64,000 nucleotides of DNA. Source: Candidatus Bipolaricaulota bacterium (GTDB taxonomy: Bacteria; Bipolaricaulota; Bipolaricaulia; UBA7950; UBA9294). The notes beneath the pieces are model-generated. The model was not told where the DNA came from, made no database searches, and saw only the letters and a program-made list of their open reading frames with translations. The position numbers and the translations under genes were made by a program. Within the stretch, counting starts at the first letter, position 1, and every line of letters starts with the position of its first letter. The DNA is taken from NCBI GenBank assembly GCA_023132915.1, contig JAGLXM010000075.1, positions 1,165 through 65,164 of the forward strand, in the 5' to 3' direction. This document shows positions 1 to 64,000 of this stretch, piece by piece.

Positions 1-1
1 G

Positions 2-187
2 CAAATCAGGGACCGGGGGATAGAGGCGTTGGCTAAAGCCCTGGGACCCGTGGGTATGGTTCGTTTTCTTCAGCAATTCGATACCGGAAGCGGTGACTAC
101 ACACATGATCGAGAGCAATGGCTGAAAGAAATTAGCGTCCGAGACGCAGTGGGAGAAATCAAGAGGCAACGCGGAAAATCGAGTTAG
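2..187 (+). CDS. 3' end of a small TA-associated protein, cut by the window edge; paralog of ORF 41237..41452
   Basis: Frame open from the window edge to TAG 185-187. Translation ..ALGPVGMVRFLQQFDTGSGDYTHDREQW.. aligns with ..HLGPAKATRFWIALGGGAGDYLQIKETL.. of 41237..41452. Confidence 0.45.
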   Translation, partial: QIRDRGIEALAKALGPVGMVRFLQQFDTGSGDYTHDREQWLKEISVRDAVGEIKRQRGKSS

Positions 188-239
188 CTAACCGTCCTAC
201 AAGGTAGCCTAACGTTCATTCCTCAGGTTCTTTACGGAG

Positions 240-660
240 CGTACTCTACCCACTACCGAGGTGTTCCATGACCCATGACCCATCACTCACCGCCCTTGGA
301 CTGTCGACTATTGACTCAAGACTCCCGACTGTCTTGATCACCGGTGACTATCAGGAGTATTATGATAAGGTATATGGCAGGGAGTGAATGAGCTTGATTA
401 GAGCGGTAGGGCAGTTAGGCACTGGCCGCTAGCGGCAAGGTAGCAATCAGTCGTCAACACTTAGCCTATTGCTTAAAGCTGATAGCTAAAAGCTTTAACC
501 CAATGAACCCCTGCCCCGTGCAATGACGGAAAATAGATTATTTCACGGGGCTACGAACTCCATGAACCCAACAAGCCACGAACTACGCACTGCAAACTAC
601 CAACCACAAACTGAGAACCAGGAACTCCGGACCCTGGGCATCGGACTGAATGGGTGCGTG
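240..660. repeat. Composite low-complexity intergenic region made of short 7-9 nt periodic word arrays
   Basis: 267-291 catgacc catgacc catcact cacc. 475-496 aaagctgatagctaaaagcttt. From 551, ctacgaac tccatgaac ccaacaagc cacgaac... These are reverse-complement relatives of the modules at 61378-61550 and 63501-63760. Confidence 0.6.
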
Positions 661-781
661 TAATGAGTGATTTGTGATGGCAACGAGCGAAAAACTGAGG
701 AATCACAAGGATTTGAAGACTGGAGGGGTAATTCTGTTCTCTGGCGTAGATATCGGTATTGCAGAGACCTGAAAAGAAAAC

Positions 782-1636
782 ATGTTGAGAAACATTAAGT
801 TCTTGAATGGATCTAACGCAGTTCCCCCGACTGTTATCCAGCCGTCTCGTGGGCTGCTCTCTCTGAAGCTAGGCGAGCTTTGGCGGTATCGCGAACTACT
901 TTATTTTCTCACCTGGCGGGATGTAAAGATTCGCTATAAGCAAGCCGTCCTTGGGTTTCTGTGGGCGTTCATCCAACCTTTCTTAAAGATGGTTGTCTTC
1001 AGCGTGGTTTTTGGAGGGTTGGCGAAGATGGACTCGGAAGGATTTCCCTATCCCATCTTTCTCTACGCTGGCCTTCTCCCTTGGCAGTTCTTCGCCGACG
1101 CAGTGAATCGGAGCGGACAGAGCATCGTCAGCGAAGCCAATCTGATCACCAAGGTCTATTTCCCCAGGATTATCATGCCGGTAGCCTCGGTGGGGGCGGC
1201 GCTTGTAGACTTCGGGATCTCGTTTGGGATATTGATCGCTATGATGTTTTATTTCCAGCTGAGTCCCAGCCTCTCGATTCTGATGGTGCTACCCCTCGTT
1301 TTGATAACAATTCTTGCCGTCCTTGGTGTGGGAATATTGGTGAGTGCCCTAAACACTGCTTATCGTGATTTCCGGTACGCTCTCCCATTCCTCGTCCAGA
1401 TCTGGATGTTCTTAACCCCGGTTATATACTCAGTTAAAATCATCCCGGAAAACTGGCGGTGGCTAATTTTACTGAACCCTATGGCTGGCATTGTCGACGC
1501 CTACCGGTCGGCAATTTTAGGAAAGCCGTTTGCATGGGGTAATCTTGGGATCTCATTGGGGATAGCCACGATCATGTTCCTGATCGGGCTGGCATATTTT
1601 CGCAAAACAGAGAGGTATTTTGCTGATGTTGTGTAG
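782..1636 (+). CDS. wzm: ABC-2 type polysaccharide/O-antigen export permease (Wzm/TagG/KpsM-like)
   Basis: 284 aa, multi-TM. N-terminal ..ELWRYRELLYFLTWRDVKIRYKQAVLGFLWAFIQP.. is the typical ABC-2 permease signature. Paired with wzt downstream. Confidence 0.9.
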   Translation: MLRNIKFLNGSNAVPPTVIQPSRGLLSLKLGELWRYRELLYFLTWRDVKIRYKQAVLGFLWAFIQPFLKMVVFSVVFGGLAKMDSEGFPYPIFLYAGLLPWQFFADAVNRSGQSIVSEANLITKVYFPRIIMPVASVGAALVDFGISFGILIAMMFYFQLSPSLSILMVLPLVLITILAVLGVGILVSALNTAYRDFRYALPFLVQIWMFLTPVIYSVKIIPENWRWLILLNPMAGIVDAYRSAILGKPFAWGNLGISLGIATIMFLIGLAYFRKTERYFADVV

Positions 1637-1646
1637 CGCAAAGGCG

Positions 1647-1669
1647 GACCGATGACCGAGGACAGGTGA
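1647..1669. repeat. Left arm of the inverted repeat bracketing the four-helix-bundle ORF
   Basis: GACCGATGACCGAGGACAGGTGA (heptamer-periodic GACCGAT/GACCGAG/GACAGGT) pairs at 19 of 23 positions with 2044-2066. Confidence 0.65.
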
Positions 1670-1679
1670 CCGAAAACAG

Positions 1680-2090
1680 ATGTCCACCACATACAAGTTC
1701 CAGGATCTGCGGGTGTACAAGTTAGCATTGGAGTATGTGGATACCGTGTACAAGTTGAGCGGGAGCCTGCCGCAGTCGGAGCACTTTAATCTCCGATCGC
1801 AACTGGAACGAGCAGCAACTTCTGTGGTGCTAAACATCGCAGAAGGGTCAACGGGGCAAAGTAATGCAGAACAGAACCGTTTTCTAGGGCTAGCACTGAG
1901 ATCTTACTTAGAAACGATAGCCTGTCTTGACATTATTGGACAGCGAGGCTACCTAGCGAGTAATGCAACTACAGAAGTAAGGAAACTGGGGCATGAGCTT
2001 TTCGTCAAGCTGCAGTCTTTCCGGCGGGCTTTGAAGGCTCCCCTCTCCGGTCCTCGGTCTTCAGTCTCCCATCAGGAGGTCGAATCATGA
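1680..2090 (+). CDS. Four-helix-bundle protein (23S rRNA intervening-sequence protein family, PF05635-like)
   Basis: 136 aa. FQDLRVYKLALEYV...LRSQLERAATSVVLNIAEGS...RFLGLALRSYLETIACLDI matches the family pattern. Its stop overlaps the ATG of the wzt remnant (ATGA). Confidence 0.85.
   Translation: MSTTYKFQDLRVYKLALEYVDTVYKLSGSLPQSEHFNLRSQLERAATSVVLNIAEGSTGQSNAEQNRFLGLALRSYLETIACLDIIGQRGYLASNATTEVRKLGHELFVKLQSFRRALKAPLSGPRSSVSHQEVES
2044..2066. repeat. Right arm of the inverted repeat bracketing the four-helix-bundle ORF (inside its 3' end)
   Basis: TCTCCGGTCCTCGGTCTTCAGTC is complementary to 1647-1669 (19/23). Confidence 0.65.
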
Positions 2091-2239
2091 CCGACACAGC
2101 TATCAGAGTCGAGAACCTCTCCAAACGCTACCGCATCGGCCAATACGTTGGCAGCGGTGCTTCCAATTGTCTCAGGCCTTGGGGGTTGTCGAGCGAGGAG
2201 CACAAGGTGATTGGTGATATGGTTGGGGAGGAAGAATAG
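2087..2239 (+). pseudogene. 5' remnant of a wzt allele (first ~25 codons), then unrelated sequence to a stop
   Basis: MTDTAIRVENLSKRYRIGQYVGSGA.. versus intact Wzt MSNNIAIRVENLSKRYRIGQYVGSGA.. The nucleotide match gagaacctc..aaacgctaccgcatcggccaatacg..ggcagcggtgc is near-identical to 3207-3256. Confidence 0.75.
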
Positions 2240-2241
2240 GA

Positions 2242-2604
2242 ATGGTTACCCGGATCAAGAAAGTCGATCGCTTAGTGATCCAAGAAATTGTGGATCGCAT
2301 AGTTGCTTCTGTTCACCCGGAGAAGATCATCCTTTTCGGCTCCTACGCCTATGGCCAGCCCCACAATGATAGCGACCTCGACATTCTTGTTATCGTGGAG
2401 TCATGTCTTCCCCGATACAAGCGAGCCGTGCCCATCTACAACTCCTTGGCTGGGTTGCTCATACCCAAGGACGTGGTTGTGTATACGCCGGAGGAGGTCG
2501 AGGCCTGGAGCAATGTCCCGCAAGCGTTCATTACAACCGTGATGAATAAAGGAAGGATTCTTTATGAAAAACAGCAAAGCCGACCTGGTTCGCGGATGGC
2601 TTGA
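2242..2604 (+). CDS. Nucleotidyltransferase-domain protein (MNT-type antitoxin)
   Basis: 120 aa. ..LFGSYAYGQPHNDSDLDILVIV.. is the GS-X-DxD minimal nucleotidyltransferase motif. Overlaps the HEPN partner. Confidence 0.85.
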   Translation: MVTRIKKVDRLVIQEIVDRIVASVHPEKIILFGSYAYGQPHNDSDLDILVIVESCLPRYKRAVPIYNSLAGLLIPKDVVVYTPEEVEAWSNVPQAFITTVMNKGRILYEKQQSRPGSRMA

Positions 2605-2974
2605 GAAAGCAAGAAGAGATCTTCTTACAGCGGAGAGAGGGCTAAACTCTGCGGAGCCGTTTACGGATATAGTATGCTTCCACGCCCAGCAAGCGACAGA
2701 GAAGCACTTAAAGGCCTACTTGCTTTGGCATGGAATCGAATTCCCCAGGACACACGCCCTTGAAGACCTCGTGCTTCTTGCGGCTGAGAAGGATGCTGAC
2801 TTCGCACTGCATAAAGACGAGGTGACAATGCTTACCCCTTACGCGGTGGAGACTCGTTACCCCGAGTTCGAAGAGCCTTTGCTGGAGGATGCAAGAGAGA
2901 TGGTTCGTATTGCAAGAGGAATCCGAGACTTTGTGTTGGTGAAGCTGCCCGAAACGCTTACAGGCACGGAATAA
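2564..2974 (+). CDS. HEPN-domain protein (toxin partner of MNT)
   Basis: 136 aa. ..CFHAQQATEKHLKAYL...PRTHALEDL.. is a HEPN R-x4-6-H-like motif. Overlaps the MNT gene by 41 nt. Confidence 0.85.
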   Translation: MKNSKADLVRGWLEKARRDLLTAERGLNSAEPFTDIVCFHAQQATEKHLKAYLLWHGIEFPRTHALEDLVLLAAEKDADFALHKDEVTMLTPYAVETRYPEFEEPLLEDAREMVRIARGIRDFVLVKLPETLTGTE

Positions 2975-3046
2975 TGACGTATGAGGTAGTATCATGCCAC
3001 CGCTTGTTGCAGCTAGAATTTTGTGGGAGATGGAAGGTGAATTCTG

Positions 3047-3125
3047 ATCCGCAATTCACATTTCGAAACTGCCGTTTTCCTCTTGCGATTCGAAATTCGC
3101 TTTTCGCAATTCGAAATTGGAGCTT
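3047..3125. repeat. Low-complexity repeat upstream of wzt (GCAATTCGAAAT-type words)
   Basis: ccgcaattcacatttcgaaa .. gcgattcgaaattcgc ttttcgcaattcgaaattgg, with repeated TTCGAA cores just 5' of the wzt start. Confidence 0.45.
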
Positions 3126-3179
3126 TTCAATCCTCAATGCATATCTCAACGAATATAACAAACGGAACAAATCAGACTA

Positions 3180-4535
3180 ATGAGTAACAATATTGCCATC
3201 CGTGTTGAGAACCTCAGCAAACGCTACCGCATCGGCCAATACGTCGGCAGCGGTGCGCAATACAAGACCCTGCGCGAGAGCCTGACCAATGCTGTCTCCG
3301 CGCCCCTGCATTGGCTACGCCAGACAGGAGACAGAAGACGGAAGACCGATCTCCCGTCGCCAGCCCCCCGTCTCCGGTCCTCTGTCGCCGGTCAGCCGTC
3401 TACCGACGGCTACATCTGGGCCCTCAAGGACGTTTCTTTCGAGGTGGGACACGGCGAGGTGGTGGGCATCATCGGTAGAAACGGTGCGGGGAAGAGTACG
3501 CTTCTAAAGGTGTTGACCCGTATCACGGAGCCCACCGAAGGGCGGGCGGAGCTAAGCGGCCGTGTGGGGAGTCTGCTGGAAGTAGGGACGGGATTTCACC
3601 CTGAACTCACCGGGCGAGAGAATGTATACTTGAGCGGTGCGATTCTTGGGATGGCACGAAAAGAGATTGATCGGAAGTTTGACGAGATTGTCGACTTCTC
3701 CGGAGTGGAGAAGTTCATTGATACGCCGGTCAAGCGCTATTCCAGCGGTATGCGCGTCAGGCTCGGGTTTGCGGTGGCTGCCCACCTGGAGCCGGAGATT
3801 CTATTGATAGATGAAGTTCTGGCGGTGGGAGACGTAGCGTTCCAGAAAAAATGTCTAGGGAAAATGGAAGATGTGGCCCGGGGTGGCAGAACTGTGCTTT
3901 TTGTGTCACATAATATGGGCATGATAACCATTCTCTGTGAAAAAGCGATATTACTAACGGAAGGGCGTATTGACTTTATGGGGCCAGCTCAACAGACCGT
4001 AAGCACGTATTTGGCTAACTTTAGCGCAGATGCTGGCCTGAAAAGGAGATGGAGTTTTGAAGAAGCCCCTGGCGAAGAGAATGTCAAAATAAGAAGCGTT
4101 GCGATAACTGATCATCTGGGTATTGAGAAACCGTATTTTTCGACCGCTGAACCGATATTCGTTACGATAGAGTATTGGGTTTTAGCTGATGACATTCCAG
4201 TCAACGTAGGATTCAGTTTGCTTGACAAAGAAGATAATTGGGTTTGTGCGGTCGGCAATTATGAGGAGACAAGATCAAAGCCAATTCGAAAGAGTGGATT
4301 ATACAGGTCGAAATGCACAATTCCTGGGAATTTGTTGAATAGTGGCAGGCATTCAATCACAGTGACGGCAGTAAGAAATCTTACAGATCTTCAGGTGAGA
4401 ATATCTCATTGTGTTGCCTTTGAAGCAGTGGACGATCGTCGAGTTCACCCGTACTCTGGTAGATGGGGAGGAATTATAAAACCCGAATTTGAGTGGCATA
4501 GCGAGAAGGTTGGCGATGTTGGAGGAGAGGAATAG
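3180..4535 (+). CDS. wzt: O-antigen/polysaccharide ABC exporter ATP-binding protein Wzt with C-terminal carbohydrate-binding-type extension
   Basis: 451 aa. Walker A GRNGAGKST, signature YSSGM, Walker B LLIDEVLAVGD, then ~180 aa of beta-rich C-terminal domain (..VKIRSVAITD..FVTIEYWV..NVGFSLLDKE..). Confidence 0.9.
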   Translation: MSNNIAIRVENLSKRYRIGQYVGSGAQYKTLRESLTNAVSAPLHWLRQTGDRRRKTDLPSPAPRLRSSVAGQPSTDGYIWALKDVSFEVGHGEVVGIIGRNGAGKSTLLKVLTRITEPTEGRAELSGRVGSLLEVGTGFHPELTGRENVYLSGAILGMARKEIDRKFDEIVDFSGVEKFIDTPVKRYSSGMRVRLGFAVAAHLEPEILLIDEVLAVGDVAFQKKCLGKMEDVARGGRTVLFVSHNMGMITILCEKAILLTEGRIDFMGPAQQTVSTYLANFSADAGLKRRWSFEEAPGEENVKIRSVAITDHLGIEKPYFSTAEPIFVTIEYWVLADDIPVNVGFSLLDKEDNWVCAVGNYEETRSKPIRKSGLYRSKCTIPGNLLNSGRHSITVTAVRNLTDLQVRISHCVAFEAVDDRRVHPYSGRWGGIIKPEFEWHSEKVGDVGGEE

Positions 4536-4566
4536 GTACTTTGAATCTCCATCCGGAAGGCGAGGA

Positions 4567-5781
4567 ATGAATACTAATAAACGTCTTTCTGTGCATCATA
4601 TCGGGGGAAGGTCTGGGAGTAGAGCGTTTCCCGTTTTAAGGAGGTTCGAAGAAGACATTATAAATGTGCTCTACGATGCCGATCCTGACTGTCTTGCGCA
4701 AATCCAGGAGAGAAATCAAAACCTCGGATCAGAACTTCATGTTCTGCCATATTGCTTGGGTGATGCCTGTAAACAAGCTCTGTTCAATATTAACTACGAC
4801 CCATATACCAGTTCACTCTATGACCCAAACCCTGACTACAATTCATTCTATAGCACTCAGAGGGACCATGACTACATTTTTTCAGAAGCCACTAGGGTCA
4901 TGGAGAAACGTCGCGTTGAGACTGTGAGCATAGACTACATTTTCCAATCAAAAAACGTTCCAATGCCGCCACCTGATTTTCTTTCGATCGATACGCAGGG
5001 ATCAGAATACGACATACTACTGGGAGCGAAAGAGACTCTAGAATCAAGTGTCGTAGCATTGGTTATCGAGGTTGAGTTTCATCCAATCTATAGAGGTCAA
5101 AGACTCTTTGGGGACTTGGTAAAACTACTGTCCGAGCAAGGATTTGACTTTGTAAGGTTTCTTCATACGGGCGAGTTGTCCCCATTCAGAGCCCCGATTG
5201 GCCTCCGTGGTGAAGGGTTTCACATATGGGCTGAGGCCCTTTTCTTCAGACGGATAGATAATATGGATAGAATTGGAGACGAACTTAGACGCTACGTCAT
5301 GTTGAGAAAACTAGCCTTCATAGCTATCATATTTAACCAATTTGAATATGGCTTGCAATGTTTGAGCCGATGCAGAGCCCTAGGGATTCAAGATTCAATT
5401 GTGGAGGAATTAGAGGATCTCTCCTATTGCAAGTTCTTGAGGGATCTTGAAACGAAAATGAAAGGGATGCCAGTAGTCTTCCCCGAGACATTTGCTTCAA
5501 AATACACATTTGAGGCAAGTAAAGCACGCTTTGAAAGGTGTTTTGCTCATACTAACACAGGAGTGATACGCAGTATCAAAGCAGTACTGAAGCCGATTCC
5601 CATCCTGTTTCCGTTACTAAAGGGGATTAAACAAGGATTCATCAAGGTAGCTACTGCTGTTAAGTCGATTTCGTTGAAGAGATATTCTGAGGTTGAGGCT
5701 CTTTTGATTAGTTACGGCTTAAAGAGTCAAGCGGAGACACTTCGGGAGAATAGGGTTGTTCAATCGCAATTCTGTGAATAG
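4567..5781 (+). CDS. FkbM-family methyltransferase
   Basis: ..HHIGGRSGS.. and ..PDFLSIDTQGSEYDILLGA..ALVIEVEF.. motifs. Paralog of 14571..15788. The track ORF begins at 4489, but ATG 4567 has an RBS-like ggaaggcgagg and matches the paralog's length. Confidence 0.8.
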   Translation: MNTNKRLSVHHIGGRSGSRAFPVLRRFEEDIINVLYDADPDCLAQIQERNQNLGSELHVLPYCLGDACKQALFNINYDPYTSSLYDPNPDYNSFYSTQRDHDYIFSEATRVMEKRRVETVSIDYIFQSKNVPMPPPDFLSIDTQGSEYDILLGAKETLESSVVALVIEVEFHPIYRGQRLFGDLVKLLSEQGFDFVRFLHTGELSPFRAPIGLRGEGFHIWAEALFFRRIDNMDRIGDELRRYVMLRKLAFIAIIFNQFEYGLQCLSRCRALGIQDSIVEELEDLSYCKFLRDLETKMKGMPVVFPETFASKYTFEASKARFERCFAHTNTGVIRSIKAVLKPIPILFPLLKGIKQGFIKVATAVKSISLKRYSEVEALLISYGLKSQAETLRENRVVQSQFCE

Positions 5782-5918
5782 TTGTCGTTTTTTGGCCCTT
5801 TTGCGCTCAGTCTGGAGCAGAATCGCCGGAAAAGCGTAAAGCGATCTCCAGCCATTTCCAGCCCAGATGAAACGATGCCGATAATGCTAGCTAGCTTCAA
5901 TCTCAAGGAGTTACGATA

Positions 5919-7109
5919 ATGTCCCACTCACAACAGTACCTTAAGCAAGTAGCTCAGATTGCACAAGCTATCGAGCATGAAACCGTGGAAAGAATCGCAG
6001 TAGGTCTGGGTCAGTTGCGCGACAGGGGCGGGCGGTTGTTCCTGTTGGGAGTAGGAGGGGGCGCTGCTAACTGCAGTCACGCCGTCAACGACTTTCGGAA
6101 ACTTACCGGTATTGAGGCCTATAGCCCTTGCGACAACGTCGCAGAGTTGACCGCTCGGACCAACGACGAAGGATGGTCTACGGTGTTCGAGGCCTGGCTG
6201 CGAACTAGTAAAGCGAACGAGAAGGACGCGGTGTTCGTGTTCTCTGTCGGGGGTGGCGACGCCGATCGCGATGTGAGCGTTAATATCGTTCGTGGTCTAG
6301 ACGAAGCAAAGCGTCGCGGCCTAACAATTTACGGAATTGTGGGCCGGGACGGAGGATATACCAAGCAAGTGGGTGACGAGGTGATTGTAGTGCCAATGGT
6401 GGATTCGGGTCACGTCACTCCACACACAGAGTCCTTCCAAGCAGTCATCTGGCACTGTATTGTCTGCCATCCCAGTCTTATGATCCAAGAGGGCAAGTGG
6501 GAGAGCTTGGCTACAACCAAGGTCTCAGCACCTCTGAGCCGGGCGGTGTTTCTGGATCGGGATGGCGTTATCAACCTCGCAGTGCTGCATAATGGCCGTC
6601 CCTACCCCCCATCTTCAGTCGATGAACTGGAGTTCCTGCCAGGAGTTTCTGAAGCGATCAATGCGTTGCATCAAGCTGGTTTTCGCATAATCGTAGCGAC
6701 GAACCAACCGGATGTTGCTACGGGAGTGCAGCGACGTGAAGTAGTGGAGGCTATACACGAACGCATCCGCCGTGCGTTCCCGATTGACGACATCAAAGTC
6801 TGTTATCACGTCGATCAGGACGGCTGCACATGCCGAAAGCCGAAGCCGGGAATGCTCTTGGAAGCGGCGGAAGAGTGGTCACTGAACCTCGAGCAATCAT
6901 TCATGGTAGGCGACCGCTGGCGTGACATAGAGGCCGGCCGAGCTGCGGGGTGTAGAACTATTCTGGTCAAGAGCAACTACGCTGAGCAACAGGCTGGAAA
7001 GCCTGACGCAATTGTTAGTTCATTGCTGGAGGCGAGTGCTTTTATTCTGACAAATAGCGTACAGGATACCCCAGCGGGAGGTAAACTATGCCAGATCTCA
7101 GAGATGTGA
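5919..7109 (+). CDS. Fusion of a SIS-domain phosphoheptose isomerase (GmhA-like) and D,D-heptose 1,7-bisphosphate phosphatase (GmhB-like)
   Basis: N-terminal half LFLLGVGGGAANCSHAVNDFRK (SIS). C-terminal half VFLDRDGVIN..VATNQPDVA..CYH..CTCRKPKPGM..MVGDRWRDIEAG (HAD/GmhB with Zn-site cysteines). Confidence 0.8.
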   Translation: MSHSQQYLKQVAQIAQAIEHETVERIAVGLGQLRDRGGRLFLLGVGGGAANCSHAVNDFRKLTGIEAYSPCDNVAELTARTNDEGWSTVFEAWLRTSKANEKDAVFVFSVGGGDADRDVSVNIVRGLDEAKRRGLTIYGIVGRDGGYTKQVGDEVIVVPMVDSGHVTPHTESFQAVIWHCIVCHPSLMIQEGKWESLATTKVSAPLSRAVFLDRDGVINLAVLHNGRPYPPSSVDELEFLPGVSEAINALHQAGFRIIVATNQPDVATGVQRREVVEAIHERIRRAFPIDDIKVCYHVDQDGCTCRKPKPGMLLEAAEEWSLNLEQSFMVGDRWRDIEAGRAAGCRTILVKSNYAEQQAGKPDAIVSSLLEASAFILTNSVQDTPAGGKLCQISEM

Positions 7110-7813
7110 AAGTAAAAATCTTCGCGGATGGAGCTGACCTGAGTGTTATCACGCGGATGTCTAAAGATCCGCTCATCAAAGGGTTCACCACGAATCCGAC
7201 ACTGATGCGCAAAGCAAATGTGCGCGACTACCGAAGGTTTGCTCTTGAAGTTCTCAACGTTGTTCCCGATCGCCCGGTCTCTTTGGAGGTTTTCTCCGAC
7301 GATTTCTCCGAGATGGAGCAGCAGGCGCTTGCGATCGCGTCGTGGGGCGAAAACGTGTATGTGAAGATTCCGGTTACCAATACTCACGGTGAGTTTTCCG
7401 GTCCGCTGATCAAGCGGCTTTCGGCTGCTGGTGTGCAAGTCAATGTGACTGCACTGTTGACGACCGAGCAGGTTGCGAAGGTAGCAAATTGCTTGTCCGA
7501 CGACACAAAAGCCTTCGTCTCGGTTTTCGCAGGCCGTATTGCCGATACCGGCCGCGATCCGATCCCGATCATGGCGCAGGCTGTTAAGTTGTTGAGTTCG
7601 CATCCAAAGGCCAAGCTGATTTGGGCCAGCCCACGTGAGCTGCTGAACATTTTTCAGGCAGATTCTACTGGCTGCCACATTATCACTGCTACAAGTGATG
7701 TGTTGGCTAAGCTTCACCTGATTGGTAAAGACCTCGATACCTTCTCGCTCGAAACCGTTCAGATGTTTCGGCGGGATGCGCTTGAGGCTGGGTATGCTAT
7801 TGAGATCTCTTAA
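7088..7813 (+). CDS. Transaldolase/fructose-6-phosphate aldolase family protein
   Basis: 241 aa. VKIFADGADL...GFTTNPTLM...VKIPVT.. is a class 3B transaldolase pattern. Confidence 0.8.
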   Translation: MPDLRDVKVKIFADGADLSVITRMSKDPLIKGFTTNPTLMRKANVRDYRRFALEVLNVVPDRPVSLEVFSDDFSEMEQQALAIASWGENVYVKIPVTNTHGEFSGPLIKRLSAAGVQVNVTALLTTEQVAKVANCLSDDTKAFVSVFAGRIADTGRDPIPIMAQAVKLLSSHPKAKLIWASPRELLNIFQADSTGCHIITATSDVLAKLHLIGKDLDTFSLETVQMFRRDALEAGYAIEIS

Positions 7814-7906
7814 CCGAGGATGTTGTCCTGAAAGCATGATTGCCGAGGCCGACTGCGCAAATAGGTTTCGAACATCCCACTCGCGATTAAAGAAAGGGGG
7901 AGAACT

Positions 7907-8905
7907 GTGAGGAAAATCCTAGTTACGGGCGGGGCTGGATACGTAGGCTGCGTTCTTGTGCCTAAACTCTTAGATGCCGGCTATTCCGTCGTGGTCTATG
8001 ATCTCATGCTCTTCGGGTCCGAGGGGCTTCCTTCGCATCCAAATCTCCAGGTTGTCAAGGGAGATGTGAGAGATGCCGCAAGTTTTTCTACAGCGGTGGC
8101 GGGGGTTGACAGCGTGATCCACCTCGCTTCCATCTCCAACGATCCCAGCTTTGAGCTGGATCCCGCTCTCAGCAAGGCTATTAACTACGACTGCTTCGAG
8201 CCCATGATCCTGGCTTGTAAATCTGCTGGCGTAAGGCGGTTTATCTACGCTTCGACCAGCTCGGTGTATGGGGTCAGCAATGCGCCCGAGGTCACCGAAG
8301 AGCACCCGCTGGTTCCGCTTACGGACTACAATAAGTACAAAGGTCTATCTGAGCCGATCTTGCTGCGACACCAGGCGTCCGATTTCACTACAGTGATTAT
8401 CCGGCCAGCTACAATCTGCGGCTATTCTCCGCGGATGCGTTTCGATCTCAGTGTGAACATTTTGACGAACCATGCTGTCAACAAGCGGGGGATAACAGTC
8501 TTTGGAGGAAGTCAGAAGCGCCCCAACATTCACGTTGATGACATCACCGAGCTGTACGTTCAGTTGCTTGATTTCCCAGACGAGATGATTGCAGGTGAGA
8601 TATTCAATGCAGGCTATCAGAACAATACGATAGCCGAACTGGCGGAGATGGTGCGCACTGTTGTGGAGCAGGAAATGCCGGAAAAAGCGCCAATATCGAT
8701 CGAGACCACGCCAAGTAACGACCCTCGCTCATATCATGTGACCTCCAAAAAGATCGCGGAGAAGCTTAGTTATGTGCCCAAGAGAACAGTCGAAGATGCT
8801 GTAAGAGACATATGTAACGCGTTCAAGGCGGGTAAGCTACTGAACAGCCTTGAAGACGATCGGTACGTGAATGTGAAGACGATAAAGAAGATCGGTCTGA
8901 AATGA
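7907..8905 (+). CDS. NAD-dependent epimerase/dehydratase (extended SDR)
   Basis: 332 aa. [11 protein letters not shown] Rossmann motif, YxxxK as YNKYK. GTG start. Confidence 0.8.
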   Translation: MRKILVTGGAGYVGCVLVPKLLDAGYSVVVYDLMLFGSEGLPSHPNLQVVKGDVRDAASFSTAVAGVDSVIHLASISNDPSFELDPALSKAINYDCFEPMILACKSAGVRRFIYASTSSVYGVSNAPEVTEEHPLVPLTDYNKYKGLSEPILLRHQASDFTTVIIRPATICGYSPRMRFDLSVNILTNHAVNKRGITVFGGSQKRPNIHVDDITELYVQLLDFPDEMIAGEIFNAGYQNNTIAELAEMVRTVVEQEMPEKAPISIETTPSNDPRSYHVTSKKIAEKLSYVPKRTVEDAVRDICNAFKAGKLLNSLEDDRYVNVKTIKKIGLK

Positions 8906-9921
8906 GCCAGGACAAGACTGCTGTAGTGACCGGTGCAGCCGGATTCATCGGCAGCCACATGGTGGATTTGCTTCTCGATCATGGTTACAAGGTGCGCGCC
9001 GTTGATAATCTCTCGACTGGGCGTTTGGAGAATCTTGAGCACTGCAAATCTGATCCCAATCTGATCTTCGAAGCCCGAGATCTGAGAGACATGCGTCCCG
9101 ATGCCCCCCTGTTTCGAGGGGCAGATTATGTCTTCCATTTTGCTGGTATCGGAGACATTGTCCCCTCCATCGAGCAACCTACAGATTATCTTTCTGCCAA
9201 CGTCATGGGTACTGTCCATGCTCTTGAAGCCGCACGGCACGCAGGCGTCCGAAAGTTCATTTACGCAGCGTCCTCCTCATGCTATGGATTGGCAATCGAG
9301 CTCCCGACGACCGAACAGGCCGAAATCAGCCCTCAATATCCCTATGCCCTTAGCAAACACCTGGGTGAACAAGCTGTCAGACACTGGGGAAAAGTTTATC
9401 GTCTGCCAGTGATTTCTATTCGTATCTTCAACGCATACGGGCTACGATCCCGTACGACGGGAGCCTATGGCGCAGTATTTGGTGTGTTTTTCGCGCAGAA
9501 GCTAGCCGGGAAACCGTTTACCGTGGTCGGTGATGGTACCCAAAGACGCGACTTCGTTTTTGTAACTGATGTCGCTCGGGCGTTCCTGCTGGCGGCGGAG
9601 TCCGGCCGGACGAATGAAATTTACAACCTCGGCGCCGGCAATCCCCAGCCCGTAAACCGTCTGGTTGAACTGCTGGGCGGAGAGGTGGTGCATATATCGA
9701 AACGTCCAGGTGAGCCTGATTGCACCTGGGCGGATATTTCGAAAATTCGCAGTGAGCTAGGGTGGGAACCATGCGTTTCATTCGAAGAGGGCGTGGCCAT
9801 CATGCTCCGCAACATCGAATACTGGCGTAACGCCCCCGTGTGGGATCCCGTGTCCATCCAGGCTGCCACGGAGAACTGGTTTGCCTTACTCTCGGAGGAG
9901 AGAGATGGCAGTAACGACTGA
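8902..9921 (+). CDS. NAD-dependent epimerase/dehydratase (extended SDR)
   Basis: 339 aa. VVTGAAGFIGSH and YALSK (YxxxK). 4-nt overlap with the upstream gene. Confidence 0.8.
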   Translation: MSQDKTAVVTGAAGFIGSHMVDLLLDHGYKVRAVDNLSTGRLENLEHCKSDPNLIFEARDLRDMRPDAPLFRGADYVFHFAGIGDIVPSIEQPTDYLSANVMGTVHALEAARHAGVRKFIYAASSSCYGLAIELPTTEQAEISPQYPYALSKHLGEQAVRHWGKVYRLPVISIRIFNAYGLRSRTTGAYGAVFGVFFAQKLAGKPFTVVGDGTQRRDFVFVTDVARAFLLAAESGRTNEIYNLGAGNPQPVNRLVELLGGEVVHISKRPGEPDCTWADISKIRSELGWEPCVSFEEGVAIMLRNIEYWRNAPVWDPVSIQAATENWFALLSEERDGSND

Positions 9922-11461
9922 ACAAAACGACTATCGCCGCAAGATAAAGACTCGAGAAGACCTCCTCCAGATCATCGGTCCTCGGCCGCGCAAGCAATCG
10001 GTGATCATGTGTCATGGGACGTTCGATCTCGTCCATCCGGGGCACGTGCGGCACTTGATGTACGCTAAAAGCAAAGCGGGTATTTTGATCGCCAGCCTGA
10101 CCTGCGATGCTTACGTCAGTAAAGCCGATTATCGCCCGTTTGTTCCTCAGCGACTTAGGGCCATGAACCTCGCTGCGCTTGAGGTTGTTGATTACGTCAT
10201 CATTGATGAGAATCCTACTCCGGTCGAGAACATCAAGTTCTTGCAGCCGGACTACTTTGCAAAAGGCTACGAATATTTTGATGGTGGGATTCCCCCCAGA
10301 ACGCGTGAGGAGATAGAAGCCCTGAATAGCTACGGAGGGGAGATAATCTTCACCCCAGGGGATGTTGTTTACTCGTCAGCGGTATTTATCGAGCAAGCGC
10401 CTCCGAATATTTCAATCGAAAAGTTGGTTGCGCTGATGGAATCGGAGGACGTGACCTTCGATGCGTTAAAAGCAACACTGAATTCATTTAACGGCATCCG
10501 CGTGCACGTGCTTGGGGATACCATTGTTGATTCTTATATTTACTGTACCTTGATTAGCAGTGGGACGGCCAAGACGCCCACCTTAAGCGTTAGCCATGAG
10601 AGGCAAGCTGATTTTGCCGGTGGCGCTGCTGTGGTCGCAAAACATCTCCGTCAGGCTGGTGCTATGGTAAAGTTTTCAACCGTGCTTGGCAATGACCCGT
10701 TGAGAGACTTTATTCTGCAGGAGATGGCGGCAGACGGCATTGATTGCGAGCCTTCAATTGACTCTGCCCGTGTTACTACGCAAAAAAACGCATTCATTGC
10801 TAATGGTTATCGCCTACTTCAGATGGATAAGGTAGACAACCGCCCCATATCCGATAAAACGCTGGAGCGGTTCAAGGCGTCTCTATCGTCCAGTCATGTT
10901 GAGGCCTTTGTCTTCAGTGACTTCCGACATGGCATCTTCAGCCGTAGGACAATCCCTCAGCTCACGGCGAGCCTGCCTTCAGGCTCGCTGCGGGTGGCTG
11001 ATAGTCAGGTGGCGAGCCGCTGGGGTAATATCCTGGACTTCCAAGGCTTCGACCTGATTACCCCTAATGAGCGAGAGGCGAGATTTGCCATGGGTGACCA
11101 GGATTCTGTCATAAGGCCCCTGTCGCTGGAGCTTTACAAAAGGGCACAGTGCAAGACGTTGATCTTGAAACATGGGAAGCGAGGTATCATCACCTACCGT
11201 ACGCCTAGTCTCGATGACTTCAGAGCATTTTTTGTCATCGATAGCTTTGCTGAAAACGTTGTTGACCCGGTTGGCGCCGGAGATGCGCTTCTGGCCTACG
11301 CGACGCTGTCTCTGGTTGCGACGAAATCCCCGGTCATTGCCTCAATACTCGGATCTATGGCTGCCGCCGTGGCTTGCGAACACGAGGGCAATAACCCAGT
11401 TACCCCTGATGACGTGCTCAAAAAGCTAAATGCTGTGGAGAAACGAGCACAGTACGTATGA
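9905..11461 (+). CDS. Bifunctional heptose-1-P nucleotidyltransferase / sugar kinase (HldE/RfaE-like with reversed domain order)
   Basis: N-terminal CHGTFDLVHPGHVRHL (cytidylyltransferase HxGH). C-terminal PfkB kinase with DPVGAGDALLA. The track ORF starts at 9881; ATG 9905 is more likely. Confidence 0.75.
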   Translation: MAVTTEQNDYRRKIKTREDLLQIIGPRPRKQSVIMCHGTFDLVHPGHVRHLMYAKSKAGILIASLTCDAYVSKADYRPFVPQRLRAMNLAALEVVDYVIIDENPTPVENIKFLQPDYFAKGYEYFDGGIPPRTREEIEALNSYGGEIIFTPGDVVYSSAVFIEQAPPNISIEKLVALMESEDVTFDALKATLNSFNGIRVHVLGDTIVDSYIYCTLISSGTAKTPTLSVSHERQADFAGGAAVVAKHLRQAGAMVKFSTVLGNDPLRDFILQEMAADGIDCEPSIDSARVTTQKNAFIANGYRLLQMDKVDNRPISDKTLERFKASLSSSHVEAFVFSDFRHGIFSRRTIPQLTASLPSGSLRVADSQVASRWGNILDFQGFDLITPNEREARFAMGDQDSVIRPLSLELYKRAQCKTLILKHGKRGIITYRTPSLDDFRAFFVIDSFAENVVDPVGAGDALLAYATLSLVATKSPVIASILGSMAAAVACEHEGNNPVTPDDVLKKLNAVEKRAQYV

Positions 11462-12378
11462 GAACAGTGATTGTTGGCTTGGGAATCCAAGGCAATAAGC
11501 GGATGGCTATCGCGGGTGAGGATGTTGTCGCGACTGTGGATCCAATCGTATCGAAAGCCCAGTACAGAACCATCGATCAAGTTCCTCTCGAATCTTTTGA
11601 CGCTGCTCTCGTCTGTACGCCGGATCAAGCCAAGCTTGACACTCTAAGGTATCTTCTCTCACATGGTAAGCAGGTTCTCGTCGAAAAGCCGCTGCTGAGC
11701 GCTGACAGAACGCAGCTTTGCCAGCTTGATGAGATTGCTCGATCTGCTGGGGTTGCCTGTTACACTGCTTACAATCACAGATTCGAGCCACATATCATGC
11801 GCCTTAAGGGATTGCTGGATAAACGGAGCCTGGGGAACATCTACCTAGCCAAGTTCTTCTACGGCAATGGGACGGCACTCGACGTCAAGCGCTCTCCCTG
11901 GCGCGATCAAGGGCTTGGTGTGGTGCCCGATTTAGGGTCACACCTGTTGGACATGGCGCTCTTCTTATTTGGACAAACGGGCAAGTTCGAGCCTTGGAAT
12001 TACAATCGCTTCGAGAACAACGCTTTTGACCATTTCCTGTTTGGATCCTCTGGCAGGCCTGTGCTAGAACTTGAAATGACCTTCCTGTCATGGCGGAACA
12101 CCTTCACTGCTGATGTTTTCGGCGAATTGGGCAGTGCACACATCAACTGCCTCTGCAAGTGGGGTCCGAGCACATTCACTGTTCGCAAGAGGGTCTTCCC
12201 AAGTGGAAAGCCTGACAAGGATATGCAAACTATCGAATGTGCTGACCCAACCTGGGCGACAGAATATCAGTACTTCAAGGACTTGTGTCGGACTGGTGGC
12301 ACCAATATCGAAAATGATATCTGGATACAGTCGGTACTAAGTGATATCGCACAAGCTGTCGGAGAGGAATTGATCTGA
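11458..12378 (+). CDS. Gfo/Idh/MocA-family oxidoreductase
   Basis: 306 aa. N-terminal VIVGLGIQG Rossmann motif, EKP motif (VLVEKPL), AYNHRF. Confidence 0.65.
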   Translation: MRTVIVGLGIQGNKRMAIAGEDVVATVDPIVSKAQYRTIDQVPLESFDAALVCTPDQAKLDTLRYLLSHGKQVLVEKPLLSADRTQLCQLDEIARSAGVACYTAYNHRFEPHIMRLKGLLDKRSLGNIYLAKFFYGNGTALDVKRSPWRDQGLGVVPDLGSHLLDMALFLFGQTGKFEPWNYNRFENNAFDHFLFGSSGRPVLELEMTFLSWRNTFTADVFGELGSAHINCLCKWGPSTFTVRKRVFPSGKPDKDMQTIECADPTWATEYQYFKDLCRTGGTNIENDIWIQSVLSDIAQAVGEELI

Positions 12379-13664
12379 TGATTGGCTTTGCTGGGCTTTC
12401 TCACCTGGGTATCGTGTCGAGCATAGCTGCTGCTTCAAAGGGCTGTGAAATAGTCGCCCATGATCCCGATCCAGCGCTTTGCGACAGGCTTAGTAACGGA
12501 CACCTGCCGATCTTGGAGCCAGATCTGCCCGATCTCTTGGCAGCCAACCGTTCGCGCATCCGATTCACCTCCGATGCTACTGCACTGAGCAAATGCGAAC
12601 TGATTGTTTTCTCTGTGGACGTAGCCACTGATAAGGACAACTACAGTGATCTTTCGCCTCTTCAGCAGTTGATCGACAAGGTTGTTGCTCACGTGTCGCC
12701 GGGTACCGTGCTGGTCGTTCTGAGCCAGGTGCCGCCCGGGTTTACCCGTAAGCAGGCCGACAAGCTCAAACGTCTCCACGATGACCATGGTGTTCAATTA
12801 TTTTGCCAGGTGGAAACACTGATCTTTGGCTGTGCCGTTGAACGCGCCTTACATCCCGAACGTTTTATAATCGGATGCTCAAATCCTGAGCTGCCGATAC
12901 CTCCTCCGTTGAATACTTATCTGAAATCATTTGGTTGTCCAATTTTACCCATGCGCTATGAGACTGCGGAACTTGCAAAGATATCGATCAACATGTGTTT
13001 AGTAGCATCAATCAGCGTGGCAAACACTCTGGCTGAAATTTGTGAAAAAATTGGCGCCGACTGGTCCGAGATCGTGCCTGCGCTTCGCCTTGACAAACGC
13101 ATCGGTCAATATGCCTATCTGAATCCCGGTCTTGGGATTTCAGGCGGCAATTTGGAACGTGACCTTGCTACGGTGTTGCGCTACGCGGAGAAATACAAAA
13201 CGGATGGGGGTGTGGTCGCATCATGGATAAAAAATTCCCACCATCGCAAAGAGTGGGCATGGGCTACCTTCAAAAACCTTGGACTTGATAAAAATCCGGC
13301 TGAGAGGATAGCCGTGTTGGGTCTTACTTATAAGGAAAATACACATTCCCTCAAAAACTCTCCCTCACTGGTTTTTTTGTCGCATTTAACTGATCGTGAG
13401 GTAGTGGCCTTCGACCCGGTAGCGGTATCTGATGCCACAGGTCCTAAAGTTCTTCGTACAAGTACTGCACTCGAGGCTATTAAGGGGGTCGATGTTTTGG
13501 CTATCATGACCCCCTGGCCGGAGTTTTGCTTGATTACCCCAGAAATTCTTGTGCAAAACATGATTGGCCGCACGGTGATTGATCCTTATCGGATGCTGGA
13601 TGGCATGGCGCTAAAGGCTCAAGGTTTCATTTACGCGACGCTGGGAGCGCCGGTTAGGGAATAA
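12378..13664 (+). CDS. Nucleotide-sugar dehydrogenase (UDP-glucose/GDP-mannose dehydrogenase family)
   Basis: 428 aa. N-terminal GFAGLSHLG and a C-terminal ..LGLTYKENTHSLKNSP.. UDPG_MGDP_dh_C-like segment. Confidence 0.8.
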   Translation: MIGFAGLSHLGIVSSIAAASKGCEIVAHDPDPALCDRLSNGHLPILEPDLPDLLAANRSRIRFTSDATALSKCELIVFSVDVATDKDNYSDLSPLQQLIDKVVAHVSPGTVLVVLSQVPPGFTRKQADKLKRLHDDHGVQLFCQVETLIFGCAVERALHPERFIIGCSNPELPIPPPLNTYLKSFGCPILPMRYETAELAKISINMCLVASISVANTLAEICEKIGADWSEIVPALRLDKRIGQYAYLNPGLGISGGNLERDLATVLRYAEKYKTDGGVVASWIKNSHHRKEWAWATFKNLGLDKNPAERIAVLGLTYKENTHSLKNSPSLVFLSHLTDREVVAFDPVAVSDATGPKVLRTSTALEAIKGVDVLAIMTPWPEFCLITPEILVQNMIGRTVIDPYRMLDGMALKAQGFIYATLGAPVRE

Positions 13665-13667
13665 TGT

Positions 13668-14567
13668 ATGTTAACACATCTTAACATCGAACCTGTTTTA
13701 CCTACCCGTGTTGTCATTCTGGGTGCAGGCGGTTTTGTCTCTTCTGCCGCACAGCGCAGGCTTGAAGCACAGAATGTACCGGTACTGGCGCTGACGCAGG
13801 CAATGTTAGACTTAACACATAAGGATGCTGGTGCACTATTGGCAAACCTGTTGCGCACGGACGATGCGCTCCTATTCGTAGCCGCTAAAGCCCCGGTCAA
13901 GTCCGAGGCGATGCTAATCGAAAACCTGCGCATGGGTGAGGCAGTGTGTGAGGCGCTGAAGAATGCCCCTGTCAACCATGTGGTGTATATCAGTTCCGAT
14001 GCTGTTTACGCCGACAGTGATACACCGCTTACCGAGCGTTCCTGCGCCCAGCCTGGCTCTCTGCATGGGGTGATGCACCTCGCTCGGGAAGTGATGCTCG
14101 CCAACGCCTGGCAGGGAGCGCTTTGCTTTTTACGGCCAACATTGATCTATGGGGAGGATGATCCACATAATGGCTATGGACCTAATCGTTTCTTAAGGCT
14201 CGCTGCGAAGGGTGAAGAAATTGTACTCTTCGGAGAGGGCGAAGAACGCCGCGATCATTTGTGGGTGGAGGATGTTGCAGAGATTGTGAGCCGGGTGCTG
14301 TTGCACCGAAGTACAGGTATTCTCAATATAGCCACTGGAGAGGTAGTATCGTTCCGCGATATCGCGGAGCAGGTAGCGCGGTTATCAGCCCGTCCGCCGA
14401 AGATCAAAGGCACTCCCCGCGTTGGACCGATGCCTCACAACGGCTATCGAGCATTTAACATTGCTTCCTTATATTCGGCATTTCCAGATTTTCAATGCTT
14501 ACCTCTATCTGAAGGGCTGAAGCTTTGCTATAACGGTTTAAATGCAATGACTAAAAAGGATAATTAA
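13668..14567 (+). CDS. NAD-dependent epimerase/dehydratase-family protein
   Basis: 299 aa. VVILGAGGFVSS and ..YISSDAVYAD.. ; nucleotide-sugar context. Confidence 0.7.
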   Translation: MLTHLNIEPVLPTRVVILGAGGFVSSAAQRRLEAQNVPVLALTQAMLDLTHKDAGALLANLLRTDDALLFVAAKAPVKSEAMLIENLRMGEAVCEALKNAPVNHVVYISSDAVYADSDTPLTERSCAQPGSLHGVMHLAREVMLANAWQGALCFLRPTLIYGEDDPHNGYGPNRFLRLAAKGEEIVLFGEGEERRDHLWVEDVAEIVSRVLLHRSTGILNIATGEVVSFRDIAEQVARLSARPPKIKGTPRVGPMPHNGYRAFNIASLYSAFPDFQCLPLSEGLKLCYNGLNAMTKKDN

Positions 14568-14570
14568 ACC

Positions 14571-15788
14571 ATGACACCCTTTGACAAAAGTGATCCCACA
14601 CAATTCTTTGCTCATCATATCGGAGGACGGGCGGGTAGTGTAGCATTTCCGGACTTGCCAAAATTCAGGGAGGAAATCGTAAACGTAATCTATGATGCCG
14701 ACGATAGTTGTCTTGCTCAAATCGAAGATATATGGTACGCAAAAAACGTATTGGTTTTACCCTATTGCTTATCGAACAAATGCGGGCCGGCAAAATTTAA
14801 CATAAATTATGATCCGTACGGAAGTTCGTTATTTCCGATGAACCCGAGTTTTGGTAACTTTTATATTAAAGGACAGGATGGGTACTCTGATTGTCTTATG
14901 GCAGGTGCGCTAAAAACTGAAAAAATTATCGACGTGGAGACCCATACGCTTGATTCTCTTGTTGAAACGAATGTAATACCTCCGCCTGATTTTTTATCGA
15001 TTGACACACAGGGTGCTGAGCTCCTTATTCTTGAAGGCGCGTTGCATTGTTTAAATCAAAATATTGTTGCCGTTGAAGTTGAGATTAATCTTGCATCGCT
15101 CTATGAAGGGGCCCCGCTATTCGGTCAGTTAGATGAGTTTCTGAGGAAACACAACTTTTTATTAGTTAATATAGAGACTATTGACATCGGGTACAAAAGA
15201 ATTCCAGAGTCATGCCGGGGAGCAGGAATCCCTTTACAAGGAGAAGCACTTTATCTCCTTCGACCGGATTCTGTTAAAGGATCAGATAATATTGAGCTTA
15301 CCAGGAAATTAGAAAAGTTGGCTTTTGCGGCATTAGCTTTCGGGTACACAGAAGTCGCTTTTGATGCCCTTGAAAGATCTGTTAATTTGGCTCCTGATGC
15401 GCCAAAGCCGCAATTGTATCAAAAATTCTTGTACAAATTTTTCGAAGAAGTAAAACAGCGCACTGATATTCCCTTGCTTTGGCATGAAATCTATTCTTTT
15501 GAAGAGAGCAATAATCGATTTGCCGGCGTAGGGGGGGGGGTATCAACAAAACAGAGGTACCTAAAATTGCTCAGGGATCAACCTTTAAAGTATTCCCTGA
15601 TAATAACGGGAAAAATTTTGCGGAAAATATATCATGCGGTGATATCTATGATTCGAAAATCTCTTTCGATATTCAGGATCAAGGTGTCAGTGCTTCCCAA
15701 AAGAACCCGGTTCGACTCCTTTCTGATCAAGAATGGTTTTCACATAGCAGTTCAGCGTATCCATGAAAGAAAACAGAGGGGACTATAA
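14571..15788 (+). CDS. FkbM-family methyltransferase (paralog of 4567..5781), contains a G10 tract
   Basis: ..HHIGGRAGS.., ..PDFLSIDTQGAELLILEGA..VAVEVEI.. . First gene of the visibly AT-richer block. Confidence 0.8.
   Translation: MTPFDKSDPTQFFAHHIGGRAGSVAFPDLPKFREEIVNVIYDADDSCLAQIEDIWYAKNVLVLPYCLSNKCGPAKFNINYDPYGSSLFPMNPSFGNFYIKGQDGYSDCLMAGALKTEKIIDVETHTLDSLVETNVIPPPDFLSIDTQGAELLILEGALHCLNQNIVAVEVEINLASLYEGAPLFGQLDEFLRKHNFLLVNIETIDIGYKRIPESCRGAGIPLQGEALYLLRPDSVKGSDNIELTRKLEKLAFAALAFGYTEVAFDALERSVNLAPDAPKPQLYQKFLYKFFEEVKQRTDIPLLWHEIYSFEESNNRFAGVGGGVSTKQRYLKLLRDQPLKYSLIITGKILRKIYHAVISMIRKSLSIFRIKVSVLPKRTRFDSFLIKNGFHIAVQRIHERKQRGL
15531..15540 (+). repeat. Homopolymeric G10 tract inside the FkbM CDS
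   Basis: gta gggggggggg ta, encoding VGGGV, within otherwise AT-rich sequence. Confidence 0.95.
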
Positions 15789-15800
15789 TTCAGAAATGAA

Positions 15801-16364
15801 TACAGTTATATAAATCCTGGTCTTGGTATATCGGGTGGCAACCTTGAAAGAGATCTTGCTACGGTGTTATGCCTTTCAGAGTCCCATGGGACAGATGCCA
15901 GCCCAGTATCTGTTTGGCTGCGCAACAGTCGCCATCGTAAGAACTGGCCCTTCAAAACCCTGGAGCGGATGGTTTTAAAGGGAAATCCTGAAGCATCAAT
16001 AGCGGTTCTTGGTCTGGCCTATAAGGAAAACACCCATAGTACGAAGAATTCTCCAGCACTCGTATTGATCGAGCAACTGTCTGCTTGCAAAGTAACGGTC
16101 TATGATCCCATTGTTCCTGCAACGGTTGTGGGGGATCATGTGATCGGGGCGGCTTCGGCCCTTGATGCTGTAAATGGTGCAGAAGCCCTGGTGATCATCA
16201 CGCCGTGGCCTGAGTTTAAAAAAATTAGGCCGACAGACATAAAGAGCAGGATGAAAGGGCGCGTTGTTATTGACCCTCACCGGATGCTTGATGCTGGGGA
16301 GGTAGAGGCAGCCGGCCTTGATTATGCTACCCTCGGTATGCCGCCGGTAACTGCCAAACGCTGA
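15801..16364 (+). pseudogene. 3' fragment (about the last 185 codons) of a nucleotide-sugar dehydrogenase, paralog of 12378..13664
   Basis: YSYINPGLGISGGNLERDLATVL..NSRHRKNWPF..AVLGLAYKENTHSTKNSPAL.. parallels YAYLNPGLGISGGNLERDLATVL..NSHHRKEWAW..AVLGLTYKENTHSLKNSPSL.. . Homology starts right after the FkbM stop and the N-terminal ~250 aa are absent. Confidence 0.8.
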
Positions 16365-16484
16365 TTTTAAATGGCTTTTAGCCATCGAAAGTGGTCAAAT
16401 GGTCGTGAAAGGCGGGCCTTCAATGTACTCTCCCCAGGCCACCCCTTTCAGGGAGCAGTTCAGGAAGATCGAAAAACAGTGAAG

Positions 16485-17360
16485 ATGATGTGTGATTCAA
16501 ATTATAAGATTGTAATAACGGGCGGTGGATCAGGGATCGGTGCAGCCTTGGCATTAGACCTGGATTCAGAGGGTCACTCTGTTATTATCTGTGGTCGACG
16601 GGTCGAAAAGCTGAAAGGAATCTCAAATAAGAGTAAAAACATCGCCTTTTTTAAGTGCGATGTGTCAAATGAAAAAAATGTTATTGCCTTCAAACAGTTT
16701 GTGGGTGAAAAACATGACTATATAGATGTATTAATCAATTGTGCGGGACTTTTCGGTGCCATTGGGCGTTTTGATCAACCCGATTCTAAACTTTGGAGGA
16801 AAACAATCGACATTAATCTCTTTGGCACTTATCTGGTCACAAAACATTTCTTGCACCTTCTCTTGAGATCCAACGTTAAAAAGATCATTAATCTTTCGGG
16901 GGGGGGTGCATTTGGCACCTTCCCGAATTTCAGTGCCTATGCCGTTTCCAAGGCAGCCGTTGTCCGCTTCTCAGAGAACATAGCTTGTGAACTTGCAGAC
17001 CTCGGCGTGCAGGTAAATTGTGTAGCACCGGGCTTTGTGGCCACAGAAATTCACGATGCGACCTTGAAGGCGGGTCTGACGAAAGCGGGGGCTGAACATT
17101 TCAAAGAAACCAAGACGAAACTGAAAGCAGGTGCGGTGCCCATGCAGATTCCTGTCAATTGTGTCAAATTTTTAATATCTCCGGAGTCGAATGGACTGAG
17201 TGGAAAGACAATCAGTGCCAGTTTTGATAAGTGGGGAACTAAAGAATTTAAAAAATCCATCAATGAGATGTCAAATTCAGAGCTGTATACATTGAGAAGG
17301 ATAAATCTTTCAAACTTAGACGCAAATGATGATTTGAGAAAAAAATTGATTGATTTATAA
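16485..17360 (+). CDS. Short-chain dehydrogenase/reductase (classical SDR), contains a G9 tract
   Basis: VITGGGSGIGAA, NCAG, YAVSK (YxxxK). The track ORF starts at 16371; ATG 16485 sits just before the Rossmann motif. Confidence 0.8.
   Translation: MMCDSNYKIVITGGGSGIGAALALDLDSEGHSVIICGRRVEKLKGISNKSKNIAFFKCDVSNEKNVIAFKQFVGEKHDYIDVLINCAGLFGAIGRFDQPDSKLWRKTIDINLFGTYLVTKHFLHLLLRSNVKKIINLSGGGAFGTFPNFSAYAVSKAAVVRFSENIACELADLGVQVNCVAPGFVATEIHDATLKAGLTKAGAEHFKETKTKLKAGAVPMQIPVNCVKFLISPESNGLSGKTISASFDKWGTKEFKKSINEMSNSELYTLRRINLSNLDANDDLRKKLIDL
16898..16906 (+). repeat. Homopolymeric G9 tract inside the SDR CDS
   Basis: tcg ggggggggt, encoding SGGG. Confidence 0.95.
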
Positions 17361-17467
17361 AAAGAGTGGAGAGAATAGAGTATGAGTAAGGAAGTCCGAA
17401 AAAAGCAAAAGGAATCATAGGAACAAACCACAAGCTAGAACTCGGTCCTTATTATGCTTATCAGGCA

Positions 17468-17977
17468 TTGTTCACCCCCCGTCATTTGCTGTTTACATTA
17501 TCCCGAAACAAATTTGCCGCTAGAATGTTGCCTCTTAACAAGGCGGTGAAGGTTCTTGAATTGGGATGTGGGGAGGATATTGGGACGGTGATGTTTACGG
17601 AAGGTGGTAACGAGGTAACAGGCGTGGATTTTGATGGAGAAGCAATAGATCATGCCAAGAGAACCTTGGAGAAAACAGGAATTCATTTTGTATGTGCTGA
17701 TTTTCTTGGCAAGACCTACGGTTCATTCGATGCCGTTATAAGTCTTGATGTCATTGAGCATATACCAAAGTCAAGAGAAGATAAATTTCTTCGAACTATC
17801 TCTATGAATCTAAAACCGGATGGCTTCTGCGTTGTTGGTACACCCAATGATACTGCTTCACAATATGCTTCGGAGGCCAAAAAAGCTGCTCACGTAAACT
17901 TATTCACTGCTGAAAAGCTGACAGCACTGATGAATAGATACTTTCGAAACGTTTTTCTGTTTGGCATGAATGATTAG
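17468..17977 (+). CDS. Class I SAM-dependent methyltransferase, probably disrupted (5' frameshift and premature TAG)
   Basis: VLELGCGEDIG motif I and DAVISLDVIEH. No ATG start (TTG in the track). ATG 17382 is in another frame across an A6 tract. The frame stays open past TAG 17975-17977 to TGA 18050-18052. Confidence 0.7.
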   Translation: MFTPRHLLFTLSRNKFAARMLPLNKAVKVLELGCGEDIGTVMFTEGGNEVTGVDFDGEAIDHAKRTLEKTGIHFVCADFLGKTYGSFDAVISLDVIEHIPKSREDKFLRTISMNLKPDGFCVVGTPNDTASQYASEAKKAAHVNLFTAEKLTALMNRYFRNVFLFGMND

Positions 17978-18048
17978 GTGGTGCATACAGGTTTTTATCC
18001 GATGGCTCACTATCTAATAGTACTTGGATGTGGAAAGGACCCTGGGGA

Positions 18049-18762
18049 ATGAGAAAGTATAAGCTGCTTGATTGGGATAGTAATGTATTCAAGTTTTCTG
18101 TAGCTGCAATATTGCCCTTAAGCCTATCTCAGGAATCATTGGGAGGCATATTAACTGATCTAAGAAGCAGTGGTGTATGCTTGGTTTATTGGTCACCTAT
18201 GGCTGAAGACAGAGAATCATGTAAGGCTGCTGAGGCTCTGGGTGGATTCAACACGGGAGTTAAGAGGACATATCTTGCGGAACTGTCTTGTATGGCCCTC
18301 GAGTTCAAGGCACAAAGCGCAAACGTCGTAGTTTGGGATTCGAACGCCAACGGCCATGAATTGATAAAATTGACACAAGCAAGAGCAATCCATTCGCGTT
18401 TTTTCAAAGATCCCAAAATTCGGGAAAAGCATTATGAAGCTGTTCTGAAAAAATGGATCGATGATTCTATTGAAAATCGAACTATCTTCGTAACAAAGGA
18501 TGGAAACACAACAGCAGGATTCATAAGCTTAAATGAAAAGGATGGTATTGGAAATATCGACTTCATTGTTATTGATGAAGCTCACAGCGGAAAGGGCCTG
18601 GGAAGAGAATTATTGTTTCATGCCCACGGTTGGTTTGCATCCAAAGGGTACAAATTTGTTCAGGCTATAACCCAGAAGGAAAATACTATTGCGTGCAAGA
18701 TGTATGAGAAATATGGCTATTACATAAAAGAACAAAGAGCATTTTATCATTTTTGGTTGTAA
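18049..18762 (+). CDS. GNAT N-acetyltransferase (WecD/TDP-fucosamine acetyltransferase-like)
   Basis: N-terminal KLLDWDSNVFKF resembles the WecD start. C-terminal GNAT core ..HSGKGLGRELL.. . ATG 18049 preferred over track start 18028. Confidence 0.7.
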   Translation: MRKYKLLDWDSNVFKFSVAAILPLSLSQESLGGILTDLRSSGVCLVYWSPMAEDRESCKAAEALGGFNTGVKRTYLAELSCMALEFKAQSANVVVWDSNANGHELIKLTQARAIHSRFFKDPKIREKHYEAVLKKWIDDSIENRTIFVTKDGNTTAGFISLNEKDGIGNIDFIVIDEAHSGKGLGRELLFHAHGWFASKGYKFVQAITQKENTIACKMYEKYGYYIKEQRAFYHFWL

Positions 18763-18774
18763 CCGAAATATAGT

Positions 18775-20025
18775 ATGAAGGAGTGTGGAAGTATTAATAG
18801 AAAGCAGTTGATAGAAGAATATCCAGTTGGCACGATCTTTGACAGCGAAGAAGTTGATGCCATAAGGCGCGTTTTAGAGTCAGGAGAGGCCTTGACTAGA
18901 GGGCCGGATGTTGATTTATTTGAGAATGAATTTGCTTCATATTGTGGTGCTAAACATGCGGTGGCGGTTAGTTCCTGCGGGGCCGCTCTTCATATGGCAA
19001 CAAAAATACTCGGGCTTGGACCGGAAGATGAAGTTATTTGTCAGGCTAACGCATTCTGGGCAACATTTGTACACCTCCTGGAACGGGAGGTGCGAATAAA
19101 ATGCGCAGACATAGATCCGTATTCGCTCAATATAGATCCTAGCGGTATTGAACGGCTAATTACAAAAAAAACGAAGGCAATTTACCTTGTTCATCATGGC
19201 GGCAATCCCGCCGATTTAGAGCCTATTTATCGAGTTGCAAGAAATCATGGTTTGAAAGTGGTCGAGGACTGTGCACATGCCGTGGGTGCCGAATATAAAG
19301 GACAGAAGATTGGCTGCGACAGTGACATCGCTTGCTTCTCCTTTTCAACGCATAAAAATATATCAACTCTCGGCGAGGGCGGGATGGTTGTCACTAATAA
19401 TGAATCATACGCTGAAATGGCAAGAGGCCTTAGAACCAATTTCCCCTTTGGTGAAAAAGTGAAACGAAACGTACCAAGTTTGGGTGACTACCACAAACCT
19501 CAGTCACAAGCATTTATGCATGCCGGAGATGCGTGGGATTATGACTGGCTTAAGACTAACGAATTCGGTTCTACTTTTCGGATGTCAACACCACAGGCTG
19601 CCGTCGGTAGGGTTCAGCTAAAAAAGCTGGATAAACATAACAGTTTAAGACAGATAATAGCCAATAAATATAATGAAGTGATAGATGGAATAAGTGGTCT
19701 TAGGAAGGTAGCTATTTTACCCGACTGCAGAAATGCCTGGTATCTCTTTTCATTTTTTATCAGACCCGAAGCGGGAGTTGATCGTGATAATTTTATCAAC
19801 TATTTAGAAGCTGAACATGGCATTAGAACAGTCTTAAGATACTGGCCGATTCATCTTGGCGGAATCATGCGCATGCACGGTCACAATCTTGGTGAATGCC
19901 CTAATTATGAGCGTGTCTGGTTTGAGGAACAGATGAGTTTGCCCATTTCTCCTCAGATGGCTGATGATAAAATCAATACAATTATTGAGGCTCTCCGTTC
20001 AGTGTATCAAAAGCTGGCAAAGTGA
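18775..20025 (+). CDS. DegT/DnrJ/EryC1/StrS-family PLP-dependent sugar aminotransferase
   Basis: 416 aa. ..DIACFSFSTHKNISTLGEGGMVV.. with the PLP lysine context. Confidence 0.85.
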   Translation: MKECGSINRKQLIEEYPVGTIFDSEEVDAIRRVLESGEALTRGPDVDLFENEFASYCGAKHAVAVSSCGAALHMATKILGLGPEDEVICQANAFWATFVHLLEREVRIKCADIDPYSLNIDPSGIERLITKKTKAIYLVHHGGNPADLEPIYRVARNHGLKVVEDCAHAVGAEYKGQKIGCDSDIACFSFSTHKNISTLGEGGMVVTNNESYAEMARGLRTNFPFGEKVKRNVPSLGDYHKPQSQAFMHAGDAWDYDWLKTNEFGSTFRMSTPQAAVGRVQLKKLDKHNSLRQIIANKYNEVIDGISGLRKVAILPDCRNAWYLFSFFIRPEAGVDRDNFINYLEAEHGIRTVLRYWPIHLGGIMRMHGHNLGECPNYERVWFEEQMSLPISPQMADDKINTIIEALRSVYQKLAK

Positions 20026-20274
20026 GGTGGGCCTGAAGTCAATGGCCAAAGCCGCTGTTGCGGATTGATTCAGGTAACACACAGCGGCGCATGCCACAGT
20101 AAGCTTGCGGACGTGCGCGGTAGATAAGGAACGAGCCGCTTTCTCCCTCGCACGCTACAGGCGACCGAGATCAATTGATCTTAACGGCTTGTACGCGCAG
20201 AAGGGAGGAATATCGAATGAACGACATGATACAATCCTTAAGATGGGCCATGGCATGGTGCGGAAGGCTGGATC

Positions 20275-21570
20275 ATGATTGCGAGTGACAACCTTCTACG
20301 CTGGAATCGCTTCCTGTCTCCTCGGTACCTTGCCAGCAAGGTGCAGGAGAAAGGTGCCTCTTGGTGCCTCCGGAGAGTGGTCAGCGGAGTCATTCTAGTC
20401 TTGGTCTCTATTGTGCTAGGTCCGCTTGTTGTCTCTCTGGTCCTTGCGCGGGTCAGGTTTATGCGGAGCGGAACCCTTCTCAAGCGCATTGGCCACCTTG
20501 CTCTCGAGCCTGATTGCTATGTGAAATCAGGTCTCTTGGGATGGCGTCCTCGATATTGCGGTGTTCTGTTAGTGCGTGGACGTGCTGTCAACCCCTGTCT
20601 CCTGCATTACTGGAGCCGCTACATCAAGATCGTTAGTAACCCGTTTCTAGTTATGCTCCTTTGGCCACTGGAGAAGATTCCATTCCTACACTGCCGTACA
20701 GACTGGATGAGTTTGCCTGATAGGGGAAAGATGTTGGTGATTCCTGCTGTATACCCAATTCAGACGAAGTACGAAGCACAACATGGGGGACGACCACTTC
20801 TGACCCTGTCCAGTTCGGATTATGAACGAGGCTGGCGTTGCTTGCAAGAGCTTGGTGTTCCTCAAGACGCTTGGTTCGTTTGCCTTCATGTGCGCGAGGG
20901 AGGCTATCTACCCCGGCTCGCCTATCACTCCTACCGGGACGCCGATATATTTACCTATCTGCTGGCTGTCGAGTCCATCGTAGAGCGCGGGGGGTGGGTG
21001 ATCCGTATGGGCGACCCAACTATGAAGCCACTCCCGCGCATGACTCGGGTAATTGATTATGTGCATAGTGAAGTCCGCTGCGACTGGATGGATGTCTTTT
21101 GCTTTTCTCAGTGCCGGTTTATTCTCGGGACTACTTCTGGTCCTTGTAATGTTTCTCTTGTTTTCGGTGTCCCGTGTGCTCTCACAAACTTTGCTCCGAT
21201 GGGACACGGAGCTTTCTCGGGAAGGGACGTCTGGATTCCAAAGCTCTACCGGTCTGTCAGCGAGCAACGCTATTTGACATTTGCGGAAGTCCTCAAATCC
21301 CCGCTTCGTGGACTGTACAGGACAAAAGACTTCGACGCTGACGGCGTTTCTTTGGTAGACAACAGGCCAGAGGAAATCAGAGACTTGGCTGTGGAAATGA
21401 TGGACCGGCTCGACGGCAATCTCCACTACTCGGCAGAGGATGAGCGTTTTCAACGACGCTTCAAGGCGCTCCTGGAAGCTGAGCCTATGTACGGAACTTG
21501 CGCCCGTGTGGGACGGGACTTTTTACGCAAATATGCCTGGCTCCTTCCCGATGAGGCAGCGCAGGATTGA
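20275..21570 (+). CDS. Hypothetical membrane-anchored protein, possibly a glycosyltransferase
   Basis: 431 aa with clean coding appearance and an N-terminal TM helix (VILVLVSIVLGPLVVSLVLA). Function is guessed only from context and vague resemblance to uncharacterised polysaccharide-cluster transferases. Start uncertain. Confidence 0.35.
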   Translation: MIASDNLLRWNRFLSPRYLASKVQEKGASWCLRRVVSGVILVLVSIVLGPLVVSLVLARVRFMRSGTLLKRIGHLALEPDCYVKSGLLGWRPRYCGVLLVRGRAVNPCLLHYWSRYIKIVSNPFLVMLLWPLEKIPFLHCRTDWMSLPDRGKMLVIPAVYPIQTKYEAQHGGRPLLTLSSSDYERGWRCLQELGVPQDAWFVCLHVREGGYLPRLAYHSYRDADIFTYLLAVESIVERGGWVIRMGDPTMKPLPRMTRVIDYVHSEVRCDWMDVFCFSQCRFILGTTSGPCNVSLVFGVPCALTNFAPMGHGAFSGRDVWIPKLYRSVSEQRYLTFAEVLKSPLRGLYRTKDFDADGVSLVDNRPEEIRDLAVEMMDRLDGNLHYSAEDERFQRRFKALLEAEPMYGTCARVGRDFLRKYAWLLPDEAAQD

Positions 21571-21719
21571 GGTGCTAAACCTTGTGGGCGGTCTTCTTGC
21601 CCGTTGTAGGATAGAGCGGTCAGCCGATGGCAGCAACCAAGCGTGTCGAGGCTACCAGTCCGTTGATGGCGGCTACATAGACAGTGACTCTGGACAAGGT
21701 ATCTGAGGTGAGGTCTAAT

Positions 21720-22697
21720 ATGTTCAACGAAAAAATCATTCTGGTTACTGGTGGCACAGGCTCTTTTGGAAAGAAGTTCACGGAGATAGTCCTGAAAGAA
21801 CATGACCCAAAGGTAATTCGCATATTCTCAAGGGGTGAATTGCTGCAGCTGCAGATGCGCCAGCAGTTCAACGACGACCCGCGGTTGCGGTTTTTTATCG
21901 GCGATGTTCGGGACAGAGACCGCCTATCTCGCGCGATGAACGGTGTTGATATAGTTGTCCATACCGCTGCCTTGAAGCAGGTTCCAGCCTGTGAATATAA
22001 CCCCATTGAAGCTATAAGAACGAATATCGATGGTGCTGCAAACGTGATTGACGCAGCTATTGACAACGGAGTAGGAAAAGTTGTAGCGATAAGCACCGAT
22101 AAAGCTGTCCATCCTGTGAATCTGTATGGTGCTACTAAGCTTGTTGCCGAAAAGTTGTTTGTGCAGGGAAATGCCTATGCTGGTAAGCGCACGACCAAGT
22201 TTAGCGTCGTCCGCTATGGCAATGTTGTCGGCAGCCGTGGCAGTGTAATTCCTCTATTCCTCAAGCAGCGCGAGAACGGTAAGATTACTATCACGGACGA
22301 GAGGATGACCAGGTTTTGGATTACTCTGGAACAGGGCGTACGCTTTGTTATCAACTGTATTGAGCGGATGGAAGGCGGCGAGATTTTTGTGCCTAAGATT
22401 CCTAGCATGAAACTCATGGATCTAGTAGATGCTATCGCTCCAGACGCTCAAAAGGAGATTACTGGAATTCGCTCAGGAGAAAAAATCAACGAAGTTCTAC
22501 TCACGGAAGAGGAAGCCCGTCATGCTAGGGAGTTTGAATATTATTTTGTTATTGAACCTGAACACTCTTTCTGGGACAGTAATTCTCTCAACGGGGGAAA
22601 GGAACTTCCAGAGGGATTCCGATACACAAGCGGCAATAACAAGCATTGGTTAACCAAAGAGGAACTTCAAAAAATGGTAGGCGAAACCAATGGATAG
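21720..22697 (+). CDS. pseB: UDP-N-acetylglucosamine 4,6-dehydratase (inverting), PseB/FlaA1-like
   Basis: MFNEKIILVTGGTGSFGKKF.., ..DVRDRDRL.., ..YGATKLVAEKLF.., ..VRYGNVVGSRGSVIP.. . Track start is 21684; ATG 21720 is likely. Confidence 0.85.
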   Translation: MFNEKIILVTGGTGSFGKKFTEIVLKEHDPKVIRIFSRGELLQLQMRQQFNDDPRLRFFIGDVRDRDRLSRAMNGVDIVVHTAALKQVPACEYNPIEAIRTNIDGAANVIDAAIDNGVGKVVAISTDKAVHPVNLYGATKLVAEKLFVQGNAYAGKRTTKFSVVRYGNVVGSRGSVIPLFLKQRENGKITITDERMTRFWITLEQGVRFVINCIERMEGGEIFVPKIPSMKLMDLVDAIAPDAQKEITGIRSGEKINEVLLTEEEARHAREFEYYFVIEPEHSFWDSNSLNGGKELPEGFRYTSGNNKHWLTKEELQKMVGETNG

Positions 22698-23880
22698 GCT
22701 GGCAATTGACGGTGGTAAGCCTGTCCGCAAGAATCTTTTGCCCTATGGCCATCAGTGGGTTGATGAAGCAGATATTCAAGCGGTTGTCGAGGTATTACGC
22801 TCCGACTGGCTGACTACCGGACCCAAGGTAGAAGAGTTCGAACGGGCTTTTGCCGATTTTGTAGGGACAAAAGAAGCTGTGGCAGTGAGCAACGGTACGG
22901 CCGCCTTACACACAGCGATGCATACTGCTGGTACTGGGCCGGGTGACGAAGTGATCGTGCCGCCTATGACCTTCGCTGCCAGTGCCAATTGCGTCGTTTT
23001 CCAGGGCGGCACGCCGGTCTTTGCCGACGTAGACCCTGAGACGCTGCTACTCGATCCGGGCGCGGTTGAAGCGAAGATCACCCCGCCGCGTACAAAGGCG
23101 ATCATCGCCGTGGACTACGCTGGACAGCCGTGTGATTACGACGCGCTTCGGGCTATAGCAAATCGACATGACCTGATCCTGGTAGCAGATGCCTGCCACG
23201 CGCTTGGTGGCACTTACAAGGGACGGCCGGTTGGCTCTCTAGCCGATCTGAGCACCTTCAGCTTTCACCCAGTGAAACACATCACCACTGGTGAGGGCGG
23301 AATGATCACCACGGATGATCCCAAGCTAGCGCAGCGGATGCGGGTCTTTCGCAACCACGGTATCACCACAGACCACCGCCAGCGCGAACAGCAAGGCTCC
23401 TGGTTCTACGAGATGGTGGATCTGGGTTACAACTACCGCCTGACTGATTTACAGTGTGCGCTAGGGATTAGTCAGTTGCGTAAGTTATCTGTCTGGGTAG
23501 CGCGTCGCCAAAAGATCGCGCGACGTTATGATGAGGTATTTGCCGAGGTCCCTGCTGTAGAGCCACTGGCTGTGCGAGAAGACGTTTCGCACGCGTATCA
23601 CCTTTACATGGTTAAACTCGATCTCACTAAATTGAGGGTGACGAGGGCTGAGGTATTCGCTGCCTTGCGCGCCGAAAATATCGGCGCCAACGTACATTAC
23701 ATTCCTGTGTGCTGGCATCCTTATTATCAGCGATTAGGCTACAAACGAGGATTGTGTCCTGTGGCAGAGACAGCTTATGAGCAACTGCTTACATTGCCTA
23801 TGTTTCCGGCAATGAGTGACCAGGATGTTGACGATGTAATAGAAGCGATGCAGAAGGTGATTGGATGTTATGCGGCCTGA
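22690..23880 (+). CDS. pseC: DegT-family aminotransferase, PseC-like
   Basis: 396 aa. ..LSTFSFHPVKHITTGEGGMI.. . Follows pseB with an 8-nt overlap. Confidence 0.85.
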   Translation: MDRLAIDGGKPVRKNLLPYGHQWVDEADIQAVVEVLRSDWLTTGPKVEEFERAFADFVGTKEAVAVSNGTAALHTAMHTAGTGPGDEVIVPPMTFAASANCVVFQGGTPVFADVDPETLLLDPGAVEAKITPPRTKAIIAVDYAGQPCDYDALRAIANRHDLILVADACHALGGTYKGRPVGSLADLSTFSFHPVKHITTGEGGMITTDDPKLAQRMRVFRNHGITTDHRQREQQGSWFYEMVDLGYNYRLTDLQCALGISQLRKLSVWVARRQKIARRYDEVFAEVPAVEPLAVREDVSHAYHLYMVKLDLTKLRVTRAEVFAALRAENIGANVHYIPVCWHPYYQRLGYKRGLCPVAETAYEQLLTLPMFPAMSDQDVDDVIEAMQKVIGCYAA

Positions 23881-24886
23881 GAGGCTTCGTTTTCTTGTTA
23901 TTGGGTGTGGCTCTATTGGGGAGCGCCATATTAGCAACCTGATTGCGCTGAACATGGAGGATATTCTAGCCTTCGATGTCCGAAGCGACCGCCGAGGTGA
24001 GGTGGAATCTCGGCTTGGTATCACAACGTTGGATAACCTGGAGGATGCGTGGGGGCGCCGCCCTGATGTTGCCTTGATCACAGTGCCCACCAGCTTGCAT
24101 GTTCCATTGGCGCTGCAAGCCGCCGAGCACGGGTGTCATTTGTTTATCGAGAAGCCCTTATCAGACCGGCTGGAAGGTGTGGATGTGCTGTTGGAGGCTG
24201 TGAGAGAGCGTAACCTTGTAACGCTGGTGGGGTGTAACATGCGTTTCCACCCAGGGTTGATGCAGGTTAAAGCATTAATTGAGGGAGGGGCGGTTGGGCA
24301 TGTGATTGCTGCGCGGGTGGAAGTAGGGCAGTATTTGCCTGATTGGCATCCGTTGGAGGACTACCGGCATGCCTACAGCGCTCAGCAAGATCTGGGGGGT
24401 GGGGTGATCCTCGACGCCATCCATGAGATTGACTACGTCCGGTGGATGCTCGGCGAGGTGGAAACCGTTGCTTGTTTCGCTGGCAAGCTCAGCCACCTGG
24501 AAATCGAGACTGAAGATACAGCAGCCATCTTGCTTCGTTTTGTCAGCGGCGCGATCGGTGAAGTCCATATGGACTATGTACAGCGCGCGTATAGCCGGAC
24601 ATGTCAAATCATCGGGGACGAAGGAACAATCCGTTGGAATTATACGATCGATGAGGTGCAATGGTACTCTGCAGCAACGCGGGAATGGCAGGTATTTAAA
24701 AATCCATCTGGTTGGGAGCCCAATCAGATGTACCTGGACGAGATGCAGCATTTTCTAAGATGCTTAGCCAGGGAAGAGAAACCGACTTTGGATGTTTCTG
24801 AGGGTGCACGAGTGTTAGAAGTAGCAGTAGCAGCCAAGGCCTCGGCCAAAACTGGGCAGCTTATGGCACTGCGAGGTTATCGATGA
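23861..24886 (+). CDS. Gfo/Idh/MocA-family oxidoreductase
   Basis: 341 aa. FLVIGCGSIGERH and LFIEKPL. Confidence 0.75.
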   Translation: MDVMRPERLRFLVIGCGSIGERHISNLIALNMEDILAFDVRSDRRGEVESRLGITTLDNLEDAWGRRPDVALITVPTSLHVPLALQAAEHGCHLFIEKPLSDRLEGVDVLLEAVRERNLVTLVGCNMRFHPGLMQVKALIEGGAVGHVIAARVEVGQYLPDWHPLEDYRHAYSAQQDLGGGVILDAIHEIDYVRWMLGEVETVACFAGKLSHLEIETEDTAAILLRFVSGAIGEVHMDYVQRAYSRTCQIIGDEGTIRWNYTIDEVQWYSAATREWQVFKNPSGWEPNQMYLDEMQHFLRCLAREEKPTLDVSEGARVLEVAVAAKASAKTGQLMALRGYR

Positions 24887-25656
24887 CCCAGAAACCAAAG
24901 GTTGTAGCCATCATTCAAGCCCGTATGGGCTCCGCACGACTGACGGGCAAGGTATTGATGGATATCGCCGGAAAGCCGATGTTGTGGCACGTGGTACATC
25001 GAGCTAGCCAATCCAAGTTGGTCGATAAAGTCGTCATCGTCACAAGCACCAACAAGTCCGATAATCTTATCGTTACCTTTGCCCGGACAAACGATATTCC
25101 CTGCTTTCGAGGGAGCGAAGACGATGTGCTGGACCGCTACTATCAGGCAGCTAAATGGATGAGCGCAGATGTAATCGTCCGCATTACAGCGGATTGTCCA
25201 CTTATTGATCCGGATATAGTGGATAAGGTCGTTCGTAGCTACATGAATGGCGATTACGACTACGTGTCCAACACCAATCCGCCGATGTATCCTGATGGGT
25301 TGGATACAGAGGTGTTCTCATTGGAAGCGCTAAAGCGTACATGGTATGAGGCAGGACTCCAATCGGAACGCGAGCATGTGACGCCATATATACGGAAGCA
25401 TCCAGAGTTATTTCGCATCGGGAATGTCAGATATGGGAGAGACTTATCGAGTATGCGATGGACGGTTGATGATTCGCGGGATCTGGAGTTCGTGCGGGCA
25501 GTGCATGGGTATTTGGGGAGTAATTCGTTCACTGTGGCCAATGTGCTGAGTCTCTTGAAGAAACACCCAGAGCTGATGGAGATCAATGCCGGTATTGGAC
25601 GTAACGAAGGGTATCAGAAGTCCCTGCGCGAGGATGGTTTGATTGCCCCCGAGTAG
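24883..25656 (+). CDS. Cytidylyltransferase (CTP_transf_3; SpsF/PseF-like)
   Basis: 257 aa. VVAIIQARMGSARLTGKVL..., ITADCPLIDP. Confidence 0.75.
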   Translation: MTQKPKVVAIIQARMGSARLTGKVLMDIAGKPMLWHVVHRASQSKLVDKVVIVTSTNKSDNLIVTFARTNDIPCFRGSEDDVLDRYYQAAKWMSADVIVRITADCPLIDPDIVDKVVRSYMNGDYDYVSNTNPPMYPDGLDTEVFSLEALKRTWYEAGLQSEREHVTPYIRKHPELFRIGNVRYGRDLSSMRWTVDDSRDLEFVRAVHGYLGSNSFTVANVLSLLKKHPELMEINAGIGRNEGYQKSLREDGLIAPE

Positions 25657-25697
25657 TAAAGCGATCGTTCTTTTGATGTGATTCTGGAGGAAAAGCT

Positions 25698-27011
25698 ATG
25701 GAGTTCACAGGCCAAGAACTTTATGAGAAGGCTCGAAGAAGAATCCCGGGAGGCACGCAACTGCTTTCAAAGCGTCCGGAGATGTTCCTCCCCGAGCAGT
25801 GGCCCAGCTACTATTCCAGAGCTAAGGGCGTTGAAACCTGGGGATTGGATGGCAAGAAGTACATCGATATGAGCTACTGTGGGATTGGCGCGTGTGTGTT
25901 GGGATTTGCTGATCCTGATGTAGACAAGGCTGTGCATACTGCTATTGATTCCGGCTCTATGACTACCTTGAATTGCCCTGAGGAGGTAGAACTGGCTGAC
26001 TTGCTCTGCGAACTCCATCCCTGGGCTGATATGGTTCGTTACGCCCGCACTGGGGGAGAAGCGATGGCAATCGCCGTTCGCATAGCACGTGCCAGAACAA
26101 AGCGGGATAAGGTGGCTTTTTGTGGATATCATGGTTGGCACGATTGGTATCTGGCTGCTAACCTTGGAGAGGATGACGTTCTTGATGGTCATTTGCTGCC
26201 AGGACTAGAGCCAGCCGGTGTGCCACGTGGCCTTGTCGGAACAGCCCTTCCTTTCCACTACAACAGGATTGATGAACTGGAAGCTATAGTCTCAGCTCAT
26301 AGGGAAGAGTTGGCGGCGATTGTGATGGAGCCGGTGAGAAATCACGACCCTGAGCCGGGTTTCTTAGAGCGAATCAGAGAGATCGCAACAGGGATTGGGG
26401 CCGTCTTGATCTTTGATGAGGTGTCATCGGGCTGGCGATTGAACACAGGTGGAGCACATCTCGTATACGGGGTGATACCCGACATCGCCGTTTTTGCGAA
26501 AGGTATTAGCAATGGCTATCCTATGGCCGCGATCATCGGAATTGAGGACGTCATGCAGGCAGCACAGAGCAGCTTTGTTAGTAGTACATATTGGACGGAG
26601 AGGATTGGCCCAACTGCAGCACTAGCAACGATTCGAAAACACCAACGTGATGATGTCTCGAAGCATTTGATAGCGGTTGGTAAGCGTATTCAATCGGGTT
26701 GGAAAGCGGCTGCGGATCGTGCTGGACTAGCTATTACTGTCACCGGCATTCCCCCTTTGGGCCATTTCTCGTTCAGTTACAACAATGGACTAGCGATCCG
26801 TACCCTGTTTACTCAGATGATGCTTGGGAAAGGGTTCCTGGCAACCAATGCATTCTACGCTACCTACGCGCACCAGAACACCCATATAGAGAGTTACCTA
26901 GCGGTGGTTGAACGGTCATTTGAGTTCTTGGCCGAGGCCATTGAAAAAGGTGAGGTGGAAAGACTTTTGAAAGGGCCTATCGCCCATTCGGGATTCCAGC
27001 GGTTGACTTGA
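25698..27011 (+). CDS. Class-III aminotransferase (glutamate-1-semialdehyde aminomutase-like)
   Basis: 437 aa. ..ARTGGEAMAIAVRIAR.., ..LIFDEVSSGWR.., ..DIAVFAKGISNGYP.. with the PLP lysine. Confidence 0.8.
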   Translation: MEFTGQELYEKARRRIPGGTQLLSKRPEMFLPEQWPSYYSRAKGVETWGLDGKKYIDMSYCGIGACVLGFADPDVDKAVHTAIDSGSMTTLNCPEEVELADLLCELHPWADMVRYARTGGEAMAIAVRIARARTKRDKVAFCGYHGWHDWYLAANLGEDDVLDGHLLPGLEPAGVPRGLVGTALPFHYNRIDELEAIVSAHREELAAIVMEPVRNHDPEPGFLERIREIATGIGAVLIFDEVSSGWRLNTGGAHLVYGVIPDIAVFAKGISNGYPMAAIIGIEDVMQAAQSSFVSSTYWTERIGPTAALATIRKHQRDDVSKHLIAVGKRIQSGWKAAADRAGLAITVTGIPPLGHFSFSYNNGLAIRTLFTQMMLGKGFLATNAFYATYAHQNTHIESYLAVVERSFEFLAEAIEKGEVERLLKGPIAHSGFQRLT

Positions 27012-28069
27012 TTTCATTGGCAAAGGGATTCCCAGTGAACAAACCTCTTATCATTCGCGCCGACGCAAATACTCATATAGGCACCGGCCACTTAATGCGC
27101 TGTCTGGCTCTGGCTCAGGCTTGGAAAGATTCTGGTGGAGAAGTTGCCTTCATCACCGCTTGTGAAAGCGACGGTTTGCTGCAGCGCCTTTTAGACGAAG
27201 GGTTTCAAATCGTTACTGTGGAGCGATCTTATCCCGATCCTGCTGATTTGGAAGCCACCTCTCAGGTTCTAGCGGCACATCCAAACGCATGGGTGGTGTT
27301 GGATGGGTATCACCTTGACGAAGTCTACCAGAAACAGGTAAAAGAGGCTGGCCATCCGCTGCTCGTGATAGACGATATGGCTCACTTAGAGCACTACTAC
27401 GCGGATATTGTGCTGAACCAGAATCTGCATGCAGCGCAGTTGCACTACTCCTGTGAGCCCTATACCCAGCTTCTGCTTGGTACCCAATACGTGCTTCTTC
27501 GACGTGAGTTCCTGGAGTGGCAGGACTGGAAGCGGGAGATTCCAGAGGTGGCGCGGAAAGTGCTGGTTACACTGGGCGGTGGCGACCCTGACAACGTAAC
27601 TCTTAAGGTAGTCCGAGCACTGCAACAAGTAAACGTGGACGATCTTGAGACGGTAGTCGTCGTTGGTGCCAGCAATCCGCATTTTCGAGAACTTCAATCC
27701 GCAATCCGCAATCCGCAATCCGCAATCCGTCTTGTCCAAAACGTTACTAACATGGCGGAATTGATGGCCTGGGCCGATGTGGCGATTTCTGCGGGGGGGA
27801 GTACCTGCTGGGAGTTGGCGTTTATGAGATTACCCAGTGCGATTTTGGTTTTGGCAGAGAATCAAGAAGAAACAGTACGAATGTTGACGGAGCGAGCGGT
27901 TTTTCTCAGCCTTAGAGATGGACACAACACCCAGTTACAAGATATTGCACAAGCACTTACACATTTACTGCTGAACCATGAGATTCGAAGAAAACTAAGT
28001 CAAAAGGCCTCTCTTTTGCTAGATGGCTTAGGGGCCCTTAGGGTTATAGAAGCTTTATCTGGAATTTAA
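27008..28069 (+). CDS. pseG: UDP-2,4-diacetamido-2,4,6-trideoxy-beta-L-altropyranose hydrolase, PseG-like
   Basis: 353 aa. LIIRADANTHIGTGHLMRCLALAQ.. and ..ISAGGSTCWELAFMRLPS.. (GT28-C-like). Start codon uncertain (TTG in the track). Confidence 0.75.
   Translation: MISLAKGFPVNKPLIIRADANTHIGTGHLMRCLALAQAWKDSGGEVAFITACESDGLLQRLLDEGFQIVTVERSYPDPADLEATSQVLAAHPNAWVVLDGYHLDEVYQKQVKEAGHPLLVIDDMAHLEHYYADIVLNQNLHAAQLHYSCEPYTQLLLGTQYVLLRREFLEWQDWKREIPEVARKVLVTLGGGDPDNVTLKVVRALQQVNVDDLETVVVVGASNPHFRELQSAIRNPQSAIRLVQNVTNMAELMAWADVAISAGGSTCWELAFMRLPSAILVLAENQEETVRMLTERAVFLSLRDGHNTQLQDIAQALTHLLLNHEIRRKLSQKASLLLDGLGALRVIEALSGI
27695..27729 (+). repeat. Perfect tandem heptanucleotide CAATCCG x5 inside the pseG-like CDS
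   Basis: caatccg caatccg caatccg caatccg caatccg, encoding ..QSAIRNPQSAIR.. . An extra copy lies at 27673-27679. Confidence 0.95.
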
Positions 28070-28086
28070 ACGGGAGGAGGGGTGTC

Positions 28087-28662
28087 ATGACTACATTGCG
28101 CGACATCCAGCCGGATGATAAAGATATGATCCGTAATTGGCATAACTTGCCTGAGGTTGCCAAGTGGATGTATGCGGATCATTATATTTGTGCTGAAGAA
28201 CATGAGCAATGGTTTCAGGATATATTTAGTGATCCTTCACGGCAGTATTGGATCATCATGTATGGTCAGGAAGATGTTGGCCTTGTCAATTTGTATGACA
28301 TAGACTACAGGAATAAACGATGCTATTGGGCCTTTTACGTGGCAAATCCAAATGTGCGAGGAAAAGGAGTTGGGAGCTTTGTAGAATATTCAATCTTGTC
28401 GCACGTGTTCGACGAGCTTGAGTTCAATAGATTATGTTGCGAAGTTCTGGCTTCCAACCAGCTAGTTGTAGAGATGCATAAGAGTTTTGGATTTGTTCAA
28501 GAAGGTCACTTTCGTCAGCACGTCATCAAAGGGGGGCAACCTATAGATGTCGTGTTCTTGGCGATTTTGAAAGAAGAATGGGAATCCAAGAGAATCAAAA
28601 TCAAACAGAGATTGAACAAGAAAAGAGTTGCTTTACCTGTAGAAGAAGGACACAAGATGTGA
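28087..28662 (+). CDS. pseH: GNAT acetyltransferase, PseH-like
   Basis: 191 aa. LRDIQPDDKDMIRNWHNLPEVAKWMY.. and ..VRGKGVGSF.. . Position after pseG. Confidence 0.75.
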   Translation: MTTLRDIQPDDKDMIRNWHNLPEVAKWMYADHYICAEEHEQWFQDIFSDPSRQYWIIMYGQEDVGLVNLYDIDYRNKRCYWAFYVANPNVRGKGVGSFVEYSILSHVFDELEFNRLCCEVLASNQLVVEMHKSFGFVQEGHFRQHVIKGGQPIDVVFLAILKEEWESKRIKIKQRLNKKRVALPVEEGHKM

Positions 28663-28925
28663 TTATCTAACGAATTTTATGCACAGCCTTATGGAAGGAA
28701 CGTTACAGCTTAGAAGCTGCTTATAGAAGGGGGTAGAGAATTGGCTCAATTTTTGCAATGCTGAGCAGCCTCACAAGGCGTGTGGCAATATAGGGAAGCG
28801 CCTGATCGATACTATTGACTAGAACCCATGGAAAATTCCTCCCAATAAACCAAGAGGGACTCTGGAGTCCAGCATGTAGGCAGTTAAGATATTCCTGAAG
28901 TAATAACTGTAAGAGGAGGCAACAG

Positions 28926-29684
28926 ATGGGTATACAGGATCTTAGAAATCATCGACCCACGGCAATAGTAACAGGAAGTTCACGTGGAATTGGGCGGGTT
29001 ATTGCCCTGAAACTGGCTAACGCTGGTTACAATCCTGTTGTAAACTACAAGGAATCCCAAACTGCTGCTGAATCGTTGGGCTTGGAATTGGAGCAGATGG
29101 GGACCGAGTATCTCCTTTGCCGGGCCAATGTGAGCGCTTGGGATGACGTAGTACAAATGCGCGACCAAGTTTTGGAAAGATGGGGTCACATTGACCTTTT
29201 AGTCAATAATGCGGGCATCATCTTGGATGCGTTGTTTCATAAGATGGCGAAAGAAGACTGGCAACAAGTGATTGATACTAATTTGACGGGCGTGTTCAAT
29301 TGTGCTCGTGTGTGCGTGTCACAGATGATGGAGCAAGGGTATGGCAAGATAATCAATATCTCGTCTTTTGTGGCGCTTAAAGGGAATATCGGTCAAGCGA
29401 ATTATGCTGCCGCAAAAGCTGGCATCATAGGTTTCTCTAAGACCTTAGCCCTTGAGTTAGCGAAATACGAGATCACCGTCAATGTTATTGCGCCTGGGTT
29501 CATCGAGACCGATATGTTGAGTGAATTGCCGGAACGTATACGGGAAAAACTCATAGCACAAATCCCGCAGCGCCGATTTGGCACACCGGAGGATATAGCA
29601 CAAGCTGTTCTCTATCTGGCAGGTAAATCGGGAGATTACATCACTGGCCAAGTACTGAACATCAATGGCGGAATCTATATGTAA
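28926..29684 (+). CDS. 3-oxoacyl reductase (FabG/PhaB-like classical SDR)
   Basis: 252 aa. IVTGSSRGIGR, NNAG, YAAAKAG, PGFIETDM. Confidence 0.85.
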   Translation: MGIQDLRNHRPTAIVTGSSRGIGRVIALKLANAGYNPVVNYKESQTAAESLGLELEQMGTEYLLCRANVSAWDDVVQMRDQVLERWGHIDLLVNNAGIILDALFHKMAKEDWQQVIDTNLTGVFNCARVCVSQMMEQGYGKIINISSFVALKGNIGQANYAAAKAGIIGFSKTLALELAKYEITVNVIAPGFIETDMLSELPERIREKLIAQIPQRRFGTPEDIAQAVLYLAGKSGDYITGQVLNINGGIYM

Positions 29685-29697
29685 AGGAGATATCCGG

Positions 29698-30861
29698 ATG
29701 AAAGATTGTTACATTATCGGTGGTTTACGGACGCCGATCGGCAATTTTGGCAAAGGTTTAGCGAGTGTGCCTGCACCGGAACTGGGAGGGATCCTTGTGA
29801 AGGAGTTCATCACTCGTGAGGTCTGTGATCCAGATCAAGTGGATCAAGCCGTGTTCGGCAATGTACTTCAGGCAGGAGCAGGAATGAACCCTGCACGTCA
29901 GGCAGCTATCAAGGGCGGACTCCCTTACAGTGTACCAGCATACACGGTAAATATGGTTTGTGCCTCGGGTCTTTACTCAGTTGTTCTGGGTGATCAAGCG
30001 ATAAGCCGTGGACAAGCTCACTCGGTAATCGCTGGCGGGTTTGAGAACATGAGCCGTGCTCCACGTGCGTTGCTCAAGTCACGTTGGGGAAATCCTCTTG
30101 GTCATGACCGTGCAGTGGATTTAATGCTTACAGATGGATTGTGGGATGTGTTCTACGATGTTCACATGGCCGTTACGGTGGAAGCTCTTGTGAAACGATA
30201 TGAGATTTCTAGGCAAGCCCAGGACGAGTTTGCACTGGAAAGTCACAAAAGGGCCATTACTGCGATACGTACAGGTAAGTTTGGCGATGAAATTGTGCCG
30301 GTACAGGTAAAAGGGGTACAAGTAAAGCAAGATGAACGGCCCCGCGCTGACACAACGCTGGAAAAACTTACTAGTTTGAAGCCGGCCTTCAACCCCAATG
30401 GAACTATCACAGCTGGCAATGCTTCTGGATTGAACGATGGAGCAGCGGCTGTAGTTCTCTCCTCTGAGAAACCCTCGTTGAATGGCGCAATTCACGCCGA
30501 GATCGTTGATAGTGCCCTAATCGCTGTTGATCCTATGGACATGGGCATTGCACCGGTTCTTGCCATACGAAAACTACTGGCAAACACAAAACTTGAGCTT
30601 GAAGATGTGGGGCTGTGGGAGATTAACGAAGCCTTTGCAGGGCAAATGCTTGCAGTGTTAAAGGAGATTCCGGTGCCGTTGGACAAGCTCAACGTAAACG
30701 GAGGCGCCATCGCTTTGGGGCATCCAATTGGCTGTTCGGGAGCCAAGATCTTGGTTACCCTGCTTCATGAGATGCGGCGCCGAGAGGTGGAGCATGGAGT
30801 GGTAGCTCTATGTGTGGGTGGGGGTTTGAGTGTAGCTGTATTGGTACGCTATCTTGGATAA
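29698..30861 (+). CDS. Acetyl-CoA C-acetyltransferase (thiolase II)
   Basis: GGLRTPIG, ..VNMVCASGL.. (active-site Cys), ..NVNGGAIALGHPIGCSGA.. . RBS aaaggaga lies before ATG 29698. Confidence 0.85.
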   Translation: MKDCYIIGGLRTPIGNFGKGLASVPAPELGGILVKEFITREVCDPDQVDQAVFGNVLQAGAGMNPARQAAIKGGLPYSVPAYTVNMVCASGLYSVVLGDQAISRGQAHSVIAGGFENMSRAPRALLKSRWGNPLGHDRAVDLMLTDGLWDVFYDVHMAVTVEALVKRYEISRQAQDEFALESHKRAITAIRTGKFGDEIVPVQVKGVQVKQDERPRADTTLEKLTSLKPAFNPNGTITAGNASGLNDGAAAVVLSSEKPSLNGAIHAEIVDSALIAVDPMDMGIAPVLAIRKLLANTKLELEDVGLWEINEAFAGQMLAVLKEIPVPLDKLNVNGGAIALGHPIGCSGAKILVTLLHEMRRREVEHGVVALCVGGGLSVAVLVRYLG

Positions 30862-30983
30862 GGTGGTGGAAGTGGATAGAAGTGCCTTTGCATAGGTCTT
30901 TTTTTGAAATACTAAGCACTCCAAATACAATGGTCTGCTCAAGATGCATAACTTGATTTTGGCAACGTTGAGAAGGAGGAGTA

Positions 30984-32036
30984 ATGGCTTCATCTATCGA
31001 GATTAGCAGACGACGTATTGGACCTGCATATCCTGTGTACATCGTCGCTGAGATGTCGGCCAATCATAATCAGAACTTTGACAGAGCCGTTAAGATCCTC
31101 GAAGCTGCCAAAGAAGCTGGCGCGGATGCTGTAAAGCTGCAGACCTACACGCCAGACACCATGACCATTGACATTGATTCGGAGTTATTCCGTCATGGCA
31201 AAGGATCGCTCTGGGCTGGCCGGACTCTCTATGACCTTTACAGCGAGGCCTACATGCCCTGGGATTGGCAACCGAAACTGAAAAAGATTGCAAATGATTT
31301 GGGATTGGACTTGTTCTCTACAGCTTTTGATCCCTCAGCCGTGGACTTCTTAGAAGAGATAGACGTGCCCGTTCACAAGATAGCATCATTCGAGATTGTG
31401 GATATCGCCTTGGTCGAACACATGGCCCGTACCGGCAAGCCGATTATCATCTCTACTGGCATGGCAACGCTGGCAGAGATTGAAGAAGCCGTACGAACGG
31501 CACAGGAGGCTGGCGCGAACCAGATTGCGCTCTTGAAGTGTACGAGCGCGTATCCGGCCCCACCCGAGGAGATGAACCTGCACACCATTCCCCATCTTGC
31601 CCAAGCATTCAACGTGCCCGTAGGACTTTCCGACCATACCCTTGGCATAGCCGTTCCGGTGGCGGCGGTGGCTCTCGGTGCATGCATTGTCGAGAAGCAC
31701 TTCACCCTTTCACGGGCTGCGCCTGGACCCGATTCTGCCTTTTCTTTGGAGCCACACGAGTTCAAGGCGATGGTAGAAGCCATCAGGGTCGCGGAGAAGG
31801 CATTGGGAGAAGTACGGTACGAGCTGGGCGAACGCGAAGCAGCCAGCCGGGCCTTCCGCCGGTCGCTCTTCGTGGTAAAGGACATGAAAGCCGGCGAAGT
31901 GTTTACCGAGGAGAACGTCCGCTCCATCCGGCCGGGATATGGGTTGCCTCCGAAGCTCCTGAAAGAAGTGCTTGGCCGCCGAGTAGCACAGGAGATTGGA
32001 CGGGGAACGCCATTGGATTGGTGTCTTGTTGCATAA
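30984..32036 (+). CDS. pseI: Pseudaminic acid synthase (NeuB family), PseI-like
   Basis: 350 aa. ..YIVAEMSANHNQNFDRAVKILEAAKEAGADAVKLQTY.., ..LLKCTSAYPAP.., C-terminal SAF domain. Confidence 0.9.
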   Translation: MASSIEISRRRIGPAYPVYIVAEMSANHNQNFDRAVKILEAAKEAGADAVKLQTYTPDTMTIDIDSELFRHGKGSLWAGRTLYDLYSEAYMPWDWQPKLKKIANDLGLDLFSTAFDPSAVDFLEEIDVPVHKIASFEIVDIALVEHMARTGKPIIISTGMATLAEIEEAVRTAQEAGANQIALLKCTSAYPAPPEEMNLHTIPHLAQAFNVPVGLSDHTLGIAVPVAAVALGACIVEKHFTLSRAAPGPDSAFSLEPHEFKAMVEAIRVAEKALGEVRYELGEREAASRAFRRSLFVVKDMKAGEVFTEENVRSIRPGYGLPPKLLKEVLGRRVAQEIGRGTPLDWCLVA

Positions 32037-32090
32037 TCTCAATACAAAGGAGGCCAGATCGCATGTCAGGGAATAGCGACGGGGGTCACT

Positions 32091-32592
<502 letters not shown>

Positions 32593-34424
32593 CTGGCCCG
32601 ACTTTGACAACGCCAAACGAGAAGTGCTGTTCCGAAGGGCAATACAGGGATCGTCAAGGTCGCGTGGCACTACGCTTTGGGTCAGCGAGCGTCTCAGTCG
32701 AGTCGTTCGATCCGTCGAGGAGGGACGATCTTCAGCGCCTGGAACGCTGCCATGCTGACAGCGGGGATCTCGTCGCGCATTCGGTAGCGGCTTCCGTTGC
32801 CGTCATCTAGCACCACCGCCCGCACCCGCGACAGTCCCTCCATTAGCTCGACGAACGACCCGTCGAACGATCGCTCCGCCAACCGCTTCTTGAGGATCTG
32901 CCGTAGGATGAACGCGAGGAAGCAAACGGTGATGTGCCCACGGACCCGTTGCGCGGTCCAGTGGTAGATCGGACGAAGCTCCAGCGGTGTCTTCAGCATC
33001 CGGGACGCTTCCTCCACCTGCCACAGCCTCTTGTACGCCACCGCCGCCTCGGCAGCCGTCAGTCGGGCGTCGTTGGTCCGTAGCACCCACTTCCCGTCGT
33101 AGCGAGCATCCGCTTCGATCTTCCGTCGATCGAGTGATGCTCCACCGGCCTGGGTCCGTACGTACCGCCGTGCCGCTCCTCGCAGCAACCCCTTCACCGA
33201 TCCCGTCTCCAGGCGCTTGCTGAGCATCTCAACGATCGCTTCCCGTTCCCGTCGGTCCGCCTCCACCGCCTCGGGGTTGCGACAGACGATGTAGCGGTCC
33301 TCGACATCGGGAAGGTCGACCTCTTTCACCTCGAGGTTGTCGGCGACGGTGTGGTAGCGTCCCGAGTGGGACAGGACCTCCTGGGCGACCTTGTCTCGTC
33401 GCAGCTTCGTCGCCACCAGGTACGGCATCCCAACTTCACGCAACGCTTGCAGGTTCGCCTCGGTCACCATCCCACGATCACAGCAGAGCATCACTCGTTT
33501 CACTCCGAGCGTCTCTCGTACCGCCTCAACCGCCAGACGAAACGCTGAGGGGTCGGCGGTGTTCCCCGGGAAGATCACGTGGGCCACCGGAAGTCCTTTC
33601 CTCGTCATTACCACCCCCAGGCCGACTTGCCGTCGATCCCCGCGGTGATCTCGCGAGTAGCCAAACGCTGCCAACTCCTCGGGGTGGGTCCCTTCCACGT
33701 ACGTCGAAGTGGTGTCGAAGTACAACAGATCGGTGTCGGTGAACAGATCCCGATGACGGGCGAACCATCCCGCCTCGACGTCATTCTTCACCTCGGCGAG
33801 GCGATCGAGTGAGCGGTACAGATCGTGCAGTTCGAGATCGTCAAACGGCGCACCGTAGACGTCGTCGCGGAAGCGCAGCGCAGCGCACTTCGATCCCGGA
33901 TCGACCAGTCGATGCAGCACCATCAAGTAGACAGCATCCGCCTGTCGTTGCGTAAGTCCGGCGTCCTTGATGATCGGAGCGAACGTCTCCATCCACAAGC
34001 GCCCCCACACCAGCGAAGCTCCCCAGATCCGTGTCTCCACTCTGGATCGATCGCTGAGGAGGATCGATTCGAGCTCGGCGTAGCGGTTCGCAGTCTCTAC
34101 CAGCGAACCGAGACCCTTGCGCAGCCGTGGATCGTCAGTCCGTCCCAGTGTGGCCAGCACCCGTTGGCGGGTCTTTCCATCGACGCGGCGGTTCTCGACG
34201 AGTTGGAGGTAGGTGGTAACGGTGCCATCCTGGTTGCGTCGCTTCTTCTCGCGGATGAACATGACACCTCATGATACCACACATTCATCAGGCAGAGAAG
34301 GGGACATCCATCACTAACGTGGCACCACAAAGCACCTCTCAAACGACCCTCGACACTACCGAAACCCAGTTCCCTTGGCATCGAGGTATCCAGAAAGCGC
34401 CGATTCTTGTCAAAGTCGGGCCAG
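32593..34424 (-). mobile_element. IS1634-family insertion sequence with perfect 18-bp terminal inverted repeats
   Basis: CTGGCCCGACTTTGACAA at 32593-32610 and its exact reverse complement TTGTCAAAGTCGGGCCAG at 34407-34424. Single 522-aa transposase inside. Visibly GC-richer than its surroundings. No matching flanking direct repeat seen. Confidence 0.85.
32694..34262 (-). CDS. IS1634-family (IS4-like DDE) transposase
   Basis: 522 aa. N-terminus MFIREKKRRNQDGTVTTYLQLVENRRVDGKTRQRVLATLGR is typical of IS1634 transposases. Confidence 0.9.
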   Translation of the reverse strand: MFIREKKRRNQDGTVTTYLQLVENRRVDGKTRQRVLATLGRTDDPRLRKGLGSLVETANRYAELESILLSDRSRVETRIWGASLVWGRLWMETFAPIIKDAGLTQRQADAVYLMVLHRLVDPGSKCAALRFRDDVYGAPFDDLELHDLYRSLDRLAEVKNDVEAGWFARHRDLFTDTDLLYFDTTSTYVEGTHPEELAAFGYSRDHRGDRRQVGLGVVMTRKGLPVAHVIFPGNTADPSAFRLAVEAVRETLGVKRVMLCCDRGMVTEANLQALREVGMPYLVATKLRRDKVAQEVLSHSGRYHTVADNLEVKEVDLPDVEDRYIVCRNPEAVEADRREREAIVEMLSKRLETGSVKGLLRGAARRYVRTQAGGASLDRRKIEADARYDGKWVLRTNDARLTAAEAAVAYKRLWQVEEASRMLKTPLELRPIYHWTAQRVRGHITVCFLAFILRQILKKRLAERSFDGSFVELMEGLSRVRAVVLDDGNGSRYRMRDEIPAVSMAAFQALKIVPPRRIERLD

Positions 34425-34440
34425 ATGCTGTTTTTCGGCA

Positions 34441-35826
34441 ATGCAGGTTCTTGACACCGTTTTCTTGGCTCATATACTAAGGCTGGCGATGAATTCTACA
34501 CTGTGGCAGCTTCTCGCAAGTGCCTTAAGGCTAGACCTTTTCAGTCTCGTTCATGAATACAGCTCTGAGGACCTTGGTGTGCTATCCAGGCATGTGCCGC
34601 GCCTAGAGAGAAGAAAAGGCATCCCTCTTCGGATTGTCGTTTTCCTCTGGCATTTGCTGAGAAGTGGTACCTGGCTATGCAGGAATGGGAGGGGATTCGT
34701 TGCTGCTAGTTCAATCATCTTCTTCGCGGTATCCAAGAACGAAACAGATAGTTTGCAGCCTGTATGCTCGAATATACCAGATGCAGTGCTTGTGCAGAAT
34801 AATTTTCCCTGGTTCTGGGCACACATACTTTCTCTATTGTATTTTCCATGGGTTATAGTTCAGTTCTGGAAAGCACGGGGATATAGGAGGCGGTCATTCT
34901 CTTACGTCTTTGATCATTATTGGCTTGTCTACGGTCTTTACGTCGTGAGCCGAATCTGGCTTCGACGATTAGGGCCCAGAGCTGTAGTGTTGTGCAACAA
35001 TGTGAACGCACCCAGTCGGGTATTGTTAGAGGCTTCGCGAGACGAAAGCATCCCTGCGTTTTTTATGCAGCACGCGTCTATCCCCGACAGAGACGGGCTA
35101 TTCGATTTTGACTATATGCTTCTGGATGGCTATGATGCATTAGAAAAAGCGCAACGTATGGGAACAACCGCCAAACAGATCTTTTTGGTCGGTACGCCAA
35201 AATATGATAGATACATCCACGATATTAACAAGAGTACAGAAGTGCACTCAATAGCAATTTGCACCAACGACCTTGATTCTGTAGAGCGCGCCGCGCAGCT
35301 TTGCGCGGAGCTTCAGGAGCAGTTTCCCGAATGTCTCTTGGCGCTGCGACCGCATAACGCGGATACTCGTCTGAGAGAGTGGAGAAGCTTGAGCAAGCAC
35401 TATGGTATGAACTTCTCGGACTCCAGAGACGAGCTTTCCTTCGAGTTTCTAAAGGGAGTAGACGTTCTTATCGCCGGCGATTCAAATATCCTGTTGGAAG
35501 CAGCGTTAATGAATGTCTATCCTTTGTATTATGGTTTTGCGGGGGAATGCTTGGATTGGTATGGGTTTCACCGAAATGGCTTAGTGGGATACTTCGCATG
35601 CCCTGCAGAGCTGTGCCGCACTCTTCAAGAGATCAAGAAGGACAGACCGTCCGTTCGAATGAACGCCAAGCGTTATTCTGCTGCAATTGGGACGTACTAT
35701 GACGGCCGCTCTGCCGAACTGGCAAGTCGCGTAGTACGGGGACTTGTTTCAGGTGATGAGTCGTTCTTGATCCATTGGCGGAGGGTTCCGGATGTGGATG
35801 TGGAAGCCTACGAGGCTATCGAATGA
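34441..35826 (+). CDS. Hypothetical polysaccharide-cluster protein, possibly a (nonulosonic-acid or glycerophosphate-type) transferase
   Basis: About 461 aa from ATG 34441; the track ORF start 34375 lies inside the IS right end. ..FFMQHASIPDRDG..LLDGYDALEKA..FLVGTPKYDRY.. loosely resembles capsule-synthesis (KpsS/TagF-like) proteins. Function is an inference. Confidence 0.35.
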   Translation: MQVLDTVFLAHILRLAMNSTLWQLLASALRLDLFSLVHEYSSEDLGVLSRHVPRLERRKGIPLRIVVFLWHLLRSGTWLCRNGRGFVAASSIIFFAVSKNETDSLQPVCSNIPDAVLVQNNFPWFWAHILSLLYFPWVIVQFWKARGYRRRSFSYVFDHYWLVYGLYVVSRIWLRRLGPRAVVLCNNVNAPSRVLLEASRDESIPAFFMQHASIPDRDGLFDFDYMLLDGYDALEKAQRMGTTAKQIFLVGTPKYDRYIHDINKSTEVHSIAICTNDLDSVERAAQLCAELQEQFPECLLALRPHNADTRLREWRSLSKHYGMNFSDSRDELSFEFLKGVDVLIAGDSNILLEAALMNVYPLYYGFAGECLDWYGFHRNGLVGYFACPAELCRTLQEIKKDRPSVRMNAKRYSAAIGTYYDGRSAELASRVVRGLVSGDESFLIHWRRVPDVDVEAYEAIE

Positions 35827-37298
35827 TGACTGCATTTGGGGTACGGGGGGAAGATGCGCAACATCGGAACCAGCGACGGATATCTTGGATAGTGGTGTTG
35901 GGGTTGGCGGTATTCGTTTTCCTGCTGGGGTTGATGGGCTTGGGGATTATCTCACCCTTCTTTCAACTCATTTCGCTGGCCGCAGCGATACTTGTCATCC
36001 TTTCTATTCCGATTCTGGTACGCAGGCATACTGATTGGTTTTCAATATGGAATTTTGTGTTCTATGGTGCGATCCTAGGTGTATTCATGCGTTCGATCTA
36101 TATCACATTGGATTATCCTAGCCCTGCAGCCATCCAGCGTGCGTTTCTACTAGGTGAACCTAAAGAGTTCTTGCTACAGCCTGCCATCGTTGTGATGAGC
36201 GGTGTGCTTGCCCTAACCCTGGGGTATCTAGCCGGTCCACGCAGATCACGTAAGATCCCGCTAAGAATCTTCCAAGCGTTTGCCTGGAACAACCGGAGGC
36301 TTGTGGGCACAGCGTCTCTTATGTTGATCATCTCATGGATAGGACTATTCCTGCTTGTTACCAAGACGGTGGGGCACTTGACGATGGAGAATTTCTCGGT
36401 AATACGTGGTGTTTCCACAGAGTTGAGCGAGGCCAGGGGATATGGCTATTTGCGCTGGATGTGTGACCTTGCGAGGCTAGGGAGCCTTCTTGTTTTTGCT
36501 GGAATAGTCTCAAGCAAGAGGCGACGTGGGAGGTATCTAATCCTTCTGTTCCTTTCTGTTTCGACGTTTGCATTCTTCGGCATGTTCGTGAGCTCACGCG
36601 GAGCAATCGTTGGTCTATTGGTGGAACTATTGGCTATAGCCTATTACCTGAGTAGTCGCAAGCTCAACCCAGTCAAATTGATGTCAACTGGCGTAATAGC
36701 CATACTGTTTGTACGATTATTGACAAAACTAAGAGAGGGCTACAGCCTGCTTGAGAGTCTGCCTTTTGAGTTTAACATAGTACAATATATCCAGCCGGCC
36801 ATATTGACTACGAACTCCATAGATATCAGTAAGACGGCGCATATCATGCGTGCCATCCCAGGTCTGCTTGAGTACCAATGGGGACGAACGCTGCTCACCG
36901 TGTTCTTTGCCTGGATACCGCGAAGTCTGTGGCCAGATAAACCGGTAGTCAACGTAGATAATGTAATCGGAATGGTTGTCTACGGATCAAAGACTTACGG
37001 AAGCGGTGGCGTGCCGGTAGGATTTATTGCGGAGATGTACTGGAATTTTTCCTATCCCGGCATAGTATTAGGGTGTTTCATCGCTGGATATGTTCTCAAA
37101 GTGTTGTATACGACTTTTAGAGGCTATGCCCACAATCGGAACGTCGTTCTTCTGTACGTTGTGAGTTGCATGCAGTTGGGAGCGAGTCTTCTCGGGAGCA
37201 GCTTCACAGCAGTAGTCGTGGGTGCCTTGACAAGCTTCCTGCCTCTGTACATGGTTCTTTCCATTGTTACGGAAAATCGTGCGACAGGCGAGGAGTGA
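35823..37298 (+). CDS. Polytopic membrane protein, O-antigen/oligosaccharide repeat-unit polymerase (Wzy-like)
   Basis: About 490 aa with more than 10 predicted TM segments. ..FFAWIPRSLWPDKP.. loop motif typical of Wzy-type polymerases. ATGA overlap with the upstream gene. Confidence 0.6.
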   Translation: MMTAFGVRGEDAQHRNQRRISWIVVLGLAVFVFLLGLMGLGIISPFFQLISLAAAILVILSIPILVRRHTDWFSIWNFVFYGAILGVFMRSIYITLDYPSPAAIQRAFLLGEPKEFLLQPAIVVMSGVLALTLGYLAGPRRSRKIPLRIFQAFAWNNRRLVGTASLMLIISWIGLFLLVTKTVGHLTMENFSVIRGVSTELSEARGYGYLRWMCDLARLGSLLVFAGIVSSKRRRGRYLILLFLSVSTFAFFGMFVSSRGAIVGLLVELLAIAYYLSSRKLNPVKLMSTGVIAILFVRLLTKLREGYSLLESLPFEFNIVQYIQPAILTTNSIDISKTAHIMRAIPGLLEYQWGRTLLTVFFAWIPRSLWPDKPVVNVDNVIGMVVYGSKTYGSGGVPVGFIAEMYWNFSYPGIVLGCFIAGYVLKVLYTTFRGYAHNRNVVLLYVVSCMQLGASLLGSSFTAVVVGALTSFLPLYMVLSIVTENRATGEE

Positions 37299-37361
37299 AA
37301 GATGCGCATTGGGCTTAAAATCTCATTCATCTGTGGGCTTGTCAAATAGGAGGATGTATCT

Positions 37362-38492
37362 ATGAAGATAGGCATCAACCTGTTGTTCTTGTTGCCAGGA
37401 ATCGTTGGTGGTACGGAAACTTACGCGCTTTCGCTCTTGCGAGCCCTCGGGCAGATAGATCGGCAAAACGAGTATATGGTCTTCCTTAACAGAGAATCCG
37501 CTGAGTTGCAACTGCCTCCACAGTCCAATTTTGAAGCGGTTATTTGCCCTGTTTCTGCAAAAATTCGTGCTGTGCGGTACCTGTGGGAACAGTTTGTGCT
37601 GCCCTTCCAGGCTAGAACGTACCGTTTGGACCTCTTGCATTCACTTGGCTATGTACAGCCATTGCGTTTGCCGTGCAAGTCCGTTGTGACTGTCCCCGAT
37701 CTCAATTTTCACAACCTATGTGACTTTCTTCCTCTGGTGCGACGGACTGTATTGCGTTTCTTTGTGAGTCAGAGCGCAAGAAGGGCGGACCATGTCCTCA
37801 CCATTTCACAAGCCAGCAGGAATCAGATCATCAGCATACTCGGTGTACCTGCCCAGAAAGTAACTGTGGCACACCTGGCAGCCAAAGAGACTAGGGCCCG
37901 TCCCGTGAGCTTCGACGTGCTTCGCCAGAAGCTCCATGTCCAGAAGCCCTACATCCTTGCCCTCAGCAGTCTGAGTCCCCACAAGAACATGCGACGGCTC
38001 ATTGAAGCGTTTGCGATCATCCGGGAGAGAGGCTTTGTGGAGGAACGCTTGATCCTAGCAGGGCACCCCCCGAGGGGTAAGAGCTCCCTCGATGAGCTCG
38101 TCAGTCGGAAGAGTCTTGGGAATTGCGTTAGGTTCACTGGCTATGTGTCGGACGAGGCCCTTGCGAGTCTCTACACCCATGCTGAGCTGTTCGTGTTCCC
38201 ATCACTATATGAAGGCTTCGGCATCCCTGTCTTAGAAGCCTTCACCTATGGAACTCCCGTGGCTTTGTCGAATGCGACATCACTGCCCGAAGTTGCTGGC
38301 GATGCCGCAAGCTATTTTGACCCGCGGAATACAGAGGAAATAGCGGGAACAATCATTCACATGCTTCAAGACAAGGCATTGCAGGCGAGGTTGGTGTTAA
38401 AGGGCAAGGAAAGGGCAAGACTTTTTACTTGGGAGAGAAGCGCGCGGAGGACTTTGGAGACGTATGAGCGGGTTATAAGGAATTGTGGATGA
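37362..38492 (+). CDS. Glycosyltransferase family 4 (GT-B, group 1)
   Basis: 376 aa. ..FPSLYEGFGIPVLEAFTYGTPV.. EX7E-type motif. Confidence 0.85.
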   Translation: MKIGINLLFLLPGIVGGTETYALSLLRALGQIDRQNEYMVFLNRESAELQLPPQSNFEAVICPVSAKIRAVRYLWEQFVLPFQARTYRLDLLHSLGYVQPLRLPCKSVVTVPDLNFHNLCDFLPLVRRTVLRFFVSQSARRADHVLTISQASRNQIISILGVPAQKVTVAHLAAKETRARPVSFDVLRQKLHVQKPYILALSSLSPHKNMRRLIEAFAIIRERGFVEERLILAGHPPRGKSSLDELVSRKSLGNCVRFTGYVSDEALASLYTHAELFVFPSLYEGFGIPVLEAFTYGTPVALSNATSLPEVAGDAASYFDPRNTEEIAGTIIHMLQDKALQARLVLKGKERARLFTWERSARRTLETYERVIRNCG

Positions 38493-38637
38493 ATACTAAA
38501 GACACGATCCGGCGGTCGATGGTGTTATCAATGAGAGCTATGTCAATGAGGTTTGTTGAAAAGCAATGATTGCCAGTAAAGCTGTTTAGTTGGGAGGCTA
38601 TGGCTGATGCAGTCTATGAAGGATATTCGAGGTTAAT

Positions 38638-39609
38638 ATGAAAGTTCTTGTCGTGGGTGATACGGGATTTGTGGCGAGTTATTTGCTTCCGGCTCTTAAG
38701 GATGCACTCCCTGAGGCTGTACTCTATGGAATGTCGAGACAGGCTGGAGGGAATCCTAATGTGAAAGTTCAGCACTTCGCAGGGGACGTTACTGATGAAG
38801 CCAGAACAGCGGAGGTGGTAGAAGAAGTAGTGCCGGATGTGATTATTAATTTGTCATCGTTTAGTTCTGTGTTCGAAAGCTGGTCTGACCCGGTGACATG
38901 CCATCAGGTCAATTACAATGGCACACTCAATCTTTGTCTTGCCATGGTGAAACATGCACCCACTGCCAGATTCCTTCATATTAGCTCATTGGAGGTATAT
39001 GGAGGTAGTGATGATCCCTCTGTATCGGTTAGTGAATCATCACCTGTTAATCCTCAAAATCCTTACGCTGTTTCAAAAGCAGCCTCTGAGCTTCTGTTAC
39101 GACAGTACAGAATCTCACACGGACTACACTATACTATACTAAGGCCCTCCAATCATACCGGGCCAGGACGGAAACCGAGCTACGTTTTGAGTGGTTTCGC
39201 AAAGCAGCTTGTTGAAATTAAGCATGGACGCAGAGAGCCAATCTTGTATGTCGGAAACCTAAAAGCGCACAGAGATTTTCTGGACGTCCGGGACGTTGTT
39301 CAAGCTTACAGTTCCGTGGTAAAGTCGGATCAAGCGAAGCAGCAAATCTTCAATGTGTGCTCTGGAAACAGCTATTCGCTTTCAAGCCTGCTTGATTGTA
39401 TGATTGATACTGCTGGAGTTAGTGTAGAAATTAAGGTTGATCCAAAGCGCTATCGCCCGGTTGATATTCCTTATATTAGGGGGAGTAACTCGAAGATTGA
39501 GGAGGGTATTGGTTGGATACCTCAGATACCGATAGAGACTACCCTTCGAGATCTCTTGGCGTTTTGGGAAAAGCAGATTTGCCAAACTCAAGGTATACAG
39601 GAGGTGTAG
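38638..39609 (+). CDS. NAD-dependent SDR, GDP-4-keto-6-deoxy-D-mannose reductase (Rmd)-like
   Basis: 323 aa. [12 protein letters not shown] and YAVSKAA. Immediately upstream of gmd with a 1-nt gap. The Rmd assignment is contextual. Confidence 0.6.
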
Positions 39610-39610
39610 A

Positions 39611-40696
39611 ATGAGCAAAGTACTAATTACTGGCATAACAGGGCAGGATGGTTCCTACCTAGCTGAGCTATTGCTCCATAAAGGATATGAGGTTCATGGC
39701 CTTATCCGTCGCGCCAGCACCTTCAACACAGACAGGATCGATCATATCTATCGAGATCCCCATGATCCTAATGCACGGCTCTTTCTTCACTACGGGGACC
39801 TCGCGAACGGCGAGCAGCTCTCAAACCTGATCTACAATGTGAAGCCGGACGAGATTTATCACTTGGGAGCCCAAAGCCATGTGCGGGTGAGCTTTGACAC
39901 TCCGGAGTACACTGGTGATGTAACTGGTTTAGGCACCACGCGCATTCTGGAAGCCATCCGCCGAAGCGGTATCAAGACTCGGTATTACCAGGCCTCTAGT
40001 TCGGAGATGTTCGGCGCTGCTGCCCCACCACAGAGTGAGAACACGCCCTTCCGGCCGCAGAGCCCTTACGCTTGCGCGAAAGTGTACGCTTATTGGATGG
40101 CAGGTAACTATCGGGATGGGTACAATCTTTTTGCCTGCAACGGCATTCTCTTCAACCATGAGTCACCAAGGCGAGGTGAGACCTTCGTTACCCGTAAGAT
40201 TACACGCGCTATTGCCCACATCCTTGAGGGGAGGCAGAAGAAGCTCTACCTGGGGAATCTCAAGGCCAAGCGCGACTGGGGCTATGCTCCAGAGTATGTC
40301 GAGGCGATGTGGCTGATGCTCCAACAGGATCGCCCTGACGATTTCGTGATCGGAACCGGAGAGACGCACTCGGTGCAGGAGTTCCTGGAGGAGGCGTTCG
40401 CCTACGTGAATCTGGATTGGCAGGAGTACGTGGAGATTGACCAACGCTACTTCCGACCGACCGAGGTTGAGTTCCTGCTGGCCGATCCTTCGAAGGCTAA
40501 GGAAAAACTGGGATGGGTGCCGAAGATCACGTTCAAGGAACTTGTAAGGATCATGGTCGATGCTGACATGGAGGCGATTGGTCTAGAGCCTATTGGCGAG
40601 GGCAAGAGGATCATGGAAGAGAAGTTTACCGGTTGGCATCGCTGGGACACGGGCGTGAAGGCGGTGTATGAGAATACGAGGAGAGCAGTTGAGTAG
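39611..40696 (+). CDS. gmd: GDP-mannose 4,6-dehydratase
   Basis: 361 aa. [34 protein letters not shown], ..SSEMFG.., ..[12 protein letters not shown].., ..[19 protein letters not shown].. . Confidence 0.95.
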
Positions 40697-40797
40697 GGAA
40701 ATTGTTGAGTAGTTGAGTGGGAAAAGCGAAGGAACGGAGGGCCAGGTGAAGAGGGAAATGGTTAAGTGGAGGAGTGGTTGAGTGGGAGGAATGGATG
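40687..40797. repeat. GTTGAGTRG-word low-complexity repeat; left terminal inverted repeat of the gmd|fcl insertion
   Basis: agttgagtagggaaattgttgagtagttgagtgggaaaagc .. ggttaagtggaggagtggttgagtggg. Its outer part is the reverse complement of 42006-42039. It supplies the gmd stop codon. Confidence 0.65.
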
Positions 40798-41262
40798 AGT
40801 CCACGTCGTCTATATCTAGACACCAGTGTCTATAACCGACCCTTCGATGGCCTCTCACAAGCACGAGTCTGGCTCGAAGCGTTAGCCTTCGCTACTATAC
40901 TGCAGATGATTGAATTGGGCGGTGTAGAATTAGTAAGCTCTGAGGTATTAGAGTTTGAGAACAGCAGGAATCCCTTTTCCCATAGAAGGGCGTGGGTAAG
41001 CTTTTATCTGAGTTTGGCCAAAGATTACCAGGAATTGGATGAGTCGATCCGTAAGCGAGCGCAAGGTTTGGAAAGCAAGAGATTGGAACCACTCGATGCT
41101 TTACATCTGGCCTGTGCAGAGGGAGCTGAGGCTGAATATTTCATAACCTGCGATGATCGGATCATAAAGAGATACCAAGGGGAAGCACTGAAAGTGATGA
41201 ACCCCGTGAATTTTGTGATCAGTGAGGTGATAGGAGATGGCGGAGATCAAGGTGAACAGTGA
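40795..41262 (+). CDS. PIN-like domain protein (putative toxin)
   Basis: About 155 aa. LYLDTSVYNRPFD.. N-terminal acidic motif, ..DALHLACAEGAEAEYFITCDDRIIKR.. C-terminal PIN-like motif. Confidence 0.6.
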   Translation: MSPRRLYLDTSVYNRPFDGLSQARVWLEALAFATILQMIELGGVELVSSEVLEFENSRNPFSHRRAWVSFYLSLAKDYQELDESIRKRAQGLESKRLEPLDALHLACAEGAEAEYFITCDDRIIKRYQGEALKVMNPVNFVISEVIGDGGDQGEQ

Positions 41263-41452
41263 TCAGGAGATCCTTCGAGAGGCCGAAGAGGTGCTGCGGG
41301 TACATCTGGGTCCGGCCAAAGCGACTCGCTTTTGGATCGCTCTAGGCGGTGGGGCTGGAGACTACCTGCAAATTAAAGAAACGCTCTTCAAAGGCGAGAC
41401 TGTCGATACCCTGTACGAGAAAATAGCAGAGCAGAAGGGGGAGGAGAGATAG
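41237..41452 (+). CDS. Small partner protein of the PIN gene (putative antitoxin, uncharacterised family)
   Basis: 71 aa. Overlaps the PIN gene by 26 nt. A paralogous 3' end occurs at 2..187. Confidence 0.45.
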   Translation: MAEIKVNSDQEILREAEEVLRVHLGPAKATRFWIALGGGAGDYLQIKETLFKGETVDTLYEKIAEQKGEER

Positions 41453-41535
41453 TTAAGTAGGAAAATAGTTGAGTGGTTATGTGGGGCAGTGGAACTATTC
41501 AACGATTTAACTAATCAACCACTTAACTAATCCCA
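41451..41535. repeat. Imperfect palindrome of GTTRAGTRG words immediately 5' of the four-helix-bundle pseudogene
   Basis: agttaagtaggaaaatagttgagtggttatgtgggg ... ttaactaatcaaccacttaactaatccc. The two arms are reverse complements (tagttgagtggtt versus aaccacttaacta). Confidence 0.65.
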
Positions 41536-41536
41536 G

Positions 41537-41911
41537 ATGAAATCGACGTCGACCTTTGAAGATCTCGAAGTCTGGTAAAAGGGAAGAGAGTTAAGGAAAG
41601 ACTTTTCGCAATTAGTCAGGCGACTTCCCCCTGATGAGAAGTTTCGACTAGCCGACCAGATTCTCCGTGTCTCGCGATCGGTTACGGCCAACATAGCCGA
41701 AGGATACGGCAGGTTTTACTATCAAGAGAACATCCAGTTCTGCCGTCAGGCCAGAGGCTCATTGTTTGAGTTGGTGGATCACCTTACTGTAGCCTTTGAC
41801 GAGGGTTACGTCGATGAGGAGAAGTTTGGAGGGTTTAGAGAGCGAGTCTTCGAGATTATTCGTATACTAAATGGCTATATCAAGTATCTGAAAGGAAGGA
41901 AGAACAGTTGA
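41537..41911 (+). pseudogene. Four-helix-bundle protein gene (23S rRNA IVS protein family) with an in-frame TAA at codon 14
   Basis: MKSTSTFEDLEVW*KGRELRKDFSQLVRRLPPDEKFRLADQILRVSRSVTANIAEGYGRFYYQENIQFCRQARGSLFELVDHL.. . Absent from the ORF track because there is no Met after the stop. Confidence 0.8.
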
Positions 41912-41920
41912 GGACAACAC

Positions 41921-42040
41921 AGTCGAGTGGGAAAATGGTTAAGTGGTTATGTGGGGGAACGGTCTTACTTGACTACTCAACTACTCGACAATTTTACCTT
42001 GCACTGCTTTTCCCTACTCGACTACTTAACTACTCAACTC
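41921..42040. repeat. Imperfect palindromes of GTTRAGTRG words 3' of the four-helix-bundle pseudogene; right terminal inverted repeat of the insertion
   Basis: gtcgagtgggaaaatggttaagtggttatgtggggg .. cttacttgactactcaactactcgac .. gcttttccctactcgactacttaactactcaact. 41927-41961 is a direct repeat of 41457-41491. Confidence 0.65.
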
Positions 42041-42051
42041 TGTGCTCATAG

Positions 42052-43056
<1,005 letters not shown>

Positions 43057-43065
43057 GGAAGAATA

Positions 43066-44373
43066 GTGGCTTTCGAAAAGGTAATCCGCGTTTTACACTT
43101 GGTTTTGCGAACAACATATGGTTCAATTATAGATTCCTTACTTTCTATAATGAGATTTCAGGTGCATGGGAATGGAGGTAAGAGGACGAAAACGGATAAT
43201 CAAGTACCGCGTGTGATCTTCCTAAACCAGGTGGCTGGACTTCTGTTTTGGGAGCTAGCGGAAGACTTAGCTGAAGCTATTGGTCCCTGCTTTCTCTACA
43301 CTGGGCAGAATTGCATCAGGAGAAGGACTGTGCCCAATCTGCAGGTAGTAGGAGCGCCTTCCTATGAGCGCGATGGGTATCGTCACCGCGTGTTATGCTG
43401 GATGCGATACTTTTTCTTTGTCCTCTACCGTGTCTGGCGGCAGCCACGCATTGCTCTACTTTTTGTCGTCTCTAACCCACCGTTTCTGCCATTAGTGGGT
43501 TACCTGATGCATCGATTGCGAGGGCAATCCTATGTGATGCTGGTCTATGATATTTATCCTGAGCTAGCTGTTTGTCTCGGAAAGTTATCTGAACATGGGA
43601 TCCTTACCCGCTTGTGGCGATGGATCAATAAAGTGGTGTGGGAAAACGCCGAAGTGGTTTTCACCATCGGTGAACATATGGCCATTCAGTTAAAAAGCAT
43701 AGTCGACTCCCGCCAAACTCGTTTGGGACACGTAGCTGTTATTTCTAACTGGGCTGATCAAGATTTCATCAAGCCTTTGCCGAAATCAGAGAACTGGTTT
43801 GCACAGAAATATGGGCAAGTGGATAAGCTGACCGTTCTTTACTCCGGCAACTTAGGTGCTACCCATGATTTGGGGACAATGTTGGCTGCAGCAAGTCGCT
43901 TAAGGTATTTAAGTGACATCCATTTTCTTATCATCGGCGAAGGATATAAGCAGGCTTTTTTGGAGGAATCCATTCAGCGGAAGAATCTCGTGAATGTTAC
44001 ACTGTTGCCGTTTCAGCCAGAAGAAGTTTTGCCTTATTCCCTTACAGCTGGAGACGTGGCGGTGATAACATTAGCGGAAGGGGCCGAAAAACTATCTTTC
44101 CCAAGTAAAACTTTCTATGCAATGGCCAGCGGGGCCGCCTTGTTGTGCGTGTGCGCTGGCGACAACGACTTAAGAGATCTGGTAGTTCGGCACGAATGCG
44201 GTATTTGTGTTGAACCAAGTGATGTGGATGGCTTTATTCACGCTGTCGAGAAATTTCACTACGATAGAGAATTCCTGGCATACTCTCGAAGGAACGCACG
44301 GAAGGCAATGGAAACTTATTACACTCGGCGCAATACAAAGAGGTACCTAGACGTTCTTGGTAAACTGAGATAA
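43066..44373 (+). CDS. Glycosyltransferase family 4 (WcaI/WbuB-like)
   Basis: 435 aa, GTG start in the track, GT-B C-terminal half ..VLYSGNLGATHDL..FLIIGEG.. . Start uncertain. Confidence 0.7.
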   Translation: MAFEKVIRVLHLVLRTTYGSIIDSLLSIMRFQVHGNGGKRTKTDNQVPRVIFLNQVAGLLFWELAEDLAEAIGPCFLYTGQNCIRRRTVPNLQVVGAPSYERDGYRHRVLCWMRYFFFVLYRVWRQPRIALLFVVSNPPFLPLVGYLMHRLRGQSYVMLVYDIYPELAVCLGKLSEHGILTRLWRWINKVVWENAEVVFTIGEHMAIQLKSIVDSRQTRLGHVAVISNWADQDFIKPLPKSENWFAQKYGQVDKLTVLYSGNLGATHDLGTMLAAASRLRYLSDIHFLIIGEGYKQAFLEESIQRKNLVNVTLLPFQPEEVLPYSLTAGDVAVITLAEGAEKLSFPSKTFYAMASGAALLCVCAGDNDLRDLVVRHECGICVEPSDVDGFIHAVEKFHYDREFLAYSRRNARKAMETYYTRRNTKRYLDVLGKLR

Positions 44374-44433
44374 AGCTTATGAGGACGCTGCCTTTGTCCT
44401 GGAGACGATATAAGGGATTATGATGATCGGCAG

Positions 44434-45109
44434 ATGAAGAGCAGAGCATTTCAGCAGGTAATCAAGCGGACTTTCGACCTCATAGCAAGTCTTGTCGGCC
44501 TCATCCTCTTGGCCATTCCCTTCGCTCTCATCGCCCTGGCGATCAAGCTTGATTCTAAGGGGCCCGTATTTTTCAGGCAGGAGCGGGTGGGGAAAGATGG
44601 CCGAATTTTTAAGCCCTGGAAGTTCCGAACGATGGTCGTGGGGGCGGTGGAGCAGGGGCTAGGTTATAACGTTGCCAAGGACGACCTGCGGATCACCGGG
44701 GTTGGACGATTCCTACGCGAGTGGGGTCTGGACGAGCTGCCCCAGCTTATTAACGTTCTGAGGGGGGAGATGAGCCCTGTAAGCCTTCGCCCAACTTTGA
44801 AATATCAGGTTGACCATTACGATGACTCCCAGCGCAGGCGGCTTCTGGTCAAACCAGGAATTGCCGGTTGGGCCCTTATCCACGGACGAAATCTTCCCTC
44901 TTGGAAAGAGCGCATCAAGTACGGCGTTCTGGTATGTAGAGCATCGGACAATTTGGCTTGATTTTTGGATTATGCTCAAGACGCTCTGGGTTGTGTTGAT
45001 CAAACGAGAAGGTATTTACGGAGAGACTGGAATGAACGACCCCTTTGTTGAACCATTGTCTCCTAAACGCAGAAATGGGGTGTGTGGAGAACAAACTCAT
45101 GAACACTGA
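44434..45109 (+). pseudogene. PglC/WbaP-type phosphoglycosyltransferase (bacterial sugar transferase) inactivated by a +1 frameshift and motif loss
   Basis: Collinear with the intact copy 52117..52776. VGPRP is changed to VSLRP. An extra nucleotide near 44927 (tacggcgttctgg versus tacgacgtctgg) shifts the frame, and the rest of the protein is read in ORF 44810..45109. Confidence 0.85.
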
Positions 45110-45551
45110 GATCAACGTGCTCTTCATCAGTTCCGGGCGGCGGGTAGAGCTACTTCGTGCTTTCATGCAGGCCTACCATGACCTCAACTCTTGTTAGAGG
45201 ATAGTTGCAGTCGACATCGATCCACTTGCGCCAACATTGCAGGTCGTAGATCGTTTCTATGCCGTTCCGTGTACTTTTGACCCCGAGTACATTTCAACCC
45301 TTGTGGAAATCTATCAACGCGAGCACGTAAACTTGGTTTTCCCGTTGACGGATATTGATATACCCCTGCTGGCAAAACGGTGAGCTGAGCTCGAGGCAAC
45401 TGGGGCATTGGTGGTGGTTGTATCATAAGAGGCTACTGATGTAGTGGCTGATAAGTGGAAAACTGACCAGTTGTTTCGCAAGCTTGAGGTACCCACCCCG
45501 TCACTATACTCTCGGCTGAAGTCCTGCATGACCTTGAAGCGGACGGCGTAA
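45099..45551 (+). pseudogene. N-terminal remnant of an ATP-grasp enzyme (paralog of 53902..54885) with three in-frame stops
   Basis: MNTEINVLFISSGRRVELLRAF..SC*RIVAVDIDPLAPTLQVVDRFYAVP..NLVFPLTDIDIPLLAKR*AELEATGALVVVVS*EATDVVADKWKTDQLF.. parallels MRVLVTGAGALLGQGII..EIVAVDPDPRAVGLYWADKACLVP..IADDKWLTYEFL. Confidence 0.6.
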
Positions 45552-45986
45552 TCTGAGCTGGAGTAGGCTCCCAACCCCAGGCGATCGGGCAGCCATGCAG
45601 GGCGCGGTCAATTGGAAGCGCATCGCATTCGACCTTCTCATTTTCGCATGGGGACTGCTTGTCTTCCCGTTCGCCTTGGGATTCCGGCCTTGGTTTGGCA
45701 TCTCACACATCCTGGATCAGGTGTATGCTGGGTGGTATAGGCGACCTTCTACTCTCCTTAACCCAGGGGATACGTGGGATGATCCTTCTCACATGGACCC
45801 GGCGAAATTACCCATCCGAGACGATCCTCGCGTCATGGCCGCAGGCGTTCGGGGCGTCTCTCGCTCCTCGTAGTGTCAGGCTCCCTCATCGCCATCTTGG
45901 CCCACTCCGATTGACGATCTGACTGGTTTGCATCAGTATGAGATAAACGATGCACTCATCGAGCTGAGCGAGCAGAAGGAGCTGAC

Positions 45987-47294
45987 ATGGCGGTGTCCCG
46001 TTTCTTGAGATTCAAACCGAGCAAGTCACCAGCGGAGATTGACCGCGTGCTGCGATACCTGATCCGCCACGCGCGCAGGAACGTCGAGGGCTATCGTTGC
46101 GTCCTGGACGAAGCGGGTGCCTCCCCTGCAAACATCCACGGAGTTGACGACCTCTCCCGACTTCCCATTGTCAGCAAGGAAACGCTGTTTCGGCGGGTGC
46201 CGCTGCGTCACACGCTCCATCGCCTCGCGAATCCCTCCCGATGCGTTCGCGTCGGGACGAGCGGTTCGACGGGACTGCCCCTGAACGTTTTCATGAGTCG
46301 AGGGGAGGCTTTGTATCGGCGGTTGTTGGTGTTCCGTTCTTGGCAGCGTTTGAGCAGCTTCCGGTTCCCGCTCAGCGTGGCGGATGTTGGCTCTTGGGTT
46401 GAGGATGAGGCACCGATGAGCATTCAACACAGGGGCATTGTTACCGTTGTGAGAATATCGATCGCGCTTCCGGTGGAGCGTCAGATCGAGCTGCTGAGGC
46501 GCCATCGACCTCAGATCATCTCCGGGTACCCTACAGCATTGAGCATCCTTGCCGAAGCCCCGCAAGGGGGCTCCGATCTTTCTTCACTGCGGCTTGTAGC
46601 GACGCGTGGAGAGGTCCTGTCCGAGGAGACGAGGAAGACCCTTGAAGCGTCGTTTGGCTGTCGTGTGGCCGACTACTACAACTGTGAAGAGATCGGCAAC
46701 ATTGCGTGGGAGTGCCCGAAGGACTCGGAGGTTCTTCACATTAACACCGACGGATGTGTGGTGGAGATTGTTGATTCGCGTGGCCATCCGGTTCGCGATG
46801 GAGAGGAGGGGCGCGTGATCGTGACCAATCTCTATAACTGCACCATGCCATTCATCCGATATGATCTCGGCGACCAAGGCGTAATGATCAGCTCCAGACG
46901 GGATCGTTGCGCTTGCGGCAGTCAACACCCACGGATGGCTGTTCTGAGTGGACGGGATGACGACTACGTACACCTGCCCGATCAGCGAAAAGTGTCCCCG
47001 CGTTTGGTCGCTACGGCTGTCAATCGTGCCTTCTCAGGGGAGTCTCCCCTTGGGGGATTCGACCGTCACTTTAGAAGATTTCAAGTCGTTCAAGACGCTC
47101 TGGATCACCTAACCATTCGCATCGTTCCCGAGGCGGAACGTCTCAGCGACTTCCACGAGGTTATTGCTCCCGCGTTGAGGAGACTGCACCCGGGACTGCA
47201 CTGCTCGATCGAGGTGGTGGATGATCTCCCGCTTGAGCCGTCGGGCAAATTCAAGAAAGTGATCTCCAGCATTAGACGACCGGACACATCCTAG
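45987..47294 (+). CDS. Adenylate-forming enzyme of the phenylacetate-CoA ligase / CapK / F390-synthetase family (copy 1)
   Basis: 435 aa. ..RVGTSGSTGLPLNVFMS.. (P-loop-like), ..YYNCEEIGNIAWEC.., ..PSGKFKKVIS (C-terminal Lys). Confidence 0.8.
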   Translation: MAVSRFLRFKPSKSPAEIDRVLRYLIRHARRNVEGYRCVLDEAGASPANIHGVDDLSRLPIVSKETLFRRVPLRHTLHRLANPSRCVRVGTSGSTGLPLNVFMSRGEALYRRLLVFRSWQRLSSFRFPLSVADVGSWVEDEAPMSIQHRGIVTVVRISIALPVERQIELLRRHRPQIISGYPTALSILAEAPQGGSDLSSLRLVATRGEVLSEETRKTLEASFGCRVADYYNCEEIGNIAWECPKDSEVLHINTDGCVVEIVDSRGHPVRDGEEGRVIVTNLYNCTMPFIRYDLGDQGVMISSRRDRCACGSQHPRMAVLSGRDDDYVHLPDQRKVSPRLVATAVNRAFSGESPLGGFDRHFRRFQVVQDALDHLTIRIVPEAERLSDFHEVIAPALRRLHPGLHCSIEVVDDLPLEPSGKFKKVISSIRRPDTS

Positions 47295-47561
47295 GTGTCT
47301 TCCCGATGAACGTAAGTCCCGCGGGGATCTCCGACCTTCTTGATCCGTTCGTAATGTGAGCAACGCTGAACGGTTGAAGCTCTCTCTTTTCGGAACGATC
47401 AGCGAAGGGCCGTGGTGACCCAGATCGGTCGGCAACTTGTCTTGTCACCTTCCGTCGTATAGGCTTGAGCGGGTGTAAACGATACCGTCATCCAATCGGG
47501 GAGCGATACAGGAACTCGGCAAAGCAAACTTGGCTTCAGAAGGAGCGGTAAGGGGAGCGGA

Positions 47562-48227
47562 ATGGGAATCGCCATTGTGGGTGCCGGTGGACACGGTCGA
47601 GTCGCGTTTGAATGTCTTCGTCTTTCGCGTTCAGATAATCCCGATGTTGTCTTCTACGATGATCGATACGAGCAGATTGGTGAGATCGAAGGGATTCCCG
47701 TGCGCGGTCCGATCTCTGCGTTGTTCGACGCCGATAAATTCGAGCTAGTCTTCGTCGCAATCGGGGACAACGTGCTGCGGTACGAGATCACGCAACGGCT
47801 CCAGCGAGCCGGGAGAACCTTGATCTCGATCATCCATCCGCACACAGCCATCTCTCCGCGATCACGGATCGCCGTGGGGACAATCGCCGTTGCGGGAACC
47901 GTGGTCAACTTCGGTGCTCAAGTTGGCCGAGGGGTGATCTTGAACACGCTCAGCTCGGTGGGACACGACTGCATCGTTCAGGATTTCGCTCAATTGGCCT
48001 CCGGAGTCAACCTGGGCGGAGCCGCTGTTATCGAGGAGGGCGTGTTCGTTGGGATCGGTGCGAAGGTTGCCCCGGAGACCACTATTGGGGCCTGGTCTGT
48101 AGTTGGGGCAGGTTCGATCGTGCTCGAGGATCAACCTCCTCGTTCATTCTGTTGCGGTGCGCCAGCGCGTGTGATTCGGCCGCTCGGAGATGATGAGCTC
48201 CCACACCCGAAAGGATCATCCACCTAG
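47562..48227 (+). CDS. NeuD/PglD-family sugar N/O-acyltransferase (left-handed beta-helix)
   Basis: 221 aa. N-terminal IAIVGAGGHGRV Rossmann-like, C-terminal hexapeptide repeats ..VGHDCIVQDFAQLASGVNLGGAAVIEEGVFVGIGAKV.. . Confidence 0.8.
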   Translation: MGIAIVGAGGHGRVAFECLRLSRSDNPDVVFYDDRYEQIGEIEGIPVRGPISALFDADKFELVFVAIGDNVLRYEITQRLQRAGRTLISIIHPHTAISPRSRIAVGTIAVAGTVVNFGAQVGRGVILNTLSSVGHDCIVQDFAQLASGVNLGGAAVIEEGVFVGIGAKVAPETTIGAWSVVGAGSIVLEDQPPRSFCCGAPARVIRPLGDDELPHPKGSST

Positions 48228-48267
48228 TTTGGTCATATCGAGGCTCACGAACTGGTGAGGTTCTGAA

Positions 48268-49575
48268 ATGGGAATGGTTGGCCGGCTGACTCGCTTCAAA
48301 CTGCGAAAGACTCCCGCAGATATCGGGCGAGCATTACGCTTTGTCATCTCCGATGCGGGTGCGAACGTTCCCTACTACCGTACCGCGTTCGAGGGAGCGG
48401 GGGTCGTACCGGCGCAGGTCAAATGCGTCGAGGATCTTCCCAGGTTCCCAATGACGGACCGGGACAGGCTCCTCGCGAGCGGACATGAAGGGCACCTTAG
48501 GCGCGGTGTCGATCGGCAATCCCTGTTCAAGAGACACACATCTGGAACGTCAGGGACGCCGATCACAGTGTATATGAATCGTGCAGAATCTCTGTTCCGA
48601 AAAGCGTCTTTGATCGACTCGTTCCGCCGCAACGCCAGGCTCGGATTCCCGATGGCGTTGGTCGATGTCGGGGGGGATCGCGAGTCAGACTCAAAGGACA
48701 TTGTGCAGCGACTCGGGCTCGTCAACGTTGTTCGAATTGTACGATCTCTCCCGATGGGAGAGCAGGCCGAGCGCCTTCGCCAAGTGAATCCGACCGTAAT
48801 CGAGGGAAGACCGAGCATGCTGTGCGTACTGGCGCAGGAGCTTTCGAGGCAGGGCATCGATTCAGTGCGCCCCAAGCTGGTGGTTTCCTTCGCTGAGGTG
48901 TTGTATCCACACGTGAGGAAGTTGCTCCAAGACACGTTCTCCTGCCGTGTGGCCGACTACTACAACTGCCAAGAAGTTGGGAACATCGCCTGGCAGTGCC
49001 CCGAAATCCCCGACCGAATGCATGTGAACCCGGCTACGGTCGTACTGGAGGTGGTCGACGAACAGGGTGAGCCCGCCCCCTGCGGGAAGGAGGGCCGCGT
49101 CCTTGTCACGAACCTCTACAACACCACCATGCCGTTCATCCGCTATGAGATTGGAGATCGGGGGGCGCTCTTAGAATCGACGAGGTGTTCTTGCGGCTTC
49201 GTTGGCCAGACGATGCATCTCATCGGGGGTCGGGACGAGGATTTCTTCGTGTTGCCAGACGATCGAGAGATCTCCCCGAGGGTCATCTATGCGATTGTGG
49301 TACATGGTTCGCCCCTACACGGCTTGGGCAATGAGTTTTACCGTGCCGTACGGGCGTTCCAGATCGTACAACAGGAGCGCGATCTGATTGTCGTCAGGGT
49401 GGTTCCCGGACCGGCCTACTCCCGAGGCCTTTGGAAGAATTTGGATTCAAACTTCAAGGCGCTTCACCCTTCCATGCGCGTGCAGGTCGTGGAGGTGGAG
49501 GATCTACATCCGGGGCCCGGAGGCAAATTCAAACAGGTTTTGAGTCGGGTAGCGCGCGCTAGAGGCACATCGTGA
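48268..49575 (+). CDS. CapK/phenylacetate-CoA ligase-family adenylate-forming enzyme (copy 2)
   Basis: 435 aa, collinear with copy 1. ..HTSGTSGTPITVYMN.., ..YYNCQEVGNIAWQC.., ..PGGKFKQVLS. Confidence 0.8.
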   Translation: MGMVGRLTRFKLRKTPADIGRALRFVISDAGANVPYYRTAFEGAGVVPAQVKCVEDLPRFPMTDRDRLLASGHEGHLRRGVDRQSLFKRHTSGTSGTPITVYMNRAESLFRKASLIDSFRRNARLGFPMALVDVGGDRESDSKDIVQRLGLVNVVRIVRSLPMGEQAERLRQVNPTVIEGRPSMLCVLAQELSRQGIDSVRPKLVVSFAEVLYPHVRKLLQDTFSCRVADYYNCQEVGNIAWQCPEIPDRMHVNPATVVLEVVDEQGEPAPCGKEGRVLVTNLYNTTMPFIRYEIGDRGALLESTRCSCGFVGQTMHLIGGRDEDFFVLPDDREISPRVIYAIVVHGSPLHGLGNEFYRAVRAFQIVQQERDLIVVRVVPGPAYSRGLWKNLDSNFKALHPSMRVQVVEVEDLHPGPGGKFKQVLSRVARARGTS

Positions 49576-49599
49576 AGCGGACGTCGTGGTTGTCCTGCT

Positions 49600-49969
49600 C
49601 TAAGATACATCGCTGTACAAGTACGGGGTCTCTCTCAACAAGCTGTTCGATTACATGGCGGGCGGGGGAGCCCGCCGCGCTGGGTGGGCAGATCGCATAC
49701 AAGTACGTCGAATGTGCAGGTTGCGAAATACGGTCCTGCCGTGATCGCCGAGGCGCTCGCCGATGGAGCGTCACGAGATGGGCTTGCGCAGTCGGGAGTA
49801 CGTACTTGCCACAGCTGGAGTCTGTTGGCCGAGCAGCTCGCTCCGGGGTGAGTCTCGGGGGTGGAGCGATCGTGGAGGAGGCCGGATCGGTAGTACTAGA
49901 GGGTGTTCCGCCTTGGGTCTTCTGCTATGGAACGCCCGCTCGTTCGGTGGGACAGTTGGAAGAACCACA
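49600..49969 (+). pseudogene. Degenerate remnant of a second NeuD/PglD-like acyltransferase
   Basis: The tail ..SGVSLGGGAIVEEAGSVVLEGVPPWVFCYGTPARSVGQL resembles ..SGVNLGGAAVIEEG[..]GAGSIVLEDQPPRSFCCGAPARVIRPL of 47562..48227, with an internal deletion. Upstream parts are recognisable only in other frames. Confidence 0.5.
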
Positions 49970-51320
49970 ATGAAACTAGGTGCATGCGTAAGAAGGTTAG
50001 GGTTTTCCGTCTGGGATCGGCTGCATGGAGCTCCGGTCCACCACCACCTGGAAGAGTTAGAGCAAGCTCAGACCGTGAGTCCTGAGGAGCTTGAGCTCTG
50101 GCAGAGAGAGCGACTGTACGCTCTGCTATGTCACGCGCGGGACACGACTGACTTTTACCGCCAGCTCATCCCCCAGGACTTGTCGCCAGAAGAGAGCTTT
50201 AACGTCGTGCATGCCCTACCTCTCATGACCAAGGCTCAGATCAAAGCTGATCCTGAAGCCTTTATGGCAGGTGCCTTTCCCCCGCACGAGGCTCCATCGG
50301 GGCACCACCAGCGGGTTCACTGGGACGCCATTCGTGTTTTGGATGGACCGCAACCGGAGAGCTCGCGTGCGCGCGGAGATCTTGTACTTTGGACGCTGGG
50401 CGGGATATGAGATCGGAATGCGTCACTGCTACCTGCGCTACCTGTTTGGTCGGCCCAAGGGGTTCCTGCAACGCTGGCTAGAGAACCAACTCATCATTGA
50501 CACTACCTCCGTGGACGAGGCCAAGCTGGAGAAGATCCGGACCCTGCTCACTCGCTCAAGGACGCAAGTGCTTATCAGTCATCCCTCGGTGTTGAGCCTC
50601 CTAGCTCAGCACTGCCTCCGCCGGGGGATTCCTTTTCGGGATTTCTCTATGAGGGCGGTCATCTCCGTGGGGGAGCCCCTGCTGCCCGAAACTCGGGCCT
50701 CTATCGAGGACGCCTTCGGATGCCCGGTCTTCGATCGCTACAGCGCATGGGAGTTTGGGGTGATCGCGAGCGAGTGCGAGAGGCAACAATTGCATCTCAA
50801 CGCAGGAAGTCTGTACATCGAATTCCTCCCTCATGAGGGTCACCGCCCCACTGCGGCTGGAGAGCCTACTCGGTTCGTTGTGACCGACTTGTTCAACTAT
50901 GAAATGCCGTTCATCCGCTATGAGATTGAGGACGTAGTGGTGCTGGATAGAAAGCCTTGTCCCTGCGGTCGTAAGTCTCCCCTCCTCAAAGGCGGTCTAC
51001 GGCCGTGGGTCGATCAGATCACGTCCCCAAACGGCGCATGGCTGGACCCGCTGGGCATCGAAGCCATGTTGTGAGATCTCCATGAGATCCGACAGTTTCA
51101 GTTCGTCCAACAGTCTCAGAGTAGCTATATGATCAAGGTGGTCCCGGACGAAGGGTTTGACGAAGCGGACGTTCAGAAGATTGTGCGCCGTTATCAAGAG
51201 GTGTTGGGTCCGGAGGCGATGATTAAGGTCGAGGAGGTGAATGAGATTCTGCCGTTACCCTCGGGCAAGTGGTCCTATATCCGCTCTGAGGTCCGAGAGG
51301 CACAGATCGATGAGACTTAG
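49970..51320 (+). pseudogene. CapK/phenylacetate-CoA ligase-family gene (copy 3, different subtype) broken by at least two frameshifts
   Basis: Three successive frames carry the N-terminus (MKLGACVRRLGF..TDFYRQLI..), the core (..TTSGFTGTPFVFWMD..FDRYSAWEFGVIASEC..PCPCGRKSPLLK..) and the C-terminus (..FQFVQ..IKVEEVNEILPLPSGKWSYIRSE). Confidence 0.7.
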
Positions 51321-51525
51321 ATGCGTGGAAGTTCTCAAGATGGAACCATTGAGGGGACGTATGGGATATACTCTGACCGGATTTCGTCCGCTTCTCTCGT
51401 GGAGCTTATCACGTCATGTATGAGATCTTGAGGGCTAAGAACCGTGAAGATCTGAAGGTTGGAAAGTGTGAATGGGGGAAGGCTTGTCGAGTGGTTCCTA
51501 GAGGAAAAAGCGGAGGTTCCTCCGA

Positions 51526-51708
51526 ATGAGCTCTCAGCTATTCCTTAAGCGAGGGTTAGACTTTACTATAAGTTTTGTCGGGCTCATCCTCCTTGCTATG
51601 CCCTTTGCCATCATCGCTCTAGCGATCAAGCTCGACTCCAAGGGCCCAGTTTTCTTCAGGCAGGAGGGGACCAGAGGTTGTCTTGAGCATGGTGACTTGC
51701 TATCTTAG
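51526..51708 (+). pseudogene. 5' stub (about 46 codons) of a third PglC-type phosphoglycosyltransferase copy
   Basis: MSSQLFLKRGLDFTISFVGLILLAMPFAIIALAIKLDSKGPVFFRQE matches the N-termini of 44434.. and 52117.., then diverges to a stop. Confidence 0.8.
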
Positions 51709-51746
51709 AGGTGCCGTTAAATCATCGGCCTAAAGGAGGGAGCAAT

Positions 51747-52013
51747 ATGCCCTTGAAATTGATTAGAACCGAGAGAACAAGCGAGGAAGATCTGCAGAGG
51801 TTCAAGGCGGATCAGGAGGACTTTGAGTGGCTTGTCAGGCATTCGCGAGAGATTGAAGAGCAGTCTAAGGGGAAATATATCGCTGTCGTGAATAAAGAGG
51901 TCTTTGTGGGAGATAGCTTTGAGGAAGCGGAGCAGAAGGCTAAGGCAAAATATCCGGAGCGCGATTCCTATGTGGAATTCATCCCGCTGAAGCCGCGGGT
52001 GATGGTTCTATGA
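51747..52013 (+). CDS. Small hypothetical protein (DUF5678-like pattern)
   Basis: 88 aa from ATG 51747 (RBS aaaggaggg). ..WLVRHSREIEEQSKGKYIAVVNKEVFVGDSFEEAEQKAKAKYPERDSYVEFIP.. . Family assignment is from memory of the pattern only. Confidence 0.45.
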   Translation: MPLKLIRTERTSEEDLQRFKADQEDFEWLVRHSREIEEQSKGKYIAVVNKEVFVGDSFEEAEQKAKAKYPERDSYVEFIPLKPRVMVL

Positions 52014-52120
52014 TCTTCCACGGCCGATACCGTGTCGCCATCTTCGACAGGGGCAAAGATGATGTGATCCTGCTCGACCATCCGGATAGCTACCGAATCG
52101 AACGCTCTCTTGAAAGATGA
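52010..52120 (+). CDS. 36-codon ORF coupled by ATGA overlaps to both neighbours
   Basis: MIFHGRYRVAIFDRGKDDVILLDHPDSYRIERSLER. ATG 52010 overlaps the upstream stop, and its TGA 52118-52120 overlaps ATG 52117 of the sugar transferase. Confidence 0.3.
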   Translation: MIFHGRYRVAIFDRGKDDVILLDHPDSYRIERSLER

Positions 52121-52776
52121 AGGGTTCCATCGGTTTGCCTGTTCAGCTAATTCTAAAACGGCTTGTCGATATCCTGCTAAGCCTCATTGGGCTTATCCTC
52201 TTGATTGTTCCCTTCGCTGTGATCGCCCTGGCGATGAAGCTTGACTCCAGGGGCCCAGTGTTCTTCCGGCAAGAGCGTGTGGGAAAAGATGGCAGGGTAT
52301 TTAAGCCTTGGAAGTTCCGCACGATGGTTGTTGGGGCGGTGAAGCAAGGGCTGGGTTACAACATCGCTCAGGGTGATCCGCGGATTACTAAGGTTGGGCG
52401 GTTCTTGAGAAGCTGGGGGGTAGATGAACTTCCCCAGCTCATCAATGTGTTGAAGGGCGAGATGAGCATCGTCGGCCCGCGGCCGACCTTAAAATACCAG
52501 GTCGAGAGGTACAACGACTTCCAACGCAAACGTCTTCTGGTCAAGCCTGGGATCACCGGCTGGGCCCTGATCCATGGGCGAAATCTTTTGACCTGGGAGG
52601 AGCGAATCAAATACGACGTCTGGTATGTAGATCATCGGACAATCTGGCTTGATCTTTGGGTCATGCTCAAGACGTTATGGGTGGTGCTGATCAAGCGGGA
52701 AGGGGTCTACAGCTCAGAAGGGATCAATGACCCATTTGTGACACCGCCTCAGGAAGGGCCACCCCATGATGTGTAA
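52117..52776 (+). CDS. Undecaprenyl-phosphate sugar phosphotransferase, small monotopic PglC/WbaP-C type (intact copy)
   Basis: 219 aa. ..GPVFFRQERVGKDGRVFKPWKFRTM.., ..DELPQLINVLKGEMSIVGPRP.., ..KPGITGWA.. . Confidence 0.9.
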   Translation: MKGSIGLPVQLILKRLVDILLSLIGLILLIVPFAVIALAMKLDSRGPVFFRQERVGKDGRVFKPWKFRTMVVGAVKQGLGYNIAQGDPRITKVGRFLRSWGVDELPQLINVLKGEMSIVGPRPTLKYQVERYNDFQRKRLLVKPGITGWALIHGRNLLTWEERIKYDVWYVDHRTIWLDLWVMLKTLWVVLIKREGVYSSEGINDPFVTPPQEGPPHDV

Positions 52777-53179
52777 CTCAAAGGGTTTCCATTCCTGGTC
52801 CAATGTAAAATTGCTGAAGAGGCTAGGGGAAAAGGAGATTTCGGCTCTTTATGGTGCCTGGTCTATATAGTTTGTATAATAGATTCGGTAGTTTGCGACA
52901 GAGGCGGTGTGCGATGGGTAAATGTAAGGTTCATAAGTTAGGTTTAGATTCATGAAGGTTAATAGAGGAGTACGTCGCGTGGGGCGTAGAAGAGAAGACT
53001 AAAGCACAAGTGGCAAAGGACTTTGAGTTTGTCCTGGATGTGTGATATGTGGAGCATCTACCATTGCGAGGGGAGCCGCAGATGATCGCTCCGGCGGCCT
53101 GGAAAATCTGCAAGCGGGAAGGCATCGGTCAGCCGGAACACGCCACAATGTCAGAATTAAAGCAAACCCAATATTCATC

Positions 53180-53905
53180 ATGAGTACGCACAAAAAGCAA
53201 ATGTTCGCCCGGTTTCTTGATTTGAAATGGCCTGATATCAACTGTGATATGCATTTGCATACGACCAGAACTGATGGCAAAGCTGACATTAAGGACGTAA
53301 TGCATTACGCGGTGGAGCGGGGTCTGAGCCGAATTGCATTCACTGAACATGTGCGGAGAGATACTCAGTGGTTTCAGGAATTTACCCGCCAAGTTCGGGC
53401 TGAGCAAAAGGCGTATCCGCAGTTAGAGGTTCTGGTTGGTTGTGAAGCCAAAGCTCTCGATACGGAGGGCTTGTTGGATGCGACAGATAAGATACTCGCT
53501 GAGTGTGACATCGTGCTGGGTAGCGTACATCGCTTTCCGGATGGTCGGGGTGGATATATTGGTTTTTCCTCTCTGTCTCAGGAACACTTTGCGCAGATCG
53601 AGTTTGAGTTGGCAGTTGGATTGTTGGGTGCTGCTCCTATTGATGTATTGGCTCATCCTGGAGGTATGTACTTCAGGCGATACACTGATTTCCCCTCTGC
53701 TATGATGCGAGAGATTCTTAAACAAAGCCTAGAACGAGGAATTGCGGTAGAGATCAATACTTCCTACATCCAGAATCTACCTGGTTTTCTAAGGCTTTGT
53801 GTTGAAATTAATCCTTATGTATCGATTGGATCCGATATGCATCGTCTAGAACAACTTGGCGAGTGCCGAGATCGGTTGCATGCACACGGGGTCGGTTTCT
53901 CATGA
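53180..53905 (+). CDS. PHP-domain metal-dependent phosphoesterase (HisJ/histidinol-phosphatase-like)
   Basis: About 241 aa. ..CDMHLHTTRTDGK..IAFTEHV..GSVH..LAHPG.. PHP motifs. The track ORF starts at 53042; ATG 53180 is likely. Confidence 0.75.
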   Translation: MSTHKKQMFARFLDLKWPDINCDMHLHTTRTDGKADIKDVMHYAVERGLSRIAFTEHVRRDTQWFQEFTRQVRAEQKAYPQLEVLVGCEAKALDTEGLLDATDKILAECDIVLGSVHRFPDGRGGYIGFSSLSQEHFAQIEFELAVGLLGAAPIDVLAHPGGMYFRRYTDFPSAMMREILKQSLERGIAVEINTSYIQNLPGFLRLCVEINPYVSIGSDMHRLEQLGECRDRLHAHGVGFS

Positions 53906-54885
53906 GAGTGCTAGTTACTGGAGCTGGTGCGTTGTTGGGACAAGGGATTATCAAGAGCCTGCGTATGGCCCCTACCCAGTATGAAATTGTAGCTGTGGAC
54001 CCGGATCCACGCGCCGTAGGGTTATATTGGGCGGATAAAGCATGCCTGGTACCACTTGCTGCCAATCCGGGCTATTTTGACGGAATCTGCCAAGTTATTG
54101 ATCGCGAGCGGCCTGAGGCAGTACTAGTGGGAACAGATGTTGAGTTGATGGTGTTGGCGATTCACAAGTCACAGATTGAATCGGCCTACAATACGCGGGT
54201 AATCGTGAGTCCTCCAGATGTAATCCGAATCGCCGATGATAAATGGTTGACTTATGAGTTTCTGGCATCCAACGGATTTCCATATCCGCAATCGTCATTG
54301 TCTGATAGCATTTCCGGCCTATTGCGGCGGTGTGATTTCCCGTTGGTCGTGAAACCACGAGTGAGCGCTCGTTCTGTCGGAGTATACAAGGTAAGGAATG
54401 AGCAGGAGTTGAATCGGGCATTGAGCCAGGCTCAAAACCCCATTATCCAGGAGTGTGTTGCGACACCGGAAGAGGAGTACACTAGCGGAATTGTTGTCAC
54501 CGATGGGATCGTCAGGGCTATTGTAACAATGCGCCGTGACTTGCGGGATGGCAACACATATCGTGCCTATGTTGAACCCAACGCTCCTTTCAATGGTCTA
54601 TTAGCGAAGATTGCTGAGAAATTGGGTGGACTCGGCCCTCTTAACTTTCAATTTAGGCTTGATCGGGGTGTTCCGAAGATTTTCGAGATTAACGCTCGAT
54701 TCTCTGGAACTACCCCACTGCGTGCCTGTGCGGGTTTCAATGAGGTGGATAGTGTAGTTCGTCATTATGTATTGGGTGATCCGATTCCCGATCCTGCTTT
54801 ACGCCCTGTGGTAATATTCAGGTATTGGGATGAAATTGTCATCGAGCGAACTCAGTTGGCCGCTTTTTCTGATGAGCAGAGATAA
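53902..54885 (+). CDS. ATP-grasp domain protein (carbamoyl-phosphate-synthase L-chain-like ligase)
   Basis: About 327 aa. MRVLVTGAGALLGQG.., ..PLVVKPRVSARSVGVY.., ..IFEINARFSGTT.. . ATGA overlap with the PHP gene. Confidence 0.8.
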   Translation: MRVLVTGAGALLGQGIIKSLRMAPTQYEIVAVDPDPRAVGLYWADKACLVPLAANPGYFDGICQVIDRERPEAVLVGTDVELMVLAIHKSQIESAYNTRVIVSPPDVIRIADDKWLTYEFLASNGFPYPQSSLSDSISGLLRRCDFPLVVKPRVSARSVGVYKVRNEQELNRALSQAQNPIIQECVATPEEEYTSGIVVTDGIVRAIVTMRRDLRDGNTYRAYVEPNAPFNGLLAKIAEKLGGLGPLNFQFRLDRGVPKIFEINARFSGTTPLRACAGFNEVDSVVRHYVLGDPIPDPALRPVVIFRYWDEIVIERTQLAAFSDEQR

Positions 54886-54918
54886 GAGAAAGCCGAAGTT
54901 CGAGCGCATAACCCGTAT

Positions 54919-55836
54919 ATGAAGCGTATATTAGTCACGGGGGCTTCGGGTCTTCTTGGAGCCACAGTTGTCAAGACCTTGATAAATTCAGATTACTCTG
55001 TAGTGGCAGCGTGTCGTACGCTTGACTCAGCTCCTTTGGTTGGCGACATTCAGGTCATAACACTGGACCTGTTAAACGAAAAAGATTGGGCTAGTCTTCC
55101 TAAAAACATTGACGCAGTTGCACATTGTGCTGCATATGTCCCTACACGTTTCAACGACGCGGCAATGTCCGATACTCTGTGGAGAGTAAATGGTCTAGGA
55201 ACTCTTAAGCTCTTGAAATGGGCAAAAGAGAATGGCGTTGCTCAGTTCATCTACTGCTCATCCCACTCAATCTATCGGCGTCCAGCTCCCTATCCAATTA
55301 CTGAAGAACATTCTGTGTATCCATCCGGGGGGACAGCGTACTATGCTATAAGCAAACTTGCTGGTGAAGTCTTTGCAAGCTGTATGCGCAGTGATAGCTT
55401 TAATGTCTGTAGCCTGCGCATGCCCTCTTTGTATGGTGCGCGGATGAAAAAGTCCGGGGTGCTATATCACTTTGTGACTCAGGCACGTGCGGGTAAGACT
55501 ATCAAGATCATGTCGTCCCTCGATAGCCTATTCGATTTTCTCTATGTGCAAGACGCTGCCTATGCTATTCAGTTATGTCTTGCAAAATCTCCAAAGCAAG
55601 CTTATTACAATATCGGTTCTGGTAAAGCCATAACCCTCAAAGAATTGGCTGAAGCGTGTTGGGCAATCTTTGCACCGCACTCCCCCGTCAGTATATTTAT
55701 TGAAGCGGACGAGACCGCTCCGATATATAATGTCCTCGACATCTCTCGGGCACAGCGAGAGTTGGATTATCAGCCTGCTTTTGACATTTGGACTGGGTTG
55801 CGGGATATGAAGGCGCATCAAGAGGAGAAGCTTTGA
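54919..55836 (+). CDS. NAD-dependent epimerase/dehydratase (SDR)
   Basis: 305 aa. ILVTGASGLLG and YAISKLA (YxxxK). Confidence 0.8.
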   Translation: MKRILVTGASGLLGATVVKTLINSDYSVVAACRTLDSAPLVGDIQVITLDLLNEKDWASLPKNIDAVAHCAAYVPTRFNDAAMSDTLWRVNGLGTLKLLKWAKENGVAQFIYCSSHSIYRRPAPYPITEEHSVYPSGGTAYYAISKLAGEVFASCMRSDSFNVCSLRMPSLYGARMKKSGVLYHFVTQARAGKTIKIMSSLDSLFDFLYVQDAAYAIQLCLAKSPKQAYYNIGSGKAITLKELAEACWAIFAPHSPVSIFIEADETAPIYNVLDISRAQRELDYQPAFDIWTGLRDMKAHQEEKL

Positions 55837-55976
55837 TGTCAGTTATCCCTATGTTTTCCCCTGCTCTAATCGACGTCGAGATCACAGCAGCTATCAGCTC
55901 GCTAAGGGAAAGATTTGCCCAAACGGTTAAGTTCATCGGCGCCGGGGCAGCTGTTAGCGATGGATATTCCCAATAA
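55836..55976 (+). pseudogene. 5' remnant (about 30 codons) of an ancestral DegT-type aminotransferase
   Basis: MSVIPMFSPALIDVEITAAISSLRE.. parallels VNIPLARPDIAKEEIEAVVAVLRT.. of 56827... Its ATG overlaps the SDR stop (TGATG). Confidence 0.55.
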
Positions 55977-56018
55977 TGTCATGAGAATTGCGAAGGATGC
56001 CCTGCCTTGTAGGCGGGG

Positions 56019-56291
56019 ATGGATTCGCCAGTCCTGGCTGAACTCTCAATGTCCAGCCAGGACTGTAAGCTTCTTAGGGAGGTGTTCAACAGCATATCAG
56101 CGGGTGTGCTGTTTCGGGAGTTCCCTGAGCTTCAGGATCAGCTTTGGAGGGATTGGTACTTTGTTCGCACGGTGGGAGATGACGCTACCGCGGAGATTAT
56201 CCGCAACTGCACTCAGTATCATCAAGAGCGAGTAAGAGATTCCCGCGCAATTGGAATTCTTCTGGTCTTAGGTCATGGTTTTGCCTTTTGA
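56019..56291 (+). CDS. Hypothetical ORF, no recognisable family
   Basis: 90-aa ORF in junction DNA between DegT remnants. It may be non-coding. Confidence 0.2.
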   Translation: MDSPVLAELSMSSQDCKLLREVFNSISAGVLFREFPELQDQLWRDWYFVRTVGDDATAEIIRNCTQYHQERVRDSRAIGILLVLGHGFAF

Positions 56292-56376
56292 AGCCCCGCC
56301 CTGTGGGCGGAGAGCTTCACTTGTGCTTGCTAATACTACTTCTTCGATGCTAAAATAGCTTTGAGGATGGTGATCA

Positions 56377-56703
56377 ATGATGCTCAAGACCTATGCGGCT
56401 GAGCTAGAAGAGCGGTAGATCGAGGCGCTAAAGCCTCTCTCCCAGGAGACGAAGATTCCCCAGGCGGAGCTTTTGCGCCAGGCGGTCGGATTTCTTGTTG
56501 GAGCGATAGCAGAGCAATTAGGAGCGTTTGGAATTTATCAAACGACTCGATACGAGTTTAATCCGTTGCGGCTAAAGATGCGAATTGTGTTCGTTCCAGA
56601 ATTATTCATAGATGTCTTCTATAGCGCAAGGACGCAGAGGATCGATTTTGCACTTATCGAGGAGACAGAGAGGATTTTCGGCGTTGATAACCTCAATGGG
56701 TAG
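56377..56703 (+). pseudogene. Degenerate small TA-like gene(s): RHH/CopG-like N-terminus plus beta-rich part, with in-frame TAG codons
   Basis: MMLKTYAAELEER*IEALKPLSQETKIPQAELLRQAVGFL.. (RHH-like), then ..RLKMRIVFVPELFIDVFYSARTQRIDFALIEETERIFGVDNLNG*YRYPFGG. The family of the second part is uncertain. Confidence 0.4.
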
Positions 56704-56826
56704 TATCGTTATCCATTTGGAGGAGTTCTAGCGGCATCAGGCTATACAGGAGTCAGCCTCGGAAGAGATTTTCTCAGAAATCAAGAAGGTTGCTGTGGAG
56801 CAGGGTCTTTTGAGAGAGGGGTCGAG

Positions 56827-58041
56827 GTGAATATTCCACTAGCTAGACCGGATATCGCCAAGGAGGAGATCGAGGCGGTCGTTGCTGTCCTCAGAACGCC
56901 CCACCTTGCTCTCGGGCCTAAGCTAAAGGAGTTCGAGGATGCGATCGCTGAATATTCTGGCGTTCGTTATGTCGTGGCCGTGAACAGTGGCACGAGTGCC
57001 CTGCACCTTATCATTCGCGCACTGGGGATCGGTGCCGGTGATGAGGTGATCACTACCCCGTTCAGCTTTATCTCCTCGTCCAATTGCATCCTTTTTGAAA
57101 GGGCAAAGCCGGTCTTTGTCGATATCGAGCCGAAGACTCTCAACATCGATCCCGAACGGATCGAGGAGGCGATCACACCAAAGACCAAGGCGATCCTGGC
57201 CGTTGATGTGTTTGGCCATCCGGCCGACTGGCCGGCGCTGGAGCAACTGGCAGAGAGACACAACGTGTTGTTGGTCGAGGATTCCGCGGAAGCGCTTGGG
57301 TCTAAGTTGGACGGGAAGCGTTGTGGCTCGTTCGGTCGGGCCGGAATCTTCGGCTTTTACCCCAATAAGCAGATCACGACCGGCGAAGGCGGTATCATTG
57401 TTACCGACGATGCGGAGCTCGCGGCTCTGTGTCGATCCATGGCCAACCAGGGCCGCGGAGATGGAGACGCCTGGCTAAGCCACGTTCGTTTGGGCTACAA
57501 CTACCGCATGGACGAGATGTCGGCCGCATTGGGACTGGCGCAGCTTTCCCGGATTGAGGAGATCGTTGCCGCCCGCGCCCAGGTGGCTGTGTGGTACGCG
57601 GAGGCGTTGGAGCGGGTTGACGGAGTTAAGGCGCCCTTTGTGGCGCCGGACGTAACGATGAGTTGGTTTGTGTACGTAGTTCGGCTCGATGAGGGATTCA
57701 CTCGCGAGGATCGAGATCGGATCTTAAAAGGCCTCCGCGATGCGGGCATCGAGTGTCGCAATTACTTCCCCCCAATTCATTTGCAGCCGTTCTATCGAGA
57801 AGCCTTGGGGACTAAGGAAGGGGACTTTCCGATCACCGAATCCGTAGCCGCACGGACGATCGCTTTGCCATTCTACAATAAACTCACTAAGGATGAAGTA
57901 AGCTACGTCGTGGACAATCTAGCCGATATACTGAAATGTTACCACTTGGGGGATGTAGCAAATCTCAAATCGCTACTACACCCCCCGAGGGCGCAGAGAT
58001 CGCAGAGAACGCGGAATCCGCAAAGAAGTCGTCAAATCTAG
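56827..58041 (+). CDS. DegT/DnrJ/EryC1/StrS-family sugar aminotransferase (PglE-like) with a repeat-derived C-terminal tail
   Basis: 404 aa, GTG start. ..NSGTSALHL.., ..FGFYPNKQITTGEGGIIV.. . The last ~30 aa (..GDVANLKSLLHPPRAQRSQRTRNPQRSRQI) are encoded by palindromic/low-complexity DNA. Confidence 0.85.
   Translation: MNIPLARPDIAKEEIEAVVAVLRTPHLALGPKLKEFEDAIAEYSGVRYVVAVNSGTSALHLIIRALGIGAGDEVITTPFSFISSSNCILFERAKPVFVDIEPKTLNIDPERIEEAITPKTKAILAVDVFGHPADWPALEQLAERHNVLLVEDSAEALGSKLDGKRCGSFGRAGIFGFYPNKQITTGEGGIIVTDDAELAALCRSMANQGRGDGDAWLSHVRLGYNYRMDEMSAALGLAQLSRIEEIVAARAQVAVWYAEALERVDGVKAPFVAPDVTMSWFVYVVRLDEGFTREDRDRILKGLRDAGIECRNYFPPIHLQPFYREALGTKEGDFPITESVAARTIALPFYNKLTKDEVSYVVDNLADILKCYHLGDVANLKSLLHPPRAQRSQRTRNPQRSRQI
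57945..57992. repeat. 48-nt palindromic element (single unit) in the DegT 3' end
   Basis: cttgggggatgtagcaaatctcaaatcgctactacaccccccgagggc. It shares both ends (CTTGGGGG.TGTAG.AA and ACTACACCCCCCGAGGGC) with the 90-nt element at 62746-62835. Confidence 0.75.
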
Positions 58042-58057
58042 GTTTGAGAGACCGTGA

Positions 58058-58282
58058 TTGAGTAGGCTGGAGAACAAGGTGGTGGTCATTGTGCCTAAGG
58101 TTGAAGTCAATCTGGACCAATTAGCAAAGGCTTTGGAGGAGTTGTCCCCCGGTGAGCTTGAAACTCCGGAGATTCGGTTCAACCCCGAATTGGGAGAGAA
58201 ACTGAAGGACCGGTGGGCCAAGGCCAAGGAGGAACTTGCGAAGGGGAGAACCCTATCGAAGAGGGACTTGCTTGCGCAGTGA
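58058..58282 (+). CDS. Small hypothetical protein upstream of the DUF4258/DUF2283 pair
   Basis: 74-aa ORF with a non-ATG start, charged helical C-terminus (..KLKDRWAKAKEELAKGRTLSKRDLL). No family recognised. Confidence 0.3.
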   Translation: MSRLENKVVVIVPKVEVNLDQLAKALEELSPGELETPEIRFNPELGEKLKDRWAKAKEELAKGRTLSKRDLLAQ

Positions 58283-58377
58283 TAGTTCATACAAGACACA
58301 AAAATGGTGAAAATGCAAAGCTTACCCGGGAGGACGACAGAGATCACGGAGATAATGCTGAGGAGGCAACGCAACGC

Positions 58378-58653
58378 ATGAAGCCGGGGCCGCTTCGGAA
58401 ATTTTGCATCAAGGATCACGCTCGTTTTCAGATGAAACGGCGCCAGATTTCCGAAGAGCAGGTGCGTCAGGTACTGACAGCTCCCCAGCAGATTATTGAG
58501 AAGGAAGGCAGCCGTTATATCTATCAATCTAAGCTCTTCTTGCCAAACTCAGGTAAAGAGCGCCTCTTTCGTGTTGTGGTAGACACTAGGCACGAGCCGG
58601 TTGAAGTTGTTACCGTGTATCGCACGAGTAAAATAGCCAAGTATTGGAGGTAA
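58378..58653 (+). CDS. DUF4258-like toxin-type small protein
   Basis: 91 aa from ATG 58378 (RBS gaggagg). ..IKDHARFQMKRRQISEEQVRQVL..RLFRVVVDTRHEPVEVVTVYRTSK.. . Confidence 0.65.
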   Translation: MKPGPLRKFCIKDHARFQMKRRQISEEQVRQVLTAPQQIIEKEGSRYIYQSKLFLPNSGKERLFRVVVDTRHEPVEVVTVYRTSKIAKYWR

Positions 58654-58655
58654 AT

Positions 58656-58853
58656 ATGAAGCTTGTCTACGATCGGGATTTAGACATTCTGACGGTAATT
58701 CTCAAGGAGATGTCCGTGGAGGAGAGCGACGAGGTAAAAGAAGGCATCATTCTGGATTATGATGCCCACGGTAACCTTGTCGCGATGGAGATCCTAGACG
58801 CATCCCGACTCATTGCTCAGCCCGCGGGCGTTGAGTTTCAGTTGGCTAAATAG
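58656..58853 (+). CDS. DUF2283-like small protein (partner of DUF4258)
   Basis: 65 aa. MKLVYDRDLDILTVILKE..EGIILDYDAHGNLVAMEILDAS.. . Confidence 0.7.
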   Translation: MKLVYDRDLDILTVILKEMSVEESDEVKEGIILDYDAHGNLVAMEILDASRLIAQPAGVEFQLAK

Positions 58854-58920
58854 CCTTCAGCTAGCTTAGAGCAGTTCTACCGCTTTTCGGAGGTTGGAGA
58901 ACAGAAGAGGAACCCAACCT

Positions 58921-59037
58921 TGTGTCGGCACAATCGTCTTACCCTTCTACAACAGTCTGATCAAGAAGGAGAGCGAATATGTTGTGGAGAGTCTGGCCGG
59001 CATAGTAAAATCAATCGGCCAAAGGAGGTGGAGATGA
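58921..59037 (+). pseudogene. 3' remnant (about 35 codons) of an ancestral DegT-type aminotransferase
   Basis: ..TIVLPFYNSLIKKESEYVVESLAGIVKSIG.. parallels ..TIALPFYNKLTKDEVSYVVDNLADILK of 56827..58041. Its TGA (59035-59037) overlaps the hicB ATG 59034 (ATGA). Confidence 0.6.
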
Positions 59038-59267
59038 CAAGAAGGTTCAAGATCATTGTCCAAAGGAGCGAGGAGGGCTACGTAGCTTATCCTCTGGGGT
59101 TAAAGGGCGTTGTGGTGGGCGATGGAGATACATTCGAAGAAGCCCTGGAAAACGTCAAGTCGGCAATTAGCTTTCATATTGCGACGTTCAGAGACGAAGT
59201 GTTAGAAGAACTCGCCGAGCCTGAGAACATCTACGTTACGGAGACAGAAGTCGTTTTAGATGTCTAA
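59034..59267 (+). CDS. hicB: HicB-family antitoxin (UPF0150-like)
   Basis: 77 aa. ..FKIIVQRSEEGYVAYPLGLKGVVVGDGDTFEEALENVKSAISFHI.. . RBS aaaggaggtg. Confidence 0.7.
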   Translation: MTRRFKIIVQRSEEGYVAYPLGLKGVVVGDGDTFEEALENVKSAISFHIATFRDEVLEELAEPENIYVTETEVVLDV

Positions 59268-59499
59268 GTTTTCCCGAGATGCGCCTAAGAGGAAGGTCCT
59301 TAAAGCTTTCAAGGAGCTGAGGTTTGAGATCGTTAGAGAGGCTGACCACATTGCCCTCAGGCGACATAACCCTGATGGGTCCACGACGCCGATGACCATC
59401 CCCAACCATCGAACCTATAAAAGCAGCACCCTGCGGGAGATCTTGACTCAAGGCAGAATTCCCAGGGATGACTTTCTAACGGCTTACTACAAATCATGA
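59260..59499 (+). CDS. hicA: HicA-family toxin (YcfA-like)
   Basis: 79 aa. ..KRKVLKAFKELRFEIVREADHIALRRHN..MTIPNHRTYKSSTLREILTQGRIPRDDF. Overlaps hicB by 8 nt and the capD-like start by ATGA. Confidence 0.7.
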   Translation: MSKFSRDAPKRKVLKAFKELRFEIVREADHIALRRHNPDGSTTPMTIPNHRTYKSSTLREILTQGRIPRDDFLTAYYKS

Positions 59500-61352
59500 A
59501 TATCGCAAAACGATTGTTCCAAGAGACGCGCCGAACGCGGGCTATGTTTTTCCTGCTTGCGGATATTGCTCTCGTTGCTCTCTCCATGACGGTGGCCTTC
59601 CTCTTAAGGTTTGAGGGACGAATCCCTTCACAATACATGGAGGACCTTTGGATTCTAATCTTGATCGCCATGGCAGTGAAGATCCCCGTCTTTTACCTCC
59701 AGAGGCTCTATCATATCAGTTGGTCTTACGTAAGTGTTCGGGAACTAATGTCGGTCTTTAAGGGGGGCTTCTACAGCTCCCTTCTTCTGGGGACGGCCCT
59801 CTTCATCCTGAAGGCCACCCCTAAGTTTATCGGCTTTCCTAGATCTATCCTGTTCATCGATTTCTTTCTGACGGTTACCTTAATTGGGGGCTTCCGCGCG
59901 GCCAAGCGGGTCTATCTGCAGTTTGTCAAAAGGTTCCCCATGGAGGGGCGAAGGACCCTGATCGTCGGTGCCGGGGATGCGGGGGAGCAGCTCCTGCGGA
60001 GTATGCTCAAGTCCGGCCATAGCGATTACCTTCCCGTGGGATTCGTCGATGACGATCCGGCCAAGCTTTCGACCTCAATCCAAGGGATCAAGGTATTGGG
60101 TACAAGAAAGCAGATTCCCCAACTTGTAGAAGCTTATGACATTGAAGAGCTGTTGATTGCTATACCGTCTGCCTCCTCCAAGGTCATCAAGGAGACGGTT
60201 GAGATAGGCAGGAAGGCCAAGGTAAAGTCGATGAAGATCCTCCCTGATATAAGCAAGATCCTTTCTGGTAGCGTGGGCTTAGCCAATGTGCGAGAGGTTA
60301 GGTTAGAGGATCTTTTGGGGAGGGAGCCGGTCAAGATCGATACCCAGGAGATCAAGAGCTATTTGAAAGATAAAACCGTTCTGGTCACCGGAGCGGCCGG
60401 TTCCATCGGCTCGGAGCTCTGCCGTCAGATCGCCAAGTTCCAGCCTCGAAAGCTCCTTATGTTGGATCATGAGGAGACGGGGCTCTTTAAGATCGAGCGG
60501 GAGCTTAAAGAAAAATTTCCCGGGATGGAGCGTATTGCGATATTAGGGGATATAAGGGATGAGGGGAAGATGGAGAGAGTCTTCACCCAATACAAGCCAG
60601 AAGTGGTCTTTCATGCTGCTGCTTACAAGCATGTGCGGATGATGAAGGAGCACCCCGATGAGGCGGTGAAGAATAACATCTTTGGCACAAAAGTCCTGGG
60701 GGAGACCGCGATCACGGCCGGGGCAGAGAAGTTCATCTTGATCTCCACGGATAAGGCGGTCAACCCGGTTGGAGTGATGGGGATGTCCAAGCGGGCCGCG
60801 GAGATGGTCATCCAAGACCTCAACCAGAGAGGGGTGACCAGGTTCTCGGCGGTGAGATTCGGGAACGTCCTGGGCAGCCGCGGGAGCGTGATCCCGATCT
60901 TTAGGGAGCAGATCAAGAAACGTGGTCCGGTGACGGTGACCGATTCCCGGATGCGCCGTTACTTCATGATGACCTCTGAGGCTGTCCTTCTGGTCTTACA
61001 GGCGGGAGCCATAAGCGAAGGGGGGGAGATCTTCGTTTTGGATATGGGGGAGCCGGTGAACATCCTGGACCTCGCCCGGGAGATGATCAGGTTGTCAGGA
61101 TATGAGCCGGATACGGATATCCCCATCACCATTACCGGCCCCGGTGAGGACGAGAAGCTCTTTGAGGATATCCTGACGGCGGAGGAGGGTACCGAGGCCA
61201 CTAAGTATGAGCAGATCTTCATTGCCAGGATGAACGCTGGGCTCTCTTCAGCGGAACTGTCGAGGCACTTAGAAACCCTTGAGAAGCTGGTCGAACAAGA
61301 GAAAGACGCGGGTGAGATCAAAGAGGCGCTTAGGGGGATAGTGGGGGGCTAG
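59496..61352 (+). CDS. Membrane-anchored polysaccharide biosynthesis protein CapD/WbpM/PglF-like (UDP-HexNAc 4,6-dehydratase)
   Basis: 618 aa. Four N-terminal TM helices, then ..VLVTGAAGSIGSEL.., ..AAAYKHV.., ..STDKAVNP.., ..VRFGNVLGSRGSVIP.. . Confidence 0.9.
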   Translation: MNIAKRLFQETRRTRAMFFLLADIALVALSMTVAFLLRFEGRIPSQYMEDLWILILIAMAVKIPVFYLQRLYHISWSYVSVRELMSVFKGGFYSSLLLGTALFILKATPKFIGFPRSILFIDFFLTVTLIGGFRAAKRVYLQFVKRFPMEGRRTLIVGAGDAGEQLLRSMLKSGHSDYLPVGFVDDDPAKLSTSIQGIKVLGTRKQIPQLVEAYDIEELLIAIPSASSKVIKETVEIGRKAKVKSMKILPDISKILSGSVGLANVREVRLEDLLGREPVKIDTQEIKSYLKDKTVLVTGAAGSIGSELCRQIAKFQPRKLLMLDHEETGLFKIERELKEKFPGMERIAILGDIRDEGKMERVFTQYKPEVVFHAAAYKHVRMMKEHPDEAVKNNIFGTKVLGETAITAGAEKFILISTDKAVNPVGVMGMSKRAAEMVIQDLNQRGVTRFSAVRFGNVLGSRGSVIPIFREQIKKRGPVTVTDSRMRRYFMMTSEAVLLVLQAGAISEGGEIFVLDMGEPVNILDLAREMIRLSGYEPDTDIPITITGPGEDEKLFEDILTAEEGTEATKYEQIFIARMNAGLSSAELSRHLETLEKLVEQEKDAGEIKEALRGIVGG

Positions 61353-61377
61353 CAATTGCGGTTTACTTGATGTAGGG

Positions 61378-61497
61378 GTTCATTGAGTTCGTAGGGTTCA
61401 TTGGGTTCGTTGAGTTCATTGAGTTCGTAGGGTTTATGGGGTTCGTTGAGTTCATTGAGTTCGTAGAGTTGGTGGAGTTCATTGGGTTCGTAGGGTT
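61378..61497. repeat. Tandem array of about 13 degenerate 9-mers (GTTCRTWGR)
   Basis: GTTCATTGA GTTCGTAGG GTTCATTGG GTTCGTTGA GTTCATTGA GTTCGTAGG GTTTATGGG GTTCGTTGA GTTCATTGA GTTCGTAGA GTTGGTGGA GTTCATTGG GTTCGTAGG. Followed by a GAGTCGG-type heptamer module at 61507-61545. Confidence 0.9.
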
Positions 61498-61670
61498 AAA
61501 AACACTGTCAGGAGTCGGGAGTCCAGAGTCGAGTGCCGAGATTCAATGTTCACTAGATTTTCAAGCTAGATAGAAGGATTTGAACTAGGGAAACTGGACG
61601 TGGTAAGATAAGTTTCCAGGGATGGTAGAGATTAGGATAGAATATCGTGAATCGGCGGAGGTGGGAAAGT

Positions 61671-61889
61671 ATGTCTGATCAGGTAGATCTTGGAACACTC
61701 CTTAAGCGGGTTGATTCCTTGGAAGGGGAGATAGGGCGGCTTAAGCGCGACTTGCTCCGCAGTTTAGTAGTCCAGCCACGGGGAAAGAAGGTGAAATCCT
61801 TGTTTGGTAGTGTACAGGGCGGTGATGTGACTGAAGAGATGATTGAGGAAGCGAAGCGGACCCTGTTTCGGCCCCTGGAAGACTTGTAG
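61671..61889 (+). CDS. Small coiled-coil protein, putative VapB-type antitoxin
   Basis: 72 aa from ATG 61671 (RBS ggaggtggg). Ends 5 nt before the PIN gene. Confidence 0.5.
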   Translation: MSDQVDLGTLLKRVDSLEGEIGRLKRDLLRSLVVQPRGKKVKSLFGSVQGGDVTEEMIEEAKRTLFRPLEDL

Positions 61890-61894
61890 ATCGT

Positions 61895-62293
61895 ATGGAA
61901 GAGCCGACGCTTTATGTTCTCGATACCCATGTGCTCATCTGGTACTTCATCGGGAGTAACCGTCTGCGGCAGAAGCTCAAAGAACGCATCGATAAAGCTC
62001 GCCGACGAGGCGGTCGCCTGTTGGTTCCGACCATCGTGTTATCCGAAGCGCTGGATGTCGCTGAAAAGGGTCGAGTAGAACTGGATTTTGCTGGGATGTA
62101 TAGGTTGATTCGGGAGGAACCGGAGTTTGAGATTGTCGGCTTTGGGCCTGACGTTTTTGAGGAAACGATGCGAATCAGGGAGATTCAAGAGATTCACGAG
62201 CGGATCATCGTGGCTACAGCCAGGTTTTATGAAGCAGGGATGCTAACAAAAGATCGAATCATCCGTGACTCAGGAGAGGTTGAAACTCTATGA
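61895..62293 (+). CDS. vapC: PIN-domain ribonuclease toxin (VapC-like)
   Basis: 132 aa. ..LYVLDTHVLIWYF.., ..PTIVLSEAL.., ..IHERIIVATA.. acidic PIN residues. Confidence 0.8.
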   Translation: MEEPTLYVLDTHVLIWYFIGSNRLRQKLKERIDKARRRGGRLLVPTIVLSEALDVAEKGRVELDFAGMYRLIREEPEFEIVGFGPDVFEETMRIREIQEIHERIIVATARFYEAGMLTKDRIIRDSGEVETL

Positions 62294-62583
62294 TCATGTA
62301 CTGTTTTAACTCTATAAGCTCTGCATAGCAGCGCTGAATCGGCGGGCTCTTGAGTCTTCCCATGTCTGTGGGGTCATGCCTTGGCACTGACCGTTGATCG
62401 CTGAATGCTGATGGCGAAAGCCAAAAGCTTATTGCTTGAAAAGGAAAGGCCATGATCGTTGCCCCGTTTTTTGTGTCCTTGCTTGTGAGCTTCTTTTGCG
62501 TTCCGATTCTGATCACCCGGTTAAAACGAGCGGGGATCTCCGGAAGCGACATCCATAAGTCTAGCTAGCCGCGTGTCTCCGAG

Positions 62584-63501
62584 ATGGGCGGGCTGGCGAT
62601 CGTAGTGGGGTTCGGTTCCGGGATTTTGCTTGCGGTCGCGTTGGTAAGCTTCTTTCATGTTTTCCCTTCGGTAAACCTAGTCGTCTTGCTGGCGGTGCTC
62701 TCTACCGTCCTGTTGGCTGGGCTGATCGGGATAGTGGATGACTTGCTTGGGGGGTGTAGTAAGTCGAATCCAGTTACTACACCCGCCTCGGAGAGTGTAG
62801 TAAGTTCCAAACCGACTACTACACCCCCCGAGGGCATGCGGCAGTGGATGAAGGCACTGTTGCCGGTGTTCGCGGCGTTACCGTTGATGGCGGTGCGGGC
62901 GGGGCATACGTTCATGAAGATTCCGTTTGTAGGGACGCTCAACTTCTGGATCTTTTACCCCTTGGTGTTGGTTCCCGTGGGGGTGACTGTCGTAGTAAAC
63001 GCGGTGAACATGCTCGCTGGGTTCAACGGCGTGGAGGTGGGACTGGGAATCGTCGCAATAGGAAGCCTATCGATCATCGCCGCCATCCTGCATGAGACCA
63101 CCGCGCTGATCCTTCTTCTCTCCGGCCTGGGCGCGCTTCTTGGCATTATCTACTTCAATTGGTATCCGGCGAGGATCCTGGTGGGAGACGTGGGAACGCT
63201 TTCGATTGGGGCCATCATCGCCACCGCGGTGATCGTGGGTAACTTCGAGACAGCGGGTGTGATCGTGATCATCCCATATGCGATCGATTTTCTGTTCAAA
63301 GCAGTGCACCGCTTCCCTACGAGTTTCGGCGAGCTCCGTGAGGATGGGAAACTGCATTGTCCTGCGGAAGGGCCTGTGGGGTTGGGGCAGTTCATCATGA
63401 AGGTAACGCGTGGAATTCACGAGCGGACGCTAGTCGTTACGTTGATGGGGATTGAGGCGATTTTCGGGCTAGTAGCTATTGCGTTGTATGTGTGGAGGTG
63501 A
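62584..63501 (+). CDS. Glycosyltransferase family 4 polyprenyl-phosphate HexNAc-1-P transferase (MraY/WecA/WbpL family). The first TM segment is separated by an in-frame TAG, and it carries a 90-nt in-frame palindromic insert.
   Basis: ..GIVDDLLG.., ..NAVNMLAGFNGVE.., ..LVGDVGTLSIGA.. . The in-frame upstream segment 62452-62565 (MIVAPFFVSLLVSFFCVPILITRLKRAGISGSDIHKSS) ends at TAG 62566-62568. Confidence 0.8.
   Translation: MGGLAIVVGFGSGILLAVALVSFFHVFPSVNLVVLLAVLSTVLLAGLIGIVDDLLGGCSKSNPVTTPASESVVSSKPTTTPPEGMRQWMKALLPVFAALPLMAVRAGHTFMKIPFVGTLNFWIFYPLVLVPVGVTVVVNAVNMLAGFNGVEVGLGIVAIGSLSIIAAILHETTALILLLSGLGALLGIIYFNWYPARILVGDVGTLSIGAIIATAVIVGNFETAGVIVIIPYAIDFLFKAVHRFPTSFGELREDGKLHCPAEGPVGLGQFIMKVTRGIHERTLVVTLMGIEAIFGLVAIALYVWR
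62746..62835. repeat. 90-nt double palindromic element inserted in frame in the GT4 transferase CDS
   Basis: Hairpin 1: gggtgtagtaa (62752-62762) with ttactacaccc (62774-62784), a perfect 11-bp stem. Hairpin 2: gtgtagtaagt (62795-62805) with actactacac (62815-62824). Encodes GGCSKSNPVTTPASESVVSSKPTTTPPEG. Confidence 0.85.
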
Positions 63502-63760
63502 GGAATAGCTGTCAGCAGTCAGCGATCAGCAGTCAGCATCTAGCTAAAGGCTGATGGCTGAAAGCTGGTACACGGTGATGAGTGAGGAGGGGCTGGGTTC
63601 ATAGGGTTGATAGAGCCCATTGTGTTCGTTGAGTTAGAAAATAGTCAATCCTGTGGGGAATGGCCTGGAAGCAGTGATGGGTAATGGGTGATGAGGCTCA
63701 GGGGAGGGATTGAAGGATTACGGATCAAGGTCAGTCTCTAGCCTGTAGATTCTGGACTGA
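63501..63760. repeat. Composite low-complexity region (heptamer-periodic modules) downstream of the locus
   Basis: gtcagca gtcagcga tcagca gtcagca; aaaggctgatggctgaaagctgg; gggttcatagggttgatagagcccattgtgttcgttgagtt; gtgatgggtaatgggtgatgagg. Same word families as 240-660, in the opposite orientation. Confidence 0.65.
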
Positions 63761-63955
63761 GGACTCCTTAGCAATCTTGGCGGCTTGAGTCAGTACTAAC
63801 GAGCGGGCGGGAGAACAGTATTCTATCATTTCCGGTAAGGGGTTCGCTACTGATACTAAACACCAAAAGAGCGCAGATCTTCACGCCACAGGTGGCCACT
63901 GAGTTTTGACATGAACTACGCATTCTGCTAATGTGAGTAGATTCTTAGGAGGAAG

Positions 63956-64000
63956 ATGCCTATGAAGTCTGGAGTGATCGAAGAAATCGAGCGTTACGTG
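63956..64000 (+). CDS. Start of an unidentified CDS running off the window
   Basis: ATG 63956 preceded by aggagg. MPMKSGVIEEIERYV.. . Too short to classify. Confidence 0.3.
   Translation, partial: MPMKSGVIEEIERYV

What the first reader, a model, noticed from the sequence alone, without database searches (positions are those of the whole stretch)
27695..27729. Perfect heptanucleotide tandem repeat (CAATCCG x5) inside the pseG-like gene
A 7-nt unit is not a multiple of three, so gain or loss of one unit by slipped-strand mispairing would frameshift the gene. That would truncate it before the GGSTCWE nucleotide-sugar-binding region. This is the classic architecture of a contingency (phase-variable) locus, and here it would switch pseudaminic-acid production on and off. 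The motif belongs to the same heptamer-repeat style as the intergenic modules, and another copy lies 16 nt upstream.
Basis: partly seen in the sequence, partly recalled or inferred. Interest (0 to 1): 0.62.

Follow-up and report, generated by a model that had tools for sequence, protein, structure and literature searches.

The report
Slippage-prone heptamer repeat inside pseG
A perfect five-copy, 7-base repeat lies inside pseG, a surface-sugar gene of an uncultured sediment bacterium; the repeat is old and shared by the whole gene clade, and it has knocked the gene out in two related lineages by losing whole units, so it can switch the gene off, but nothing shows that it flips often or reversibly.

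Summary
CAATCCG x5 (27695-27729) lies in frame inside a genuine pseG, within a complete pseB/C/G/H/I cluster. Only 2, 5 or 8 units keep the frame. Any other number gives a stop at 27748 or 27762, before the GGSTCWE motif.

The repeat is not specific to this strain. Eight orthologues with 64-74% protein identity carry a heptamer array at the same codons, always five units. Unit variants spread between units, and one subgroup has a different heptamer (ATTCACC) throughout. The array is among the four best-conserved 12-codon stretches of the gene at DNA level, yet only average at protein level. It is therefore a concertedly evolving coding microsatellite.

Two related lineages carry split, frameshifted pseG genes that are exactly 7 and 14 nt shorter within the array. 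Whole-unit slippage that inactivates the gene does therefore occur in nature.

Frequent switching is not supported. About 118 of 120 relatives are intact, and every lineage is uniform across independent assemblies. No 4-unit allele appears in contigs from four runs; six units cannot be resolved, and raw reads were unavailable.

Verdict: a mutable frameshift hot spot held at five units by selection. Whether it is a true contingency locus is unproven. In passing, (CAATCCG)n arrays turned up in many phyla, including in frame inside housekeeping proteins.

The parts
27695..27729 (+). Perfect tandem array (CAATCCG)x5, in frame in pseG. It encodes QSAIRNPQSAIR, residues 230-241 of the 353-aa reading.
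   Evidence: In the AlphaFold model it spans the end of helix 226-232, loop 233-238 and the start of strand 239-244.
27673..27679 (+). Isolated CAATCCG copy. It forms the S-N-P codons of the conserved GASNPH motif, 15 nt upstream of the array.
   Evidence: In homologues this site varies synonymously (AGCAATCCA, AGTAACCCC and others), so it is not part of the conserved array.
27008..28069 (+). pseG (UDP-2,4-diacetamido-2,4,6-trideoxy-beta-L-altropyranose hydrolase). The alternative GTG start at 27035 gives the 344-aa product found in public assemblies.
   Evidence: TIGR03590 263 bits against a cut-off of 153.6. PF04101. Protein P0001 is identical on 5 contigs. PDB 3HBM (C. jejuni PseG) aligns through the segment with a 1-aa gap.
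27748..27750 (+). TAA stop used when the array has 3 or 6 units (frame after +1 unit).
   Evidence: tail ...NPSCPKRY*.
27762..27764 (+). TGA stop used when the array has 4 or 7 units (frame after -1 unit). The same stop ends the natural OFF allele P0263.
   Evidence: tail ...SVLSKTLLTWRN*., P0263 tail ...VGLFETLRICLN*.
27794..27814 (+). GGSTCWE motif of the C-terminal Rossmann domain. It is lost in every out-of-frame product.
   Evidence: (invariant G264-E269 in 30 homologues).
28087..28662 (+). pseH, 18 nt downstream of pseG. It may suffer polarity if pseG terminates early (inference).
   Evidence: TIGR03585 153 bits against a cut-off of 93.
21684..23880 (+). pseB (21684-22697) and pseC (22690-23880), the first steps of the same pathway.
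   Evidence: TIGR03589 513 bits against 408; TIGR03588 488 bits against 424.
30984..32036 (+). pseI (pseudaminic acid synthase), the last gene of the cluster.
   Evidence: TIGR03586 498 bits against a cut-off of 340.

Best explanation
The array is an old coding heptanucleotide microsatellite, inherited vertically within a clade of Anaerolineales-type pseG genes. It replaces no domain. It encodes the end of a helix, a loop and the start of a beta-strand in the C-terminal Rossmann domain.

Only five units give a protein of the right frame and length, so purifying selection holds the number at five. Slipped-strand mispairing or gene conversion keeps exchanging units. This homogenises the array (concerted evolution) and keeps it far more conserved at DNA level than the encoded peptide requires.

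The same slippage occasionally removes whole units, frameshifts the gene and splits PseG before its nucleotide-sugar-binding half. This has happened in at least two related lineages. The array therefore works as a mutational hot spot that can turn pseG, and hence pseudaminic-acid synthesis, off. In principle it can turn it back on. The rate is low enough that every sampled lineage is uniformly ON or uniformly OFF.

Shown: the array, its frame consequences, its conservation at five units, the concerted unit changes, and the -7 and -14 nt natural alleles. Inferred: slippage as the mechanism, loss of enzyme function in the split alleles, reversibility, and the low rate.
For: 1. The array and its frame logic are established.

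2. Orthologue DNA carries the array at the same codons with five units:
- L002: perfect CAATCCG x5.
- L003: CAATCTG x2 + CAATCCG x3.
- L004: CAATCCG x4 + CGATTCG.
- L005: a mix of CAATCCG and CAATTCG.
- L006: CAATCTG x3, CGATCCG, CAATCCG.
- L142: CAATCCG, CAATCTG x3, CAATTCG.
- L145: CAATCCG, then (CAGTTCG CAATTCG) x2.

3. DNA-level conservation exceeds protein-level conservation.
- Among 331 12-codon windows, the array ranks 4th by nucleotide identity but only 94th by amino-acid identity.
- Window against L002: 0/35 differences, while the genes are 74% identical (P = 3e-5).
- All 21 differences from CAATCCG are transitions at unit positions 2, 3, 5 or 6. Ten of them are non-synonymous (R>C, P>L, S>F and others).

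4. Whole-array unit change. The 'EAVHHSPFTIHL' subgroup fits an ATTCACC array with 3 mismatches in 33 nt, against 10 for CAATCCG. L150 retains two perfect ATTCACC units.

5. The periodicity runs through the clade. In 94 of 148 homologues the 12-aa segment fits a 5x heptamer with 7 or fewer mismatches. A control segment needs 11-15.

6. The two AIR copies sit in different secondary-structure elements, so the periodicity is not structural.

7. Natural OFF alleles exist.
- Between identical anchors, intact genes span 131 nt, L146 spans 124 (-7) and L150 spans 117 (-14).
- The N-terminal and C-terminal parts are in different frames. The C-terminal parts are intact 128-codon open frames.
- The alleles were assembled independently on 4+1 and 6+1 contigs.

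8. The rate appears low.
- Of the 120 nearest relatives, 117 are full-length, one is a contig-end partial and two are OFF.
- P0001 is identical on 5 contigs.
- No OFF allele of the window lineage and no ON allele of the OFF lineages was found.
- No indel appears in the contigs of four runs.
Against: - No read-level data were available, so low-frequency length variants in the window's population cannot be excluded. The rate could be higher than consensus assemblies suggest.
- Logan contigs use k = 31. They cannot resolve 5 against 6 perfect units, and they drop rare variants.
- Ascertainment is biased. The homologues were found by protein similarity, which favours intact genes. The unbiased flank-anchored DNA scan returned only 4 true loci, all with five units.
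- Strong nucleotide conservation could also reflect an unrecognised DNA or RNA function rather than concerted evolution.
- The stretch just downstream (27731-27785) is also unusually conserved at third codon positions. Unit turnover does not explain that.
Confidence: 0.6

Rival explanations
1. True contingency locus. The array is an evolved hypermutable switch that reversibly turns pseudaminic-acid decoration of the cell surface on and off at high frequency. This would let subpopulations escape phages or other surface-targeting pressures, as in neuO and pglE.
For: - It is a non-triplet coding repeat in a surface-glycan pathway gene, with immediate stops in both wrong frames.
- Natural OFF alleles arose by exact unit loss, and their C-terminal halves are otherwise undamaged, so they remain revertible.
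- Homogenised units imply repeated slippage.
- There are precedents for heptanucleotide coding switches in glycan genes: neuO (PMC13001214) and pglE (PMC7157529).
- Published classes rate 3 or more pentanucleotide units as hypermutable (PMC4235727), so five heptamers may qualify.
Against: - Repeat number is invariant at five in all eight intact genes with the array that were checked at DNA level.
- Only 2 of about 120 relatives are OFF, against 65.6% OFF and 3-53 repeats for neuO.
- Every lineage is uniformly ON or OFF across several assemblies.
- The OFF allele P0263 has persisted long enough to exist on two haplotypes.
- No 4-unit allele is present in four metagenome runs.
- The tract is short and sits in the folded core of the domain rather than in a tolerant N-terminal extension.
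- The same 4-6-unit arrays sit in frame in purL, metH, lon and a kinase domain, where switching is implausible.
Confidence: 0.25
2. Nucleotide-level functional element. The heptamer array and its conserved 3' flank form a binding site or structure in DNA or mRNA, for example for a heptamer-repeat-binding regulator as proposed for TAACTGA repeats. Selection on that function, not slippage, keeps it repetitive.
For: - The array is more conserved as DNA than as protein, and the stretch 27731-27785 has third-position identity 0.65-0.71 against a gene mean of 0.49.
- The same heptamer recurs in more than 120 loci of many phyla, often just upstream of ORFs.
- It often faces an inverted array that could form a hairpin.
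Against: - The RNA fold of 27640-27790 is weaker than that of shuffled sequences (z = +1.9).
- Rfam has no hit there.
- One subgroup has replaced the unit throughout by a different heptamer (ATTCACC). This fits turnover better than a fixed recognition sequence.
- Arrays elsewhere have no conserved flanks.
- The array lies about 360 nt from the next start codon.
Confidence: 0.1
3. Protein-level repeat or chance. The periodic DNA simply reflects selection for a duplicated peptide (SAIR...SAIR) together with codon preference.
For: The peptide segment aligns without an insertion to distant PseG, including C. jejuni 3HBM with a 1-aa gap. Consensus residues L-Q..A....IRL are shared.
Against: - The two AIR copies lie in different structural elements.
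- Unit variants cause non-conservative changes (R>C, P>L, S>F) that are tolerated.
- Unit positions 1, 4 and 7 never change, whatever the codon phase.
- Perfect identity of 35 nt between genes that are 74% identical has P = 3e-5.
- A control segment shows no heptamer fit.
Confidence: 0.03

Closest known systems
neuO of E. coli K1 (CUS-3 prophage polysialic-acid O-acetyltransferase) with its (AAGACTC)n coding repeat
   Same: It is a heptanucleotide tandem repeat inside the coding sequence of a gene that acts on a nonulosonic-acid surface glycan. Frame, and so full-length translation, depends on unit number modulo 3. Strand slippage is the mechanism (PMC13001214).
   Different: [quoted passage not shown] That it forms a dispensable extension of the protein is my recollection.
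- It is long and highly polymorphic: 3-53 units, and 65.6% of 64 genomes are OFF.
- It is mixed within a culture: 93% with 21 units, 2% with 20 and 5% with 22.
- Here the tract has five units, lies inside the folded Rossmann domain, is fixed at five in all intact relatives, and OFF alleles are rare (2 of about 120).
pglE of Neisseria meningitidis (protein-glycosylation galactosyltransferase) with a heptanucleotide repeat
   Same: It is a coding heptanucleotide repeat controlling ON/OFF of a surface-glycan gene (PMC7157529).
   Different: pglE switches measurably during carriage in a host-adapted pathogen. No switching has been observed here, and the organism is a free-living sediment bacterium.
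Poly-G tracts in Campylobacter jejuni capsule, LOS and flagellar glycosylation genes
   Same: These are slippage-driven frameshift switches in surface-glycan genes (PMC4235727). The link to the flagellar glycosylation (pseudaminic/legionaminic acid) locus is from my own knowledge.
   Different: The tracts are mononucleotide, with rates of 1e-4 to 1e-3 in a mismatch-repair-deficient host. To my knowledge pseG itself is not the variable gene there.
Heptamer direct-repeat families: TAACTGA of Beggiatoaceae, Cyanobacteria and Bacteroidetes, and cyanobacterial STRR
   Same: One specific heptamer recurs as short direct arrays at many loci and in distant phyla. No transfer mechanism is known. The arrays are mostly intergenic or close to start codons, and occasionally lie inside ORFs (PMC4679880). 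(CAATCCG)n behaves similarly.
   Different: - TAACTGA carries stop codons in the forward orientation and sits at the periphery of proteins.
- CAATCCG is stop-free in all six frames and is found inside conserved domains.
- The pseG array is vertically conserved in orthologues. This was not described for TAACTGA.
Rickettsia palindromic elements (in-frame selfish repeats in protein genes); recalled from memory, not tested
   Same: Repetitive DNA is tolerated as in-frame inserts in housekeeping proteins. Some CAATCCG arrays come as inverted pairs inside coding sequence, for example in ArsA, PurL and a DUF1553 protein.
   Different: RPEs are dispersed elements of 100-150 bp with a conserved sequence. 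The elements here are short tandem arrays without conserved flanks. The pseG array is not an insertion relative to distant homologues.

Membership tests
SSR-mediated translational phase variation (contingency locus) | Tandem repeat with a non-triplet unit inside the coding sequence | tested here: met
   CAATCCG x5, 100% perfect, in frame in pseG.
SSR-mediated translational phase variation (contingency locus) | Change of unit number shifts the frame and abolishes the full-length product | tested here: met
   Only 2, 5 or 8 units are in frame. Other numbers stop at 27748 or 27762 and give 233-247 aa without GGSTCWE. Loss of activity is inferred.
SSR-mediated translational phase variation (contingency locus) | Repeat number differs among strains or relatives, with both ON and OFF alleles | tested here: inconclusive
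   Two related lineages are OFF by exactly -7 and -14 nt. All eight intact genes with the array that were checked at DNA level have five units. About 118 of 120 relatives are intact. No lineage shows both states.
SSR-mediated translational phase variation (contingency locus) | Length heterogeneity within one population, with a high switching rate of about 1e-5 to 1e-2 per division | not testable with these tools
   Only Logan contigs (k = 31) were available. They show no 4-unit allele and no indels in four runs, but they drop rare variants and cannot resolve six units.
SSR-mediated translational phase variation (contingency locus) | Reversibility (OFF alleles revert to ON through the same tract) | not testable with these tools
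   The evidence is indirect. The OFF alleles keep intact C-terminal open frames. Homogenised units imply repeated loss and gain.
SSR-mediated translational phase variation (contingency locus) | Tract length in the experimentally hypermutable range | tested here: inconclusive
   No rate data exist for five heptamers. Published classes put 3 or more pentanucleotide units in the hypermutable class (PMC4235727). The known heptanucleotide switch neuO has 3-53 units, most commonly 20 (PMC13001214).
PseG (UDP-2,4-diacetamido-2,4,6-trideoxy-beta-L-altropyranose hydrolase, TIGR03590) | Scores above the curated equivalog cut-off | tested here: met
   263.2 bits against 153.55, covering profile positions 3-279 of 280.
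PseG (UDP-2,4-diacetamido-2,4,6-trideoxy-beta-L-altropyranose hydrolase, TIGR03590) | Lies in a pseudaminic-acid cluster with pseB, pseC, pseH and pseI | tested here: met
   All four score above their cut-offs in the same + strand gene run. The cytidylyltransferase at 24883-25656 is below the PseF cut-off.
PseG (UDP-2,4-diacetamido-2,4,6-trideoxy-beta-L-altropyranose hydrolase, TIGR03590) | GT-B two-Rossmann fold related to the solved C. jejuni PseG | tested here: met
   phmmer hit to 3HBM, E = 3.5e-13, over residues 14-297. The AlphaFold model has pLDDT 89 and alternating beta/alpha elements. No fold search was run.
Dispersed heptamer direct-repeat families (STRR / TAACTGA type) | The same heptamer occurs as short direct arrays at many unrelated loci and in several phyla | tested here: met
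There are 20 in viral contigs, against 0 and 6 for two composition-matched shuffles.
Dispersed heptamer direct-repeat families (STRR / TAACTGA type) | Many copies of the array within the same genome | tested here: not met
   Within the 64-kb window this is the only CAATCCG array and the only perfect heptamer array of 3 or more units. Only imperfect heptamer or octamer modules occur elsewhere. The rest of the genome was not available.

The most novel reading that the evidence does not exclude
The pseG array may be a vertically fixed instance of a cross-phylum class of heptamer arrays that are stop-free in all six frames (CAATCCG and relatives). These arrays would be generated or propagated by an as yet unknown heptamer-specific process.

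The arrays are tolerated, or used, as in-frame inserts even inside catalytic domains of housekeeping proteins. Examples are a kinase activation loop and the linkers of PurL, MetH, Lon and ArsA. They often occur as inverted pairs that could form hairpins.

In pseG such an array has been kept for a long time. It doubles as a low-rate frameshift switch for a surface sugar.
Probability: 0.3. Interest if true: 0.75.

Novelty: new member of a known kind. Interest (0 to 1): 0.5.

Why it matters
If the array switches pseG, uncultured sediment Chloroflexota use the same trick as host-adapted pathogens: a heptanucleotide coding repeat in a nonulosonic-acid gene that varies a surface glycan. That would extend contingency-type loci to free-living, slow-growing bacteria, where phages are the likely selective agent.

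Even if it does not switch, it is an unusually clear natural example of three things:
- a coding microsatellite held at one copy number for a long evolutionary time;
- concerted evolution of its units, including complete replacement of the unit sequence;
- documented whole-unit deletions that split the gene.

The side observation may be the larger question. The same heptamer recurs in more than 120 loci of many phyla, and period 7 dominates all other short periods there. The arrays sit in frame inside conserved proteins. This points to a heptamer-specific mutational or mobile process that has so far been described only for cyanobacteria, Beggiatoaceae and a few Bacteroidetes.

Tried and rejected
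1. Cyanobacterial origin (STRR). I rejected this because the homologues are labelled Anaerolineales and the sequence occurs in cold-seep metagenomes.

2. The array as an insertion. I rejected this because no indel separates it from 30 homologues, and only 1 aa separates it from C. jejuni PseG.

3. Copy-number census by flank-anchored pattern in metagenome contigs. Of 15 hits, 11 are chance matches and 4 are true, all with five units. That is too few to be decisive.

4. Search for OFF-allele peptides with the predicted tails of the window gene. It found only short spurious (QSAIRNP)n ORFs from other arrays. Two first attempts failed because the minimum query length is 40 aa.

5. Read-level heterogeneity. 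Only Logan contigs (k = 31) exist for the runs. The contigs break inside the perfect array, because pure-repeat 31-mers are shared with hundreds of other loci (depth 5,000-14,000x).

6. Looking for ON/OFF mixtures in the samples that carry the OFF alleles.

7. RNA structure or a known RNA family at the array. There is none: the fold z-score is +1.9 and Rfam has no hit.

8. Conserved flanks or target-site features around CAATCCG arrays elsewhere (a MITE-like model). Base frequencies are nearly flat, with only a weak pyrimidine bias upstream.

9. ON counterparts of the OFF lineages among the proteins held. The nearest are about 80% identical.

10. Literature search for the heptamer sequence itself gave no paper. 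Two further searches found nothing on heptamer arrays in Planctomycetes or Acidobacteria beyond the TAACTGA paper.
Full report
**1. The observation**

Positions 27695-27729 read CAATCCG five times without a mismatch. Tandem Repeats Finder gives period 7, 5.0 copies, 100% matches and score 70. It is the only perfect heptamer array of three or more units in the window.

A further CAATCCG lies at 27673-27679, with 15 nt between it and the array. That copy is the S-N-P part of the conserved GASNPH motif. Single heptamers are not enriched in the window: 13 were found against 10 expected.

The ORF 27008-28069 is PseG. TIGR03590 scores 263 bits against a cut-off of 153.6, and PF04101 also matches. 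Public assemblies call it from the GTG at 27035, which gives 344 aa. It lies in a complete pseudaminic-acid cluster:
- pseB, 21684-22697
- pseC, 22690-23880
- a cytidylyltransferase, 24883-25656
- pseG
- pseH, 28087-28662
- pseI, 30984-32036

**2. Consequences for the reading frame**

I replaced the array by 2 to 8 units in silico.
- Only 2, 5 and 8 units stay in frame.
- With 4 or 7 units translation ends at TGA 27762-27764.
- With 3 or 6 units it ends at TAA 27748-27750.
- The truncated products are 233-247 aa and lack the invariant GGSTCWE motif (27794-27814).

**3. Where the sequence comes from**

The nearest proteins are metagenomic, and the few that are named are Anaerolineales MAG proteins. 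The stretch is held in full by three cold-seep metagenome runs. The exact protein was assembled on 5 contigs.

**4. The array is shared by the gene clade**

In an alignment of 30 homologues with 60-74% identity there is no indel at the array, except for a 1-aa gap in one sequence. The consensus peptide ELQSAxRNSQFAIRL is itself the translation of CAATCCG and CAATTCG units. C. jejuni PseG (PDB 3HBM) aligns through the segment with a single 1-aa gap, so the array is not an insertion.

I fetched DNA for nine intact homologues. Seven of them, like the window, carry five heptamer units at the same codons:

| Locus | Units |
|---|---|
| L002 | CAATCCG x5, perfect |
| L003 | CAATCTG x2, CAATCCG x3 |
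| L004 | CAATCCG x4, CGATTCG |
| L005 | CAATCCG and CAATTCG mixed |
| L006 | CAATCTG x3, CGATCCG, CAATCCG |
| L142 | CAATCCG, CAATCTG x3, CAATTCG |
| L145 | CAATCCG, (CAGTTCG CAATTCG) x2 |

Two more distant homologues (L143, L144) are degenerate.

From protein sequences alone, 94 of 148 homologues have a 12-aa segment that fits a 5x heptamer with 7 or fewer nucleotide mismatches. A control segment needs 11-15.

**5. The periodicity is a DNA-level property that evolves in concert**

- Among 331 12-codon windows of the codon alignment, the array ranks 4th by nucleotide identity but 94th by amino-acid identity.
- The window and L002 differ at 0 of 35 array positions, although the genes are 74% identical (P = 3e-5).
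- All 21 departures from CAATCCG are transitions at unit positions 2, 3, 5 or 6. Positions 1, 4 and 7 never change.
- Ten of the 21 are non-synonymous (R>C, P>L, P>S, S>F, I>V, Q>R).
- The same variant recurs in neighbouring units of one gene.
- A whole subgroup ('EAVHHSPFTIHL') fits a different heptamer, ATTCACC, with 3 mismatches in 33 nt against 10 for CAATCCG.
- In the AlphaFold model (pLDDT 89) the array spans the end of helix 226-232, loop 233-238 and the start of strand 239-244. The two 'AIR' copies therefore have different structural roles.

Together these points indicate unit turnover by slippage or gene conversion, not selection for a repeated peptide.

**6. Natural frameshift alleles**

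A search with only the N-terminal 220 aa gave 120 top hits. Of these, 117 are full-length, one is a contig-end partial, and two are truncated: P0263 (243 aa) and P0252 (287 aa).

Their loci show split genes. I measured the distance between identical anchors, CTTGA... and ATGGCCTGGGC:
- intact genes span 131 nt;
- L146 spans 124 nt, a loss of 7;
- L150 spans 117 nt, a loss of 14.

L146 has four units (CAATTCG CGATTCG CGATTCG CAAGTCG). L150 has two perfect ATTCACC units where relatives encode four. The N-terminal and C-terminal halves lie in different frames. The C-terminal halves remain intact open frames of 128 codons with GGSTCWE or its close variant AGSTCWE.

The alleles were assembled independently on 4+1 and 6+1 contigs. 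The -7 allele occurs on two haplotypes that differ by E47K. Whole-unit loss that inactivates pseG is therefore a real, recurrent event in this clade.

**7. Evidence against frequent switching**

- All intact genes with the array that were checked at DNA level have five units.
- Only 2 of about 120 relatives are OFF.
- Each lineage is uniform. P0001 is ON on 5 contigs, P0003 on 7 and P0014 on 12, while P0263/P0272 are OFF on 5.
- No OFF allele of the window lineage exists among 5.8 billion proteins. It would have topped.
- No ON allele of the OFF lineages was seen.
- In four cold-seep runs no contig carries a 7-nt gap. A four-unit allele would be bridged by 31-mers. Divergent pseG contigs in the same runs bridge their imperfect arrays without gaps.

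By contrast, neuO has 3-53 units and 65.6% OFF genomes (PMC13001214).

There are caveats. Logan contigs drop rare variants and cannot resolve six perfect units. Protein-based ascertainment favours intact genes. The unbiased flank-anchored scan gave only 4 true loci.

**8. Interpretation**

Best explanation (0.6). This is a long-lived, concertedly evolving coding microsatellite, held at five units by selection for a functional PseG. Slippage occasionally produces null alleles that are, in principle, revertible.

Rivals:
- A genuine high-frequency contingency locus (0.25).
- A nucleotide-level binding or structural element (0.1). The RNA fold is weaker than that of shuffled sequences, Rfam has no hit, and the unit was replaced in one subgroup.
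- A protein-level repeat or chance (0.03).

**9. Comparison with known systems**

In mechanism it works like neuO and pglE, which are heptanucleotide coding repeats in glycan genes. It differs in three ways:
- the tract is short;
- it lies in the folded core of the domain;
- its copy number is fixed.

Membership in the contingency-locus class is unproven. The population-heterogeneity and reversibility criteria could not be tested.

**10. Wider context found on the way**

(CAATCCG)4 occurs in more than 120 stretches of GTDB representative genomes. The phyla include Acidobacteriota, Planctomycetota, Verrucomicrobiota, Gemmatimonadota, Chloroflexota, Bacteroidota and Nitrospirota. Arrays have 4 to 17 units.
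- In those 0.83 Mb, perfect arrays of period 7 number 231, of which 85 are other heptamers. Every other period from 4 to 9 has 20 or fewer.
- Of 125 arrays, 47 lie inside long open frames, almost always in the sense orientation that encodes QSAIRNP.
- Pfam confirms arrays inside a protein-kinase domain and a PSD1 domain. It also confirms arrays in the linkers of MetH, Lon, PurL and ArsA.
- 27 of the 125 arrays face an inverted array within 120 nt.
- The flanks are not conserved.
- Viral contigs hold 20 such loci, against 0 and 6 for two shuffled controls and 32 for TAACTGA.
- The only close description I found in the literature is the TAACTGA family (PMC4679880).

The same 4-6-unit arrays in essential genes weaken the inference that a heptamer array in a gene marks a contingency locus. 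They raise a separate question: what generates these arrays?

Noticed in passing
L007-L126 (GTDB genome contigs): Exact (CAATCCG)4 or longer occurs in more than 120 stretches of representative genomes from many phyla, including Acidobacteriota, Planctomycetota, Verrucomicrobiota, Gemmatimonadota, Chloroflexota, Bacteroidota and Nitrospirota. Arrays have 4-17 units, and some genomes hold several.
   Followed up: partly
L019:523-3633, L125:2276-5521, L115:4762-7998(-), L080:2653-5613, L056:954-4166, L024:4065-6185: CAATCCG arrays lie in frame, encoding QSAIRNP repeats, inside genuine housekeeping proteins. They sit within a protein-kinase domain and a PSD1 domain, and in the inter-domain linkers of MetH, Lon, PurL and ArsA. 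CAATCCG has no stop codon in any of the six frames.
   Followed up: partly
e.g. L024 about 5160-5235, L017, L056, L121, L075, L053: 27 of 125 arrays face an inverted heptamer array ((CGGATTT)n, (CGGAATG)n or (CGGATTG)n) within 120 nt; in the examples listed the spacer is about 15-25 nt. The pairs could form long hairpins with periodic mismatches. In L024, L056 and L125 both arms are inside coding sequence.
   Followed up: partly
L007-L126 as a whole (0.83 Mb): Perfect tandem arrays of 3 or more units number 231 at period 7, of which 85 are heptamers other than CAATCCG (58 distinct heptamers in all). The counts are 20, 1, 5, 11 and 3 at periods 4, 5, 6, 8 and 9. This suggests a heptamer-specific process in these genomes.
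   Followed up: no
window 27692-27735 in runs X1-X4: 31-mers made purely of the repeat have a summed depth of 5,000-14,000x, against 15-85x for the flanks. They come from about 150-270 different contigs per run with unrelated flanks. The depth is highest in X4, where the window organism is nearly absent. The heptamer array is therefore abundant in other members of the cold-seep community.
   Followed up: no
L153-L172 (viral contigs): (CAATCCG)4 occurs in 20 IMG/VR stretches, several holding 2-3 arrays. Two composition-matched shuffled heptamers give 0 and 6, and the known TAACTGA repeat gives 32.
   Followed up: no
window 40683-40790, 41446-41534, 41916-42039: Octamer arrays (GTTGAGTG and GTTAAGTG types) and their reverse complements form inverted modules. 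One example is 41450-41478 paired with 41501-41529, 22 nt apart. They flank a PIN-domain gene (40774-41262) and a small partner ORF (41237-41452). This pair is inserted between a probable GDP-mannose 4,6-dehydratase and an epimerase/reductase-like gene; both of those names are my reading of the translations, not tool results.
   Followed up: partly
window 61376-61491 and 63595-63613: An imperfect tandem array with a 9-nt unit (GTTCGTTGA and GGGTTCATT types), 18/36-nt super-periods and about 12.7 copies lies directly after a Polysacc_synt_2 gene (59496-61352). A short echo follows near 63595.
   Followed up: no
window 3050-3125: An intergenic run of imperfect heptamers (ATTCGAA, ATTCGCT, TTTCGCA, ATTCGAA) is related to the CAATTCG unit variant seen in pseG homologues. 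It lies just upstream of the ORF that starts at 3180.
   Followed up: no
window 23861-24886, 25698-27011, 28926-30861: Extra genes are interleaved in the pse cluster. They are a GFO/IDH/MocA oxidoreductase, a class-III aminotransferase, and a FabG-like 3-oxoacyl reductase plus an acetyl-CoA acetyltransferase between pseH and pseI. The last pair could supply a 3-hydroxybutyryl group, so the product may be a modified pseudaminic acid (inference).
   Followed up: no
window 32492-32608 (-) and 32694-34262 (-): There is an Rfam ALIL pseudoknot hit (75.9 bits). Next to it is an IS1634-family transposase gene, directly downstream of pseI.
   Followed up: no
P0055, P0078, P0115, P0075, P0076, P0120 (protein homologues): A few intact homologues have in-frame length changes inside the array-encoded segment: +6 aa ('AASLPP' and 'AALLPS' types), +2 aa and -1 aa. 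These lengths are not multiples of 7 nt. Their DNA was not examined.
   Followed up: no
L150:717-1754: The locus with the -14 nt pseG allele also carries a second, divergent PseG/MurG-like gene (345 aa) without an array. It might compensate for the split gene.
   Followed up: no
window 27731-27785: The 55 nt just after the array are also unusually conserved at third codon positions among orthologues: 0.65-0.71 against a gene mean of 0.49. Part of this stretch (GCGGAATTGATGG, 27755-27767) is a near reverse complement of the repeat unit.
   Followed up: no

Follow-up and report, generated by a model that had tools for sequence, protein, structure and literature searches.

The spacer between gmd and fcl in a 64,000-nucleotide stretch of DNA from Candidatus Bipolaricaulota bacterium (the window) is probably an element of the intervening-sequence (IVS) type, with a PF05635 gene in its loop and a long, imperfect stem of repeat arrays. 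The stem would consist of an upstream GTTRAGTR octamer array and a complementary array downstream. An open reading frame (ORF) set within such a stem, with fixed polarity, is a general property of the PF05635 family outside rRNA. At gmd-fcl, the PF05635 element is old and is common to lineages with saturated synonymous divergence of gmd, while the alleles of the cassette are mosaic and younger than the flanks. A PIN-domain gene and its small partner are a polymorphic add-on that is present also in another context, and the pair is better framed as a toxin-antitoxin-like module captured in an ORF-bearing IVS-type element.

Two co-directional host genes enclose the element. Upstream is gmd (39611-40696, plus strand), which encodes GDP-mannose 4,6-dehydratase (TIGR01472, 528 bits against a cut-off of 415). 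Downstream is an fcl-like gene (42073-43056, plus strand) for an epimerase/reductase of the GDP-L-fucose synthase family; its top match was GDP-L-fucose synthase (NF047922), at 285 bits and thus below the 500-bit equivalog cut-off. The best Gmd matches were to Anaerolineaceae/Chloroflexota (70 to 75%), and the closest MAGs carry the labels Bipolaricaulota and Bacillota. As proposed in a preliminary description of this DNA, gmd and fcl are separated by a PIN gene, a partner gene and a nonsense-mutated four-helix-bundle gene, all on the plus strand. The first of these (40795-41262) encodes a toxin-like protein of 155 amino acids that matched PF01850 (35.3 bits against a cut-off of 23.6; E = 2e-8) and none of the VapC models of NCBIfam. 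Its homologues are 79 to 99% identical, with dN/dS values of 0.13 to 0.30. The partner gene (41237-41452; 71 amino acids) overlaps the 3′ end of the PIN gene and adjoins it in every homologous locus; no match was found in Pfam, NCBIfam or PADLOC. The third gene (41537-41911) belongs to the PF05635/TIGR02436 family of four-helix-bundle proteins, named "23S rRNA intervening sequence protein" or S23p (PF05635, E = 1.8e-31; TIGR02436, 103 bits; structure 2GSC, E = 1e-8). In the window it is a pseudogene, inactivated by a TAA codon (41576-41578) at the position of Gln14 of the family, in the conserved W-Q-K. This nonsense codon is a recent acquisition. The gene is intact in loci L003, L005 to L007, L171, L172 and L176, and its dN/dS in relatives was 0.07 to 0.16. 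Such purifying selection suggests a protein function, which the IVS-type model leaves unspecified.

A profile search of the ORFs inside the cassette found no transposase, in agreement with the preliminary description, and a consensus scan found no promoter or terminator there. The hairpins of the cassette lack T-tracts and are therefore not intrinsic terminators. Rfam returned no family, rRNA included, for 40400-42300 at E ≤ 1, and a PADLOC scan returned nothing meaningful at the locus.

Within the window, the octamer arrays are confined to the gmd-fcl locus. All 12 copies of GTTRAGTRG in the 64 kb lie inside 40688-42038 (1.38 expected), a count reached in none of 100 shuffles, and double-octamers were absent from 627 kb of control loci. 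These counts argue against the idea that the flanking strings are ubiquitous simple sequence. Other short-period arrays, with different units, occur in the window at 61376-61491 (a 9-mer, 12.7 copies), 63507-63538 and 27695-27729. The terminal strings begin and end where they had first been placed, and they form a genuine inverted repeat that is particular to this site and pairs the two ends of the segment. The left outer arm (40687-40727, plus strand) is a (+) array of GTTGAGTR units, and the right outer arm (42006-42039, plus strand; repeats I1, I6 and I10) is a (-) array complementary to it. The two match at 22 of 25 aligned positions, a score equalled by none of 2,000 random pairs of window segments. 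A direct repeat between 41457-41491 and 41927-41961 was likewise found as described (27 of 30 positions; 0 of 2,000 random window pairs with an equal score). The inner arms reported around the four-helix-bundle ORF (41507-41534 and 41927-41958) are present, and none of 2,000 random window pairs equalled their score, but they are weaker than had been described, with a perfect complementary core of just 11 nt. A separate repeat search listed the inverted repeats I1 (26 nt, 81%), I3 (20 nt, 95%) and I6 (18 nt, 89%), as well as the direct families D1 to D3 in the cassette.

The left outer arm is homologous to the arm found right after gmd in L005, L006 and L172 to L174 and is 93 to 100% identical between lineages; the right outer arm is conserved to the same degree in L005 and L006. 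A second (+) array (40744-40786, plus strand; direct repeat D1) forms the leader of the PIN module. It is of the same type as the leader before the PIN gene in L177 and is missing from L172 to L174. Just 5′ of the PF05635 ATG lies hairpin B (41451-41532, plus strand; I2, D2 and D3), made of a (+) array (41451-41485) and a (-) array (41493-41532). Tandem octamers thus stand upstream of the PF05635 ORF at both 40687-40786 and 41451-41485. Hairpin C (41921-41998, plus strand; D3 and I3), with a (+) array at 41921-41960 and a (-) array at 41967-41998, is a paralogue of hairpin B and a homologue of the hairpin behind PIN-partner in L177. A second PF05635 copy in the window (1680-2090) is bracketed by heptamers of a different unit, GACCGAN, which precede the ORF at 1647-1679.

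The left arm overlaps the end of gmd. The terminal codons GTT GAG TAG coincide with the first octamer, so that the stop codon (TAG, 40694-40696) does lie within the outer repeat, as had been noted. Gmd proteins of element-free relatives have the same end length (..GID*, ..GVD*), and the arm therefore overlaps the native V-E-stop and does not replace it. The notion that the insertion gave Gmd a new stop codon was rejected for this reason.

Predicted RNA structures are consistent with a long-range stem. The outer arrays paired in both the minimum free energy (MFE) and the centroid structures, for the element of L006 as well as for that of the window, with the right outer arm paired to 5′ arrays. 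For L006, the stability of the whole-element fold did not significantly exceed that of shuffles (z = -1.5). In the window, the arrays can also fold locally, into hairpins B and C, and the long-range stem is one of two alternatives. Hairpin B (dG = -26.5 kcal/mol, z = -3.2) remained local in the whole-element fold, and the segment 41915-42045, which spans hairpin C, folded with a dG of -38.6 kcal/mol (z = -4.6). Mismatches in the arms showed no excess of sense-strand G-U (83) over A-C (109), and transversions (234) dominated. The arms thus show no covariation of the sort expected under selection for an RNA helix, and a stem cut by RNase III is accordingly something that we infer. Stop codons in at least two of three frames were found in 33 of 45 upstream arms and 22 of 45 downstream arms, a difference too weak to claim the upstream arm as translational insulation.

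Related loci separate the components of the cassette. Three diverged lineages (L005, L006 and L007) lack the PIN pair and have the order gmd-[arrays]-PF05635-[arrays]-fcl; L007 shares the layout with octamer arrays of its own and also carries an "empty," hairpin-only copy. The closest PF05635 homologues all occupy a gmd-fcl spacer and are accompanied by octamer arrays of the same type. Since the same outer arms enclose PF05635 alone in L005 and L006, they are the old arms of the PF05635 element, and since PIN-partner is absent from L005 to L007, it is a separate module inserted inside that older element. The nested content seen initially was therefore borne out, while the single 1.35-kb mobile cassette proposed with it was not. 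The trio of PIN, partner and intact PF05635 was present in at least three other lineages (L171, L172 and L176), with the upstream gmd visible in L172 and L176 but not in L171; the contigs of L173 to L175 and L178 break off ahead of PF05635 or within it. In L003, the same PIN pair occurs together with a different PF05635 allele. In L177, PIN-partner, with the same leader and hairpin, lies outside the gmd-fcl context in a toxin-antitoxin island, where heptamer arrays also separate the toxin-antitoxin modules. The module has copies of the same (+) array on either side and a hairpin of the same kind behind it, and its presence or absence did not track gmd or fcl relatedness.

Divergence at these loci points to exchange of the cassette between lineages. 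DNA identity was 71 to 82% for gmd and 65 to 81% for fcl, compared with 77 to 93% for PF05635, and dS decreased from gmd (1.0 to saturated) to PF05635 (0.5 to 1.4) to PIN (0.27 to 0.88). In sliding comparisons, the PF05635 gene of the window resembled that of L006 in its 5′ half and was identical to that of L005 in its 3′ half. Conservation was 93 to 100% in the arms, in the final 100 nt of gmd and in the leader of fcl. The lower dS of the cassette, together with its mosaic alleles, indicates lateral exchange by recombination. A recent insertion is contradicted by the synteny of the gmd-fcl arrangement in at least eight related contigs, whose flanking genes are just 65 to 83% identical in DNA. 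PF05635 is intact in those contigs, a situation close to the one (conserved synteny and intact reading frames in relatives) that had been named as speaking against the mobile cassette. Compared with the tight gmd-fcl junctions of distant taxa, the segment is indeed extra DNA: in 36 of 80 species representatives, fcl follows gmd immediately, and PF05635 and the arrays are both absent there. The empty junction that had been sought was thus found in distant taxa, but neither an empty site in a close relative nor an excision product nor another identical copy was detected, and searches of plasmid and phage DNA gave no match to the cassette. We infer mobility of the PF05635 unit from its many contexts and from the distant empty junctions.

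PF05635/TIGR02436 has at least 7,952 relatives at E ≤ 1e-10, and the layout recurs across the family. Seventy-one metagenomic PF05635 homologues were scored for inverted 7- to 9-nt arrays. An inverted bracket score of at least 28 was obtained for 65% of these ORFs but for 6.6% of 76 control ORFs (Mann-Whitney p = 4e-16), and flanks with periodic arrays of 7 to 9 nt were found for 41% and 14%, respectively. The repeat units vary from element to element (for example, CGTTAAA, GGGTGTA and GGGAAAA), while the arms, with a median length of 31 nt and a maximum of about 100 nt, stay complementary. Polarity is fixed; the sense strand is G-rich and C-poor upstream of PF05635, with the complement downstream, and G exceeded C in the upstream arm of 38 of 43 elements (p = 2.5e-7). 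Double-octamers occurred at 3.8 per kb beside PF05635 and 0.16 per kb elsewhere (23-fold), in the + orientation upstream of the gene and the - orientation downstream. The upstream neighbor was co-directional in 56 of 60 cases, and neighbors covered 91 Pfam families. Among named cyanobacterial and Bacteroidota records, four of five (Riemerella, Calothrix, Stanieria and Nostoc ATCC 53789) had the same layout, with proteins of 35 to 38% identity. The literature covered on PF05635, TIGR02436 and S23p, which took in a minority of the subscription journals, gave no account of this layout outside rRNA.

Other readings of the locus were weighed against an IVS-type element. It is very unlikely that the whole 1.35-kb segment is one non-autonomous transposon with terminal inverted repeats (TIRs), MITE-like with cargo and mobilised in trans, and as a single unit such a transposon is largely refuted. 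It would account for inverted ends far above chance, the lack of an internal transposase, the tight, empty gmd-fcl junctions of distant taxa and the short contigs that break at arrays. It does not account for arms that enclose PF05635 alone in L005 and L006 (or for the like layout of L007 with its own arrays), for the independent presence or absence of PIN-partner, or for synteny across lineages with saturated gmd dS. Moreover, there is no target-site duplication at 40687 or 42039, where the junctions (GGAGAGC/AGTTGAG and CTCAACT/CTGTGCT) share no direct repeat; the arms consist of a short unit in degenerate arrays and have no defined terminal sequence; and the plasmids and phages searched held no copy. 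The sole IS of the window (transposase gene at 32694-34262) has perfect 18-bp TIRs, CTGGCCCGACTTTGACAA, that are unrelated to the octamers, and mobilisation by this IS was rejected for that reason. An integron-like cassette array, in which the hairpins are attC-type sites and a tyrosine recombinase moves the cassettes, is more improbable still. GTTRAGT fits the core GTTRRRY, ACTYAAC fits RYYYAAC, and PIN-partner and PF05635 are each followed by an imperfect hairpin; toxin-antitoxin genes, moreover, are typical integron cargo. However, the order in the hairpins (GTTRRRY...RYYYAAC) is the reverse of that in attC (RYYYAAC...GTTRRRY), the sites are not single R/L boxes but tandem arrays with multiple copies and variable length, and the units CGTTAAA, GGGTGTA and GGGAAAA of related elements misfit the attC core. 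On these grounds an attC reading of GTTRAGT was rejected. The cassettes also lie inside a biosynthetic operon, and no integrase was found among the genes within about 6 kb or the other ORFs scanned, which were part of those of the window.

The arrays might also be generic intergenic repeats of the genome, simple or STRR-like, with cassette genes merely accumulating in a permissive spacer. The other arrays of the window, the heptamers between toxin-antitoxin modules in L177 and the intergenic heptamer repeats known from cyanobacteria and Beggiatoaceae (PMC4679880) would agree with this. We nevertheless consider it unlikely, given the 23-fold enrichment of the octamer motif beside PF05635 with none in the control loci, the excess of inverted brackets (65% against 7% of controls), the fixed array polarity relative to the ORF and the fact that other phyla, like the Coxiella IVS (PMC4990558), show the same architecture built from different units. 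A host regulatory device, with arrays that bind the PF05635 pentamer or switch RNA folds, a tuned gmd:fcl ratio or mRNA stability, and PIN as an associated RNase, is possible but doubtful. Purifying selection on PF05635, stronger conservation of the arms and adjacent leaders than of the coding flanks, and four arms that permit two mutually exclusive folds (1:2 and 3:4, or 1:4 and 2:3) would all suit it, and repeated units would suit multivalent binding by a pentameric toroid protein (2GSC; PMC4990558). Against this, elements of this type are found in rRNA (PMC4990558) as well as in the operons of 91 unrelated families, which speaks against a role specific to gmd, and PF05635 is dispensable in the window, as its nonsense codon shows. 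Recent recombination explains the conservation of the arms equally well, and neighboring synonymous sites of gmd are conserved too.

The IVS-type element that we favor would work as follows. Having no promoter or terminator of its own, it would be co-transcribed with gmd-fcl, and its arrays would pair in the transcript. By analogy with rRNA intervening sequences, RNase III might then cut the stem. Cutting would free the RNA of the cassette while the two host cistrons stayed functional, so that the element would be nearly neutral. Modules could be gained, lost and swapped by recombination between shared arrays or, alternatively, by homologous recombination in the conserved 3′ end of gmd and the fcl leader, and such exchange would need no dedicated transposase. 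More speculatively, the repeated units may be binding sites for the pentameric PF05635 protein.

A wider proposal, which we put forward tentatively and as a whole, is that PF05635 with its inverted 7- to 9-nt arrays constitutes a widespread, undescribed class of promoter-less "hitch-hiker," the counterpart in mRNA operons of the rRNA IVS. Such elements would lodge at the 3′ end of a co-directional gene in Chloroflexota-like bacteria, Cyanobacteriota and Bacteroidota. The array stem would remove the element from the transcript, the arrays would serve in addition as scaffolds for recombination, by which toxin-antitoxin modules are captured and exchanged, and the pentameric protein might recognise its own repeat units. 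If true, this would explain the origin of part of the cyanobacterial STRR-type heptamer arrays. PF05635/TIGR02436 is among the most abundant uncharacterised small protein families, and its many independent operon instances make processing, protein-repeat binding and mobility testable. The inverted arrays around PF05635 offer an origin for some intergenic short-period repeat arrays, and the locus documents toxin-antitoxin modules slotting into polysaccharide loci without the need for a transposase. The result for the window itself is more modest: an old, recombining accessory cassette with one decayed gene.

Several known systems share features with the cassette. The accessory protein Avd of diversity-generating retroelements (DGRs) belongs to the same four-helix-bundle superfamily, but the match to NF033474 is weak (E = 1e-3; 19 bits against a cut-off of 80), and neither a reverse transcriptase among the neighbors nor template/variable repeats nearby were found. 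As in type II toxin-antitoxin pairs of the PIN (VapC-like) kind, a PIN protein is joined to a small, translationally overlapping partner, and the pair is mobile, strain-variable and found in a toxin-antitoxin island (L177). Unlike in VapBC, the partner lies downstream rather than upstream and matches no antitoxin family, and toxicity is putative. With MITEs and other non-autonomous TIR elements, the cassette shares inverted ends, the lack of an internal transposase and hairpin-only derivatives (hairpins B and C and the "empty" copy in L007). It differs from them in that it lacks a target duplication, a defined terminal sequence and, within the window, a matching autonomous element, and in its conserved ORF under purifying selection. 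The STRR or heptamer arrays of cyanobacteria and Beggiatoaceae are tandem intergenic units of 7 to 9 nt, strand-polar and often 5′ of starts (PMC4679880), and such heptamer arrays make up the arms of the cyanobacterial PF05635 genes. The arrays described here differ in forming complementary pairs around one gene family, a link to PF05635 that is not made in PMC4679880, and in their host, whose best Gmd matches are from Anaerolineaceae and which is not a cyanobacterium.

The closest known relative is the ORF-bearing 23S rRNA IVS of Coxiella and Leptospira. In Coxiella, terminal inverted repeats form a stem that is cut by RNase III, and the loop contains a decaying S23p ORF whose ATG is preceded directly by tandem GACAGAT heptamers (PMC4990558). 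The nature of rRNA intervening sequences and the role of the S23p ORF have been open since the early 1990s (PMC4990558). The cassette differs in its site, between the protein-coding genes gmd and fcl and not in an rRNA helix; in its arms, which are long degenerate arrays where the IVS stem is a near-perfect 28 bp; and in its four arms, extra hairpins and captured PIN-partner module. Excision by RNase III, known for the Coxiella IVS, would apply to the cassette by analogy. Like the rRNA IVS of Coxiella burnetii and Leptospira, the cassette has a PF05635/S23p ORF in the loop of a stem of terminal inverted repeats and lies inside a host transcription unit, in the same orientation. Both carry short tandem repeats 5′ of the ORF (GACAGAT in Coxiella, GTTGAGTR here and GACCGAN at the second copy in the window), and both have a decay-prone ORF, a sporadic distribution and signs of lateral transfer (PMC4990558).

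In the window, gmd (39611-40696) is separated from an fcl-like gene (42073-43056) by a PIN-domain gene (40795-41262), an overlapping gene for a 71-aa partner without a family match (41237-41452), and a PF05635/TIGR02436 four-helix-bundle gene (41537-41911). In the last of these, a TAA at 41576-41578 stands in place of the family Gln of W-Q-K; this nonsense codon is recent. The window belongs to a metagenome scaffold in ENA. The best species-representative matches of the encoded Gmd are from Anaerolineaceae/Chloroflexota (70 to 75%). The 64-kb window has 12 copies of the motif GTTRAGTRG, all of them within 40688-42038, compared with ~1.4 expected, and 0 of 100 shuffles reached 12. Copies are on the + strand at 40688-40785, 41452-41476, and 41938 and on the - strand at 41519, 41973, 42022, and 42030. 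The outer strings, 40687-40727 and 42006-42039, form an inverted repeat (22/25 aligned positions), the inner arms have a perfect core of 11 nt in common, and the direct repeat 41457-41491/41927-41961 matches at 27/30 positions. None of 2,000 random segment pairs of the window reached any of these scores. The sequence at 40687-42039 is as the preliminary description had given it.

Among PF05635 proteins on usable contigs, the three closest (related contigs L005, L006, and L007) are each encoded in a gmd-fcl spacer, without the PIN pair but with the same octamer in their arrays. The simplest layout, in L006, runs from the gmd stop through a (+) array, a 9-nt spacer, and a (-) array to PF05635 and then through a (+) array and a (-) array to fcl. 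Nucleotide identity to relatives is 71 to 83% for gmd and 65 to 81% for fcl, and 77 to 93% for PF05635. PIN homologues (79 to 90% identity) were found in loci L171 to L178. The trio is complete in L171, L172, and L176, where the PF05635 ORF is intact, and gmd is seen upstream in the latter two. L173, L174 (which shares its sample with the window), and L178 carry gmd-PIN-partner on contigs that stop before or within PF05635, and L175 has PIN-partner preceded by a fragment. In L177, the PIN gene (86%) and its partner are preceded by the same leader as at window 40757-40786, and the hairpin behind them is a homologue of window 41930-41990; the context is a toxin-antitoxin island, and neither PF05635 nor fcl lies behind the pair. 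The presence or absence of PIN does not track with gmd or fcl similarity. In the window, PIN-partner lies between the left arm and the PF05635 ORF, with a (+) arm copy on each side. The same-type arrays of the PIN-less loci and the independence of PIN from gmd and fcl similarity show that the outer arms are the ancestral arms of the PF05635 element and that PIN-partner is a second module, gained and lost as such.

Assembly breaks or N-runs lie in or beside the cassette arrays of L172 (~925-935) and L174 (~410-420) and at the ends of L003, L004, and L177; L172 has alternative partner-to-PF05635 junctions, one on each side of its N-run. These breaks suggest that variants coexist, or that the repeats are multicopy, in the community. 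L007 (GCA_040754835.1) has an "empty" hairpin copy after the PF05635 element (2880-3565), in which the same left-arm end, ..gaaggaaggccctgtatggtggtc, is joined straight to the same right arm, ttacttaacaactcgacc.., as if an ORF segment of ~400 nt had been precisely excised from, or added to, the hairpin loop. The 41-nt right arms of the filled and empty copies are identical. In L008, a PF05635 fragment lies upstream of the neighboring glycosyltransferase.

This architecture is general in the family. An alignment scan of metagenomes for PF05635 gave 80 further loci at 54 to 77% identity (one partial match at 90%), and 71 PF05635 ORFs with 150-nt flanks were compared with 76 control ORFs from the same loci. 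The bracket score (local alignment of the upstream flank with the reverse-complemented downstream flank) had a median of 30 for PF05635 and was ≥28 in 65%, versus a median of 16 and 6.6% for controls (p = 4e-16). Strong 7- to 9-nt periodicity was found in the flanks of 41% of PF05635 ORFs versus 14% of controls. The repeat units vary by element (GTTGAGTR, GTTATTGG, GTTAAATA, CGTTAAA, AAGGTAAGT, and GAAATCA), and still the arms are complementary; the median distance from the upstream arm to the ATG is 32 nt, and the downstream arm starts 14 nt past the stop. The arms have a fixed polarity: in 38 of 43 cases, the upstream one is rich in G and poor in C, and double octamers, 23-fold denser beside PF05635 than elsewhere, favor the + strand upstream (32 versus 11) and the - strand downstream (58 versus 11). 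The elements are also co-oriented with their neighbors, upstream in 56/60 and downstream in 37/50 cases, and these neighbors represent 91 Pfam families (e.g., gmd/epimerases, nuoF, nucleotidyl transferases, ABC transporters, and response regulators). Riemerella, Calothrix NIES-22, Stanieria, and Nostoc ATCC 53789 have the same design at 35 to 38% protein identity, with arms of heptamer arrays (z, 6 to 21). The second, intact PF05635 gene of the window (1680-2090) is bracketed by GACCGAN heptamers, of the GACCGAT type before the gene. We consider this family-wide rule worth more than the single locus, which is itself of moderate interest. On plasmid gamma of Nostoc sp. PCC 7120, a PF05635 gene (15088-15438) retains a C-rich heptamer array on its downstream side only; upstream, it adjoins an ISL3 transposase gene, and the element may have been truncated by IS insertion.

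Junctions without the element were found in distant taxa. Of 80 species representatives, 36 (Chloroflexota, Cyanobacteriota, and Verrucomicrobiota, among others) have fcl directly 3′ of gmd, with gaps of tens to about 350 nt, none of which contains PF05635; no empty site was found in close relatives. One weak PF05635-like match (L025) lies ~1.5 kb downstream of a gmd without adjacent fcl. There was no double octamer in 627 kb of species-representative loci, so that the arrays arrive together with the element. The first octamer, GTTGAGTAG, overlaps the Val-Glu-stop of gmd, but Gmd proteins from loci without the element terminate at an equal length (..GKGID*, ..ENGVD*), so the stop is native and not donated by the repeat.

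Compared by sliding-window identity, the window, L005, and L006 give a mosaic pattern. All three are 93 to 100% identical over the final ~100 nt of gmd, the first and last arms, and the fcl leader. The 5′ half of the window PF05635 is ~90% identical to L006 and ~68% to L005, whereas the 3′ half and hairpin C (41921-41998) are identical to L005 and ~65% identical to L006. In L003, from another sample, a gmd end and PIN pair identical to those of the window are combined with another PF05635 allele, which is intact. Synonymous divergence falls from gmd (dS 1.0 to saturated) through PF05635 (0.5 to 1.4) to PIN (0.27 to 0.88), and dN/dS is 0.07 to 0.16 for PF05635 and 0.13 to 0.30 for PIN. These values indicate that the cassette genes encode functional proteins in relatives and are younger than the flanks, with which lateral exchange by recombination agrees.

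The preliminary description took the cassette for a nested, nonautonomous mobile element with terminal inverted repeats. It is indeed accessory, nested, and free of a transposase. A single, recently inserted transposon with such repeats is rejected, because relatives carry same-type arrays around PF05635 without PIN and their flanks are strongly diverged. We conclude that the cassette is a PF05635 element of the rRNA intervening sequence (IVS) type in an mRNA operon, with a captured PIN module. The cassette would be cotranscribed with gmd-fcl, since it contains no promoter or terminator consensus and its hairpins lack T-tracts. A long closing stem is predicted to form in the transcript: in minimum free energy and centroid folds of L006 and the window, the 5′ arrays pair with the 3′ arrays and hairpin B (41451-41532) stays local. 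For the local hairpins, which are weaker when the antisense strand is folded, the z scores are -3.2 and -4.6. A reading at the level of RNA only is countered by the lack of G-U excess among arm mismatches and by the ability of the four arms to fold alternatively as two local hairpins. For the IVS-type element, modules would also be exchanged by recombination at shared arrays and in conserved junctions.

Other modules occur in the window. An MNT gene (2242-2604) paired with a HEPN gene (2564-2974) follows the second PF05635 gene. Right after PF05635, at 2088-2168, stands a duplicate of the first ~80 nt of the downstream ABC-ATPase-like gene (3181 onwards), near-identical over a core of ~50 nt; insertion of the MNT-HEPN pair thus seems to have duplicated this 5′ end. 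After a polysaccharide-synthesis gene, 12.7 tandem copies of the 9-nt unit GTTCGTTGA start at 61376, and behind them lie a small ORF and the second PIN gene of the window (61895-62293); with a further short array of this type at 63595-63640, region 61376-62293 makes another array-bounded accessory module, with arrays in direct orientation. A very stable nested hairpin of GGGGGGTGTAGTAAGT... inverted repeats (62740-62835; dG, -49 kcal/mol; z, -6.5) lies within a glycosyltransferase-4 coding sequence (62584-63501) and looks like an in-frame palindromic insertion. An IS in the polysaccharide cluster (32593-34424) carries a DDE_Tnp_1 transposase gene on the - strand (32694-34262) and is bounded by perfect 18-bp terminal inverted repeats, CTGGCCCGACTTTGACAA. 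Other heptamer arrays, perfect or nearly so, occur at window 27695-27729 (CAATCCG, five copies) and between toxin-antitoxin modules of L177 (GTCCACA and GTGAATC types; 1990-2200 and 4440-4480). It appears that short-period arrays, with many different units, are a general trait of these genomes.

We found no description of PF05635 within arrays outside rRNA in the literature, of which coverage was incomplete, so that novelty is not thereby proven. The Xanthomonas homologue, whose solved structure is deposited with five chains (2GSC), is described as a homopentameric toroid (PMC4990558), and we speculate that a PF05635 pentamer binds the repeated units. Older proposals cited in the same paper regard IVSs as remnants of transposition, or as mobile elements with an ORF aiding mobility. 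In the 23S rRNA IVS of Coxiella burnetii, RNase III cleaves the stem, the loop contains a decaying ORF for S23p (PF05635), and two or three tandem GACAGAT heptamers directly precede the ATG (PMC4990558). The gmd-fcl element has all structural features in common with this IVS except the location in rRNA, and by analogy its closing stem would be processed by RNase III.

Follow-up and report, generated by a model that had tools for sequence, protein, structure and literature searches.

In Vibrio cholerae, the PaaK-related, CapK-like protein VpsH, encoded in a Wzx/Wzy glycan cluster, is, on genetic evidence, needed for GulNAcA of the lipid-linked VPS intermediate to carry its glycine amide, and works beside VpsG, a WcaB-like hexapeptide-repeat acetyltransferase that adds acetyl to the same sugar (PMC13463779). 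PaaK1 and PaaK2 (2Y27, 2Y4N, 2Y4O) are phenylacetate-CoA ligases with a shortened ANL architecture. CapK of S. aureus type 1, the namesake of domain CapK_C (PF27533), is, like the ligases described here, an adenylate-forming protein of a capsule or O-antigen-type locus; we know of no demonstrated activity of CapK itself. Two other PaaK-family ligases, ClxA (9S3L, 9S45) and NatL2 (6SIW-6TM4), have been solved with aromatic acid substrates, ClxA having been crystallised with 3-amino-4-hydroxybenzoate and its adenylate. Both couple the adenylated acid to a nucleophile without CoA, and differ from the ligases described here in acting on aromatic acids in natural-product pathways with no glycan context. 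Among sugar N-acetyltransferases, PglD (3BSS), PglB-ATD (4M98) and PerB (4EA7) share a two-domain architecture and the GHDC catalytic His. The PglC-PglD-PglE-PglF set of Campylobacter/Neisseria is that of di-N-acetylbacillosamine.

We analysed a Candidatus Bipolaricaulota locus carrying ligases of this kind (Table 1); the window is the whole 64,000-nucleotide stretch of DNA that was analysed. Every element of the initial annotation was found at or near the place assigned to it, including two intact CapK-type ligases of 435 aa (lig1 and lig2) with an intact NeuD/PglD-type acyltransferase between them. The two ligases are 40% identical in amino-acid sequence and keep all family-invariant motifs (TSGSTGxP, GRxDD and the C-terminal Lys). 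In the case of lig1, motifs A3, A8 and A10 were invariant in the alignment, PF00501 was matched with 58 bits, and the AF2 model (pLDDT 88) displayed a PaaK-like fold. The top Foldseek match of this model was PaaK1, and PaaK1/PaaK2 (E 1e-26, TM about 0.6) share its architecture and motifs at an identity of 20-23%; in contrast to PaaK, the context here is glycan biosynthesis and no paa catabolic genes are present. The best solved sequence relative of lig1 is ClxA (E 4e-29), with which the Cys...His...CxC positions align. CapK_C matches were recorded for lig1 and for the C-terminal piece of a third, broken ligase (lig3), and there was none among the recorded domain hits of lig2. The acyltransferase consists of PglD_N and Hexapep domains, scored 190 bits with TIGR03570 (cutoff 160.8), and has PglB-ATD, PerB and PglD as best PDB matches, with the GHDC His conserved.

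Table 1. Features of the locus (window coordinates).
Feature	Position	Strand	Description
PGT pseudogene (PglC-type Bac_transf)	44434..45055	+	full length; PF02397, tblastn, DNA alignment
ATP-grasp pseudogene	45084..45581	+	N-terminal ~155 codons left, 3' truncated
Shared block	45514..49547		4.05 kb, 93.8% nucleotide identity with L004/L005/L006 (blastn)
lig1	45987..47294	+	intact CapK/PaaK-family adenylate-forming ligase, 435 aa
lig1/NeuD spacer	47295..47561		non-coding, 267 bp, 94-99% conserved between strains
NeuD/PglD-type N-acyltransferase	47562..48227	+	221 aa, ligase-associated subtype
lig2	48268..49575	+	intact CapK/PaaK-family ligase, 435 aa
Second PglD-type acyltransferase remnant	49576..49970 (within 49572-49973)	+	tblastn
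lig3 pseudogene	49970..51320	+	CapK-family ligase of third clade; alignment with L096/P0157 and L091
PGT 5' stub	51526..51666	+	about 47 codons; ends after FFRQE, where a DUF5678 segment begins
DUF5678 small gene	51747..52013	+	PF18929; between stub and intact PGT
Intact PglC-type phosphoglycosyltransferase (PGT)	52117..52776	+	219 aa; PF02397, 224 bits
PHP phosphoesterase, ATP-grasp ligase, NAD-dependent epimerase	53201..55836	+	gene calls, Pfam
DegT/PglE-type aminotransferase	56827-58041	+	Pfam
PglF-type 4,6-dehydratase	59496-61352	+	Pfam

The dN/dS ratios, computed in three strain pairs, were 0.15-0.21 for lig1, ~0.2 for the acyltransferase and 0.19-0.28 for lig2 (0.15-0.28 overall), and judged by these values the trio is under purifying selection. 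Another Bipolaricaulota locus, L007, has lig1-PglD-lig2 in the same order, with amino-acid identities of 62/60/54% and 4-bp gene overlaps, and the PglD and lig2 genes also overlap in L010. On this comparative evidence, lig1-PglD-lig2 is a conserved three-gene module. An identity matrix places the ligase-associated PglDs in a subfamily of their own: identities among its members are 51-69%, but fall to 29-40% when they are compared with the canonical PglDs that adjoin PGT and DegT in the same loci.

By its published description the VpsH/VpsG pair is likened to the ligase/PglD pair. The differences are that here two ligases flank the transferase, that the latter is a NeuD/PglD-type N-acyltransferase with PglD_N instead of a WcaB-like protein, and that the context is that of PglC/E/F amino-sugar synthesis. 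No uronic-acid gene is present near the trio, the sole UDP-sugar dehydrogenase of the window being located 33 kb upstream (12378-13664). In agreement with a pgl-type pathway, the window contains a small PglC-type PGT, a DegT aminotransferase and a PglF-type dehydratase, and in L028 and L098 the ligase genes lie inside exactly such an operon. It differs in its extra ligases and in that, compared with L006, PHP, ATP-grasp and epimerase genes hold the slot next to the PGT where related loci have PglD.

What could the module do? The PglF and DegT/PglE enzymes probably supply a UDP-4-amino-4,6-dideoxy-HexNAc. Both ligases would then activate carboxylates by adenylation and, with no involvement of CoA, convert them directly into amides, either joining an amino or organic acid to the sugar amine or a sugar carboxylate to an amino acid; the ligase-associated PglD paralog would acylate the remaining amine of the same residue, and the intact PGT would start the repeat unit on the lipid carrier. 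We put CoA-independent amide ligation forward tentatively, its chances being slightly below even. It is favored by the VpsH precedent, the relationship to ClxA, a weak match to the amide ligase DdaG, the existence of one GT4-ligase fusion and many ligase-ligase fusions, and the presence of Mur-type ligase, D-Glu cyclase and ATP-grasp genes adjoining CapK paralogs in related loci. Taken as a whole, amide ligation together with the evolutionary history set out below forms our best explanation, which we hold to be rather probable.

A serious rival, though on balance an unlikely one, is a route in line with the initial annotation, in which one or both ligases would be acyl-CoA ligases and the PglD paralog would use the resulting non-acetyl acyl-CoA to acylate the UDP-amino-sugar at its C4 amine. 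The more general suggestion of that annotation, activation by a ligase of a non-acetyl acyl or aminoacyl group destined for an amino sugar, is plausible. Because the PaaK family comprises both CoA ligases and CoA-independent ligases, CoA dependence, substrate and acceptor cannot be read from sequence or fold. The top structural neighbors of lig1 are CoA ligases (PaaK1/2 and BT_0428), and PglD adjoins lig2. LbH (hexapeptide-repeat) N-acyltransferases that use larger acyl-CoAs exist, for example AntD and FdtD. In addition, a family III CoA-transferase gene (CoA_transf_3) adjoins the lig2 ortholog in L010, which, like the lack of a uronic-acid gene near the trio, argues against amide ligation; this gene and the distinct PglD subfamily fit a CoA-thioester route at least as well. 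On the other hand, there is no obvious need of one transferase for two or three different ligases, and many genes of the lig1 clade have no PglD within 10 kb. The sole genetic evidence for a CapK-like glycan enzyme, that on VpsH, concerns an amino-acid amide on a carboxylate, and ClxA is not described as a CoA ligase. Moreover, a likely supply of non-acetyl acyl-CoA to the Pse pathway in the window consists of a thiolase and a ketoreductase and includes no ligase, and the score with the PaaK equivalog TIGR02155 is 93, far below the cutoff of 646.

The initial annotation had also described the region as GC-richer. This holds against the immediate flanks (0.57-0.60 across 45500-51000 versus about 0.45-0.53), but not against the locus as a whole: the island genes agree in GC3 (0.62-0.69) with PGT, DegT, PglF and GT4, which are conserved genes of the flanks (0.65-0.70), so that the contrast is with low-GC neighbors. 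It is improbable that the island is a recent, non-native import from a distant high-GC donor. Its GC content of 0.58 does exceed that of the window (about 0.50), and beyond the species its closest relatives reach no more than 58-65% identity and belong to higher-GC Bipolaricaulota (L007, 0.61; L010, 0.65). However, besides the GC3 values, relatives of the flank gene GT4 are likewise found in Bipolaricaulota, and populations of several habitats carry the island at 94-98% identity.

The alternation of ligases and acyltransferases on one strand, together with short conserved motif repeats at about 2.28-kb spacing, might suggest a recent local tandem duplication of one unit whose copies decay at different rates, and the initial annotation had spoken of tandem units. 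The ligase tree contradicts this, and we reject it as very unlikely. The three ligases fall into three old, separate clades, and orthologs of each ligase in other Bipolaricaulota join it in its clade; the identity of lig3 to lig1 and to lig2 is about 30%, and these two share no more than the 40% given above. The conserved order in L007, at 54-62% identity, and the closer relationship of the second PglD to the intact PglD of L098 (46%, E 1.5e-13, tblastn) than to the neighboring NeuD (36%) argue in the same direction. According to the tree, then, the ligases are ancient paralogs.

The second unit is in decay. A degenerate acyltransferase had been noticed at 49600-49969, and residual homology indeed extends over 49834-49970, about 45 codons (residues ~144-160 and ~184-212). 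The N-terminal two thirds are gone, 23 codons have been deleted internally and a frameshift is present near 49845; L091 displays the same structure. Lesions in lig3 were mapped by DNA alignment with L091 and the intact outgroup P0157/L096, to which lig3 is 76% identical in amino-acid sequence, and were read from contigs in other populations. A C run at 50279 has gained one C, in the window lineage only. Two changes that compensate each other (+A at 50988, -T after 51007) scramble the GR hinge from KAVYGRV to KGGLRPW; this pair is shared by the window, X4 and X12, and a nonsense change (CGA to TGA at 51072-51074) by the window and X4. Population X4 has private +7 and -1 changes, a separate -1 at 50954 occurs in L091/X5 and X19, and in L091 an invariant Cys is altered (C332Y). 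In at least five natural populations the lig3 lesions are either independent of one another or nested. The dN/dS of lig3 was 0.49 between lineages and 0.17 to the intact homolog. The initial annotation was therefore right about the subtype and the first frameshift of the third ligase, whereas its second frameshift zone turned out to be the compensating pair plus the TGA; its notion of successive stages of decay is borne out by the nested lig3 lesions and by the second PglD being far more eroded than lig3.

It is very unlikely that a functional lig3 protein is still made, whether by phase-variable switching of the C run or by recoding at the frameshift and TGA. The change is of one base in a C4/C5 run, both states occur in nature, and X12 has no reading-frame break in the parts covered; but five Cs are few for slipped-strand switching, the nonsense codon and the scrambled hinge motif are further defects of the window copy, and its partner PglD is destroyed. 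Metatranscriptome contigs covered lig1, lig2 and the PGT and none covered 49.6-51.5 kb, which is weak evidence against a functional lig3. The chance that all three ligases are intact and the lesions are sequencing or assembly errors is negligible, and this reading is rejected: one lesion lies in a short C homopolymer and the lesions were inspected in contigs, but two assemblies are identical (ENA scaffold L001 and Logan contig L002), four lesions including a base substitution occur in one gene, the adjoining PglD lacks most of its length, and lig3 and the second PglD are real pseudogenes because their lesions differ, and are partly nested, in independent metagenomes of other habitats.

As described initially, the island is flanked by PGT copies. 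The PGT pseudogene on the left is 77-79% identical in amino-acid sequence to the intact PGT, split over two frames (tblastn), and has one +1 insertion near 44927 and an altered conserved motif (GPRP to SLRP). The ATP-grasp pseudogene next to it, missed by the initial annotation, translates with at least four in-frame stops and matches the ATP-grasp genes of L024 (E 8e-15) and L091 (E 3e-12) by blastx. On the right, the window, L091 and L006 agree exactly in the junction between PGT stub and DUF5678. In both the window and L091 a PGT pseudogene or stub borders the island on each side; in L091 another PGT pseudogene lies immediately left of lig1 and the shared block begins at 45975 instead (blastn). 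In L004-L006, a second stretch (51587-52739) is shared at 85.5%, the upstream genes differ from those of the window, and the region between lig2 and the stub contains a GT fragment, a frameshifted ATP-grasp gene and a split epimerase. Identity along the block is mosaic in a sliding window: 96-98%, then 88-95%, then 97-99%.

Lesions thus persist across independent assemblies and the arrangement varies among relatives: the trio stays, as does the junction on its right (PGT stub, DUF5678, PGT), and what lies between these and upstream changes. This pattern fits cassette exchange by recombination at PGT copies, as had been suggested. We infer such recombination from end states, and the 71-85% DNA identity among the window's own PGT copies is low for homologous recombination between them. 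The arrangements in L098 (PGT-PglD-lig3-type, intact, with DegT and PglF nearby) and L028 (PGT-PglD-lig-lig-DegT-PglF) are, from their gene order, seemingly the ancestral form of the decayed second unit.

We have high confidence in the resulting evolutionary and structural reading. The region is a recombination-prone part of a glycan-biosynthesis locus of very large size, in a sediment bacterium that has not been cultured. Its live part is the three-gene tailoring module, surrounded by remains of earlier cassettes: on the left a frameshifted PGT and a 5' ATP-grasp half interrupted by many stops, and on the right the second PglD-ligase unit, with the PGT 5' stub as right boundary. In this second unit PglD was lost first, because its erosion is common to both lineages that could be compared; lig3, freed from selection, was then inactivated independently in different populations. 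New cassettes appear to come in through recombination within the conserved 5' portion of PglC-type PGT genes, with old copies left to decay. The locus is a clear, if rather ordinary, record of how gene cassettes have been swapped.

ORF listing, Pfam and NCBIfam scans and tblastn bore out the gene inventory of the initial annotation. Two intact genes for CapK/PaaK-type ligases (lig1 and lig2) enclose a gene for a NeuD/PglD-type acyltransferase, and these three genes are referred to here as the trio. They are followed by remnants of a second PglD and of a third ligase (lig3), and copies of a PglC-type phosphoglycosyltransferase (PGT) gene are found on both sides. All the degraded genes listed in that annotation are present, but an ATP-grasp remnant on the left had been overlooked. 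For lig3, the second PglD, the left PGT and the ATP-grasp gene, the reading frame is disrupted relative to an intact homolog, as seen in independent data. The intact PGT is of the small PglC type (a Bac_transf domain in a protein of ~200 aa).

Genes and remnants of the region, and lesions of lig3 with the populations that carry them
Feature	Position in the window	State	Remarks
PGT pseudogene	44434-45055	degraded	
ATP-grasp remnant	45084-45581	degraded	first ~155 codons, at least 4 in-frame stops
lig1	45987-47294	intact, 435 aa	PaaK/CapK type
NeuD/PglD-type acyltransferase	47562-48227	intact, 221 aa	between lig1 and lig2
lig2	48268-49575	intact, 435 aa	PaaK/CapK type; 40% identity with lig1
Hexapeptide-transferase (PglD) remnant	3' of lig2, 5' of lig3	degraded	
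lig3	downstream of PglD remnant	degraded	~30% identity to lig1 and lig2
PGT stub	51526-51666	47 codons	5' PGT remnant
PGT	52117-52776	intact, 219 aa	PF02397 (Bac_transf), 224 bits
+7 and -1 (lig3)	50095 and 50299		subsurface X4 only
Extra C (lig3)	50279		window lineage only
-1 (lig3)	50954		salt-marsh L091-L095/X5 and marine-sediment X19, which have none of the other lesions listed
+A/-T pair (lig3)	50988/51007		window, subsurface X4, sediment X12
TGA (lig3)	51072		window, X4

The window is part of a cold-seep metagenome scaffold, and positions 41299-51698 were reproduced by a second assembler with 100% identity. Genes for glycan synthesis are present throughout the 64 kb (Wzm/Wzt, heptose, UDP-sugar dehydrogenase, a pseudaminic-acid-like set, Wzy and glycosyltransferases, as well as DegT, PglF and a WecA-like GT4). 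For the ligases and the flanking GT4, nearly all named relatives are Candidatus Bipolaricaulota, with just two named for one flank gene, and the host is probably a member of this phylum. The ligase region had also been described as GC-richer. Its GC content (0.57-0.60 from ~45500 to 51000) does exceed that alongside (~0.45-0.53), but the GC3 of its genes (0.62-0.69) equals that of the PGT, DegT, PglF and GT4 genes to its right (0.65-0.70), so that the contrast is one with low-GC neighbours, and not with the whole locus.

Several other features of the window were recorded. The region 21684-32036 encodes a PseB-like dehydratase, a PseC-like DegT, a GFO oxidoreductase, a CMP-transferase, a class-III aminotransferase, a PseG-like protein, a GNAT and NeuB/PseI, and so resembles a pseudaminic-acid gene set. 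Within it lie genes for a thiolase (29665-30861) and an SDR ketoreductase (28926-29684), whose products probably provide the 3-hydroxybutyryl-CoA with which the nonulosonic acid is N-acylated. An IS4-like DDE transposase of 522 aa (32492-34262, minus strand) belongs to a 23-member cluster at 90% identity that is spread over many contigs, and directly 3' of it Rfam detects an ALIL pseudoknot (75.9 bits, 32492-32608). ALIL is normally a frameshift element of IS3, so its pairing with an IS4-like transposase is odd. A PIN-domain gene with a small overlapping ORF (40795-41452), within the glycan locus, looks like a toxin-antitoxin pair.

Family searches and modelling identify lig1 and lig2 as PaaK/CapK-like members of the ANL superfamily with predicted adenylation activity. 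The AMP-binding family PF00501 matches lig1 with 58 bits (cutoff 29.9); lig2, with 25.6 bits, falls under this cutoff and has PaaK-type NCBIfam matches at E 1e-24 to 1e-30. The A3 (T/S)SG(S/T)(T/S)GxP, A8 hinge GRxDD and A10 Lys motifs are present in both, and T91, G93, G96, P98, G322, R323 and K421 are invariant columns in a family alignment that includes them. The AF2 model of lig1 (pLDDT 88, pTM 0.86) has a two-domain PaaK-type fold whose top PDB matches are PaaK1, BT_0428, PaaK2 and ClxA, the last being also its best sequence match. Neither ligase is the phenylacetate-CoA ligase PaaK itself, since both score far under the 646-bit cutoff of the PaaK equivalog TIGR02155 (93 and 85 bits for lig1 and lig2, respectively). 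Precomputed matches to CapK_C (PF27533) exist for lig1 and for a 63-aa C-terminal piece of lig3, with none recorded for lig2; the Pfam scan run here matched none of the three ligases to this family. Residues C243, H251, C308 and C310 of lig1 (window ~46713-46916) form a Cys...His...CxC set that does not vary among the 22 sequences of a family alignment and coincides with the same residues in ClxA; it may constitute a metal site. In lig3 of the L091 strain one Cys of this set is replaced by Tyr (C332Y, a family-invariant position).

The acyltransferase encoded between the two ligases is a member of the NeuD/PglB/VioB sugar N-acetyltransferase family by its match to TIGR03570 (190 bits, cutoff 160.8), by the presence of PF17836 (PglD_N) and PF00132 with a left-handed beta-helix architecture, and by a GHDC sequence in register with the motif in PglB-ATD and PerB that contains the catalytic His. 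The PglDs found with ligases make up a separate subfamily, with 51-69% identity among themselves versus 29-40% to the canonical PGT/DegT-adjacent PglDs of the same loci.

Ligases like lig1 are numerous, ~1,400 clusters at 50% identity being matched at E<=1e-30. Fusion proteins occur in the family (P0450, 773 aa; P0353, 875 aa; and others): a CapK-like ligase joined to a GT4 glycosyltransferase and, among the family representatives, many two-ligase proteins of 850-970 aa. One related locus (L097, GCA_042581325.1, 2503-20453) contains 7-8 CapK-like paralogs and also encodes a Mur ligase, a D-Glu cyclase, an ATPgrasp_ST protein and an ABC exporter, and another (L086, 5644-13969) contains six CapK-like ligases consecutively. 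In L008/L009 (11781-14516) a lig1-clade ligase (60% identity) is divergent to CapC-like and Mur_ligase_M (CapB-like) genes, which resemble poly-gamma-glutamate synthase genes and have no glycan genes nearby. Around more distant members of the lig1 clade (L016, L022, L023, L026 and L031) the gene content was mixed, with MiaB-like radical SAM genes, a D-Ala-D-Ala-ligase-like gene and one for a PKD protein, and gave no functional clue.

The intact trio is a conserved module under selection, as judged from dN/dS values of 0.15-0.28 for lig1, NeuD and lig2 when the window is compared with the L004-L006 and L091-L095 strain groups. The initial annotation had described tandem ligase-acyltransferase units, and this wording does not hold. 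In a neighbour-joining tree lig1, lig2 and lig3 fall into three separate clades, each including Bipolaricaulota orthologs, and the lig1-PglD-lig2 order is kept in locus L007 at 62/60/54% identity, with 4-bp overlaps. A recent tandem duplication of the unit is thereby rejected. In L010 an overlapping PglD-lig2 pair is kept, and L028 has the order PGT-PglD-lig-lig-DegT-PglF. Lig1 and NeuD are separated by a non-coding spacer of 267 bp (47295-47561) that is 94-99% conserved between strains, at least as much as the adjacent NeuD gene; its L007 counterpart is only 45 bp long. An Rfam search of 44300-52300, spacer included, gave no match even at E<=1, and blastx of 47295-47561, 51321-51530, 45560-45990 and the 5' part of the PglD remnant revealed no hidden gene remnants. 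The sequence scanned had no sigma-70-like promoter matches, and shuffled sequence contained terminator-like sites at least as often.

The third ligase is a true pseudogene. Compared with P0157, an intact 449-aa homolog from locus L096 (76% identity) used as outgroup, it has four lesions. The extra C, within a C run, shifts the frame immediately upstream of the TSG(S/F)TGTP motif; the extra A and the missing T downstream form a compensating pair through which KAVYGRV now reads KGGLRPW and the GR hinge motif is lost; the fourth is a CGA>TGA change. Alignment of contigs from public metagenomes onto the region showed that other populations have lesions of their own, which excludes assembly or sequencing error and indicates that lig3 was inactivated at least twice independently. 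The stop codon and the scrambled hinge also led us to reject a phase-variable or recoded functional gene. Between lineages the dN/dS of lig3 is 0.49 (from just 8 synonymous and 13 non-synonymous changes) versus ~0.2 for the trio; to the intact homolog it is 0.17. Lineage-specific changes at conserved positions include S100A in the window, and F121L and the C332Y change in L091.

The graded decay that had been proposed was likewise confirmed, the PglD remnant being far more eroded than lig3. Only residues ~144-160 and ~184-212 are recognisable, the N-terminal two thirds are gone, and a 23-codon internal deletion is accompanied by a frameshift near 49845; the best match is the PglD of locus L098 (46%, E 1.5e-13). 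The structure of the remnant is identical in the window and L091, indicating that PglD was destroyed before these lineages split and before the lig3 lesions arose. Loss of PglD first, followed by independent breakage of lig3 in several populations, argues that both genes work as a unit. In L098 a PGT-PglD-lig3-type arrangement is intact, together with DegT and PglF, and likely represents the ancestral form of the decayed unit. A low-depth sediment metatranscriptome contained contigs on lig1, lig2, the DUF5678 gene and the 5' end of PGT but none on 49.6-51.5 kb, a difference that is suggestive only.

Comparison between strains points to replacement of cassettes. Two stretches are common to the window and L004-L006: a 4.05-kb block with 93.8% nucleotide identity (45514-49547) and the right junction with 85.5% (51587-52739). 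Between them, where the window has the PglD remnant and lig3, these strains have part of a GT gene, an ATP-grasp gene with a frameshift and a split epimerase gene, and the genes upstream of the block are entirely different. In L091 the shared block starts just 12 bp before lig1, with another PGT pseudogene immediately to its left. Three strains have an identical stub-DUF5678 junction, with PGT stubs that differ in their 5' parts. When the window is compared with L091, identity forms a mosaic (lig1, 96-98%; NeuD-lig2, 88-95%; pseudogene stretch, 97-99%), indicating that segments of one cassette have different histories. The shuffling between PGT copies suggested in the initial annotation fits this pattern of junctions and blocks, from which the mechanism itself is inferred: recombination would have occurred repeatedly, each time with a break within the conserved 5' part of a PGT gene or close to it, and superseded genes would have been left to decay. 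The PGT stub is separated from the intact PGT by a DUF5678 gene and a tiny ORF (51711-52120), and L091 has two extra small ORFs in this interval. In metagenome runs X1 and X5, contig depth was several-fold higher over the conserved PGT 5' segment (51556-51700), where numerous short contigs diverged on both sides; this indicates a ~70-bp PGT core common to many PGT alleles or loci in those communities.

With regard to the biochemical role, the fold by itself does not decide whether CoA is used, since the neighbours of lig1 include CoA ligases (PaaK1/2, BT_0428) as well as ClxA and NatL2, which were solved with aromatic acid adenylates. Direct, CoA-independent amide ligation on a sugar by the trio ligases is a serious possibility that stops a little short of being probable. 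Several observations lean towards amide ligation and away from a route in which the ligase makes an acyl-CoA that is used by the PglD paralog. They are the GT4-ligase fusion and the numerous ligase-ligase fusions, the occurrence in related loci of CapK paralogs next to genes for Mur-type ligases, a D-Glu cyclase and ATP-grasp enzymes, and the many lig1-clade genes that have no PglD nearby. The CoA-dependent route, which we regard as rather unlikely, would account for the dedicated subfamily of ligase-associated PglDs and for the CoA-transferase gene that adjoins the lig2 ortholog in L010. Other schemes take up the remaining probability.

A precedent for amide ligation is Vibrio cholerae VpsH, a PaaK-related and CapK-like protein that is needed for the glycine amide on GulNAcA in the lipid-linked VPS disaccharide (PMC13463779). 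In our literature search this 2026 study was the only one with functional data on a CapK-like enzyme of glycan synthesis; searches on CapK as an adenylate-forming or capsule-amide enzyme and on PDB 9S3L returned nothing, and one on F390 synthetase nothing relevant. The presumed likeness of lig1 and lig2 to VpsH is drawn from the description of VpsH in that study (PMC13463779). The VpsH substrate is a uronic acid, whereas the nearest UDP-sugar dehydrogenase gene to the trio, the only one in the window, is 33 kb off. For the trio, the likely acceptor would be a 4-amino-4,6-dideoxy-HexNAc made by the PglF and DegT encoded in the window and passed to the PglC-type PGT. A PGT-adjacent PglD is absent in the window and present in the related strain L006.

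A broader reading, which we consider improbable when all its parts are taken jointly, is that serial CapK-type ligases make amide chains on surface-glycan sugars. In a Bipolaricaulota-wide system independent of ribosomes and NRPSs, of which lig1-PglD-lig2 would be one instance, aminoacyl or short peptide-like amide chains would be built on bacillosamine-type or acidic sugars, with one building block per ligase paralog and with contributions from Mur-type ligases, D-Glu cyclase and ATP-grasp enzymes. If so, the loci with 6-8 paralogs and the ligase-ligase fusions would act as assembly lines, and a decoration step lost recently would have left its trace in the decaying lig3 unit.

These results do not overturn current views, as recombining, pseudogene-strewn glycan loci are expected and the evolutionary picture is typical of a hypervariable glycan locus. 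The locus documents turnover of surface-glycan cassettes in an uncultured phylum. CapK-type ligases abound in glycan loci, yet the functional (genetic) evidence found concerns VpsH only; the trio is a compact, conserved set for expression and assay, with a candidate acceptor pathway (PglF, PglE, PglC) encoded in the same window.
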